Shown here one piece after another: positions 1-64,000 of a stretch of 64,000 nt of DNA. The translations under genes were made by a program, and so were the position numbers. The DNA is from Saccostrea echinata (Eukaryota). Numbering within the stretch: the first letter of the stretch is position 1; each line of letters begins with the position of its first letter. The stretch covers positions 4,278,001 through 4,342,000 of the forward strand of contig NW_026889754.1 in the NCBI RefSeq assembly GCF_033153115.1. The letters run 5' to 3'. The notes under the pieces are model-generated. The model did no database searches. It was not told the origin of the DNA and saw only the letters and a list, made by a program, of their open reading frames with translations.

Positions 1-3000
1 GAAGAAGTACCCCATGAGAGTTTCTCACAATATCCGAATGGCCAAAACCCAGATGACATTCTGTCACATAATGCCCATGAACTGGAAGAAGAAACTGAGA
101 ACAATTCAATTAATTTTGAAAGCTATTTATTGCACAAACAAAATGAAGTAAATAATAAGGATAGATTTCTTCGTACACGCAAAACAGAAGTAGCTATTAA
201 GAGCTTCAAGAAAATTGCAAGCTCGGGTCCAACTTATATTTGCACATGTTGTACACAGACATGGTTCAGAGAAGGTGTAAAAAATGCAAATACATTGCAA
301 ACATCAGAATTCTCTAAGAAGTGTTTATTAGGCATCAAAAGTGAAGAAAACATTGAATGGGTTTGTCATACCTGTTACAGGCTCCTACAACTTAGGAAAA
401 TACCCCCTTTTGCAGTTGTGAATGGGTTTAAATTTCCAGAAATACCTTCAGAATTGAAATTAACTGAAATGGAAGAGCGTTTAATTAGTCCACGTATTCC
501 GTTTATGCAGTTGATGGAAAAACCTAGGGGAGGGCAAAAAAGCTTGCATGGGAATGTTGTTAATGTCCCCTCTGATGTAAATAAAACCATCAAATCTCTA
601 CCACGCATACTTGCAGAAACTGAAACTATTCAAGTAAAATTAAAACGAAAAATGCAATTCAAACACCATGTCTATCATGAGTCAGTAAGACCTCTCAAAT
701 GCCTTGTTGCTCTTCACTGGCTTTTAAGAAACAGTGAAATATTTCAAAGTGAGGGAATTTCTGTAAGAGAAAATTGGAATATATTGGAAGAGCAAAAAGA
801 CTGGTATGGTTATAATGAAGATTCCCTGCCAAACAGCTCCCAACCTAATGAGGCAGAAACAAAGGAGACAATTGATTATGATGATGATGAGTGGACAGAG
901 GATGAAAATTTTGAAAATAGACTCACAGGAAATACAGACACATTGTTACATCCTGTTGATGTGAGATCATCTCAAAAAATATTGTCATTTGCCCCTGGTG
1001 AAAACCAAACACCCCTCGGTCTATACCAAGATCCTAATGCTGAATATCTGGCATTTCCTACCATTTATTGTGGGCAACCACGTCCTTCAAACAAAGACAG
1101 AATGGTTCCAGTTACATACAGTTCTATTTGCAAATGGGAATTGAGGTCCCAAGACAGAAGAGCAGCATGTTCCATGCCTAATTAGTTTTTCAAACTTAAA
1201 AAGGTACAGATCAAGCAAATACAAGACAAAGTTACCCTGGCAATGAGGAAATGTAAAAATGAAGGGAAAAAAATAACAGCTGGACATGTTTTAAATCCGA
1301 GCACATTTGAGATTTGAGAACTTTGAGGGGATCACCAGCATATTGGGAAGGTGCGAAAAAAGATGTATTTGCCATGATCAGACAATTAGGCATTCCTACT
1401 TGGTTCTGCTCCTTCTCTGCTGCCGAGACAAAATGGAAGAATTTGCTTCGAATACTGAGCAAAAGCTTGAACAACACAGATCTGTCTGAAAAAGATGTTG
1501 ATGAGTTGTCTTGGATTGAAAAGTGTGAACTCATAAAAAAAGATCCTGTAACTTGTTTTAGGTATTTTGATCATCGGTTCAAAATGTTCATGTCTCATAT
1601 TCTGAAAAATCCAAGTGTACAGCAGGATTTCAAAAAAATAAGTGAAATTCTGAATGATGTGCAAATATTACAGTCCATCAAAACTTTCAATGACCTCTTA
1701 CAGAAGTTAGAAATGACAAAGGAGAGATATATCATAGCAATAAGGTCATCATTAAATTCATCTAAGGTATATCTGAAACGAGAAATATCAGAAATAAGAA
1801 TCAACTCGTACAATGACATATTGCTCAGGTCCTGGGAAGCAAATATCGATGTTCAATTCATTCTGGATGGATATGCTTGTGCAGCGTATATTGTTTCATA
1901 TATTTCAAAATCTCAGAAAGGCATGTCAAATTTGCTGCATGATGCTTGTGAAGAAGCCAGAAAAGGCAACTTCTCTTTGAAACAGCAAGTTAGACAAATA
2001 GGAAACAAATTCTTGACTCATGTCGAAATTTGCGCCCAGGAAGCTGCATATTTGCTATTGCAAATGCCTCTCCGCTCCAGCAGTAGAACTGTGATTTTCA
2101 TCAACACAAGTGAACCACAAAATCGCACTTTCCTACTAAAGTCTCTTGAAGCTCTCCAAGAATTACCTGAAAATTCTACAGATATTGAAACAGACAACTG
2201 GATTAAACGTTACCAAAGAAGACCAAGAGTTCTGCAAAATTACTGTTTAGCTGATTTTGTATCAAAATTTGATGTTGTTAGACCTCCAAAAGAAAAACAA
2301 CACAAGGACAATGATGTGTTACCGGAAGATGATTTTGAAGAGGTGAATGACGATGATTCAGAGGAAAATGATTGTTTGAATCTTGTGGACGAAAAGGAGT
2401 ATCCCATGAATGATGGGTCAATACTGAAATTAAGAAAAACAAGTAAGATAATAAGATATGTGCACTACAATAAACAACAAGATCCAGAAAACTATTACAG
2501 AGAGCAGCTCATGCTTTTTTACCGCTGGAGAAAAGAGGAGGAAGACCTGAAGGGAAGTGATGGTTCTTACGAGTCATGTTACCAGAAACACGCTGAAATA
2601 CTTTTATCAAACAAGATGCCCTATGAAGTGGACAATGGTGTAACTCATGTTATTGAAGAAACTATGGATCATATCTCCTGCGGTATTGATCACATTGTTG
2701 CAGCAGAAATACAACACAGTGAAGCAATAGACATTGAGGAAGATGAGAATGTTTGTCCAGACTATGGTTGTTTCAATCCTGATATGGCTGGTGTCGAATA
2801 TGACTTGGGGATGGATTTGGGGATAACAAGAAAACAAGTGGAGAAGAATGACATCTTAGTGAATTCCATGGATAACGCTGAATACAATGCCCTTGTGAGA
2901 AAACTGAATAATAAACAGAAGATTTTCTTTTATCATGTTCTGCACAAAGTAAAAACTGACGATTTGCCAATCTATTGTTTTTTTTTAACAGGAGGTGCTG

Positions 3001-5042
3001 GTGTAGGAAAAAGCTTACTGACAACATGCCTTTTTCAACCATTTCACGTTTTCTTTCAAAGCGAATTGCAGATAACTGTGACGAGGTAAAAGCTGTTTTA
3101 TGCGCACCTACTGGAAAAGCTGCATACAACATAGGAGGACATACAATACACTCCCTTTTCTGCATTCCAGCAAATCAAAATTTGAAATACAAACCCCTAG
3201 ATGCTCAGCAACTTGACAGGATGAGGGTTAAGTTTCGAAGTTTAAAAATTGTCTTTATTGATGAAGTTTTCATGGTTGGAAATAGGATGTTCAGTTTTAT
3301 AAATTTGAGACTTCAGGAAATTTTTGGAAAAGACAGTCCTTTTGGAGGAGTAAGCATCATAGCAATAGGTGATTTATTCCAACTGAAGCCAGTGTTTGAT
3401 GGTTGGGTGTTTGAAAACATTTCTGATGGGTATGGACCACTTGCACTTAATCTTCGGACTGATTTTTTTCAAATATATGAATTGACAGAAATAATGAGGC
3501 AAAGAGATGACCAGGACTTTGCAGAGTTGCTGAATACACTCCGAGAAGGTGTACATACTGCTTCAGATATTGACGTGTTGAAAAGCAGAATTTGCAGCAA
3601 GACAGACATTCAAGATATCAATTTTATTCCACATTTGTATACAACAAATGTGAAAGTAAATAGTCACAATGATGAAGCTTTTGCAAATGCCTCACCTGAA
3701 AGTAAATGTATTGTTTTGGCATTAGACACAGTGAATGGCGATATTACAAGTGAAATCAAAGTGAAGATTCTCAACCAAGTGCCTGATGATCCATCAAAAA
3801 CAATGGGATTATTCAGAGAGTTACATTTAGCAATTGGGCACCCTGCAGAAATTTGCATAAATGTTGACGTGGAAGATGGCCTAACAAATGGAAGCCCCTG
3901 CATTGTTAAGAAATTAGACTTCAGAATTGCAAGTTCTAACAGATGTAGCATAGTATTGGTTTTGTTTGATGACTCAAGAACAGGATATGCTGCAAGATTA
4001 AAGTACAGGCATTTGTACAATGAACACATTCCAAGTTCTTGGACACCTGTTCTTGAAGTGTCCAAGAAATTCACTGTTGGTAGACATAAATCTTGTCATG
4101 TAACTAGAAGACAATTTCCATTACGTCTGGGATGTGCAAAAACAGTCCACAAAGCTCAGGGATCCACTCTTAAACATGTTGTGTTAGATTTAGGATCTAG
4201 AAAGCAAGAGCATATTCATTATGTTGGATTAAGTCGAGTAAGAAAGTTACAAGACTTGTTTATCCTGAATCTGAATGAAAATAAAATTGCTGTGTCAGAA
4301 CAAGTTATTGAGGAAATGAATCGCTTGCGTCTTGAAGCTCCATTATGGGCATGTTTACCAATACTTGAGAGTTTAACGTCTGATGTGAAAGTAATATATC
4401 ACAACAGCAGATCTCTGCATTTGCATCATAGAGATTTATTGACAGAGCACAATATGCTCTCTGCTGACATCATTGCAATATCTGAGAGTAGACTCAAATC
4501 AAGTGACAAGAATGAAGACTACAAATTGCCAGGCTTCACTATTCCTCGCTTTTATTCAAACACAGAAAATGACAAAGAAAGACCCTATTATGGAATAGTT
4601 ATTTATTCTAGAAAACAATTAAAAGATGTCAAAAATCTTTGTTTATGTGGCATTTAAGTGGTAATGTGCTCTATCCAGATAAAAGATGAGATTGTCCAGT
4701 TAGTGTTCTTTTACTGTCCACCGAGGTTTGCAACAATCAAAAATTTCCTGCTCTTCATAGCCTCCCTCCTATCTTTGGGTTTGTTGGATATTATGAAACC
4801 TGTTGTTGTGATGGGGGACACAAATATTGACTACTTTTCCCAAAAAGAACTAGAACTGTTGGTAAAGGGTATGAATGTTTCACTACGTCAAATAATGCAT
4901 AGTTGTACAACAGATTATGGTAGTTGTTTGGATCACATATATACAAATAGGCACTTCTGATAATTTCAGAGGTATTTCATGTGCTACTTTAGAATCATTT
5001 AACTCTGACCACAAACCCATTGTTGCATATATACCAGTGTAA
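1..5042 (+). mobile_element. Helentron/Helitron2-like RepHel gene (Rep + PIF1 helicase + C-terminal APE/EEP endonuclease), broken by stops and frameshifts
   Basis: Consecutive ORFs 130-1185, 1314-3089, 2975-4657 and 4658-4960. Rep-type segments LRGSPAYW, QLGIPTWFCSFSAAE and YIVSYISK. PIF1 motifs GGAGVGKS, APTGKAA, IDEV, GDLFQLKPV, MRQ, TVHKAQG and YVGLSRV. EEP motifs HNSRSL, IAISE, GDTN, DHIY and SDH (~5005). Confidence 0.9.
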
Positions 5043-5292
5043 GGTTCTTTGTTGTGAATTTTAACTACTTGCAGAACATTTCTGAGGCATATATTAACAT
5101 TACAGTGGGACAAAATGTTAGTATTCTTAAAACAATAATGACCACTTTCTTGATGTAAACTAAGAATAGAAAAAAATTGGACAGTCTGTCTGATTTATTT
5201 ACCAGGGTAAAACAATTATATTGAGTGTTTTTATATTTTACTTTTAATCATATTCTGCAAAATTTTCTCAAGCTTATAATATTGTCTTTCAG

Positions 5293-6712
5293 ATGCAACA
5301 CAAGACTCTAAGAGAATTGCAGGGCTCCAAACCTGGAGACACTGCACCCTACCCGACAGCCATGGTAAAGGTCAATGTTGTGAAAGTAGGGCATACAGCC
5401 ACTTTCACTAACAGCAGTGGAGAGAAAGGACAGATTATAAATTTCAGTGTAACTGAGGCCATGGTGGCAACTTTAAGTGATGAATCCAAATTCAACCAGA
5501 TCAGAGAAGGGCGATCTTTAACCATCAGAAATTTTCTAGTTAAAGGAAGTCGACTTGTCCTCTCCAAGCAGTCTAAAATTATGGCAGGTCAGGCTGTGCC
5601 AGTTCCACCCACCCTAGCTGCAAAGGGCATCACAGTTATCATGCCGCCATCCCCAACAAAGAGTTTGAAAGAAGTGCTGCAGGCCCCTATCAAATCGCTA
5701 CTGACAGTTCAGGGAGAAGTTATTAAGGTAAGCCTATAAAATATATGATCTATTAAATATACATTTACTCTCTTTCATTTTATCTCACTTTTTCTTAAAA
5801 CTAATTTTTGGGCCACTATAATATTTTTGTATTGTTATTCAGCATGTATATTTCTTTAAACAGGATGAGGCAATAAAAACCGTACAGGTGAGTCAAGTTG
5901 AGACCAAAGTCAGAACTCTGACTATTCAAGATAACGAAACGCAAGTGGAACTGACTCTCTGGACGGAATTAGCCAACCAAACCATAACAATTGGGGATTA
6001 CATAGAAGTGACCCATTGCATAGTTGCTGAATGGCAGCGAAGAAAAACTCTAAATTCCACCAGAAACACAGCAATTAAGGTATCTACTTTGCAAAGACGT
6101 AAACTTTTCTGGTTTTAAAATTCTCATTCTTTTTCAGCCAAATGTACAAAAAATTCAATTTATGCTTACTAAATTGAAAATTTCAGCCTCACAGTAAACA
6201 CAAATTTCTGGAAATTAATAAAATTGTATCAGTATGAAAGGCATTGTATGATATGCTTCAGGTCTGATTTTCATCTCTTTCTTTAGTGACATTCAATCAA
6301 AAAAAATTTTTTTAAACAAACTGTGTTGATTCACAGGGCCCATAAAAGTGGGTGTCTTAAATATATCTTAAGTTTCCTTGGTAAATAAATAATATGGAAA
6401 TTGGTAGTTGTTGATGATGATGCTAAAATTTCACTTTTGTCCATAAAGAAGACACAGCCTCGTGAGAGACAGGTGATTGGGGAAGTTCAAGCCATTTCCT
6501 TTGGGGACACCACATGTGAAGTCTGCCTTCTTGAAGATGCTGTGTATAGGGATTATGTTGTAGACATAAGCATGATTAGGGCCCAGCTACAAAGATTTGG
6601 AGATGTGTCGCAGTACACAAATCAACAGATGGAAGACGTTATTGTGCAGAAGTTGCCATTCCCAGTGAAACTTACGGCCATCGGAATGACTGTCCAGAGC
6701 ATTGAACTTTAA
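5293..6712 (+). CDS. Three-exon tandem OB-fold (RPA70-like) ssDNA-binding protein, ~304 aa, probable Helitron accessory gene
   Basis: Exons 5293-5727, 5864-6079 and 6449-6712 join via phase-0 GT..AG introns into one open frame. OB-like patterns VKVNVVKV, LTVQGEVIK and RTLTIQD..VELTLW. RPA-like genes beside RepHel are known in Helitrons. Confidence 0.7.
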
Positions 6713-9654
6713 GGTTTCTTATTGGACATAAAATACTGATGAAAGACAAACTTGCATAATGTACAAATAATCCAGTCATGAAGTTTCTGATGTTCTATAT
6801 GATATAGTGTTGTATCTCTATCATTTTTAAGAAAGTTCAATCCCACATACAATATCAGTAAAACACTGTATTTATCTTATTTAAATTGCAAGTAATGTAC
6901 ATTAAATGCACTTAATTTTTATATATACCTGCTGGTGATATTGTATTTTCTCACTGATGTGACATCTGATCAGACAAAAGTTTTTCATTCACATTTATTA
7001 TAAACAAATTCTACATATAGATATCTATTTATATGTACAGAGTGCTTTGTTTTCCTGATTACCAATTACCATTTAAACTTGAGTTTTAAGGCTATGATTT
7101 GTTATTTCATCTGTACACAGGAAACCAAAATGTGCCAATATACATATCTTTTACATTTTATGCAATCTCATGTGCTGTTAATATGCATCAACTGAACTTC
7201 AGGGCCAAAGTATGTTATTCCATTTGATTTCTTTCACCATCCCTGTAAATATATATTACTTTTGACTTAACAGACATGTTTGTATGTGTTCAAGTTCCTA
7301 CTGGTGCTACTTCTTCATATTGAGAAAAAGTTAATATACCTGGACTGCACTACTCCATAGTATGTTGTTGTGTTTTGTGTCTCTGTAAATATTATACTTT
7401 TATTTATTATGTCCCATATATATTTCTAGTGAATACAAACTTTTTTGTGTCATTTTTACTGTTCTCAGAAAGTTCAGTGCCCTGACTGTACTCTGTCATA
7501 GTGTGTAGTTATCCTGTAGGAATGTTTTCGATGTAAATATTTTTTTTCCCCAGATATGGCAAAGATGTGGTTTATGTGATCAAGCTTTTTATTTGTGTGA
7601 TTGCTTAATGTGTATGGACTAAACTTTGTCATATGTAATTATGCTGTTTAATTTGTTTTTCTGTCATTTTTTAGTATTATACTTTTGATATGCAATATGA
7701 CTCTTATGTTTTCACATTTTAATGTGTACATTTTTCCCTTTTCTCAAACAGTAATGTGCAAGGATTGCATAATACCATTGAATGTAACTATCCTGTTTGA
7801 TATGATTCTCTGGCAATCTGTTCCTTAATTATTGTATCTTTTATCCAACAAGTATGAGGTTTATGCCTACAAACTATTACTTGTGCAATTTTGACATATT
7901 CCTAAACAGTTTATGTCTGTACCTTTGTGCCAAATTCTCCAATCACTCTATTTGATTTGTTGACTATTATGTCCCTAGAAATATTACACCAGGGTACTTC
8001 TCTTAACAAAACATGCTATGTTTAAAACATACATTATCATATTATAAGAAATTATTGCCACATTGTTTTCTTTCAATGACTAGAAATCATGCCTTCATTT
8101 CCCACATGTTAACAAGAAAATCCATTCACATCATAGATTAGTCTTTTCACATGTAGAGAAATTCTTTGTTCCTCTGTAGCATATCATAGCATTTTTTTCA
8201 ACATATATTTTTATCTACATTCCATACATTGTGTGCATTATAAAAAAAATACTTCTTTTCAAATGTTGTAAATATGTCTACAGTTTTGTCTTGTTTGAAT
8301 AGGAAATTCCTGTTGCTTGGTTTATTATTAGGTACAGATGTTTTACATATGTAGTATTACAAGTATTGTGAATGAACTACCTGAGTGGTATACAAAGCTG
8401 AAAATTCTTTTTCAATAATACATGTATATACTTGTGATTACCTTGTTCCTTTCCTCAAACATTTTTAAAGACATTTTTGTGCCATTTTAACTTGTTCTTT
8501 ATTCACCTTGTTTCAATAAAAATATTTCCATTATTTCTCCCTCTTGTTTCTCTATTCAAACTAATTGAAGCATAAGAGAAAAAAGTGAGAGTACTCTTCA
8601 TTCTTACAATAATTTAGATAAGGCCAACTTGAAATAGTGTTTGTTTGCCCTCTCCTGTCCAGAATGGAAAAATTGGGTCAGAAGGTAGTTGGGAAAATTA
8701 TTTTCTCAAAAATTTCAACAACAATGCTTATTTCTCAAAATCTGTTTTCCGGATTACATAAAATATAATGCATGTACTTGTTTCCTGGATGTTATAAAAA
8801 AAATTTTTAGTCAGGCCATTTTTAGTCCATCAATCAAGGGAATGCAACCAAAGTTTTAAGATGGCCTAATCTAATTTTCTAAAACATGAAGGTGTACTTG
8901 AATGTGAAAATGGCGATTTAAAAGCTGAGATTAGTTTCCCTTCCATCCGACAGTATATGTAATGGAACTTCTTGAACATGCTGATATTGCATATATCAAA
9001 TTCAATTTGTAACGTTCCCCTGCATTCTAACTACCTAAATACTGTACTCTTATCCCCCCCTCCCCTCTTATCTGCTCCAACATTTAGTTGCTAACCAGCA
9101 TTTCACTGACTTTTAACTGAAATAAAAACATGTCTTACTTGCTACAGTATATGATTGAACAAGACATGTGTACAGCACTTCACTTATAACCATGATATGA
9201 CATTGCTTATATAAGATCCCACTATATCTCCAAAAAAAAAGTCTTCCAGTTTTGGCACTTTAGGAAGGTATTTTGTACTTTGTACACATAATTTCTTGAA
9301 CAAATTTACACGCAATTGAATTTCAATTTCTACAAAAGCATTGTTCAAATAATTGATAGCTACCTGTTTGTGGCATGATTTTCCCAAACTTTTATCCATT
9401 ATTGCAATTACCATTGCAAAATATACAAGTACTAAACAATTCTACACACACTTCCAGCAAAATCATGGTTTGTTATATTTCCAAACCCGTCTTACCTTCA
9501 AACCTTACTCTGGCAAAATACCTTTCACATAGCAAATTTCAAAACAATTTCACAACTCCCATTCATTAATGTTTATACATTGTATATTCATATGCTTACA
9601 CACCACCCATGCCACCGTCTATCAGTACTATCAGTACTTTGATTCATACTAATT

Positions 9655-9860
9655 GTTATGCCATTATTTACACACTGACGATGTTTTTTTCCCGTTTTTT
9701 ACCGATTGTGACAAGGAGCACACGGCGGGTGTTGCCAGTCGGCAGGGGATGCTCATTCCTCCGTGGCACCTGATCCCACCTCTAAATTCTGAGGTCCGTG
9801 TTTGCTCTGCTCCCAGTTTGTATTGTTGTAATGGCACTGTTCGTTATCTCCATATTTCAC
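9655..9860 (+). repeat. Isolated 3' end of a Naiad-type Penelope-like element
   Basis: Aligns with 32520-32742 (ccattatttacacactga ... gacaaggagcacacg ... ggcacctgatcccacctct ... gaggtccgtgtttgctctgctcc). Confidence 0.8.
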
Positions 9861-9949
9861 TGTAAAACTATATGATTTTTTTAGATAAGCTCATTATTAC
9901 ATCAATTTGCAAATTAATATAAGAATGCAAAAATGATGTACCAGAAAAA

Positions 9950-10400
9950 TATCTCAACAGCGTCATCCTGTCTGTAATGTTGCTTGTGAGTATTAATGTT
10001 ATATGTCAAAAATGTGTCTTGAAACCCATTCAAGATCGTGATCTTCCAGATGAAGTATCTGGCACACTGTAGCTAGGTAATTTCTAAGTCGACTAGGTGA
10101 AATTAGGTACGATTGCTCACAACCATCTTCTTTTGCCAACTTGTTTATGGACGTCCAGGAGTTTACATGGTGAATTGCAAACAAAGAGGTTCGATGAGTT
10201 GATTCCGCAACCATCTGTGTTTCATTAGACAATCTTATGTAAAAATCATGGTTTCAGTGAGCAGAACTGGGCACCATTCCTTTTTGTTCTGCTTCCCTTG
10301 TGTTTCCACCATATATATTCTGGTTCAAAAAAAGTCAATTAAACAAACAGCTTACTTTCTTTCTTGCTCTTCATTGCATTTTCTAAACGATCAAGTTGTC
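9950..10400 (-). pseudogene. Tyrosine-recombinase-like catalytic-domain fragment
   Basis: ORF 9999-10232 has SRLRNYLATVCQIL..LEWVSRH (degenerate HxLR..xGH pattern); upstream GKQNKK..PVLLT segment; frameshifted. Confidence 0.5.
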
Positions 10401-10784
10401 CCTCCTTGAAAGCCTGGACCGTTACACAGGGGAAATGAATTAGCATTAAGTGGGTGCCTACTGCATATTTTTTGCAGGAATAAAGAAGGTAACAAAGTAT
10501 CAGGAATTTTAATTCTTTTTAAAATCCAGATCTGATAATCGTATATATAATTGTTATACATAAAAGAGGTAATGAATACCAGTTTTTAGATTTATTTAGA
10601 CAATGTTTTATGTTTTGTAGGCAAAGTAGTTATTTGTTTAAAAAGTAACATACTTTAAAAAATGTGTATCTCGTCTCGACTGCGAAACATATTTCCCTCC
10701 ATTGATTTATTTAAACCAATTTAAAAAAAAAGAAGACAAGAACACTAAACCTAGAAATCTGAACTTTTCTGAAATAAAGTGCAC

Positions 10785-10935
10785 GACAGGCATTGTCACG
10801 ATAAAGATCCCTCACTGATCATTAGCCCTGAGTGCTGAGTAAAGGTCAAAATTTGAAGCCCTTCACCAGTATATGGTGACGTCTCCATATGATTGAAAAT
10901 TCTTGAATGTGACGTAAAACGACATACAATCAATA
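10785..10935 (+). mobile_element. Partial (3') copy of tRNA-derived SINE
   Basis: Similar to the reverse complement of 11507-11660 (aaagatccctcactg ... ggtgacgtctccatatga ... catacaatcaat). Confidence 0.7.
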
Positions 10936-11506
10936 AAAGCAATCCAATATGCCCGGAAGCAGAGAAGATTTTCAAAGAAATACTGCATGTTCACTTCTGA
11001 TTTAACACAACCCTTCCCTAAGGTTGATGAAATTTACAAATTTGGAAGAGGTACCTCATTATAATAACAATAAAATTAGTTGGAGATTTTGAAAGAATTC
11101 ACACATTTTCACTTTATTATCAATTGAGCCCTCCTCCCCGAGAAACACCAGAACCCCTGGGACCAAAAAACTTAACACTTTAAAACACCACAATTTTTAA
11201 AATTTTGTAAGAAACAACTTTGCTCATCACAACTATGCACTTTGATTATCTGCTCAATACACAGTAGCAGACAAATTAATGCATTTTCACATATTGTTAA
11301 GGACCCACCCTTACACCAGAACATCTGACCCAGGGGCCATGAAACTCACAATTCTGGAAGAAGCCACTATACACTTGTTTATTTGCTTTATAACTAGGAG
11401 TAGAAAACATTTTTTGAAAGAAATTCGCATTTTCACTATATACGTAATCAATATAACCCCCACTCACCAGAACTCCCCACCCCTGGACCATGAATTCTAC
11501 AATTTC

Positions 11507-11805
11507 GATTGATTGTATGCTGTTTAACGTCCCTCTCAAGAATGTTTCACTCATATGGAGACGCCACCACTTGCCGGTGGAGAGCTGCAAATTTTGTCCT
11601 ATACTCGGCACTTAGGGCCATTGAGCAGTGAGGGGTCTTTTTCGTGCCAGCACCTACTGCGACACGGGGCCTCGGTTTATACGGTCTCATCTGAAGGACC
11701 GGTCTCCACGTCCCACAGTGGGATTCAAACCCGCGACGTAAGGATCAATTCCTTACTTCGCGACTCTAGAACAGACGCTCTAACCACTGCACCAAGCCGG
11801 CGACT
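11507..11805 (-). mobile_element. tRNA-derived SINE, near full length (V-SINE-like)
   Basis: Minus strand has A box TGGTGCAGTGG, B box GGTTTGAATCC, central ggtccttcagatgagaccgtataaaccgagg segment and a CAAT-repeat tail. Confidence 0.8.
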
Positions 11806-12267
11806 ACCACAATTTCGAAAGAGGCATAATTGCTTATCATAACGATGCACCTCCTTTGTTTCAATTATAGGAGTCAATTCCCACTCTAAAATATTTTCAT
11901 TTTTACCCAGGTTAGTTCCGAAATACAATTGTTCTGGACCAAGGTTAACTTACTTCAATAAAACTTGTTAAGTTTTCCAACAATTTATTATGACAATAAA
12001 CATGCAATAATACTGAAAATCACGTAATACCTGATTCAGGTGGAAAAGTTGTCAACTCTAGTCTTTGAGTAGATACACTACTGATAATTTAAAGATTTGT
12101 CATGATTTAAATAGCCAGAAGAATAAAAGAAATGAAAGTGGCCAATAGATACTTTTGATGCTTGACTGACAATTGACCACCGATAGCCAAAGTATACCCC
12201 TCGATAAAGCTGAATTAAACTGAATACCTTTAATTCTATTGAATGCTTAAAGTGAAATCTACAATAC

Positions 12268-12550
12268 TCCTCCCCCCAAATTTTAGGAAATATATACATT
12301 TACTAAATGAATTTCTACTGAAGATGCATTTAATTAAAATTAATCTTTTGAATAAAAGTTAATTATATTTGAAATAAGATTAAAATGTATAATAAAAAAT
12401 AAATTTCCTCCCAAATTTTAGGAAATAATTACATTAACTAAAAGAATTTCTACTCAAGATGCACTTAATTAAAATTAATCTTTTCAATAAAAGTATATTA
12501 TACATGTATTTGAAATAAGATTCAAAAGTATAATCAAAAATAAATTTTAA
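12268..12550. repeat. Imperfect ~140-bp tandem duplication
   Basis: ccaaattttaggaaata ... gaatttctact.aagatgca ... aattaaaattaatctttt ... tttgaaataagatt occurs twice. Confidence 0.7.
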
Positions 12551-12623
12551 CAATGAAAAAATATCAACAAAATTAAGTTATATACTTATAAATATACAAT
12601 TAATATAACGATTAACAAAAACA

Positions 12624-12624
<1 letters not shown>

Positions 12625-12677
<53 letters not shown>
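12625..12677. repeat. (TA)n microsatellite
   Basis: Direct inspection; similar tracts at ~34086-34139 and ~40412-40452. Confidence 0.95.
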
Positions 12678-12680
<3 letters not shown>

Positions 12681-12984
12681 GATCTCCCATGATTTGTAGT
12701 TGGATATGATCTTTATCCAACGAGTTGTGTGTTTTTTATAAAAACACACAACGAGTTGGATAAAAGTCATATCCAACTACAAATCATTGGAGATTCTTTT
12801 TATCCCATGTTTATTACTTCACAACCAATGTTTTACACTGTTTTATATAGGACTCCACTTTATTTTACATCATCACGCTAACGCAAAAACCATTGTGACG
12901 TCACAACTGCACTTAACTGTGGATTATGAAAAAATTATCCAATGAGTCATATCCACGGGATAAAGGGGTAAACATGGGATAAAT
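12677..12984. mobile_element. Hairpin-type non-autonomous element (possibly Crypton-like)
   Basis: ~120-bp palindrome 12677-12797, then inverted pair tttatcccatgttta (~12798) / taaacatgggataaa (~12970-12984). Confidence 0.55.
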
Positions 12985-13064
12985 ATATATACAAAAATAT
13001 AACTTCATATATATAATTATTTGCAAAAAATGACTGTTTTCCACCTGTCAAGAAGGCTTCCATC

Positions 13065-13866
13065 ATTAATCAACAAATTTATACAACTCGTAAATATACT
13101 TACCTTGTCATTGGTCATTTGCAAAATTATTTTGTTAAAAACATCCTGATTATACACACAAGTACTCTGAAGTTGACATTTAAAAGATGCTTGAGTTTCT
13201 GATTGACAATATCTATGTGGTTTTTGGAGACCAGGTCTTCCAACAATCTATTGGAATACCCATGGGTACCAATTGCGCCTCGTTATTGGCAGACCTTTTT
13301 TTGTATTCATATGAAGCAGACTTTGTCCAAAATCTTGTACGTGAAAAGAAGAAAACACTTGCTGTGGCCTTCAACTCGACATTTAGATATATCGATGATG
13401 TATTGTCAATTAACAATGGCTATTTCCATTCTTATGTCGGTACGATATATCCTGGTGAGCTCGAGATAAAAGATACCACAGAGTCTGACACATCTGTTTC
13501 ATAATTGGATATCTTACTACTAAGCTTTATGATAAACGTGAGGACTTTAACTTTTCAATCGTCAACTTCCCTTACTTATGCGGCAAAATACCTTCATCAC
13601 CTGCATACGGGGTATATATCTCTCAGTTGATTCGATACGCAAGAGCATGCTCTACGTATGTACAATTTCTAAAACAAGTTGATGAAACAAGAATATTAGC
13701 TGTCTCGTTTAAAGTCATCATTTCGTAAGTTCTATGGTCGATACAATGACCTTGTCAGCAAATACAATTTATCATTGAGTCAAATGCTGACTGACGTTTT
13801 TCATACTAATTATTAGGCCATTATTTACACACTGAATTGTCGACGGATTTTTCCGTTATTTCCCGA
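13065..13866 (+). pseudogene. Naiad-type Penelope-like RT fragment, second copy
   Basis: GIPMGTNCA and FRYIDD motifs; highly similar to 31740-32565 with two short deletions. Confidence 0.9.
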
Positions 13867-13934
13867 TATTATTCGAATTGATCTGTCAACAGTAAAAAAA
13901 ATAATTCCCCGCGATTGCGCGGGATTTCATCTAG
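13867..13934 (+). mobile_element. Canonical Helitron 3' terminus
   Basis: Hairpin cccgcg-attg-cgcggg (13908-13923) followed by CTAG|T (13931-13934). Confidence 0.6.
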
Positions 13935-13944
13935 TTGCTCATAA

Positions 13945-14730
13945 AGAGCAGAATTATAGGGTCTGTATCGTCCAGAAGATAGTTAGCACTTCCGCAGAAG
14001 ACACACACAGGTAGAAGGTACACTACGCTCAACGCAGATTTCGTATTTTCCCGCGACACCGCGATGGTGTTTTTGGATGCGTTGTACTACCCAAACATAG
14101 ACTTATCCCTTGGTTCATTGTGTTTGACATTGAGGGAATACTTAACCTCAAAACAATGACGAAAGTGCTAATTTACAGTGGCAAAGCGAAAACAGACCCG
14201 TTTCTGTTAATGTATGCTCTAATGTGCGCGGACATACCTCACCAACGTGTTTTGTTCACCATGATCCGAACAGACTTATTAAAGACATGATTACCTACAT
14301 GGAGGAAATATCCAATACCTGCTAAAGGTTGGCAACTGAGAAAAGGTCTGACGTTCGTGGATTTTAAGAGCAGCAAATTCAACACTGGAGTAGAGAAAAT
14401 CCAAAAATTCGGAAAAAGCAATGGTCAATGCACTTCACCAAATGATAAGATAAATTTCACTTTTACTGTCCTCAAGTCCCAGGCCTCGGATTTAATTATG
14501 AAAAATATGACTTGAACTTAATGAAAAACAACATAGCGAGACATCTTCGTTTACATGAAACCAACAGAATTACCATTAAAAAGAACAATACTTATACATG
14601 TATAAGCAACAACAAACTCCGTCTTCTAGATATTACAAACTTTTTGGCTCCCGGTACCTCCTATGCAAGATTTCTTCGTGCTTATCAAATCAAAGAACAA
14701 ACGGGATTTCTTCCGTATGAACGTTCCGAC
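13945..14730 (+). pseudogene. Degraded exonuclease region of a Polinton/adintovirus-type protein-primed PolB (different lineage from the 46 kb gene)
   Basis: Fragments YPWFIVFDIE (ExoI), CSNV.G..SPTCF, QVPGLGFNYEKYDLNLMK (ExoII), LLDITNFLAPGTSY and GFLPYE. Confidence 0.7.
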
Positions 14731-15521
14731 AACTGGAAGAGGAACAAGAGGCCCAAGAGCCTTAATGGTCACCTGCGTATAAAACAACAATATAGAGGAT
14801 CCGTAGAGTCTAAAATAACTGATAGAAGATTTGCTGCTCAAAAGCAAGAGAAAAAGGATGATTATGATCAATGAAATAATTAGTCTAGTACTGAGCAACA
14901 ATTCATAAATTAAGCTGTAATCTGTTTCCCATGTTGGATTGTTTCCATTAAGTTTCACTTTCTGTTTTGGCTCCAAACTAGCCCAGGGGGTCATGCTTTG
15001 AACAATCTTGAATTTACACTACCTGAAGATGCACACACTAATACCGGAACCACTACGACACGAAGTCTGTCCTCGATTTTTGTTGTATGATTTTTCAGAG
15101 AATTGGTTTCAAATACCATTTTTTTGGAAACATGAAAAAGATTTTTTATGTACTTTCCCATCATTTCAACGTTAACAAAGACTGGAAGTTTGACCCATTC
15201 ATGCTTAATATTCCTTTTGTTTGGCTCTAATAAAGCCATTTTCCATTAAATATATTTAACTGTCATCTTTGAAAAAAAAGATTATCAATAAGCCGTTCAG
15301 TAAAATAAATTAATCAAAAAGATTGAAGATGTAAAATATAACATTTCCGTGAACTTTGAAAATTGAGAAAATATTGTCTCAGAGCGGGGGATTGTCCTCG
15401 CCTTGTAAGCCCTCTTTCTTTATTGAAGCAACTTGTACATATAGAGATGAAATATGACCTGTCGGTAACTATGGCAAGCCCTTTTACTATTTATTCGTAA
15501 AATAAATTTTCACTCAAAATT

Positions 15522-15865
15522 ACAGAGATATCTCTAATTTTAGAGAGATACCTCTTTCACTTACAGAGATATCTCTTTTCCTTTGAGAGATATCTCTTTC
15601 GTTAAGAGAGATATCTCTTAGCGTTAAAGAGATATCTCTTTCACTTAGAGAGATATCTCTTTCACCTAGAAAGATATCTCTTTTTTTCTTTGAGAGATAT
15701 CTTTCCAAGTTAAAGAGATATCTCTCAAAGTAAATGAGATATCTCTCTAAGTTTACCTTAAGAGATATCTCTCAAAGTGAAAGAGATATCTTTCAAAAGT
15801 GTCCAAAAGAGATATCTTTCAAGCAAAAAGAGATATCTCTTTACTGTAAAGAGATATCTCTCTAC
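15522..15865. repeat. Foldback array of ~21-bp units with palindromic core AGAGATATCTCT
   Basis: About 16 gagatatc cores; spacers are T-rich in the left half and A-rich in the right half. Confidence 0.85.
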
Positions 15866-16147
15866 ATTATTTTTATTTAAAAAGCATTTTTAATGACTTC
15901 TCCCTTTACCGGAAGTAAGCTTTATATTCACGGAAATGCATCAAATCAAAACGAAAGTAGAGACGAGAAAGTTAAAAAACAGTTGGTGTTTTATGGTATT
16001 TGTGAGCAAATTACTGACTTGCAGGTGTAACAATGACCCCAAGATACGACACAAAAAGGAAGCTGTCCTTCTACAAGAGCTTGATCAACTGATTTAATGG
16101 AAAGAAGTTCAGAGTAAGAAACTTAGCCGATCATGAAACATTGTAAA

Positions 16148-16310
16148 CGTATCACAGGGGCTTGCTCCCGAAATGTAAACAATATAAATTAAAAAAATAT
16201 ATATATTTTAAAACCCATCGTGATGACTGATACAATTTACTAGATCTACAAATATTTCTTTCTCTTTATTAACATTGTTTACATTCCGGAAGCACCCCCT
16301 ATGATCGTTA
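16148..16310. mobile_element. Small MITE-like inverted repeat
   Basis: atcacaggggcttgctcccgaaatgtaaacaat pairs with attgtttacattccggaagcaccccctatgat. Confidence 0.5.
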
Positions 16311-16701
16311 CCTGCATACGAGTTGGATACCTTATGTTATTAATATACTATCATACTATGGGTTAAAAAAGGTATTACAGAAACAAGTGCCTGTTGAAAG
16401 CGAGTAGACCAATTGATTCTGAAAGGGGGAAGTGACTTGCAGATTTTGGAAATAAATAATCTGAACCTCAAAATGTTGAAAACAAATAATTTGTCCCCCC
16501 CCCCCTTGTGTGTGTGTGTAGGGGGGGGGTTAAAATGTTATGTGAGGAAAAAAATATATATATAATTTTCTGTATTTATCATCTTGAAAATAGTTAGTTT
16601 GTCCTTCACTGGTATGGAAAGAAATAAGTTGACTTGAAAAATAGCCCTCTATCCCCCCTTCTTAGAATGAAATGATTGTTCCCTTAATTTTGAAACATAT
16701 A

Positions 16702-17560
16702 TTTAGCTTTCCTGTGCTGAAGGCTCAATTGAGCTTTGAATTCTGATCTAAATTTGTGGATCAAATGAAAGAAATAAAATTAAAGGTCCCGCTGTCTTTC
16801 AATAGGAGATAATAGATAATTAGTGAAAATTTTATGACATATTTGATAAATATAAATCTTTCTCAAGAACCACTGGGCCAGGTGAGTTGAAACTTATGTG
16901 CAAGCTTTATTATATAGTGTAGATTCACGATCATTCATAGCTTAATTGACCCTCTAGAGTAGTATGGGGCAACAATGGGTAATCAAGTTTTACATTAGAA
17001 TATGTAGGAATTTTTTATAGAATCTTCTCAATCAAGCTAAGGCATAATTGTTCATACTGTATACAGTAAAATCTCATCATCTCAAACTCGATTGGACCAA
17101 GAAAAAACTTTGAGATATCTGAGGATTCAAGATATCAAGGGTATATTACTTAAATAATAAGCAATTGGGACTTCAACATATCCATGGTGTTCCAGATATC
17201 AGTGTTCTCGATACTGAAGTTCAACTGTATTTACATGGAAGCATTAGGTTGTGTATTGTACGTTCAATCAAATTTGTTCAAATTATGACATGGGGGGATT
17301 GGTGGGGCCATTATGAGTTTTACAAAGGAATGTATATATGGAAACAAATCTTTAAAAATCTCTTCTCAAGAAAAATAAAAAGATAAGTAATATTTCTAAG
17401 GAAGCTGGGATCCTCATGTCTCCAGGGGCTAGGGTTGAGCCAGCTAGAACAGGCAAAACAATCAAGTTTTACTTCGGAAGATGGGGGGGGGGGGTCTGCT
17501 TATAAAGAACAACATGGCCATAGTAACTAAGGTGATCATTGTGGCCTTGGGCCTTTTGAT
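16702..17560 (-). mobile_element. Degenerate HINE/Helentron-type non-autonomous element with satellite-like monomers
   Basis: Ends resemble the reverse complement of the box at 20080 (tgtggccttgggcctttt); repeated aatcttctcaag / caagttttac segments. Confidence 0.5.
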
Positions 17561-20077
17561 TTCATGTTTTTCTAGTGCAGTTGCAGACCACTGTATTTAA
17601 TTTGAAAAGATCAGTTACATGTAATGATTAATGAAACATCCCCTACAAGTGTCCAACACACTTTCTGTGACACTTGTCTTTGAATGCGAAGGATGTCCAA
17701 GATTCCAGTGATTGTAACAAGTCAATATGATTACCTTAAAAAGTGTGAGTTAATTTTTACATGTCTATGTATTTTTTTTATTACAACTTCGAAATATGAT
17801 GTTAACAACATTGAAACGTGAAATAGATCAATTCAAAAAGACACTATGTTCTCTTAAAGTCTTAAAAGATTTTTCCTTGTGTATGTGTAGGTCACAAGTA
17901 CAGTCTGCAGAGACAAGCACTTCTATCATTGAGGGAAAGTCTGCATTGTCAAGTTCTTTGCATAGACAGAAAAGAGATAAGCAATGGGGTGTATGGACCA
18001 GACCAGGATTCAAGTCAGGGCCCCCTGAATCAGTAGTCATTTGTTTTACCAATTTAAATATCTGGCCACCAGAAATTGAAGCCACCTGAATGCCCTATAT
18101 GGATCTGTGGAACTCTGAAATATCCAAGTTTTATCAATAAGAGAGGTTTTACTCCACCTATGTCAAGTGACCATAATTTAAGAATTCACTGTATACACTT
18201 CAACAAAACTGCAACCCAAGAAGAAATTATTGTCCTATTATTAATCTTCTGGCTACAGAAAAAAAAAATTACATGTGATGTTAGTATAGATTTTTATTAT
18301 GTTTACTGATACTGTGGACATTATTTAAAACTTGTAGAATATCAATCTCCTATGCAGAGTTGTCATTTGTTCCTCTCTCAGACATGTATGGGCCAATGGT
18401 AGAGAGTGGTAGAATATTTCACATGTATAATATTTTTACACAATACATTCAATTTAATGGCAGTCAAGTTTATAACATAAGATTTTTGTGTTTTCTTTTT
18501 CCAATTCTAGCTCCAAAACTCAAGTATAAGTTTCATTTTTCATTCATCTATAAGTAATATAAAATTTTTGTCTTTTCTTTCATTTTCTTTTCTTTATGTT
18601 GTTCATATTTACCTTACATTTTTTTGAGTGAGGGCTGAATGAAAAGGCTGACTGTAGCCCAAACCCTGATTTCCTATTGAAGAAGCATTGGAAGTCTGTG
18701 CCTCATGCATAAATTGAATATATGTGTGATGGCCTTGACCCAAGGTTATTTGATGAAGTTTGAGGTGATTTTATAAAATAAAAATTTATAAAAATCTATA
18801 ATTCCTGTTTGACTATATCTTGCAATTGAGAACATTTAGAGGCTCATACTTATCGCAAATATTGAGCATGACCTGCGGTTATGACTGATCTTAAATCAAG
18901 GTCATTTTTAAGCAAGTTCAGGGTAACTTGCAGAAAAAGTGTATAACCTTTGTCAAATGCATAATTTGCAAATGATACTTAGCTTGACACAAAGATTGCT
19001 TATGACTAAATGGTGTTTCATGACCTTATCTAATGTCAAGATTACTGGCAGTAAATGTGTGAAATTTGTTTTCATTTCATAACTCCCTCATGGATAAATA
19101 TTGAAACTGGAAACTTCAAAGACTATTTGTTAGCTGAAAGTACATCATAATCTTTACCCATGATATTGTGGCAAGTTCAAGGTCATTGGCAAAAAAAATT
19201 GCTCATGCCAGGTCCATAATGTCTTAATGGAGAAACAGTAAATATCTCCCTTCTATTTGAAGATTTATGATGAATAGAAGATGAATCTTTTCTTTCTTAA
19301 CCAGTATCATTTTGGCAAGTTCAAGGTAACATTTAGAAAATTGATATTGGCATTTTCAGAAAAAAAAAATGTATAGGGGGTATAATGTTGGAGTTTGTTC
19401 ACAGTTATTGAATTATATAGGCATAGTTCAATTATAGTATACATGCAGGTAGAATCCATAACAATTCAGCCATAAGTGGAAGTTATTTTTGAATCCTTAA
19501 TGATAGAATTTTTGCAGATTTAGATTTTACGGACTTAACTTGGGAAGACCTCTTAAATAAAAAAAAAGACACATAAGTATAAGCATCAGGGCGACTATAC
19601 TTTATGATATTACAATTTTTCATAGCATGTATTACCAGTACACAAAAAAACAAGTATTGGTATGTACATGTAATAACCTTTTTATCTTGAATTCAAATAA
19701 AGATATTGAAAACACTGATACATTGTTTTACTGACTTGGGAATAAATTGCTTTGTCATTGTTGAAATGTGGATACATGCATATACACGGTACCAGTAAGT
19801 AATTAAACTTTTTAAAACAATTTTAGACATTTAAAAACAAGTAAATGTGGAGAGAGTGTAGAAGTCTGTGCATCACTTTTCTTGGCCTGGAATTCTTCAA
19901 ACAGGACAGGATAGGTTTGGTAGGACACCCTCAGATTCTCAACTTTGTTTAGGTAGTTGCTTCTTGTGATTCACCTGTGAAATTATTATTTCAAAAATAA
20001 ATATAACAAAATGTAGTAATGTAACTGATCATTCAATGTCAAGCTAAGCAAATAAAGGGATAGATAATATAAAATTA

Positions 20078-20895
20078 AAAACAAGAGGCCCAGGGGTCAC
20101 ATTCCTCACCTGAGCACTATGGCTAGGAAAAAGCAAAAATCAGTTTAGTCTTGAAAGTTTGAAAATAATATAAAAGTGGTTCCGGGGGGGGGGGGTATGA
20201 ATTGAACAAATTTGAATCTACATTACATGAGGATGCTTCCATTTAAATATGACCAATCATGGCTTTGCTGTTCTTGAGTAGAAGATTTTTAAAGATTTTT
20301 CCTACGTATTCCTATGTAAAACTTTGGTCACCCATTGTGGCCACACCCAACCCCCAGGGGTCATGTTTGAACAAACTTGATTCTACACTAATCTAAGAAT
20401 GCTTCAATATAAATATGACCAATCATGGCTTTTCTGTTCTTAAGAAATAGTTTTTTTTAAAAAGATTTTTACTATGTATTCCTATGTAAAACTTTGATCG
20501 CCCATTGTGGCCCCACCCGACCCCCAGGGGTCATGATTTGAACAAACTTGAGTCTACACTACCTCAGGATGCTTCAATGTAAATATGACCAATCATGGCT
20601 TTGTTGTTCTTGAGAAGAAGATTTTTAAAGATTTTTCCTATATATTCCTATGTAAAACTTTGATCGCCCATTGCGGCCCCACCCGACCCCCGGGGGTCAT
20701 GATTTCAACAAATTTGAATGTACACTATCTGAGGTTGCTTCCACATAAGTTTCATATTTTCAAGCACAGTGGTTCTTGAGAAGAAGATTCTTTAATGATG
20801 CCATTAATTTTTCACGAATTCATAATTATCTCCCCTTGGAAGAAGGCGTGGCCCTTCATTTGATCAAATTTGAATCCACTTTACCCAAGGATGAT
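20078..20895 (+). repeat. HINE/Helentron-associated satellite, ~166-170-bp monomers (Cg170-like)
   Basis: Start box aacaagaggcccaggggtcacattcctcacctgagc; aaatatgaccaatcatggcttt recurs at ~20245, 20411 and 20581. Confidence 0.8.
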
Positions 20896-22044
20896 TATGA
20901 TTATGATTAATATATTTTATTAATATTTAGTCATGCAATCAGTAAGAATAAATACCTGTTGGCTTTCTATTCCCTTAGGAATACACCAGGTCTACAGCAC
21001 AGTCCTAAGTTAGCTTAGTGTATATTGATCAATCTCAGCTTTACACTAGCTGGCATTATGACAAAGGAGGGGGCACAACTCAGATGTCTCAACCTGCAAC
21101 ACACAAATCATTTGAAGTGACCTGTTTTACACTATATCAGAGATAAAAAAAAAATAGCTCCAAGTCATGGTTACTTTATGGAAGGTATACTCAATGAATT
21201 GTGCCACAGTCACTGAAACTGCTTTCTGTCAATACCAAACAGCCAATTTCTGGCATAAAATTATTTACACCTTTTGCATTTAAATAAAATTGAATGAGTA
21301 GTGATTTGGAATATTACTGGTATGTACCCTAAATGACTGCACTGAACCGTAAACTTTGCTTAATTTCAGAAATATTTGATTTCAAAAATATAAAAAAAAA
21401 TCTGAGGAATTATCAGAGAATGTACATGTACCATGATAGATTAATATTGCTGGGAAATGAAAACAATGACCAAAGGGCAAGGATTTTATTTTACAAACTA
21501 GATGTGTGTGGTAACAGCACAAATGCCCCCGCAGACAACCAAAATTTCAAATTTCAATTGCAAATTGCACATTTGTAGCCACTATATGCCCCCCCCCCCC
21601 GACCATTTTATGGCGGGGGCATAAAAATTCTGAAGATTAAGGAGTACCTATATTCTCCTACATTTCAGATGACAAGGAAAATATTTCTATTCTGCAAATT
21701 ATAGGAAAAATTAAGGCAAATTTTCAAACTTCTAAAAAAAAAACAAGTTCAAGCTATAGATTTCCATAAAAGAAGTGTTGAAATCATGACTTGGCAATCC
21801 ATTATTATAATTTTTATTTCCATTTCACACAATAGAATTTGCGTCAAAATCAAAGAATGTCTTGATCCCTTTCCTTTAGTGAGAGCAGAAAAAATTAAAA
21901 TTAGACCCAACTACATCGCAATGTGCAGCAATCCTGTTGGAGCGGAATAAAGATCTAATTTTAGTTAGAGTGAATTTATTTAAATTTGTTAATTTTTTGT
22001 GCGATTTATTGAAGGATAATGACGAGCGCATATTATTGATCTTT

Positions 22045-22342
22045 GCAATCAATAGGTCTTGTCACAGGTAATGCACATGTCAAATATGAATGCCCTATCT
22101 CTTTTCAATCAAAAGTTATAAGCAAGGATACAATTTTTGAAAAGTAGGCCAAACCTCAAGGTCAAGGTCACGGGGTCAAAAATCATAGTATATTTGGAAA
22201 GGTCTTGTCACAGGTAATGTACATATGAAATCCCTATCTCTTCTCATTCAAAAGTTATGACCAAGGTTAAAGTTTTTGTGACTGACAGACGGACGAATGG
22301 GATTAAATGTCCCTTCGCTTTCGCGAAAGAGGGGGACAATTA
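22045..22342 (+). mobile_element. 3' part of a HINE-like element
   Basis: Two ~146-bp monomers (ggtcttgtcacaggtaatg at ~22056 and 22201), GACA/GACG microsatellite, terminal hairpin tcccttcgctttcgcgaaagagggg. Confidence 0.65.
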
Positions 22343-22741
22343 ATATAAAGACATGCAATGGTGAGGGGTAAGTTACAACCCACCTGAGCTGTGGACCTCG
22401 GATTTGACAGGTGTCGGTAGACGTCTGTATGGTTCCAGGGTAAACTCACAACTAACTATTGTTGGGAAGTAAACACTTGTTGTATGAAATAAACTGTATC
22501 TCAAACCCGACCTATTTTGTACTACATTCCTCTCCAATTTAACTAAATCCAAACTATGATACAAATCAGAATATCCGACTTAGTGCCATTTAAATATAAA
22601 AATAAAAGTTATATTAAGAAGGATAAAATATAATTTTAAAATCTTCACATCTATTCAAGTAGCATTTGTGGAACATCTCTAAAACCAGCTTAATTTTCTT
22701 CATCTGTCAAATGTACTAGTATCTCTCCTGGAAAGTGGTAC

Positions 22742-23090
22742 TTTTTATACGCCCGTCTTTAGACCGGACGTATTATGTTATGGCGTTCATGTCCGTCCGT
22801 CTGTCCGTCTGTTAGCTTTTCTTGTGTCCGGCTCATAACTTTAATACTATTAGGCCTAGTATTATCAAACTTTGTCAGCTGATACTTCTTGGGTAGAAGG
22901 TGTGTAACGCACTAAAAGTAGGTCGCTCTGACCTTTCATTAAGATGCTATGGCCAAATATGGAAAAATCCTGTCCGGCCCATAACAAGAAAACTATTGGA
23001 CTTAGAATCATCAAACTTGGCTAATTTATGCATCTTAGGTAGAAGGTGTGTCGCTACTTATTTCAAGGTCACTGTGACCTTTAATTTAAG
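22742..23090 (-). mobile_element. HINE-like non-autonomous element end
   Basis: Terminal hairpin (cgcccgtctttagaccggacg), GTCC/GTCT microsatellite and two related monomers (tgtccgg..cataac, atcaaactt, ggtagaaggtgtgt). Confidence 0.55.
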
Positions 23091-25379
23091 TGAAATTAAA
23101 AAAAAACTTTTTTACTATTAGATTACACAATCCCAAAAAATGCAAGAGTGTTGCAGTATCCTTATTAAAAAAATGTTAAATCAAGAAAATACTTATTTTT
23201 CTCATTATGTACTTTACAGCAATCTATAACAAGTGTAATGTTACAAGAGAAATTCCACCTCTCCCATGGGTGTAATTATCAAGCACTGGTCAAGGAGAAT
23301 TTGATAACAGAAAATTGCACGTCAAATTAGAGAGAAATTAATGAGTTTAGTGTGAGGAGCTAACTAGTAGAGCATCTCTGATCAAGCAGGTGTTATCTAT
23401 ATCTCTTGGGAACTGGTCAAAAAGAATCAGCCCTGTTGGATTAAATAGGTGGCTAGCCTAACTTTTAAAATGAATTTAGTGAAAAATAATTAAAACTTAT
23501 TTGGTATTGTATAATAAATTAATTTGATGTTGTATAATAAACTAATTTGATATTGTATGATATTGTAACAAACTAAATTTTGCCCTTAAGATACCCCTAT
23601 CGTGTGATAATAGATATTGGTCTTTATCCTGTGGGGAGCCCCTCGGTTAGCAATTTTATCTACCTGAGAGCTCGTGTTCGGGTAGTACCCAGGAAGTTAT
23701 AGCCACGATTAGACCTGTTTGGCTTGTTCTGAAGTAGCCGGGGCGGGTGCTCAAAAGTACATCAGGTATTAACGGGATTGAAAATGTAATTTGTAAAATA
23801 TGTTTATATAGTTAGAATCTACATATTTAGTATGGTTGTTTTTTTAACTATTTTTCCCCAGGGTCCTATTTCCTCGGGCTTTCGTCCCGTTTCTAAAATG
23901 ACACAGGTATTGGGCGGGGTACTTAAATTCCATTGATACAATAGCCAGTCCAGGGCGAGAGGGAGAGTCTTGGTTATGCATTTTCAACAGCACATATGAG
24001 AGAGAGTCAGATACGGCAGCCCTGACGGACAACTCGGGACCAGCATTTATAAAGTTATGTGTTCAAAAGAATTCCACTCTTTGAAAATTATATTGATTAA
24101 ACCAAAAGAAAATCCACACAGCATTATGAAAGTTTAGGAACTAGTGATTTATGTGTTATTTGTGAATTTATATTCAATGTTTCATTTGTGAAAATTACGT
24201 ATGAGGAAATTCAACACCAAAATTCTGAAAATGTTAAGCAGAGGTGCTGTGATTAGTTAACCCTACTTTCCAGGACACTTCCTAGGACGGTCTGCAGATA
24301 GACATTTCATTTCTATTATTTTTAATTATTTTGTAGTAAAAAGTTATTTTTGTTTTGTTTATTACATTTTGTTCAAATTTCAGTTTCAGGTTTCCTTGTT
24401 TTATTCGGGTTCTAAAGGTGTATAACTCACATCTCAACAGATATAATTAAAACTAATTATACTCGGGAGGGGGGGGATACTGGAATCAGCATGCCCGTTG
24501 TCCATATGAATTGCAGCTTAAAACCAGTCTGACATTAAATATAAAAAAAAAATTAAGTATTTAAAAAAAAAAAATGTTTTAATTATGGTAGAAAATCCCT
24601 ACACATCTAAGAGTAATGCAGGAACCTTATTAAAAATGTTGCATCAAGATTACCGGGGTACACAAGTTTTTTGTTTCTTTTTATAAATATTTAAAAAATC
24701 TTTGTTTTCAAATTTAATTTCAGAATGACATAAATATGCATTTTTTATTGCACTACAAAGCATGTATAGATCCATTCATCCGTTGGGAGTAATGAGTGGA
24801 CATGCATCCAGTTAAAGATTAATTAATGAGTTCAGTGTAGGGAGGCTAGCTGTCTCAATCATTTCTTATAGCATATGTCATTTGATGGCCAGCCTTTTAT
24901 TTTTAATATTAATTTGATATTATAGATTAAGTTGTTAAGACTAAATTGATATTGTTTAATATGATATTTTTATTTATTTTTTTAAAATATCAACTAATTC
25001 AGAGCATCATGTCTCACAAATATGAAAGCTGGGTGGGTGGGGGGGGGGGGGGAGGGGGGCTGCAGATGGGCATTTGTCAAGCTCTAACACAACCAGTTGA
25101 GGATCTATAATGTAATATTTGTTATAATTAATGCCTACACCACAGGAGATGTATACACATATATTAAAAGGAATGGGAAAATCCTTGAAAACTTTGTATC
25201 AAGGTTGACACGATTTTCTTGCACTCTAAACTGTTTATGACAATTGAACAATACTTGACGGGCGTATCATGCTGTGGCGGGGCACTTTATTTTTTTACCG
25301 ACCAATTGATTTATATGAAATATCACATTCTCTTTTCTTTCCTCCTCTTTTAATTCAAATCTTAATTCACATACTCCTA

Positions 25380-26010
25380 TTCAGAAGGTATGGAATGCCA
25401 TAAGACAAATAAAAGGCAAAGGTTCCAATGAAAAACACCAGCATCTTAATATTGGAAATCAAATTATCACGGATAAAACAGAAATAACCAATAAAATATC
25501 TGAAAAAATTGCTAAAAATTCAACTAAAAACATGTGTTCTGATTTTATTACATACAAAAATTCACAAGAAAAACATACATTAGATTTCACGTCCGATCAC
25601 AACGAATCTTATAATGAACAATTTACTTTTGAGGAATTGCAAAAGTCTCTTGATAAATCTCATGATACTGCTGTAGGACCAGACCAAATTCATTATCAAA
25701 TAATTAAACATCTGCCAAAAAAAAAAAAAAAAAAAAAACAGCAAAGAATGTCTTCTGCAAATTTTTAATTTGATCTGGGAAGGAAGTGATTTTCCACCAG
25801 CCTGGACGCAAGCAACAATTATTCCTATTCCAAAACCTGATAAAGATCACAGAAATCCAAACAATTATAGACCTATTGCTTTAACAAGCTGCGTATGTAA
25901 ATCCAAGGAGAGGATGATCAATGAACGCCTTTTATGGTTTCTTGAAACCAATAATATTTTAACAAATATCCAATGTGGTTTTCGAAAAAAATGAAGCACA
26001 ATTGACCATT
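25380..26010 (+). pseudogene. Non-LTR retrotransposon ORF2 fragment (I/Nimb-like), RT N-terminal region
   Basis: KVWNAIRQIKG, TAVGPDQIHY, IIPIPKPDKD..NYRPIALTS and QCGFRK motifs; frameshifted at an A-run and truncated. Confidence 0.85.
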
Positions 26011-27719
26011 AACCAAGGGATCATTCAATAAAAGAATATCAAGTCATAGATTTCAGATAAATAATGGGGGTAAGCAACTTTTATACAAAGATTTTAATTT
26101 ACCTGATCATTCTATTTTGTCAATGAAAGTTAGAATTCTAGAAAAGATTTACCACCGCACAAACAGTCCATCACTGAGTACACCTTTCCATAGACAACGA
26201 GAAGAATTTTGGATAAGAAAGCTAGGGACAGCCTTTCCCTATGGATGTAATGACAATGTCGATAGTGTTGGAAATCTTTCCAGTCCACAGTGTAACAATG
26301 TAAATGTGATGGGACTTTTTAACACAGAGACGTAAGCGTAGTCATGGGCATCGGTCTTATAATAAACCTTTAATACACGATGTCTCTTTTACTTCATTAC
26401 TACCTTACGTAAATCAACAGTTAGGTCTACATCATATTCGCACCAAACTTTACTCTGTCCCTTTGAAACTTTTAAATAGTCTTCTTGAAAAGGTCAAGGA
26501 AAATCCATTTTTTTTATTCCTTAACACCAGAATATAGGCTCGGATTTGTGATTATGGATATTGCAAATCATAGGCTTTTTAAACCCCCACGTTTTACTGA
26601 GGAATATGCAGCTAAAACAATCCGTTTTTTCCTTAAACTTCAATATGCCAACAAAGAAATTGACGCGGTTAATATATAAAGTAATATTCTTAATCACAAA
26701 AGGGTCCAGTCTTGTATTCCACCATATTTCAAGTTAAAGACTACACCTTGTATTTCCTACAAATATACATCGACTATTGCTTCCAAACTTTTTAATTACA
26801 AGAAAACTTTACAGGGCCTGGATATCGAATATCTGAAACATAATCCTCCATCGTGTTCATGTTCTTCTTCACCCTATAACTATAGTCCTGCTGGACACGT
26901 TATTACTGGTGACGTAAATATAGTTAATAATGAGAACCTTAGATCACTAATTTTAAAAGGTCCTAAATATAGGGAACCCCGATCCTTCAACTGGCGTCGG
27001 AATTTCATAAATATTATGGATTCTGTAGAGGACTACGCTAGGCGATGGGCCAGACATGAAAAAGAAGACCTTGACATTTTGTCAGAATGGATTAAATGTA
27101 TCAGATGTATGTTAAAATCGCGCATAAAAAGATTGAGGGGCAATATGAGGCCAAAATAAAAAATACCTTTGTTTCCCCTAACGCGACCGACCCACTTAAA
27201 TCGTGCCGACTGAAAAGTTTTTTTAATAAGTTATTTGAATATTTTTTAAAATTGTTTATCAAATTTATAAAATACAACTTCATCAAAATCCGTTTTTCTA
27301 TCAGAACGGCGGCTTTTGTTTTACTCTCATTTGGTGCCGACAACATGTTGCCACAGAGGGTTCGTTCGTGTTATAAATCAATGGTGACGAATCAATCTTA
27401 TTATATCTTTAACTTAGAATCCTACACTATTGAGACATCTCGTGAATTAATGTACCATGACTAAGGAGTGTCAAGATGGTATTTAAAAATGTGTCTTCTA
27501 AAATTAACGTACGTAGTAAGGATAGCAAAGCCTGGCTCATGAGTAGATGAGGGGCGCTCCTTGTGAATACATATCAATAAATTTCACTGCATTTGATTCG
27601 TTTCGATCTAATAAAGTTTATGTATGATCCTTTTTTTACTACATAGGACCATAGGAGTTGTAAATATGTCTTTGTATGATTATTTCATTGATAAATATAA
27701 ATCAGGTGTTGTTTCTTTA

Positions 27720-41316: not shown

Positions 41317-41549
41317 GTGATGTATGGACTTCCGGATGAAACTCGAAATAAAGTTCTCATATCCATAGAGACAAGTTCTGTAAAAATTATGAACTTTGTA
41401 TATAATCTGAGGAGTTTATCAAATAAGACATTCAATTTCTTGAATTTACCTACTATGGCTGTTACACTCTATAAAAGCGAACTTGGAGAGGGAAGAGTGG
41501 CGCGAGTTCTCGGAGGCAAAAATGAATTTCAAGTACGGTAGACCTAAGA

Positions 41550-42025
41550 ATTTTCTGCGATGACGACGAACCAAATGAAAAGGGACAATGCCTATCTCTG
41601 AGCAGATGGAAAAATCTGCTAAATAATATTGGAGAGATTGAAGAAGTGATCGAAAAAATGAAGGGTCAGAAGAAAATCAGCTTCCATTTCCATTTAGGAG
41701 GAAATGTCTATGTAAGCATAGGCAGCCCATACTCCTGCGTAAACATCAGAAGGTTCAAGAATGGTACTATTCCAACTCTTGATGGACTTTCAGTAAATCC
41801 CTGCAATGGGAACACCTACTGACAATCCTTGATGAGATAAACTTTCGCATTCCCCTTGACAGGAAACAGTCATTCCTTGTGAATTATCTGAGGACTACCA
41901 AAACCAGCTAGGGATGCTAAGTTGCAAGGAATGCAATCCATACTAGTGGGAGAAGTACTGCTGATTTCGAACGTTTCATAGACGCTTTAAAGAGAGAAAA
42001 AAAACCAAGAAAAGACTTATTTTGA
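41550..42025 (+). pseudogene. PC4-like ssDNA-binding protein remnant, Polinton-associated
   Basis: FHLGGNVYVSIG..CVNIRRF..PT..GL and PC..YQNQLG..CKECNP fragments, adjacent to the ATPase remnant. Confidence 0.5.
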
Positions 42026-42154
42026 AGAAAACAAAGTGTGTATTGTATATCTACAAATAGTGAGTATTTTTTAAAGATGTCTTTATTTGAATATGCATGC
42101 ATGTGGTTATAATAAAAGAAGATACAGATGTATGATTTCATTCACTTTTTAAAT

Positions 42155-42600
42155 CATGGTGATAGTGTGAACAAGTTTCCCTTCAACAGTCATACAACCA
42201 TATCTATATCTGGTTGTACAGGTTCTGATCAAACTACTTGAGTACGAAAATTAATAAAATACGCTCAAAGAATGTTCGAGGGACCAAGTTCTTCTAAAAT
42301 GTTATATTGGTACAGTATTTATCATTTGACGAAATGGAGAAAGAGTCACAGAATTTAATATTTTACAAGGTTTGCCTTCAGAGTCGGATATTAACGTCTC
42401 CTGTCAAAATGGAGAACATAACATGGTTATCATTGACGATTTAATGCATAAAGTGATTAAAAATGGAGAAATGGAGAGGTCATTTACTCAAGGGACCCAT
42501 CATCGGTAACTGACAATTGTCTATTTAAATCAAAATATGTACTGTCAAGATAAACACTCAGAAATATTAATCTTGCGAACTTCATGGTAATGGCCATTGT
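42155..42600 (+). pseudogene. Degraded Polinton packaging ATPase
   Basis: Decayed Walker A ISGCTGSDQT, Walker B VIIDDLM, and FTQGTHHR..IVYLNQNMY; collinear with the intact ATPase at 51145. Confidence 0.75.
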
Positions 42601-43184
42601 CATAAAGTAAATGACCTTTGACTTTGAAATCAATATGGGTCAACTGCTTGTTGCAACCAACCTGTTTAAATAGTTTTATAATGGTGATCCAGTATAAGGC
42701 TTTCCAGATAATGATCGTGAAGTATTTCAAAAGAAGGAGCATAAAGCCTTAGGACCTTGACTCTTTTGACCCAAAATCAAATGGGTGAACTTTTTTTTTT
42801 GTTTTTTTTGTTTTTTGTTTTTTTTGGGTCCAGCATATGTCAGAAGTTTCATGACAATCATGCAAAAGACTCCAATGACACCAGTATTGCATAAAACCTC
42901 ATAACCTTGACCTTTTGACTTCAGGATATTGATTGGGCAAGTCACAGTCTACATAGTTACAGACAGCCCAACATTTTTAATCTGCCCTCTTCTTCAAACA
43001 GATGAATAAATATACATAGATATCGTAATTTTTATATTTTTACAACAAATTGCAGAGTGTCAAGTCTCATTAAGATGAAAATTTTATAGTCTAAAGAATA
43101 AACATAATTTGTTTTGATGTTTTATTAGGCTGTAGCATTGTTAATCAATAATAAACTATACAATAAACAGATTGGCATTTGTTT

Positions 43185-43410
43185 AACTCTAACACACCCA
43201 GTTAAGAAATATCTGATGAATTATTTGTTTTAATTAATACTTATACCACAGGATATGTATGTACATCAATTAATCAAACATTATAAGGAATGGAAAAACC
43301 ATTGAAATCTTTGTATCAAGGTTGAAATGATTTCTTGCACTATAAACTGTTTATGATAGTTAAGCAATATTTGAAGAGAATAGCATGCTGTGGTGGGGCA
43401 TTTTATTATT
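43185..43410. repeat. Dispersed repeat also present at ~25082-25292
   Basis: Shared blocks ctttgtatcaaggttga, ttcttgcact.taaactgtttatga and catgctgtgg.ggggca. Confidence 0.7.
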
Positions 43411-43422
43411 CAAAGAACTTTA

Positions 43423-44000
43423 TTATTCAGAGTCGGTATCTATCTGATAAAATTCTGTGTCTCCAAATATTTTACTCACAACATTACAAACAATAACAGC
43501 TGATGCATATGACCATATTTGACACAACTTCATGACATCATCTGGGTTAAATATAAGATGACAATTTTTAACAACCCCATCAGTAACTTTATCTGTTAAA
43601 CCATAGGTTAACTCAAATTGAAAAACACTGTCAAATTCAACTGACATTTGATATTTCAAAGCTAATAACTTTTGTTTGAGAAATCTTGTCTTCTTCAGAC
43701 ACCTCTCTACTCATTTCTTCCTCTGCTTCCTCTTCCTGTTCTGTCATTTGGTAAGCTTTGTGGGTGTTAGGACAAGTGTCATCATCACAACTACATTTCT
43801 TCTCACAAACATCACAGTAATTATGAATTGGCATAATATTAGTTTTTTTTCCCATGACATTTGCTTTCGGGTGAAACACAATAAAGGGAACAGTAATGTT
43901 GCACTTGGGGGTAAAAAATTAACGTCTTTATTTTGCCCCAAAAATATTTTTTCTAAAGAGTAGAGTCTCTAAAGGATCTAAAGCATAAACGGTTTTGCGA
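43423..44000 (-). pseudogene. C-terminal part of a RecQ-like helicase (Academ-type)
   Basis: HNYCDVCEKKCSC Zn motif followed by GLTDKVTDGVVKNCHLIF..DV tail; multiple frameshifts. Confidence 0.5.
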
Positions 44001-45463
44001 AATTCATATTAGAACTTTATTTTTTACAAGCTGATAATAACCTCATTTTCACAGGTGTTGTTTTCTTTGAAATAAATATTGAAAACTGTATATAAACATA
44101 ATTTTTCCAACTGCTCACAAACAAACAACATATAAAAATACATAATATGGACAAAAGTTGGACTGGAAAAGGTGGTAATACTTTAAAATGAACACATTTC
44201 TTACATCGTACATTTTTGTTTAAAAATGGTAGTATTTCAATTTATCTGAACTCTTTAATTCCAATTTAAATAAAGAAAAAAATATTTATATATAACATTT
44301 TTAATATCTTTGTTGTAACAAAAATACTTCCATTAAAATATGATATTTCATTTTCATAAATTGTTGTAAAATAATTTGATAGCTTTATTTAGTTACAGAC
44401 ACTACAAAATCCAAATATTTAAGATTGGCTTTGGGCATTGAAAATAAATTTTTTTTTATAAACTTCTGAACTATTAGAAATCAGATTTAAATGATTTATT
44501 AAATACAAAGTATATGAAAATTAGATATTATTTCAAGTAAAAACAATTTACTTGCAGAACTAATGCTAATAGGAAAGAAATATTCAATTTAGAAAATTCT
44601 GAAACTTCCTGTTTTCACATAACTATATAACTAAAGTGCAGAACAAAAGTTCTCTAACTCACTAACGTTTTATGAAAACTATTTAGATTTTGATACACTG
44701 GTCAACGAAGTCAATCAACCGAATTTAAGGGTTACGGACACTACACGAGACTGTCTGGCAAAAATGAACTTTTTCATAGTCTTTTGCCATCTTCTTTTTC
44801 ATTTTTTTTTTCGTTTCAGTTTCTCCTGATTTTTTGATTCTTCGGGTCTCAACTCCATCTGATAAAAGCATACCATAACCAATATACTTTGTCTATTTTA
44901 ATTTATACACTTGTAACGTTATACAGGTATCATGTGCAAGTAGAAAAGTCAAATCTTAAAGAATGTAGCTCACTTATTTCTTTAATGTATTTTTATTTTA
45001 TTCTGTGAAGCATTCTGTTTTTCTTCAAACAGTTAAATATACAATACTTAATCTGAACTTGGTGTAATTTTAGTTGTTTTCCTACGAGTCTTTTCCTACG
45101 TAAGTGGCCTTGAATCCTAAAGCAGTTATTTTTTTGCACTGTTCAGACATGAAGCATTAGTGAACATATGATTTACAGGAAATTGATGGAAATCAGCGGC
45201 GTTATTATTACGATGCATGCTCCTGGAAAAAGTACTGGAATGCATTCATAGGTCTTGGATTTTCCACTTCCTGTTTTGGTACCGACATAAACATGTTCTG
45301 TCCATTACAGCCTTCACAGCTTTCTTTTGATTCGGTCTGAGCGAGGGAATATTAAATCTTCTGCAAATATCGGCTTCGATCTTATCTTCCATGGACGAGC
45401 CTTTTTTTGATGGTTACTGCTCATGTTATGTAAACTCTGATTGGCTGAAAGAAGTATAAGGAG

Positions 45464-45630
45464 CCTGGATGGCCGGGTCAACTGAGTGCACTTTTGTCCC
45501 CCCAGATCCTGGATGGCCGGGTCAACTGAGTACACTTTTGTCCCCCCCCCCCCCAGATCCTGGATGGCCGGGTCAACTGAGTACACTTTTTTTAGTGCCC
45601 CAGATGACCGGTTCAATCTAGTATACACAC
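45464..45630. repeat. Subterminal GC-rich tandem repeat (~44-bp unit, 3 copies plus 1 degenerate)
   Basis: cctggatggccgggtcaactgagt.cactttt starts at 45464, 45508 and 45559. Confidence 0.9.
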
Positions 45631-45861
45631 TGGAAAAACCCAAGTAAAAAAAAAGGGGGGGTCTACGTTTAATCTACGTTTTGTGCTGACTCAGGCCTAG
45701 GCAATACACAATCTTGGCATCGATTCAAGTATACCATTGTGACGTCATGTGTGTCATTCACACAGAGCAAACCTCTCTCTATTTTCTGAAAACGGAAAAA
45801 ACAATAACACAGTCAAAAGTGTGCAAGATGATTTATTCAAAGTAAAAAATGTACATAATAT

Positions 45862-46179
45862 TTACTTTTTCTTCTGGAGTTTCAGGGTCTTCTCCGTCTG
45901 GGTAGCAGGAAGTTTCCTCTTGTTGTTAGCCTGCTTTTGATCCTGACTAGTCTCTATTTTCTTTTCTAGATTTCCAATCTCATTCATTATCACTCCTCTA
46001 AACACACGAATCTCAGTAATCATGTCTTCTTTAAACTCACAAATAGTCTGTTGAAGTATCTCCATTACATTGGTCATTTGATCTAAGATATCGCATATCA
46101 AACTTCTTTCATTTCCTTCAATACTATCCTGTGTCTCTGGTAAGGTTGCAGGTAAATTCATGGACTTTTCCTCTGCCAT
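45862..46179 (-). CDS. Small coiled-coil hypothetical protein divergent from PolB
   Basis: 105-aa ATG ORF with heptad-like acidic helix; AATAAA follows on the minus strand (~45831-45836). Confidence 0.55.
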   Translation of the reverse strand: MAEEKSMNLPATLPETQDSIEGNERSLICDILDQMTNVMEILQQTICEFKEDMITEIRVFRGVIMNEIGNLEKKIETSQDQKQANNKRKLPATQTEKTLKLQKKK

Positions 46180-46320
46180 ATTTTTTTACGTCTGTCTAGT
46201 ACCAAGTGCCCACTAAGACTGATCCTAAAATTTCCAGCTCTGCTTTTGTACGTACTGTGTACGTCTCAATACTTAGTCTTGGATCAGCGAGCTACCTAGG
46301 CATTGTGACTTCATACACTG

Positions 46321-46355
46321 TATAAATACAGCCTTTCTCCGACTTTCAGCTCATT
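46321..46355 (+). promoter_or_regulatory. TATA + Inr promoter of PolB
   Basis: TATAAATA at 46321, TCATT at 46351, ATG at 46376. Confidence 0.65.
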
Positions 46356-46375
46356 TTGTTGTCAGATCTATCAAG

Positions 46376-49300
46376 ATGAATTTTGATAGTGCCTTGAAAC
46401 AATTGTTACATGCACAACAACTTATGAGATGGAAAAAACGGGAGAAAGAATTAGAAAGAATTATTTCTCGACAGAGAACCAGAGAATTAGTTCTCAGGAA
46501 AAAAAATGCCAGATTAATGGAAAGATTAAAGAGAGCCAAAGCCAACCGAGCTCAACATCTACAAGTTTTAAGGAATCTACCTGAAGAAGAACTACCCTCT
46601 CCGTCTTCATCACCACCTCATTCACCACCACCACCACCGAAGCCAAAGACCATTTCCCAGTATTACCAACTGAGACTCAATAAAGCTAAGCATTCCAGAA
46701 AATTTAAAGCTAAAGAAGATGTCTACAGTGTGAATTTTAAAGAATTTCCAGAGGAGGAAAACAGAGGCTTTGTTCAGCGATTATTTAGAGACATGCTACA
46801 GAATGTCAAATATCAAATGCAGTGTAACCCTAACGATTATGTACGCCTGAACATTCACCACCCTTCTCTGGATTCCGACATTTGGTGCGAGTTTACGCAA
46901 TGTAAACATTTAAACGAGGACGTCATTTTAGACAAAATAGAAGCCGTGCAACAATCCAAGAAAGATTTTAAACTGGGAGACGGGTCTATGGAATTCGACA
47001 TGTTTCACGTCAAATATCCAGAAGGCAGTGGTGGACAGAATACCAAACACCTGATGGTCAACAAGGACAGTTTTAAGAAAAATAAACGATGCATCGTTCA
47101 GATCGACAATCCTTGGGATAAATTTTGTTTAGCTCGAGCCATTGTAGTCACCCGGTTACACAGTCAAAAACCGGAAAATCCAGAGAGTTTAGTTGAATGG
47201 GAAAAATTATGGAAACGCATGAGGTTAGGAGATGTAAGAGCTAATGACCAGAAAAACGAAGCTATAGCTCTCATGGAACAAGCCGGGTGTGATATTCATC
47301 AGCCTTGTGGACCCGAAGAATGGGGAAAATTACAACAGGTGTTAGCCCCTCGCTATCGACTGAAAATATTTCAGTTCAAGTCCACCTCCTCTAAACTCGG
47401 TTTAGAGCCCATATACAAAGGCGTCGGAGATGGAACTTGTTTAAATGTTTTGTTAGACCATCATCATTACAATGCTATTTTGTCTATGCCAGGTGTGACA
47501 GGCAATCAATACTATTGTGATCATTGCGATGTGGGCTACAGGAAAATCACAGACCATCGTACCAAGTGTCCTTACCGATGTTCCTTTTGTTTAACGGACA
47601 CGCCCTGCCCTCCAGACGGGAGCCACATTCAATGTTATCAATGCCAGGGATTTTTTCAGAGCAGAACTTGCTACGAAAACCATTTACGACCTCACAGTAA
47701 GAATACGGCCACAACAGTATGCAGTTTAATGGGACGATGCGACCATTGTGAGAAATGGATGCCTAAAATGTTACTCCCTCATCATCATTGCGGAGGACAG
47801 AAACAATGTAAGATCTGTAAGAAAACTGTAGACACGGATCATCAGTGCTACGTTCAACTGAAGCCTGAGAAAAAGAAAAAGAAAGGCAAAGAGACATTAC
47901 AGTTTTATATTTATTTCGATTTCGAATGTACACAAGAAAACGGCATCCACGTCCCTAATTTATGTGTGGCACACCGCGTATGTCAGCATTGCGGACACTT
48001 ACCCATAGAAGATCCCTGTCCTCACTGTCGACACATGGGACCCCGTCAACACGTGTTTAAAGGGCCAGATACCTTAAAACACTTCATGGACTGGTTATTA
48101 CAACCCGACACAGGCAATAAGAATTCCGCCTTATTACACGACGAGGCCATCATCATTGCCCACAATTTCAAAGGATATGATGGACAGTTCATTTTAAATT
48201 ACCTGGTGCATTTCGCCTGCATGACGCCTACAGTCATCATGAACGGCAGTAAAATCTTATCCATGCAAATCTGCGGATTGAAATTCATCGACTCGTATAA
48301 TTTTTTACCTTTTGCTCTGTCTAAAATGCCCTCTGCTTTCGGATTCACCGAACTGAAAAAAGGGTATTTCCCTCACTTTTTTAATACAGAACAGAACCAG
48401 AATTATGTGGGGCCTTATCCACCGGCGGCATTCTACAATCCGGACGACATGTCTATAAGTGGACGACAGGCTTTTTACCAATGGTACGAACAACAAGCCG
48501 GAAAAGTGTTTGATTTCCAGAAGGAATTTTTAGACTATTGTATTTCAGACGTCGATATTTTACGACGATGCTGTGCTCAGTTTCGAGCCACTCTCAAGAC
48601 CTTAGTCCATGTAGACCCCTTCCAGGAATCCATCACTTTTGCCAGTGCGGCCAATTTAGCTTACCGTCGAGGATTCATGCCCGAAAATACCATTGCCATC
48701 ATTCCCAACATGGGGTATCAGCCTGCGCGTCAATATTCCGCCAAAGCCTGTCGTTGGTTAAGCTGGATGAGTCACCAGAGCGGATCTCACATACGACATG
48801 CTAGAAACGGAGGAGAAGTGAAGATCGGAAGTTATACTGTAGATGGATACCAGGAAGCTACTCGTACCATCTACGAATTTTACGGATGCTATTGGCACGG
48901 ATGCCCTACTTGCTATCCCAATTTACAGACCGAAACTCATCCTCACCGGACACAATTTACTTACCAGGAATTACACGAGGAAACCTTAAGGAGGAATACG
49001 GTCTTAGAGGAAATGGGGTTTTCCGTACATAGTATCTGGGAACACGATTTCGATCAACAAGTACAAAGAGAGGTGGCATTACAGAATTATGTACGAGATC
49101 TGGACATTCCAGATCCTTTGAACCCCCGAGAAGCCCTGTACGGAGGCCGCACCAATGCTACACGCTTGTATTGTGAGGAGGGGGACATGAGATACGTGGA
49201 CGTCTGTTCCTTATACCCTTACGTGTTAAAACACAGACCTTTTCCCTTAGGCCATCCTCAGATCATTACAGACCAATTCCAGGACGTGAGAACTTATTTC

Positions 49301-50455
49301 GGCCTCATTCACTGTCGGGTCTTACCACCCCGAGGGCTTTATCACCCCGTTTTACCTTATCGCACAGGAGGCAAGTTATTATTTCCATTATGTCAAACTT
49401 GTGCGGAACGACAGGACTCTACTTCTAAACATCGATGTCAACACACAGACCAGGAACGCAGTCTTACAGGTACTTGGGTGACTACAGAATTACATAAAGC
49501 CTTAGACATGGGATATACCTTAGAGCGGATTTACGAGGTTTGGCATTTTCCAGAAAGCAGTCAAGATTTATTCAGATCTTACATCGATACCTTCTTAAAG
49601 ATCAAACAGGAAGCCTCTGGATTCCCACCTGATTGTCAGACGGAGGAACAGAAACTAGATTACATTCGTAAAGTCATAGACAGAGAAGGCATTAGAATGG
49701 ACCTATTAAGTATAGAAAAAAATCCGGTGCGAAGAACCATAGCCAAACTCTTTTTAAATTGCCTGTGGGGAAAATTCGCTCAACGCCTGTTATTACCTAA
49801 AACTCGATACATGACCGAAGAAGAGGAATTACAGCAACTCTTACAAGATTCGACCATTGACATCAAAGGGCTAGAACTCTTAGAAAATAAAGAGCAGCCC
49901 GAATCGGACATAATGCTGGTGAATTATCAAGAGAAACAGGAATTCGTAGAAGAGTGTCCCTTCGGAAACGTGGTACTTGCCTGTTTCACTACCGCTCATG
50001 CCCGATTACACCTCTATGAGACTTTACAACCTTTAGGAGATCGGGACCTTTATTTCGATACGGACAGTATCATATACCAACATAAGGAGGGACAATTTAA
50101 TCCTACCCTTGGCCACAGTTTAGGAGAATGGACCGACGAATTAGACGGGGACCACATTATTAAATTCATGTCAGGAGGTCCTAAAAATTATGCTTACCTC
50201 ACCGCCAAGGGAAATTCCGTGTGTAAAGTCAAAGGATTGACTCTTAATTATCGGGCTTCCAATATCGTGTCACCAGAGACATTAGAAAAAATGCTCAAGA
50301 AAGAAACGGATGAAATCCAAGTCTCGTATCCTTACAAAATACAGACGACTCGTCAACATGAAGTCAAGACAGTACCTTTAGAAAAACAATATAGAATTGT
50401 CTATGATAAGAGACAGATCATGAATGATTATAATACTCTACCTTATGGTTATTAA
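46376..50455 (+). CDS. polB: Protein-primed family B DNA polymerase, 1359 aa, uninterrupted
   Basis: ExoI YFDFE, ExoII HNFKGYD, ExoIII YCISD; Pol motifs DVCSLYP, KLFLNCLWGKF, YFDTDS and KNY. Confidence 0.96.
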   Translation: MNFDSALKQLLHAQQLMRWKKREKELERIISRQRTRELVLRKKNARLMERLKRAKANRAQHLQVLRNLPEEELPSPSSSPPHSPPPPPKPKTISQYYQLRLNKAKHSRKFKAKEDVYSVNFKEFPEEENRGFVQRLFRDMLQNVKYQMQCNPNDYVRLNIHHPSLDSDIWCEFTQCKHLNEDVILDKIEAVQQSKKDFKLGDGSMEFDMFHVKYPEGSGGQNTKHLMVNKDSFKKNKRCIVQIDNPWDKFCLARAIVVTRLHSQKPENPESLVEWEKLWKRMRLGDVRANDQKNEAIALMEQAGCDIHQPCGPEEWGKLQQVLAPRYRLKIFQFKSTSSKLGLEPIYKGVGDGTCLNVLLDHHHYNAILSMPGVTGNQYYCDHCDVGYRKITDHRTKCPYRCSFCLTDTPCPPDGSHIQCYQCQGFFQSRTCYENHLRPHSKNTATTVCSLMGRCDHCEKWMPKMLLPHHHCGGQKQCKICKKTVDTDHQCYVQLKPEKKKKKGKETLQFYIYFDFECTQENGIHVPNLCVAHRVCQHCGHLPIEDPCPHCRHMGPRQHVFKGPDTLKHFMDWLLQPDTGNKNSALLHDEAIIIAHNFKGYDGQFILNYLVHFACMTPTVIMNGSKILSMQICGLKFIDSYNFLPFALSKMPSAFGFTELKKGYFPHFFNTEQNQNYVGPYPPAAFYNPDDMSISGRQAFYQWYEQQAGKVFDFQKEFLDYCISDVDILRRCCAQFRATLKTLVHVDPFQESITFASAANLAYRRGFMPENTIAIIPNMGYQPARQYSAKACRWLSWMSHQSGSHIRHARNGGEVKIGSYTVDGYQEATRTIYEFYGCYWHGCPTCYPNLQTETHPHRTQFTYQELHEETLRRNTVLEEMGFSVHSIWEHDFDQQVQREVALQNYVRDLDIPDPLNPREALYGGRTNATRLYCEEGDMRYVDVCSLYPYVLKHRPFPLGHPQIITDQFQDVRTYFGLIHCRVLPPRGLYHPVLPYRTGGKLLFPLCQTCAERQDSTSKHRCQHTDQERSLTGTWVTTELHKALDMGYTLERIYEVWHFPESSQDLFRSYIDTFLKIKQEASGFPPDCQTEEQKLDYIRKVIDREGIRMDLLSIEKNPVRRTIAKLFLNCLWGKFAQRLLLPKTRYMTEEEELQQLLQDSTIDIKGLELLENKEQPESDIMLVNYQEKQEFVEECPFGNVVLACFTTAHARLHLYETLQPLGDRDLYFDTDSIIYQHKEGQFNPTLGHSLGEWTDELDGDHIIKFMSGGPKNYAYLTAKGNSVCKVKGLTLNYRASNIVSPETLEKMLKKETDEIQVSYPYKIQTTRQHEVKTVPLEKQYRIVYDKRQIMNDYNTLPYGY

Positions 50456-50522
50456 AAACATACTGTATTTCAAAATGTGTTTTTATTTTATGTGGGGAAA
50501 ACCCTTAAAAAATGAAGGGGGT

Positions 50523-50558
50523 TATAAAAAGGGGGCAAAAATATTTTAACACTTCAGT
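50523..50558 (+). promoter_or_regulatory. TATA + Inr promoter of IAP
   Basis: TATAAAA at 50523 and TCAGT at 50554; implies the true ATG is 50560. Confidence 0.6.
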
Positions 50559-50559
50559 C

Positions 50560-51102
50560 ATGGCTGTTCATTCTAGGGAGCCAGAGGGGGTTCCTCATTA
50601 CCCTAACTATGCTCTGCTCTTAAAGAGAGAAGCTACCTTTAAAGAGGGATGGCCCGAGTCTTTAAAAGGATTATTACCCAACCTAGCCAAAGCCGGATTT
50701 TATTACAGGGGAGTGGGTGATAAGACCATCTGTTTTCATTGTGGTATGACTTTAAACTGCTGGAAACCCACAGACGATCCTTATGTAGAACATGCTTATT
50801 GGAACCCTAATTGTCCTTACATCAATACCTACAAAGGACGTGAGTGGGTGATGATCGTATTCATTAACCATTTACTCCGGGTGGGATACAAAGTTTCACC
50901 TGAAATTAAACCTCTACTAGAGCAAACCTTTACAGAGATTCAGGCCACAGGAAAATGTCACATTTGTTTAGAGGGAGAATTACAAATGGCTTTACTCCCT
51001 TGTGGACACATATGTTGCTGTTCATTATGTGCTCCCACCTTCCGGTATTGCCCCATCTGTCGATCCGATGTGAAGAGAACCCAACGTATATTTCTGTGTT
51101 AA
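50560..51102 (+). CDS. iap: Inhibitor of apoptosis: one BIR domain + C-terminal RING (ORF track starts at 50512)
   Basis: BIR: REATF..W..LAKAGFYY..D.TICFHC...W...DDP..EH..WNPNC. RING: CHIC...LPCGHICCCSLC...CPICR. Confidence 0.92.
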   Translation: MAVHSREPEGVPHYPNYALLLKREATFKEGWPESLKGLLPNLAKAGFYYRGVGDKTICFHCGMTLNCWKPTDDPYVEHAYWNPNCPYINTYKGREWVMIVFINHLLRVGYKVSPEIKPLLEQTFTEIQATGKCHICLEGELQMALLPCGHICCCSLCAPTFRYCPICRSDVKRTQRIFLC

Positions 51103-51144
51103 ATAAAAAGGATTGAAACCCTATTTTTCTCTTCATTTATCATC

Positions 51145-51786
51145 ATGCAACCTGACGAGACACTCCCGTCTTTTCAATTAAAACACGAATTTACCATGGT
51201 GGTAGCAGGACCATCTAAATCGGGGAAAACGGAATTTGTTAAGAAATTAGTGGAAAATTTACATTGGATTACCCCCATGCCACAAAAAATTGTCTGGTGT
51301 TATCGAGAATGGCAACCTGCTTATACTTCTTTAACAGATCAGATCTCCTTCATTCGAAATATTCCAGAAGACGATGAGAAATTAGTAGCCAATTTAAGTA
51401 TTCCTCACTTACTCATTTTTGACGACATGATGGGAGGAAAAGCCATCGAATCGATCGTGGATTGGTTTACCCGTAAAGCGCATCATCGGAATACCAGTGT
51501 GATTTACATTACTCAGAATTTATTTGATCGGGCACCACAACATCGCACTATTAGTTTGAATGCTCATTATTTAGTGTTGTTTAAAAATCCCAGAGACAAA
51601 TCTCAAATCAGTGTCTTGAGTCGACAGTTAGCCTTACCTCATTTGATGTCGGCCTATCAAGAAGCCACCAGTGTTCCTCACGGGTATCTCCTGGTTGACT
51701 TGAATCCACGCACCCCAGACGAATACAGATTGAGAAGTCGATTGTTTGAATTGTTAACTATACACATGCCACAAGAGTATAAATAA
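51145..51786 (+). CDS. A32/FtsK-like genome packaging ATPase
   Basis: Walker A GPSKSGKT, Walker B LIFDD, HHRNTSVIYITQN and FKNPRD. Confidence 0.92.
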   Translation: MQPDETLPSFQLKHEFTMVVAGPSKSGKTEFVKKLVENLHWITPMPQKIVWCYREWQPAYTSLTDQISFIRNIPEDDEKLVANLSIPHLLIFDDMMGGKAIESIVDWFTRKAHHRNTSVIYITQNLFDRAPQHRTISLNAHYLVLFKNPRDKSQISVLSRQLALPHLMSAYQEATSVPHGYLLVDLNPRTPDEYRLRSRLFELLTIHMPQEYK

Positions 51787-51831
51787 AAATGTACCAACAT
51801 TACACTTGTCATTTATCATTATACAGTCGTC

Positions 51832-52779
51832 ATGGGTCGACCTCTCTCAGCCAAGAGTAAATTAGTGAAAACGTTACGACGTTTACAGCGGGAGCGAGAT
51901 CCTGCCAAGCGAGCCCATTTAATCGAATTAGGGCGTAAAGCCTTATTGAATTGGTTTGCTATGGGAGCTCGAAATTTGATACGTGGGGTCTTACCTATCA
52001 ATAAACAGACTCAAAAGTTTATTAATAATCATCGTCAAGATTTAAGTATCATAGCCGATAAGTCGGCGAGTGATCAAGACAGAAAAAATGCCATTTTAAA
52101 ACGCGGAGGAGCCGGATTTCTAGGCGGAGTCATCATTCGTCATTTATTTAAATGGAATGCACCTAAGAAACGACGTGTTCGTCGTTTAAAAAGTGTGGTA
52201 GTACGAGTCAATAATAAGAAACAAAGAGTATTTCCAGATTGGATGGTGCGAGTAGGAGGAGCAGCTCAAAAGACCAGAAAGAAGAGAAAACCTCCTAAGA
52301 GAAAACCTCAAAAGAGAAAACCTGCTGCTCAAAGAAAAGGTGGTAGAAAGAAAAAAACGACTCCCAAAACTCCAGCTCAACGAAAAGCCATGCCTGAAAG
52401 TTTAAAAAACGAAATCAATCAGTATTATAAAGAACAAAGACAAAAAACTATTGGGGAGTTATTAAAAAAACAAGCTGAAATGAGAATGGATCGTCCTATG
52501 GGACCCATAGGCAGTCAAAGAGCTCCCGATTTAGAAATGTTTCCTCAAGTCAATGTGGGAATTCCCTCTCCTAGAATTAAAGTACCCATTCACACTCCTA
52601 GAATTAAAGTACCCATTCACACTCCTAAAATAGCACGCTTTCAACCTCTGACCGCTTCTACACCTCAACTTCCTAAAGGAATGAGATATAAATGCCGATA
52701 TTGTTCCAAATTCTACGTCACCCAGAAAAATAGAGACAAACACGAGAAGGCCAAACACGACATGTATGCTCCTCCTTGA
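51832..52779 (+). CDS. Highly basic putative virion core protein with C-terminal C2H2 zinc finger
   Basis: K/R-rich centre; YKCRYCSKFY...HEKAKH; N-terminal part resembles the next ORF; TATA at 51778 and Inr at 51809. Confidence 0.7.
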   Translation: MGRPLSAKSKLVKTLRRLQRERDPAKRAHLIELGRKALLNWFAMGARNLIRGVLPINKQTQKFINNHRQDLSIIADKSASDQDRKNAILKRGGAGFLGGVIIRHLFKWNAPKKRRVRRLKSVVVRVNNKKQRVFPDWMVRVGGAAQKTRKKRKPPKRKPQKRKPAAQRKGGRKKKTTPKTPAQRKAMPESLKNEINQYYKEQRQKTIGELLKKQAEMRMDRPMGPIGSQRAPDLEMFPQVNVGIPSPRIKVPIHTPRIKVPIHTPKIARFQPLTASTPQLPKGMRYKCRYCSKFYVTQKNRDKHEKAKHDMYAPP

Positions 52780-52829
52780 GAGTATAAAAAGGGGAGAAAC
52801 CTGGGACATGTCCTCATTTTAACCCCAGG

Positions 52830-53228
52830 ATGGCTAAGAAGAAGAAGAAAAGAGGCTGTTCTACACGATTAAAACCTCATTGGCCTCTTTTAAGAGTGTT
52901 ATCGGACCCTCACTATTCCTCTCCATTAAAGACGGGTATTTTAAAACATTGTTCTGGAGATTGTATTCTCAAAATCTGCGAGATCGTGTACAACCTATTA
53001 AAAGGAGTGTTACCTCCTAGTTCGGCTCATAAACGAAAACTAGCTCCTAAGAAACACATCTTCAGGAGACTGGTCAAACCTCAATCTGTCCAGAAACGAC
53101 GAGCTTTATTACTTCAACAAAAAGGAGGAAACATTTTACCCCTATTAATCTCAGCAGCACCTTTATTGTTGGATGCCGGTCAATCCGTCTATAAAGTCCT
53201 CAAGAAGAAGAAGAAGAAAAAAATATGA
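52830..53228 (+). CDS. Small basic Polinton protein (core-protein-like)
   Basis: ICEIVYNLLKG.LP ... QKGG + hydrophobic helix; TATA at 52783 and Inr at 52814. Confidence 0.75.
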   Translation: MAKKKKKRGCSTRLKPHWPLLRVLSDPHYSSPLKTGILKHCSGDCILKICEIVYNLLKGVLPPSSAHKRKLAPKKHIFRRLVKPQSVQKRRALLLQQKGGNILPLLISAAPLLLDAGQSVYKVLKKKKKKKI

Positions 53229-53980
53229 GTCGTAAAATGGTGTTAGTTCCTGAAGTCTTATTAAATGATCTCAAGGCCAAATTACCCAAACCTCCGGAAT
53301 TTCAATCCACCATCAGTTTAGGTCAGGAATTGGACGAGATTACAAGACGTGAAGATTTAACCCCAGAAGAAAAAGTTGCTTTATATGGCCAGGAACTTCA
53401 TCGATATAGGAATTATTTACAACAAGCTAGACAGGAACCTATTTCTAAACTGAAAATTCCGGCAGCAGCAGCAGCTCCAGCCCCAGCAGCAGCAGCATTA
53501 CCAGCAGCTGAAATTGACGATGAAATTCTTGAAACAGTGAATAAAAACATGAAAAGAAAAGCTGGATTATTATTAAATCATTTAAAGAAAAACCCTAAAG
53601 TATTAACTTGGAATAAAGAAGGTGAAATTAGTTATCGAGGTCAAAAAATTCCCGATTCTAACATTGTGGATTTAATGGCTGATAGTATGAGATCTCAGTC
53701 TCGTAAACATCATCCGGTTACTACAGGATTAGAACAATTTGCTCAAGCTTTAAAAGAAACGCGTACTCCTCTGGAATACGTGAGCAATGGAAACCTTATA
53801 AAAGCCATGCAGAGACCTGGAAAAATCAGTACTCCTAAAAGTCACGAAATAGACGATAGTGGATTTTCTTCCTTTTTTGACACTCCAGTGAGTAGACCCA
53901 TAGAAGATCGAGGAACCGTCATTAAAAAACCCATTTCAACTCCTGTAGGGACAAGGGTAGGATCCAGGTATAGTCCTTAG
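53225..53980 (+). CDS. Polinton hypothetical protein; probably extended to 54099 before a 1-nt deletion
   Basis: KMVLVPE start and LTWNKEGEI...SNIVDL core; the shifted frame continues to WLSLPKI*, overlapping the integrase ATG. Confidence 0.75.
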   Translation: MSRKMVLVPEVLLNDLKAKLPKPPEFQSTISLGQELDEITRREDLTPEEKVALYGQELHRYRNYLQQARQEPISKLKIPAAAAAPAPAAAALPAAEIDDEILETVNKNMKRKAGLLLNHLKKNPKVLTWNKEGEISYRGQKIPDSNIVDLMADSMRSQSRKHHPVTTGLEQFAQALKETRTPLEYVSNGNLIKAMQRPGKISTPKSHEIDDSGFSSFFDTPVSRPIEDRGTVIKKPISTPVGTRVGSRYSP

Positions 53981-54095
53981 CTCGAAAGAAATTAAAAGCC
54001 CAAGTCGAAGAAGACATTAGAGCCTTTAAAGCTAAAAAGGAAGAAGAAAAGAAATTAGGACAAATCGACGAAAATTGGCTTTCATTGCCTAAAAT

Positions 54096-55181
54096 ATGAA
54101 AAAGAAACAAGTAGAAGATATTTTAAAAGAGATTTATTATGATCCTAAAAGAGGGTACGGAGGAATACAAGCTTTGTATCGTCAGGTCAAACCTTTAGGA
54201 ATTTCCCTGAAAAAGATTCGAGAATGGTTAAAAGAGCAAGATACTTATACTTTACATAAACCCATTCAAAGAAAATTCCGGAGACAACAGACTAGAGTGA
54301 CCGATATAGACGAACAATGGCAATTAGATTTAGCAGATGTGTCCAGTTTAAAGAAACATAATGATGGATATACGTTTTTATTATGTGCCATTGACGTCTT
54401 ATCTAAATATGCCTGGGTAGTGCCTTTAAAACAGAAAACAGGAAAAGAAATGATTCGAGGATTACAAGAGATTTTTCAACAAGACGGTCGACGTCCCGTC
54501 CGCATTCAATCCGATCAAGGAAAAGAATTTACCAATCGAGAATTCTTACAAGCTTTTAAATCCATTCATTTTTTTACTACTCGTAATACGGACACTAAAG
54601 CCAGTATCGTGGAACGATTTCAGCGTACACTCAAAGCACGCATGTGGCGTTATTTTACTCGTCATAAAACCAGACGGTATTTAGAAGTTTTACCGGATTT
54701 AGTGTATGCTTACAATCATACCTATCATCGGAGTATCAAAAGAGCCCCAGTTCAAGTGAATGCTTCTAATGTGTTAAAAGTCTGGAAAACTTTATATGGG
54801 ATATCGAATCGAAAACAGTTTCTTAAACCTCAGTTTAAAGAAGGAGATCAGGTCCGCATCAGTAAAGCCAAACGCACATTTGAAAAAGGATATTTACCTA
54901 ACTGGACCACAGAATTGTTTACCATTTCTAAAAGAGTTCCTGGAAGGTATCCTTACGTGTATAGGGTGCAAGATTATAACGGAGAGGAATTAGAAGGGAC
55001 TTTTTACGAAAAAGAATTACAAAAGATCATTAAAAAAGACGACGTGTACGAAGTGGAGGAAATCTTGGGGTATAAAAAGCGACGCGTCGGGAAAAAAATC
55101 ATTCAAGAAGTCAAAGTTCGGTGGAAAGGATATCCCCCTAGTTTTGATTCATGGATTCCCCAAACGGATCTCATCAAATAA
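54096..55181 (+). CDS. int: RVE (DDE) integrase with C-terminal chromodomain
   Basis: WQLDLAD, IDVLSK, QSDQGKEF, VERFQRTLK, KGYLPNWT; chromodomain YEVEEIL..VRWKGY..DSW. Confidence 0.95.
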   Translation: MKKKQVEDILKEIYYDPKRGYGGIQALYRQVKPLGISLKKIREWLKEQDTYTLHKPIQRKFRRQQTRVTDIDEQWQLDLADVSSLKKHNDGYTFLLCAIDVLSKYAWVVPLKQKTGKEMIRGLQEIFQQDGRRPVRIQSDQGKEFTNREFLQAFKSIHFFTTRNTDTKASIVERFQRTLKARMWRYFTRHKTRRYLEVLPDLVYAYNHTYHRSIKRAPVQVNASNVLKVWKTLYGISNRKQFLKPQFKEGDQVRISKAKRTFEKGYLPNWTTELFTISKRVPGRYPYVYRVQDYNGEELEGTFYEKELQKIIKKDDVYEVEEILGYKKRRVGKKIIQEVKVRWKGYPPSFDSWIPQTDLIK

Positions 55182-55411
55182 CGCCTCATTGGAAATTTTG
55201 TGGAGAGAATATTCCTCGAGAAGAAATCGTTTATTTCGCCCAATTATTTATCTGTGTCTCTCTCATCGTTACCAGTGTGGTCATGTTAGCTTTACATGAT
55301 CCTAATCGAGAATATTGGATGGTGTGTGTCAGTTCTTCAGTAGGTTATATCATGCCTAGTCCTACGATGATGCATCATACCCCTAAGAAGACCACCAATA
55401 CACAGGGTTAA
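55151..55411 (+). CDS. Small two-TM membrane protein
   Basis: Hydrophobic helices IVYFAQLFICVSLIVTSVVML and YWMVCVSSSVGYIMPSP; overlaps the integrase end. Confidence 0.65.
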   Translation: MDSPNGSHQITPHWKFCGENIPREEIVYFAQLFICVSLIVTSVVMLALHDPNREYWMVCVSSSVGYIMPSPTMMHHTPKKTTNTQG

Positions 55412-55444
55412 TGTCTTTAAAAAATAGATACACCACAGAGTATT

Positions 55445-56884
55445 GTGACACTCTCCAGGGGTAGAGCTTATTATGATAATTTACTAAAATAGGATGTCAG
55501 GATGTTTTCTTTATTTACTCTTGTCAGGATTTGTTTTAAGTCCAGAATAACCAGACTGACTTTCCAGCTTAAATAAACAGACTTTTCAGTTTACAGGTTT
55601 ATTGTTCATATATAACCATCTCAATGACATAAATACACACCATATGTCAATACAACACACAAAGATTCACTTTGTTATACGTACACTACAACATCAATAC
55701 AACCTTGGCTCTATTTTATAATTCCAAATTATAGAAATAGGGGGATCACTTTATCCGAAGTATATATCCTGGGAATAACCCTTGATATATATATATTTAT
55801 GTGAAATTAAACTGTTATGCCTGAAGAATTATATGAAGTCTCTTAAAATAATCAAGAGATCTCAATAATGATCAACGAAGTCCAGAATTCAGAGAAATAA
55901 TCTCTAAATAATCTTAGATAATAATATTAGTTGACTTTTATGAAAATAAAGTTGTTCCTAGTTCTATTCCTATTAAAATTCAGATGGTAATTAATTAAGG
56001 GATTAACCCATTAATTAAATACGCTAATTCCTAGTCCTTTTTCTATAAAAACTGCGAAATTCGTTAATTTGCACTAATTAGGTGATTAATTAAGGGATTA
56101 ACCCGTTAATTAGATTACCGTTTATCCAAAGGCAGAAGGAATAACCTTCTATTTCTTTACACTTACTTCCGTGATTTTGGTAACGTGTATATGCCAAAAG
56201 TAAAGCTGGAAAAAGTGCCGGAGAAAGTCTACCGGCTGTTTATATAGACTTCTCAATCCACCGGGGTAACACACGCGCAAGGTTGGAAACCACCGGAGAC
56301 ACTATCGGTGCTTCCATATAAAATAATTAATACAACTTTAATTATACATAAAGTAACATAACTGTAAACATTTTACTACAAAGAATCTTCGTCACTCAAA
56401 TAAATGTCACAACCCGGAAGAAATGGCAATATACATTCAAAAAGACCGCCAGATGAAAATAGACAGTGACCTAAGGTCAAATGCATAAATTACAACTCTA
56501 GCGCGCCATACAATCAGTTCCGGTAAAATGGCAGTTCACATGTGACGAAGGTAAATAGAACATGAAAACTTTGTTATTTACATGACATATCAGTAACGTT
56601 TAACAATATCCCTGTAACACTGTGATAAAAGAAGTTTATGCAATGTAAATATGTTATAAACAACAATGCATCAAGTCATGAACATTCATATATACCACGT
56701 TATTTACAAACATCGAGCACATGTTAATTTAGGGGTCGTATAACAACACAAAATATTACTAAATCAGCTGATCACAGAAAACGATCAACCGTTTGCATAA
56801 ATGATTACTACAAGTATTATTATTTATATCAACATGACAATGCCATAACATAATGTATGCCTATCAGAGACACATGGCTCCACA
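55445..56884 (-). repeat. LTR sequence: one long 3' LTR, or two abutting LTRs (55445-56410 and 56411-56884)
   Basis: tgtgaca at 55445, tgtcaca ending at 56411; minus-strand PPT aaaaaggggagtaaaa directly followed by TGTGG at 56884. Confidence 0.6.
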
Positions 56885-57294
56885 TTTTACTCCCCTTTTT
56901 AAGTTTCAATGTCCTCATGAAACTATACATATTAACACAAAATATTTATGCAACATTATAAACATTAATAACATATCAACATCAAACAACATATTTTTCT
57001 TAAATTGGGACAATATGCTAATTCAAATAACAGTAAGGTTCAATGAATTAAAGTGTTGTAAACCTTTAAATAAGCACTAGGTCTTGCCAAGTAAAAATAT
57101 TTGTAATTTACAAATACAACACCATCCAACTCACTCAAAATTCTTCATGTATAGGTGTAATGTACAATAATTTCAACCATCTTAGTAACAAAAAAAATGA
57201 TTCTTGAAATATATGAAGACAAGAGTGTACACTTAAAATAAGACTATAATCATTACTAACTCATTTTTACACTCTTATATACACCTTATGATAT

Positions 57295-58182
57295 TTAATT
57301 TTTCTTTACTACAAAGGACTTAACTCTTGGGTTCCTTGGCGATGCTCTGCTAGATCTTTCAAACCACCTTCTTCTGTACCCTGACACTGCTATTCTTCTA
57401 TCCCTTTCTCTCCTCTCCATGCTTCTGAAACATCCAACAAGTTCATCCGATATCATGGTGTTTTTCCTTATGCCAGTATTAAGTGAGGTGAGGAGCTGAT
57501 TCTGTTGTGATAGTAATTTCTGTAGGTCTGTCATGGCTGTGAGAATGTTTTGTAGAATAGGAGTATCAGAGGTTTCCTTGTGGATAACGCTTTCCTCAGG
57601 TTCAGGGACATCAAATTCCGTGGAATCTTCTGCTAAAATATCCTTTAACAGGTCATATTCTTCCTGATCATTAAGTAAGGGTAAGTCATCTGTCCAACAT
57701 GGTGTCTCTTTAGCAGGTTCTGGCTTAGTTTGGTTGTTCTTGCATGTTTCCGCAGGTTCTCCATTAGTAATAGTAGCAGGTTTATCCTTGTTTATAATGT
57801 TGGATGGAATGGATGTCACCTGGACCCTTTGACTCCACACCTTCTTGCTTTCTGTTTCTGACAACCTTTGCATCAGGGTTCCATCTATTGGGCGGGGGTT
57901 AGGGTTCTTAACCAACATCTCCTCAGGTGCTGGAGTGGCTTTTCCATTCTTTGTCAATTCTAGGATAGCAGTTTTATGGGGTTTGTACCCCTTCAGGTGT
58001 CTGGTCAGGTCCCTCTCTGTCCTAGACATGTATTGGCACAAAGTGCAATAAAATGGCACTTCCTCTGGTTTAAGATGCGTTTTATAAATGTGCGCCTCCA
58101 CGTATCTCTTCTCCCCTCTGTATGTTAAGCACTTTAGACATTCATATGCAAATCCCCTTTTGTCTATTTTCTCCATCTCCAT
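57295..58182 (-). CDS. Gypsy accessory ORF3 with two C2H2 zinc fingers and a coiled coil, 295 aa
   Basis: YECLKC...HIYKTH and FYCTLCQY...HLKGYKPH; lies between pol and PPT; acceptor-like tttcttgttag 9 nt before the ATG. Confidence 0.75.
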   Translation of the reverse strand: MEMEKIDKRGFAYECLKCLTYRGEKRYVEAHIYKTHLKPEEVPFYCTLCQYMSRTERDLTRHLKGYKPHKTAILELTKNGKATPAPEEMLVKNPNPRPIDGTLMQRLSETESKKVWSQRVQVTSIPSNIINKDKPATITNGEPAETCKNNQTKPEPAKETPCWTDDLPLLNDQEEYDLLKDILAEDSTEFDVPEPEESVIHKETSDTPILQNILTAMTDLQKLLSQQNQLLTSLNTGIRKNTMISDELVGCFRSMERRERDRRIAVSGYRRRWFERSSRASPRNPRVKSFVVKKN

Positions 58183-58459
58183 AGTTGTAAGCTAACAAGA
58201 AAGATGAAGCTCATGAATATAATGAACATTCATGTACTATTCAAATATACTATATAAACTTTCCTAACATATTTATTTTAAGTTTTAAAAGGGCATCCCA
58301 GGATATTAACAGATCATACACCAGGTAATAAAGGGAAGCAATCAGCCAAGGTTATATTTTACAAAACATGGCATACATTCAGATACACGATAGTAGAAGA
58401 CAATCTACTTAATACGTCGTATAGTAAACAAATGTTTAAGTGGGTAATCTTGTAGTATG

Positions 58460-58488
<29 letters not shown>

Positions 58489-58490
<2 letters not shown>

Positions 58491-61400
58491 ATATATCTTC
58501 CTTCCATGGCGGGTGATTATCTCCCTCATATTTCTTCAGTTTGTCTACATTCAGACATTTCTGGTTTCCCTTTTGATCCATCTGTATCCTGTATAACAAA
58601 TCGTTGATCTTTTCTTTAACTACAACTGGACCCAAGTATAAGGGTTGGAGCTTCTTGCTTTCTCCTGGTTTTCTAGTTTCATTCAGAATCATGACAGAAT
58701 CCCCAGGTTTGAAATGTTGGTCCTTACTCTGTTGATTATATTGGTCCTTTTGCCTGTTGTGAGCTTTATCTAGATGTTTTCTTGCAAGTTGGTGTGCTTT
58801 TGTAAGTTTGGCTCTCAACTTTTCAGCGTATTCCCCTACATTCAACAGCTCTTGTACATCGTTTGTTCTGCCATATATTAAATCGACTGGTAATCTTACT
58901 TCCCTCCCTAACATGATCAAATTCGGTGTCATCTTTGTGCTCTCTTGTGTGCTAGCTCTGTAGGCTGCAGTCAGGTATTGCAGATTGAGGTCCCATTCTG
59001 TACCATCCCCTCTAATAAAGGATTTAATCATTTGGATCAATGTTTTGTTAAATCTTTCTACAAGTCCGTTGCATTTAGGGTTCCTAGGACTGGTTCGTGT
59101 CTTTTGTATTTCTAATAACTTGCAGACTTCCTGGAATAATTCTGCTTCAAAACATCTCCCCTGGTCTGTGTGAATAGATAAAGGACATCCAAATTTTGTG
59201 ATAAACTCTCTGCATATTACATCTGCACAGGTCAAGGCTGTTTGATCTGGGACTGGATAAGCCTCAGCCCATTTACTGAAATGGTCAGTTAGGACAAGAA
59301 TATACTGATTTCCTCTAGGAGTTTCTGGTAATGGTCCTACTAAGTCAATAGATATTCTGTCGAGCGGTGCTCCAACACGCATATCTCCTAAAACAGCTCG
59401 AGGTTTTCGGTAAACAAACTTCATTCGGGAGCATACATCACACTTACAGATCCATAGGTTTACATCCTCCCTCATTTCAAACCAGTAAAACCTCTGTTGT
59501 AGTTTCCTTTTTGTTTTCTTTTGGTCTAAATGTCCTCCAAGTAGACTATTATGTGTCAACCGTAAAACTTCAGATTTCATGCTGTCGGGAACCATGAACT
59601 GAGCATGTTTTGAGAGTCCATCTTTAGTATGGTACTCTTTGTACAAAATTCCATCTCGTATGAACAGGGATGACCATAAATGCCAGTAATGACGTAGCGC
59701 TGGACTTTCAGTTACAATGGTTTTATAATCGGGACGTTGATTCTTCTTTACCCATCTCGCAACCTCTTTCAAAGTATTATCCTCATTTTGAAGTTGAGCT
59801 AATTCTTGTGTTCCATATAGTCCAAAACTGGTAAGTGGTTGACATAGAGCTGTTGATCTGGTGTTTATTCTGTTGACCTTTTGTGGTATGTCAGACTTAT
59901 CTCCTAGACTAGATTTGATTTCCTGTTCCATCGACACACTTAGATTTGGTCCTATCATTGTTTGGGACTTTCTTTTACATTTTTCACAGGGTCCACACTT
60001 CAGTGATTCAAGCATATCTGCATTACAACAGTTACATTCTCTTGGATTACAGATGCGAGACATAGCATCAGCATTTTGATGCTTGGTTCCTGGTCGGTAT
60101 TCAACAACAAAATCAAATTGTGACAAAATCTCGATCCATCTGGCTACCCTTCCTTTTGGTTCACGTAGTTTAAACAGCCATACTAACGCTTGATGATCTG
60201 TCCTGATTTTAAATTTTCTGCCCAATAAATACTGACGGTAATATTCTACAAAATAGCGGATTGCTAGAAGTTCCTTGTCTGTCACACAGTAGTTTGATTC
60301 AGCTTTGTTCAGTGTTCTGCTTCCATAAGCTATTACTCTCTCCCTTCCTTCTTGTTCTTGGCTTAAGACTGCTCCAATTGCACATTCGCTGGCATCAGTA
60401 TCCAGGATGTATGTTCCTTGATCCGTGGGATAGGCCATTACTTCAGAACTAACAAGTGCTTCCTTTAAGGATTGAAAGGCTGTCTGACATTTACCGTCCC
60501 AAATAAACTGAACATTTTTCTTGGTCAGATTTACCAATGGTCTTACAATATTTGAGAAACCTTGAATGAACCGTCTATAGTAACTTCCCATGCCTAAGAA
60601 CTGTCGGACCTCTGTAACATTTTTAGGTACTGGGCATGTAAGTATTTTACTGATGTTGTCTGGATTTGGTCGTACTCCCTTTTCATTGATTACATGACCA
60701 AGAAAACAAACTTCTTCCTGTAGCAATTCACATTTTTCTGGTTTTAGTTTCAGACCTGCTGCTCTTATCCTGTCAAGTACATCTTCTACTCTTTTCATCT
60801 GTTCCTCGAAATTTCTCCCAAATACTATAATATCATCAATGTATATCAGGCAGGTCAACCACTGCAGTCCACTTAGAGCTATCTCCATGACTCTTTGGAA
60901 TGTTGCTGCTGAGTTGCAAAGGCCAAATGGCATGGACGTAAATTCATATAAGCCATACTTTGTCACGAATGCAGTCTTGGGTATATCTTCCTCCCTAACT
61001 GGTATCTGAAAGTATCCTAAGTTAAGTCAAATGTAGAGAAAAGCTTTGCTCCACTTACAGCGTCCAAACAATCTTGTATCCGTGGGAGCGGAAATGCATC
61101 AATTTTTGTTACTTCATTTACTTTTCGATAATCTATGCATGGCCTTATTTTGCCGTTCTTCTTCCGAACAAGAACAATAGGTGATGACCAAGGTGAATTC
61201 GATTCTCTTATCACCCCTTGTTTCTTCATTTGTTCGACTGCTTTCTTCTCTTCATCTGACAAGGCAATAGGAACACGGCGTGGATGTTGCTTAATTGGTT
61301 TGGCATCTCCTGTATCTATATTGTGTTCATACAGCTTGGTATTTCCTATATCATTTTCATTCATGGAAAATACTGCCTGGAATTTGATAAGGACATCTTT

Positions 61401-62366
61401 AATCACTTTTTGTTCTTCTGGAGTTCTGCCTATGATAGATTTATCATACAGTGTCTGAAGGTGGGGTGGTACAGTCCTATTCTCTAGAGAGTGGGAAGAT
61501 TCGATGTCCTGTTGGACTGGTTCTGTTTGTTGTACTTTCCTAGAAATGGCCTCTACATTATTCAGATCTGTTGTCAGCACTTCAGCTTCTTCTAAATGGC
61601 CTATGACTTCACATTTCTTTATCTTAGCAGGTGTAGAAAATGGGTTGAGCACTCTTACTGCTACTCCTTGGCCTTCTGGACTTTGACATACACTCACTAC
61701 TTCATGGGCTACTGCAACTCCACAGCGTGTTACAAATAAATCAGATGGTTCTAGTACGTAATCTACATTCTGGTCAAAATCTGTCTCCTTGACATCAGGT
61801 TCTACTCTTATTATAGCCTCACTCTCACTCGGAATATGGTAATCTTCACAAGCCTTTACTTTTAAAATTTTATCAGGCATTCCTACCCGGAACCCTGGAA
61901 TCCTTCGACCCTGCCAGTCTATCACTCCTTGTGATAGTAGTATATCTACTGGTCCGCCTGGGCCATTTTGCAATATATCCATTCCCAACAAACCCTCGTC
62001 AGAAATGTCCGCTACAACTACCTCCTGTTGTAGTTTCTCATCACCAAGTTCGACTGAAAATACCGCTTTACCATATTCTTGTATTTTTGAGTCATCTGCA
62101 CTCTTCAGTGGTGTGGCTGATACTAATTTTGGTCTTGTATTTTCTGGGATCTTCCCATATGTTTCATCTGATATTAAAGTTCTGGATGCTCCAGTGTCAG
62201 TAGTAAACATAACATCAACATTTTCAATTTTTCCTGGTACATAGAACCCATCATACAATGTTCTCTCTCTCCTATTGGTTACATCTAGTTGATTGTCCAG
62301 TAGAACATTTTCTTCGGTTTTCTGGGTCTCCTCTAGGCCTGCAGAGTCAACCCTCTGCCATTTAAA
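58489..62366 (-). CDS. pol: Gypsy pol (protease, RT, RNase H, integrase) with a 1-nt frameshift near 61018
   Basis: DTGA, CIDYRKVN, MPFGL, YIDD, DTDAS, TDHQAL, H..H..CDVC, IDLVGP, TDQG and VERFN. Confidence 0.93.
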
Positions 62367-64000
62367 GTACTGCTGACTTCATCAGTTTGAGTCTCTTCTG
62401 TCCTCTGCCTTGGTTTAAATTCTCTAGCTCTTGGGTTAAGTTTCTCTTCTTTTGAACTTTCATGATGGCTTTTATTCCACGTGTTGTTTGGGCATTCCCT
62501 ACTGAAGTGGCCTGGTTTGTGACAAGTAAAACATAGATTTTCTGTCCAGTCTCGTTGTTTTAAATCTTGTCTGTAGTTTCTTCTTTCTGTAGTTTGTGAT
62601 CCTATTTTCCCATAGTTTCTTTTGTATTCTTCTTTTCCTGTATCTGCTCTGTGCACTCTTTTGTCTTGATTGACCCCATTATCCCCTCTGTCTGAGAGCT
62701 GTATTTTTCTTACTCTGTGATGACCACTGTTAGGACTGTTCTCACCATAGCGATTGGAGGTCTTGTATTCTATTACTTCATTATAATGCACGACATGAAG
62801 AACAGCCTCATCTATTGTCTGTGGATCTTTGTTCAACTCTACATATATGCGTGCTTGATTATCTGTAAGACCAGCTAGAAAATGAGAAACTAGATCTTCC
62901 TGCCTAGTCTCTGCATCTCTTGTAGGATGTGCTTTATCATATAATCTCTTGAGTTCTGCTGCGAATTCTTCTGGAGATTCGTATTTCAGTTGTTTCCTAT
63001 AGTTGAATTTTGTTCTATAACTTTTGCAAGATTCTATCTCTCCAAAGCGACTCTTTAATTCTTTAATTAACTGTTTATAATTCTTAAGAGTTGTCGCCTT
63101 CAGTTGACCATAAGTAAAATCTGCTTGAATTCTGGGTAAAATCTGACGTAGTCTTTCTTCATCATTCCATCCACTTAGTTCAGCTACAGCTTCAAATCGT
63201 GTGTGCCATACTGCCCAGTTTTCCTTGCCTGTATAAACTGTAGCTTAGAGGACTCTTTAGCTTTAGGTTTAAACAACTTGTTTGTAGATACTGTAGATAC
63301 ATCAGAGTTGTGATCATCCATTGACTCATCTTCTGACCCACTTGTTTCTCTTTGAACAATGCTTCTGTGATGCCTTCTATGCTTCTTTTTGTAAGACTTT
63401 GTAAGACTTTGACGGGGTTATTTCCCTTGTTGTGACTCCTGTGGTATTTGTTGCAAACATCTGCTGGCTGTTTGATCCATGATCACTGTATGCAGGACTT
63501 TTTAGTTGTTCTCTGTTGATGACTTGGGCCATATTTGTTTTGTTAGACTGGTTACCATGGTGATTAGTTGAGCTCTCTGGGCGACCTATCAAACTTTCTC
63601 CTCCTCCCTCTGTTTGATGTGTCATAGTTTTGACTGCTGCATCCAAAACAGACTGCATGGATTTTACAGTTGATGTCATAGTAGTCATAAAAGACTTCAT
63701 AGTGTCCACGAGATCAATCTGACCTCTACTGGGCAGAATACAGGGCTCACCCATAGTACTCTGACCAACGTTCTGTTCATCAAGGAGAGGATCCACGGTG
63801 CAGGTATCTATACCATGTAGCTGGTTCACCATTTGATGCATGACCGGATTTCCAGTCATATTGCATCTTGGACTATTTCTGTGGATTGGGGAGTTCCTGT
63901 TTGATGGATTAATTGTGGGCATTCTATTTTGACGTATTGTAGGAGGAGTTATCTTCCCTTTGTCATCTTCATCAGTGCTCTCATCTGTAGCATGCACTTC
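62333..64000 (-). pseudogene. gag: Gypsy gag, frameshifted
   Basis: Capsid-like YTGKENWAVW..RFE and ESPEEFAAELKRLYDKA; zinc knuckle CFTCHKPGHFSREC; frame broken at ~63240-63380. Confidence 0.85.

Follow-up and report, generated by a model that had tools for sequence, protein, structure and literature searches.

Background

Polintons (Mavericks) end in TIRs that carry (AGT)2 or (AG)3, and they are bordered by a 6-bp target-site duplication. As described by Barreat and Katzourakis 2021 (PMC8097293), vertebrate Mavericks consist of a pPolB-ATPase-PM-PZ module followed by a module led by the integrase, and the Xenopus tropicalis Maverick has a same-strand layout. For adintoviruses, the main text of Starrett et al. 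2021 (PMC8502044) describes PolB, an rve integrase and an FtsK-like ATPase, as well as homologues of IAP and Bcl2; neither molluscs nor Crassostrea are mentioned there.

Earlier work interprets the expansion of IAP genes in bivalves as an adaptation of the host to stress and disease, with retroposition as one of its drivers (PMC8917759, PMC7831173). Retroposition was suggested by Witkop et al. 2022 (PMC8917759) for the intronless C. virginica gene LOC111132301, in a paper that mentions neither Polinton nor Maverick. In the hard clam, a 42-gene intronless IAP clade lies among DNA transposons; of the DNA-transposon classes listed for that genome, Mavericks are the largest.

The locus described here lies in a window of 64 kb (64,000 nucleotides, the whole stretch of DNA that was analysed) from the oyster Saccostrea echinata. 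It has both modules of the vertebrate Mavericks, the same-strand layout of the X. tropicalis one, and the PolB, rve integrase and FtsK-like ATPase of the adintoviruses. Unlike the vertebrate Mavericks, it sits in an invertebrate host, has an IAP, a small membrane gene and ORF315 as additions interspersed with its core genes, and is interrupted by a Gypsy retrotransposon. Its features are as follows.

45450..45590, plus strand: probable left end, with three subterminal repeats of 42-51 nt behind a candidate terminus at 45450
45862..46179, minus strand: 105-aa accessory ORF, covered by contigs in 4/4 sequencing runs compared
46376..50455, plus strand: protein-primed family B DNA polymerase (pPolB), 1359 aa, stop-free (PF03175, E 5.9e-59)
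50560..51102, plus strand: intronless IAP, one BIR and a RING, 180 aa (PF00653, E 3.5e-21; PF13920, E 2.8e-11)
51145..51786, plus strand: A32-like DNA packaging ATPase (PF04665, E 3.3e-06, above cut-off)
51832..52779, plus strand: ORF315, with a PM-like N-terminus, a basic middle and a C-terminal C2H2-like motif
52830..53228, plus strand: PM-position protein, 132 aa, named by position after PMC8097293
53225..54099, plus strand: PZ-position gene, broken, matching PZ-position ORFs (E 1e-18)
54096..55181, plus strand: retroviral-type integrase with chromodomain, 361 aa (PF00665 and PF00385)
55151..55411, plus strand: small hydrophobic (membrane) protein, 86 aa, hydrophobic peak near residues 22-50
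55411..55443, plus strand: spacer before the expected penton gene, ending GTAT at 55440-55443
55444..56884, minus strand: Gypsy 3' LTR, 1441 bp, TG...CA, whose TG is intact and lies right at the break
56885-56900, minus strand: Gypsy polypurine tract
56885..64000, minus strand: Gypsy internal region (Pfam RVT_1, RT_RNaseH, rve, aspartyl protease, zf-CCHC)
57295-58182, minus strand: Gypsy zinc-finger ORF
58489-61026, minus strand: Gypsy RT-RNase H-integrase frame
61017-62378, minus strand: Gypsy protease/RT frame
62336-63244 and 63377 to past 64000, minus strand: Gypsy gag pieces

Presentation of the hypothesis

The element is an oyster Polinton of ordinary kind. Judged from sequence, the ORFs at 46376-55411 are confirmed as the left half of a Polinton/Maverick, in the order pPolB, BIR-RING IAP, packaging ATPase, ORF315, PM, PZ, integrase, small membrane protein, and the window holds the Polinton hallmarks of a protein-primed PolB, a Polinton-clade integrase and an A32/FtsK-like packaging ATPase. 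A preliminary description had seen here a near-pristine Polinton of eight ORFs over ~9.5 kb with a single apparent lesion among decayed neighbours, which is a fair account. The Pfam identities of the genes bear out the Polinton identity; the ORF list of the window has eight tightly packed plus-strand ORFs (96.6% coding) besides the minus-strand 105-aa ORF, with which they span ~9.5 kb; the one frame lesion is in PZ; and the neighbouring Helitron, DDE, RT and helicase frames are broken. We do not maintain that the insertion is "recent", as was also stated: the inner Gypsy already has a broken gag and a pol frameshift, and pPolB is odd at two motif positions. Nested fragments are abundant throughout the window, and remnants of other Polintons lie at 14476-14721 and 41658-41943.

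We consider it quite likely that an oyster Polinton of adintovirus type was split by a later, reverse-orientation Gypsy in its pre-penton spacer, and that the capsid half is displaced downstream. This reading starts from observed gene identities, LTR ends, the gene order of relatives and a related copy free of the LTR; to these we add, by inference, a precise insertion, the survival of the right half and a role for the IAP. The Polinton would have inserted immediately upstream of a helicase gene that is decayed. By the rule of its relatives, penton, PW, major capsid, protease and right TIR would follow the small membrane protein on one strand. Later the Gypsy, in reverse orientation, would have entered the short spacer that directly precedes the penton start codon, between 55443 and 55444, and displaced the ~3-kb capsid/protease block with the right TIR ~10 kb downstream, beyond the end of the window. 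Going by the family, integration of the linear genome by the integrase would duplicate 6 bp, its replication by pPolB would be protein-primed and start at the TIRs, the ATPase would pack it into double-jelly-roll capsids that the protease matures, and the BIR-RING IAP would probably preserve the host cell during replication.

The left half and its relatives

For comparison we used 80 integrase-bearing loci from a metagenome scan, with integrase identities of 39-52% and none closer than 52%, and sequencing runs (X1, X2 and X3 below) represented by contigs only. Six proteins of the window have no letter-for-letter match in the protein collection searched, and no RNA runs are among the listed holders of words of the window.

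The start of the element must fall after 45424, because the ATG (minus strand) of a decayed helicase-like neighbour lies there. At 45450, five of six letters agree with the (AGT)2 end motif, a near-match found in 246 of 900 flank windows, so that chance often gives it. The three subterminal repeats (45454-45495, 45498-45539 and 45549-45590) recall a complete relative, L060, that begins AGTAGT and then has ~42-nt repeats within its TIR. If the end is at 45450, the candidate left target-site copy is 45444-45449. No inverted copy of the left-end repeats, and hence no second TIR arm, occurs in the 64-kb window. The 105-aa ORF beside this end has no Pfam family above cut-off and no PHROG match.

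The Exo I-III and Pol A-C motifs are present in pPolB. It is 37% identical over ~1230-1270 aa to the pPolB of two loci, L072 and L079, the only ones among the loci compared with full-length similarity; most of the 80 loci that have a polymerase carry another pPolB type. Judged tentatively by its motifs, the element may be of the Beta adintovirus or group 1 Polinton class. One motif B residue and one just before DTDS differ from all relatives compared (6/6 and 5/5). Of eight pPolB sites at which at least three runs are unlike the window, four fall in codon positions 1-2 and four in position 3 (among the 40 listed of 968 rows); dating the copy by them was given up, the sites being too few and too selected. 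A PDB sequence search gave no match for pPolB.

A packaging ATPase is present in 35 of the 80 loci. ORF315 weakly resembles the ORF that L072 has in PM position (E 2e-6), and its Atlas matches to C2H2 clusters, at 0.82, are a lead only. The PM-position protein matches the ORF that relatives have between ATPase and PZ (E 1e-7). In PZ the frame changes near 53965-53980: the open frame 53225-53980 closes at 53980, and an out-of-frame tail of 41 codons (53974-54099), whose stop overlaps the integrase ATG, ends in a motif that contains Trp, like 38 of the 47 PZ ends of relatives.

The DDE triad of the integrase is intact (D78, D140 and E173, invariant in 24 sequences). The protein is 91% identical to Saccostrea proteins and groups with four of them in a tree with support 96/98; its homologues occur in capsid-encoding loci. 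We dropped its 19 window-private residues as a measure of decay, as the comparison set may be another species. Pattern matches in viral contigs yielded no integrase relatives (0/14 and 0/29). The small protein has a homologue immediately 3' of the integrase in 18 of the 80 loci, separates integrase from penton in some Polintons, and matches an unnamed viral cluster in the Atlas at 0.94.

The junction with the Gypsy element

The inserted element has the gag-PR-RT-RNase H-IN order, the TG...CA LTR, the polypurine tract and the extra 3' ORF of Ty3/Gypsy elements; it differs from them in that only the 3' LTR lies in the window and that the gag frame is broken and pol frameshifted. Contigs of runs X1 and X2 exit the window at precisely 56884, and the LTR depth of 158 in X1 is the figure of a single contig. 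The LTR had been placed at 55445, after ttat/gttat; it starts at 55444, and the bases before it are GTAT, the expected target-site duplication of the Gypsy.

The Gypsy interruption itself stands, since the LTR lies at the break and a 987-nt contig of X2 tracks the window to 55441 and then runs on for 340 letters of non-LTR sequence. The place of the cut has to be revised from a gene to a spacer. An ORF starting at 55411 had been taken as a gene cut by the Gypsy. Its TAATG overlap (55409-55413) and its peptide MSLKNRYTTE are indeed as given, and yet the frame matches penton N-termini no better than shuffles do: against 150 of them, 65% of 200 shuffles score as high, and we rejected it as a penton start. 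In the related X2 copy the frame closes two codons past the junction (by eye, over 30 letters). This "ORF" is probably not a gene. The X2 continuation opens a new ATG frame 9 nt on, with Phe as residue 7, in 30 visible letters that are too few to identify a penton; in 94 penton starts the first Phe/Tyr of the motif falls at positions 2-12, and no start like that of X2 is found among 150 penton representatives (the best 150 of 17,658 profile matches). The penton start overlaps the end of the small ORF in 12 of 14 relatives and follows within 40 nt in the other two. Since the contig of a related copy crosses the junction without an LTR, the Gypsy would lie in the spacer that precedes penton.

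The fate of the capsid half

Penton, major capsid and protease were expected after the integrase, and in the relatives they are there: penton in 47 of the 48 loci that extend 700 nt or more downstream, major capsid in 25/25 that extend 2500 nt or more, and protease in 13/13 that extend 3600 nt or more. The penton-PW-MCP-protease span is 2945-3374 nt in eight relatives. As a check of labels in L063, its capsid model matches the Sputnik capsid (E 2.3e-17) and its penton model the mavirus penton (E 8.5e-11). Three protease ORFs match Peptidase_C5, two of them above cut-off. A PDB sequence search with a relative's MCP gave no match, and folds were needed; one capsid relative, L081, was found in viral contigs (1/112). 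The 64-kb window has no match to capsid genes anywhere and one chance-level match to the protease (at 38039, E 0.025), and an oyster copy with a right half is not among the 80 metagenome loci. In our opinion there is a good chance that the capsid half survives at this locus beyond 64000.

The main alternative, which we regard as unlikely, is that a deletion or recombination, after or with the Gypsy insertion, removed the capsid/protease block. Losses of this kind would fit the degradation of 96% of the vertebrate Maverick loci reported in PMC8097293, a window full of nested fragments that include other Polinton remnants, and a Gypsy old enough to gather frame breaks. However, the exact LTR end at 55444 and the near intactness of both elements argue against much rearrangement.

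It is very improbable that the element belongs to a capsid-less, transposon-like lineage in which the gene cut at 55411 is its own accessory gene. Such a lineage would agree with the lack of any capsid gene seen from an oyster copy (none of the 12 longer or fused integrase models is from an oyster) and with L054, the sole locus of 48 without a penton after the integrase; against it stand the packaging ATPase and the PM- and PZ-position genes, intact or nearly so, the closure of the 55411 frame in X2, and fused integrase-penton gene models in amphioxus relatives at 55-57% integrase identity. That the junction is an assembly chimera of two repeats is hardly credible: Polinton and Gypsy are indeed both multi-copy, and no Polinton-LTR bridging contig is among the pieces listed (158 further pieces), but the break falls exactly at the LTR terminal dinucleotide, which chimeras need not respect, and the runs share only 0.10-0.17 of the words of the window and are therefore other copies or species.

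The IAP gene

In our opinion the IAP gene, which the preliminary description did not flag, is of more interest than the Gypsy-split Polinton. Its ORF is readable from 50512, while relatives start at Met17; its zinc ligands are intact (BIR CCHC and C-terminal RING), and its best solved relative is cIAP1 (3t6p, E 1.1e-30). It is 83-89% identical to 10 S. echinata RefSeq "BIRC7-like/DIAP2-like" proteins. Saccostrea proteins of this name, at 60-89% identity, and C. virginica LOC111132301 share with it the single BIR and RING and a length of ~180-195 aa, and are multi-copy; however, they are annotated as host genes, this type being filed in oyster databases under host immune genes, whereas the IAP of the window lies between the pPolB and the ATPase of a Polinton. 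Its closest relatives are multi-copy RefSeq "BIRC7-like" genes of oysters; by accessions and contig size, three of them adjoin Polinton integrases, and by accession only, so does a C. virginica IAP that the literature treats as a probable retrocopy. LOC111132301, which lies with LOC111132300 on NC_035784.1 near 30.898 Mb, is, by eye from the supplement, a divergent relative of the window IAP. In X3 one joint passes over the IAP (50457 to 51163); we did not take it as a sign of IAP-less copies, the short side having only 30 letters.

Implications of the hypothesis

As an autonomous element this copy has probably ceased to function. The nested insertion itself is nothing unusual: a Polinton has once more been disabled by a retrotransposon. 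By contrast with the reading as host adaptation, Polinton cargo may account for part of the IAP expansion in bivalves. We propose tentatively, and would not put it at even chances, that a sizeable part of the bivalve intronless IAPs is a Polinton accessory gene multiplied by Polinton integration rather than host retrocopies. This would take in the dispersed 177-180-aa Saccostrea BIR-RING genes as well as LOC111132301, including the four "haplotigs" that were merged into that gene; the hard-clam clade of 42 genes might belong here too. If so, the reported constitutive transcription of LOC111132301 would be endogenous viral gene expression. Should the intronless BIR-RING genes be carried by Polintons, viral and host genes would have been mixed up in gene counts, in the filtering of "haplotigs" and in expression studies, and there would be a pointer to oyster Polintons acting as viruses against the death of the host cell.

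The Polinton gene block and its surroundings

Eight tightly spaced plus-strand ORFs occupy 46376-55411, where 96.6% of the sequence is coding and the GC content is 40%, as against 33% in the left flank. The preliminary description spoke of a near-intact Polinton of eight ORFs among decayed neighbours, and we agree on both points: the block has a single frame lesion, in the gene at the PZ position, and it is surrounded by broken Helitron, DDE, RT and helicase frames. A Pfam search assigned four of the eight ORFs.

Domain assignments in the Polinton block (Pfam)
Protein-primed polymerase: PF03175, E 5.9e-59
Inhibitor of apoptosis (IAP): BIR-RING
ATPase: A32-like
Integrase: rve plus chromodomain

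The PZ frame is shut at 53980, and a 41-codon tail in another frame reaches 54099, its stop overlapping the integrase ATG. Tryptophan is found close to the end of this tail, as it is in 38 of 47 related PZ ends. The polymerase contains no stop codon. One residue of its motif B is unlike all relatives compared (6/6), as is the residue before DTDS (5/5); at the latter, position 50046, contigs from all four sequencing runs disagree with the window. RefSeq proteins from Saccostrea cucullata and S. echinata match the integrase at 91% identity, and it clusters with four Saccostrea proteins in a 26-row tree (support 96/98). A rock oyster is very likely the host.

Other elements in the window
1-4657, plus strand: Helitron-like element in several frames (DUF6570, Helitron_like_N, PIF1 helicase)
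14449-14874, plus: second Polinton polymerase remnant of another type, 38% identical to the polymerase of a related metagenome locus (L025)
15521-15885: array of palindromic AGAGATATCTCT units of ~21 nt
28371-29962, minus: broken DDE_1 (pogo-like) transposase
31580-32404, plus: non-LTR RT fragment
31780-32572: duplicated at 13123-13867 with 91-97% identity
41658-41943, plus: decayed Polinton-like piece matching a small accessory ORF of two related loci (L035/L060, E 1e-7)
42351-42542, plus: decayed Polinton-like piece, a faint ATPase remnant (E 0.003)
~44700-45424, minus: frameshifted DEAD/RecQ-like helicase gene

The candidate left end

The left limit of the Polinton end is set by the ATG at 45424 of the decayed helicase-like gene (DEAD, E 0.025). 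Three repeats at 45454-45590 resemble the 42-nt repeats that follow the AGTAGT start of L060, a complete relative. A candidate terminus at 45450 shares 5/6 letters of AGTAGT, a match equalled by 246 of 900 flank windows. It seems that the Polinton entered the region upstream of the helicase gene, in which case the missing 5' flank of that gene should reappear beyond the right terminal inverted repeat (TIR) of the Polinton. Three complete-looking relatives have TIRs; those of L060 (127-182 and 14814-14927) contain telomere-like TTAGGG arrays.

The Gypsy insertion

The Gypsy element that interrupts the Polinton is in minus-strand orientation and covers 55444 to beyond 64000.

Gypsy features at the junction
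55444-56884, minus: 3' LTR with TG...CA ends
56885-56900, minus: polypurine tract

The LTR and the polypurine tract bear out the proposed insertion, and contigs from two runs depart from the window precisely at 56884. The suggested target bases (ttat or gttat) have to be corrected, since GTAT precedes the LTR. The gag frame is broken and pol has a frameshift, hence the Gypsy has been in place for some time, and the Polinton must predate it, though any of these frame breaks may also derive from sequencing error. Since the window holds a single LTR, the insertion is undatable. Interrupted by the Gypsy and with its PZ gene broken, this Polinton copy is probably inactive by itself.

An intact extra ORF of 295 aa with C2H2 zinc fingers lies between pol and the 3' LTR (57295-58182, minus). 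One 3.9-kb contig of run X1 carries most of the LTR (55785-56884) at a depth of 158, compared with 1-6 for Polinton pieces, and passes into other sequence at 56884; perhaps it represents an LTR within an abundant transcript or repeat.

The expected capsid half

Polintons insert by means of their integrase with a 6-bp duplication and undergo protein-primed replication starting from the TIRs; the ATPase packs them into jelly-roll capsids, which a protease matures. No capsid gene is present anywhere in the 64-kb window. The statement that such elements encode capsid proteins and a protease does hold for the relatives, the best 80 of 473 confirmed metagenome matches (39-52% identity). Among loci that extend 700 nt or more downstream of the integrase, 47/48 have a penton-type ORF there on the same strand; a major-capsid-type ORF is seen in 25/25 of those extending 2500 nt or more, and a protease in 13/13 of those extending 3600 nt or more. 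In one locus, L063, the predicted fold of the capsid ORF matches the Sputnik double-jelly-roll capsid (E 2.3e-17) and that of the penton ORF the mavirus penton (E 8.5e-11). Three protease ORFs match Peptidase_C5, two of them above the cut-off. A homologue of the 86-aa ORF directly follows the integrase in 18 of these 80 loci; in all 14 of them that were measured, the penton gene begins either within the end of this homologue or at most 40 nt after it. The gene order published for vertebrate Mavericks is the same (PMC8097293).

The frame at 55411 had been taken for a further ORF cut by the Gypsy. It is probably not a gene: compared with 150 penton N-termini, its 11 residues score no higher than shuffled versions (65% of 200 shuffles do as well). 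A 987-nt contig of run X2, from another copy or species, tracks the window over 54807-55441 and continues for 340 letters without an LTR. In the 30 letters of this continuation that were seen, the 55411 frame runs for two codons before it shuts, and 9 nt on another ATG opens a frame whose seventh residue is Phe, inside the range for penton starts (positions 2-12, 94 sequences). An X1 contig departs from the window at 55416 with 587 further letters. Judging from these sequences, we read the Gypsy as inserted in the spacer directly ahead of a putative penton gene, 30 letters being too few to prove a penton.

The IAP gene and its oyster relatives

The true start of the IAP (50560-51102) is probably Met17, at 50560. 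Fourteen of 25 candidates match it, among them 13 RefSeq genes from Saccostrea, 12 of which carry an IAP name. One cluster holds 10 S. echinata IAP-like proteins with a median mutual identity of 95% and 83-89% identity to the window IAP, located on 7 scaffolds of differing size. Among 45 relatives in the oyster-led clusters, 43 retain the BIR ligands, a second BIR occurs in none, and 23 retain both BIR and RING in a protein of 170-190 aa.

In S. cucullata, among 29 IAP and 21 integrase accessions, three IAP/integrase pairs are at most two accession numbers apart, each pair on contigs of equal size (30,778, 41,138 and 26,619 nt). The order of accession numbers stands in for adjacency and does not map it, here and for Crassostrea virginica below; uniform placement expects 0.07 such pairs, and three were reached in 6 of 100,000 trials. 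The other 26 IAP accessions have no partner among the 21 integrases of the clusters looked up.

The Crassostrea virginica integrase XP_022335804.1 (LOC111132300), 71% identical to ours, has the number just before XP_022335805.1 (LOC111132301), a divergent protein that by eye shares the BIR-RING layout of the window IAP. LOC111132301 is a 588-nt intronless 'BIRC7-like' IAP; Witkop et al. (PMC8917759) describe its expression as constitutive, list it with suspected retrocopies and merged four near-identical genes into it as haplotigs. For the hard clam, one clade of 42 intronless IAPs and an enrichment of DNA transposons near IAP genes are reported (PMC7831173); the words 'Maverick', 'Polinton' and 'intronless' are absent from the 10 supplements of that article. 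Mavericks are the largest DNA-transposon class among the table rows seen in PMC8905726 for the same species.

In one of the 80 distant loci, L079, a BIR gene adjoins the polymerase. This gene (L079:5272-5913) is 33% identical to the window IAP and belongs to a complete distant Polinton with a different gene order, which suggests repeated or ancient capture of an IAP. In run X3, a weak joint leads from the end of the polymerase straight to the ATPase, leaving out the IAP (50457-51163); the gene may be optional within this Polinton family.

Bivalve Polintons are known as a repeat class (PMC10294476), nematode Mavericks are known to carry cargo (bioRxiv 10.1101/2022.07.12.499685), and IAP homologues have already been reported in adintoviruses (PMC8502044), whose supplementary maps may include a mollusc. 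We found no paper tying the bivalve IAP expansion to Polintons in a search that left most subscription journals outside. In our opinion, the BIR-RING protein probably delays the death of the host cell, as baculovirus IAPs do.

Follow-up and report, generated by a model that had tools for sequence, protein, structure and literature searches.

The IAP gene and the element that carries it

The window, that is, the whole 64,000-nucleotide stretch of Saccostrea echinata DNA that was analysed, contains an inhibitor of apoptosis (IAP) gene inside a Polinton/Maverick element. The features of the gene and of the element are as follows (positions prefixed by L031 and L032 lie past the end of the window).

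45444-45449: TSD GCTGAA, 6 bp; second copy at L032:4611-4616, after the right TIR
45450-45945: left TIR, begins AGAAGT, ~495 bp, 99% identical to the right TIR
46376-50455, + strand: pPolB, protein-primed DNA polymerase B, 1359 aa, intact (PF03175, E 5.9e-59)
50523-50559, + strand: putative IAP promoter, TATAAAA at 50523-50529 and Inr TCAGTC at 50554-50559
50560-51102, + strand: IAP gene, 180 aa, intronless, one type II BIR and a C-terminal RING
50626-50823, + strand: BIR domain, aa 23-88; Zn ligands C58, C61, H78 and C85; type II marks E77, H78 and W81
50746-50772, + strand: predicted IBM-groove strand, codons 63-71, hypervariable among copies
50950-51078, + strand: C3HC4 RING, aa 131-173, under purifying selection
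51100-51107, + strand: overlap of the IAP stop codon with AATAAA (51102-51107)
51145-51786, + strand: packaging ATPase, A32/FtsK-type, 213 aa (Pox_A32 PF04665, E 3.3e-6)
51832-53980, + strand: three element ORFs (315, 132 and 251 aa) without Pfam match, present in sister elements too
54096-55181, + strand: integrase (INT), retroviral-type with chromodomain, 361 aa (rve E 6.4e-11, Chromo E 1.9e-8)
55444-64000 and on to L031:1-1718, − strand: Gypsy LTR retrotransposon inside the Polinton; LTRs 55444-56884 and L031:278-1718; TSD GTAT
L031:5796-7217: major capsid protein (MCP), 473 aa; nearest Atlas clusters at 0.98, with DJR-like PF21738 on 14-24% of their members
L032:4117-4610: right TIR, ends ACTACT

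The preliminary description of this DNA had reported an intact, intronless single-BIR and RING gene between pPolB and the packaging ATPase, and this is borne out: the ORF at 50512-51102 is free of stops and introns, Pfam recognizes both domains (BIR, E 3.5e-21; RING zf-C3HC4_3, PF13920, E 2.8e-11), and the flanking genes are those named. The start of the gene has to be moved. It had been placed at 50512, but that ATG lies upstream of the TATA box (TATAAAA from 50523), so translation likely begins at ATG 50560 and yields a protein of 180 aa. The CCHC zinc ligands C58, C61, H78 and C85 are all present; they are invariant across 40 homologs, and no change in them is common to at least two of the 64 distinct copies described below. 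Residues E77, H78, W81 and C85 correspond to the type II BIR signature (E/Q76, H77, W/H80 and C84 in the numbering of Witkop 2022), and the protein ends in a C3HC4 RING, with a C154S replacement in 3 of the 64 copies.

Relative to the IAP start codon, TATAAAA is located at -37 and the Inr TCAGTC at -6. The 30-31 nt spacing between the two motifs recurs in pPolB, ORF315, ORF132, core294, MCP, d101 and Rep226. A regular-expression scan of 13 element genes found both motifs in nine (in c160 the spacing is 28 nt), TATA alone in two, the Inr alone in the ATPase gene and neither in the INT gene. Among 70 IAP copies, TATA is retained in 69 and the Inr likewise in 69. The polyadenylation signal ascribed to the gene is a more ambiguous case. 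AATAAA does overlap the IAP stop codon, but the same letters form the TATA-like box of the ATPase gene and are also found in sister elements that lack the IAP, and are therefore not exclusively the IAP's own signal. Four sets of contigs presumed to derive from RNA gave even coverage of the whole element, its TIR and spacers among it, and are for this reason uninformative on transcription. One contig, from a run labelled as another organism, spans the junction between the 3′ end of the IAP and the ATPase gene at ~87% identity.

To judge by its sequence, the host element is a real Polinton/Maverick (adintovirus), ~22.9 kb long once the Gypsy insertion is subtracted. This copy is interrupted by the insertion (10.3 kb, young, with LTRs 99.5% identical), and its remainder continues past the window end with a split minor-capsid-like gene, the MCP gene, a protease-like gene, RING-like ORFs, a GADD34-like gene and the right TIR. 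Searches of Pfam and of PDB sequences with the MCP gave no matches. The protease-like ORF had only a weak best match, ASFV S273R (E 0.061). The gene split in two frames in the window's element is one that we take, from its position and motifs, to encode the minor capsid protein. The named proteins nearest to those of the element come from S. echinata and S. cucullata, which marks the host as a rock oyster. The Gypsy element bears an extra C2H2 zinc-finger ORF (57295-58182).

Several accessory features were observed in the same DNA. A GADD34/ICP34.5-like PP1-binding gene (L032:2724-3280, − strand; PF10488, E 1.5e-7) lies in two frames here, is also found at loci L110 and L112 and occurs in IAP-bearing and IAP-less elements alike; it is likely a second counter-defence gene of the element, and a literature search for such genes gave only examples from ASFV and herpesviruses. 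An ORF at L031:9813-10000 and L032:1-306, with a counterpart at L098:792-1304 (− strand), is common to both BIR-bearing families considered below (52%). It presumably resembles a macro domain, by its motifs, a label for which Pfam and PDB gave no support; the ORF is missing from two whole sister elements. A paralogous ORF pair (59%; L031:8304-8762, broken, and 9013-9693) has no Pfam match; we take its motifs to be reminiscent of HUH/Rep endonucleases, and Pfam and PDB did not support a Rep-like label. There are further an ORF rich in proline and arginine whose RING-like end is divided between two frames (L032:780-1753, − strand) and a second, cysteine-rich RING-like ORF (L031:2536-2982).

Likeness to the TIR extends, at both element ends, over the 3′ end of a zinc-knuckle gene and the region upstream of it (window 45862-46245; L032:3471-4200). 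A recurrent block containing TGACTCAG and TGACGTCA, which we take to be AP-1/CRE-like, precedes several accessory genes and is also present within the TIR (L031:2330-2470 and 8830-8950; L032:3360-3440; window 45640-45760). Elsewhere in the window there are a decayed Helitron (1-5739; Helitron_like_N, PIF1, endonuclease) and a palindromic 21-bp tandem array (15521-15885) with a AGAGATATCTCT core.

The IAP is fixed cargo of one Polinton subfamily

A search of the genome with the IAP retrieved ~113 loci at 64-100% identity, ~80 of them unbroken (by hand count), a number that may be inflated by haplotype duplicates. All near-full loci examined, the window included, carry the gene between pPolB and the ATPase (70/70), seven decayed loci all retain pPolB upstream, and no examined locus of the window's family lies outside Polinton DNA (0/77). 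A retrocopy of a host gene was considered and rejected on the shared element slot, a best host match of 46-48% identity and a separate clade in the BIR tree; a retrocopy confined to this one insertion, which would have undone the preliminary description, is ruled out by the same synteny.

The ATPase search revealed a sister subfamily at 91-94% identity, with ~30 ATPase loci by hand count. The IAP was found in none of 20 sister loci: in 18, pPolB and the ATPase are separated by a spacer of 62-101 bp, and the other two had no pPolB in the fetched DNA. Two whole sister elements contain no IAP anywhere, and both retain the PP1-binding gene. We therefore conclude that one Polinton (adintovirus) subfamily carries the IAP as fixed cargo, and that the gene is, as had been supposed, an accessory rather than a core gene. 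The ATPase tree weakly favours loss of the IAP in the sister subfamily (UFBoot 77, resting on two proteins). A scan of viral contigs yielded no relatives among 36 stretches, and a metagenome scan yielded five loci, none of them with Polinton genes.

A second BIR-bearing family and the origin of the gene

A BIR-only gene with 16 matches in the genome defines a second family. Twelve of the 13 loci examined adjoin an integrase, and most are also near a capsid gene. Relative to the window's element, INT is 37-40% and the capsid 30-46% identical; since pPolB is absent from the fetched DNA, we call this family Polinton-like. Its features are as follows.

L096, L097, L098, L101, L150-L156, L160 and L162: second-family loci, BIR-only gene with two neighbours, an integrase gene and a gene with double PC4 (PF02229, E 1e-20)
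L159:4433-5576: stranded second-family BIR cassette, 1148 bp; intact ORF of 180 aa; 97.7% identity with copies inside elements

The L159 cassette has no element genes within ~4 kb and is the only case of "seeding" among the loci examined. For the proposal that such elements seed IAP copies in the host genome, the 77 examined loci of the window's family gave no instance, and the second family gave this single cassette. Host multi-BIR IAP genes with very long first exons form tandem arrays at C38:1.98-2.22 Mb and C44:2.00-2.22 Mb of the genome (G000); the two arrays mirror each other and are probably haplotypes.

A BIR tree, built by a quick method from 106 rows and 89 columns (malacoherpesvirus and baculovirus sequences not included), places the window's family together with the records of S. 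cucullata, with a distant copy that has decayed (L099) and with one further protein in one clade (SH-aLRT 99) and the second family in a clade of its own (99). Neither clade falls within the host IAPs that were sampled from the genome, a result compatible with a single origin as well as with separate origins of the two Polinton BIRs. The closest host BIR is only 46-48% identical to the window's IAP, full-length S. cucullata relatives (61-63%) keep all zinc ligands, and a search of representative proteins returned mainly multi-BIR cellular IAPs at ~30-47%. Read from these likenesses, the IAP is best described as a cellular type II BIR-RING gene that was captured long ago.

Selection on the IAP

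In 37 elements with all three genes intact, the IAP had a pairwise dN/dS of 0.88, compared with 0.165 (ATPase) and 0.145 (pPolB), and whole-gene estimates for the IAP ranged over 0.8-0.9. Since values near 1 fit, at face value, the neutral evolution that was to count against a functional IAP, site-level tests were made. We used a self-written codon model (neither PAML nor HyPhy) with fixed tree shape, site classes and internal branches only, on 64 distinct sequences. Log-likelihoods were -3108.5 for the neutral model, -3066.5 for M1a (66% of sites with w 0) and -3044.4 for M2a (11% of sites with w 5.1; 2dL 44), and the neutral model was rejected by 84 log-likelihood-ratio units. The top M2a sites were 3, 64, 67, 108, 112, 115 and 121, the last four in the linker. 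Under the same model, the control genes gave w 0.09 (ATPase, 54 rows) and 0.11 (pPolB, 46 rows), both with 2dL 0.

Counts made without a tree, restricted to alleles common to at least two copies, revealed 6 replacements in the RING against 23.6 expected (p 2e-5) and 2 against 9.4 in BIR codons 72-90. Conversely, there were 16 replacements against 4.5 expected at codons 63-71 and 17 against 7.6 at codons 2-17, i.e., the N-terminus. Purifying selection on the RING and the zinc core is therefore secure, and the gene as a whole, at ~0.9, is under selection rather than neutral.

These results bear on two alternative readings. A captured host gene that decays neutrally as a passenger would account for the whole-gene ratio and the probable loss in the sister subfamily. 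Against this stand the rejection of the neutral model, the deficit of RING replacements, the S. cucullata relatives in which every ligand is kept and the low identity of the best host BIR; the reading is largely refuted by the constraint on the RING and zinc core, and we consider it very improbable. Retention of the copies by the oyster as domesticated stress-response IAPs agrees with the existence of RefSeq models for several copies and with the one stranded, intact second-family cassette, but many copies contain stops or frameshifts and all 77 examined loci are in element DNA. Moreover, the constraint falls on alleles common to dispersed insertions and thus acts during element replication. 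Domestication is, in our estimate, the least credible of the readings weighed here.

The excess of replacements is harder to interpret. The IAP recombines (PHI p 0.001; 0.42 and 0.48 for the ATPase and pPolB controls), and site tests are inflated as a result. In nine recombination-null simulations with three segment trees, 2dL was 0.1-14.6 and exceeded the nominal cut-off in five. When thirds of the gene were each given their own tree, 2dL was 19.0, 8.2 and 5.0, the last value not significant; removal of three mosaic copies still left 37.7. Multi-base changes, which give false positives in selection tests, make up 12 of the 64 amino-acid changes. The window of codons 63-71 was initially chosen post hoc from the same data, and its scan-corrected excess has p 0.007 by steps and p 0.09 with multi-base codon changes counted once. 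For the nine groove-lining codons taken from PMC6360406, six vary, against 15 of the 64 other BIR codons (p 0.014); without mosaic copies, the excess has p 0.003 by steps and 0.054 by alleles.

It may accordingly be asked whether the IAP is functional and purified, with variable sites that are just relaxed and with recombination and multi-base mutations that mimic positive selection. The PHI result, a HFTNWD tract that matches remoter relatives such as P0004, the marginal allele-level tests and the inflated nominal p-values all point that way. However, the observed 2dL of 44 is three times the largest value of the recombination-null runs, the haplotypes of codons 2-17 differ by many replacements and one silent change, a pattern that would not result from import out of a distant donor, and the groove anchors are fixed while neighbouring residues vary. 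We regard this explanation as unlikely, though it deserves to be taken seriously, and conclude that diversifying selection at the N-terminus and at groove-lining positions is likely but not proven.

The BIR groove and a proposed mechanism

In an alignment with cIAP1 (residue numbers and groove-lining set from the available portions of PMC6360406), IAP residues 64-69 correspond to G306-E311, and 73, 77 and 81 to D314, E319 and W323. The residues that anchor the ligand's Ala, W68, D73, E77 and W81 (cIAP1 W310, D314, E319 and W323), are nearly fixed among the copies, D73H being found in 2 of 64. Positions 64, 66, 67 and 69 (306, 308, 309 and 311), on the specificity side, switch between at least six shared haplotypes. 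The equivalent of G306 is Thr in 42, Gly in 19 and His in 3 of the 64. An AlphaFold model built on a 40-row alignment has a pLDDT of 82.7 and fits DIAP1-BIR2 and XIAP-BIR3 at 1.1-2.5 Å.

We propose, as the probable though far from certain reading, that the protein is a counter-defence ligase, which would bind IBM-bearing host antagonists or caspases and ubiquitinate them, its groove tracking or evading a host partner. The IAP would be transcribed from its TATA and Inr along with other element genes; its type II BIR would recognize, on host IAP antagonists or on processed caspases, the ends that start with Ala (IBM); ubiquitination of the bound host proteins would fall to the RING; and the host cell would be kept alive during the element's self-copying. 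Nearly fixed anchors beside switching specificity residues are the pattern that might be expected from tracking of a host ligand or evasion of a host antagonist. Evidence to the contrary comes from the whole-gene dN/dS, which is close to 1, and from the sister subfamily, whose spread took place without an IAP.

The ligase could instead serve as an E3 adaptor for non-apoptotic targets: RIPK/IMD/NF-kB signalling, a host factor involved in restriction or silencing, or a large co-infecting virus. IBM grooves do take non-caspase partners, for example, that of XIAP-BIR2 with RIPK2, described in a portion of PMC6360406; the deep-pocket position 306 is Thr rather than Gly in most copies; and the element has other RING-like ORFs. 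On the other hand, the nearest folds are BIRs that bind antagonists and caspases, and the layout of a single BIR and a RING is common to entomopox-, baculo- and iridovirus IAPs. Non-apoptotic targets thus appear rather improbable to us, and the counter-defence ligase remains our preferred reading.

Polinton copies and the bivalve IAP expansion

That a Polinton carries an IAP is not a new observation. Starrett 2021 (PMC8502044) mentions Bcl2 and IAP homologs in adintoviruses, and the text of its Figure S2 places IAP labels beside the Mytilus and Pinctada maps, so that such genes, apparently in bivalve adintoviruses as well, were on record in the portions of that paper available to us. In the literature searched (full texts, with few subscription papers, in part as excerpts), no paper was found in which bivalve IAP numbers are connected with Polintons or in which a Polinton IAP is tested for selection; the comparison included PMC8905726, PMC7497679 and PMC4061559. 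Apparently new, within that literature, are the selection signal on the IAP, the BIR-only cargo gene in a second Polinton-like family and the filing of copies in RefSeq as host IAPs.

Bivalve IAP counts have been cited, in the excerpts considered, as a basis of host resilience. S. glomerata has 80 IAPs, nearly half of them in two recent clusters, according to the available text of Powell 2018 (PMC6289776), and in Mercenaria, 51 of 159 IAPs are intronless and 1.7-1.9% of the genome is Maverick, again according to partial sources. The terms "Polinton" and "Maverick" occur zero times in the available text of Song 2021 (PMC7831173), Witkop 2022 (PMC8917759), msag078 (PMC13159474) and Powell 2018, three of which invoke retroposition for intronless IAPs. 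A 2025 bioRxiv preprint states that the ORFs of bivalve polintoviruses frequently bear annotations as eukaryotic genes; apoptosis is unmentioned in its available part.

In S. echinata, nine of ten RefSeq proteins named "BIRC7-B-like" or "DIAP2-like" equal element copies from residue 4 on. The best 150 single-exon BIR matches, of 290 candidates, comprise 99 of the window's family, 14 of the second family and 37 of the host by hand count; the 113 of 150 that belong to the two Polinton-type families are not a share of all IAP genes, as intron-split host BIRs score worse. Polinton copies are thus counted as host IAPs, and misannotation is a larger effect than seeding.

It is quite possible, although we hold this only tentatively, that much of the "IAP expansion" described in bivalves, with its dispersed and intronless copies, which has been read as a stress adaptation of the host achieved by retroposition, is the cargo of Polintons from at least two BIR-carrying families, and that the IBM groove of one family is in an arms race with the oyster death pathway. 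This would offer a viral and testable alternative to the retroposition account. Diversifying selection at a counter-defence interface would indirectly indicate that the conflict with the cell-death machinery of the host is still under way, and would point to the host partner. If the proposal is true, these elements still pass through a virus-like replication phase that threatens the cell, which bears on the question of whether animal Polintons still act as viruses.

Comparison with known systems

The adintoviruses of Starrett 2021 likewise combine an IAP homolog with pPolB, INT, ATPase, capsid and protease; the account there, in the portions available, consists of one sentence and map labels, without domain analysis, copy survey, selection test or a link to host IAP counts. 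The "retroposed" bivalve IAPs of the literature excerpts resemble the S. echinata copies in being intronless, dispersed, recently multiplied and single-BIR, with DNA transposons enriched nearby, and differ in the cause given for their multiplication, retroposition for the published genes versus Polinton replication here.

Cellular type II BIR-RING IAPs (ML-IAP/BIRC7, cIAP1 BIR3-RING and DIAP1 BIR2) share the type II marks and the IBM anchors with the window's IAP, and the R-x-F-L motif that ends its RING aligns with that of cIAP1. Unlike them, the window's gene is intronless, resides in a mobile element, lacks a UBA or CARD and belongs to a long-stemmed clade (SH-aLRT 99).

Among viral proteins, the single-BIR and RING IAPs MSV248 of an entomopoxvirus, the Neodiprion NPV IAP and IIV-6 193R have the same compact layout and are the top BFVD folds (E 9e-16 to 2e-11), while their identity to the window's IAP is just 24-32%. 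The OsHV-1 BIR proteins are more distant (24-31%; BFVD fold ranks 15, 41 and 45), and the comparison of folds and identities gave no sign of a transfer from entomopox-, baculo-, iridovirus or OsHV-1 IAPs. Viral IAPs, with baculovirus IAP3 as an example, prevent apoptosis; by analogy, the single-BIR and RING viral IAPs and IAP3 likely share the job of the IAP of the oyster Polinton.
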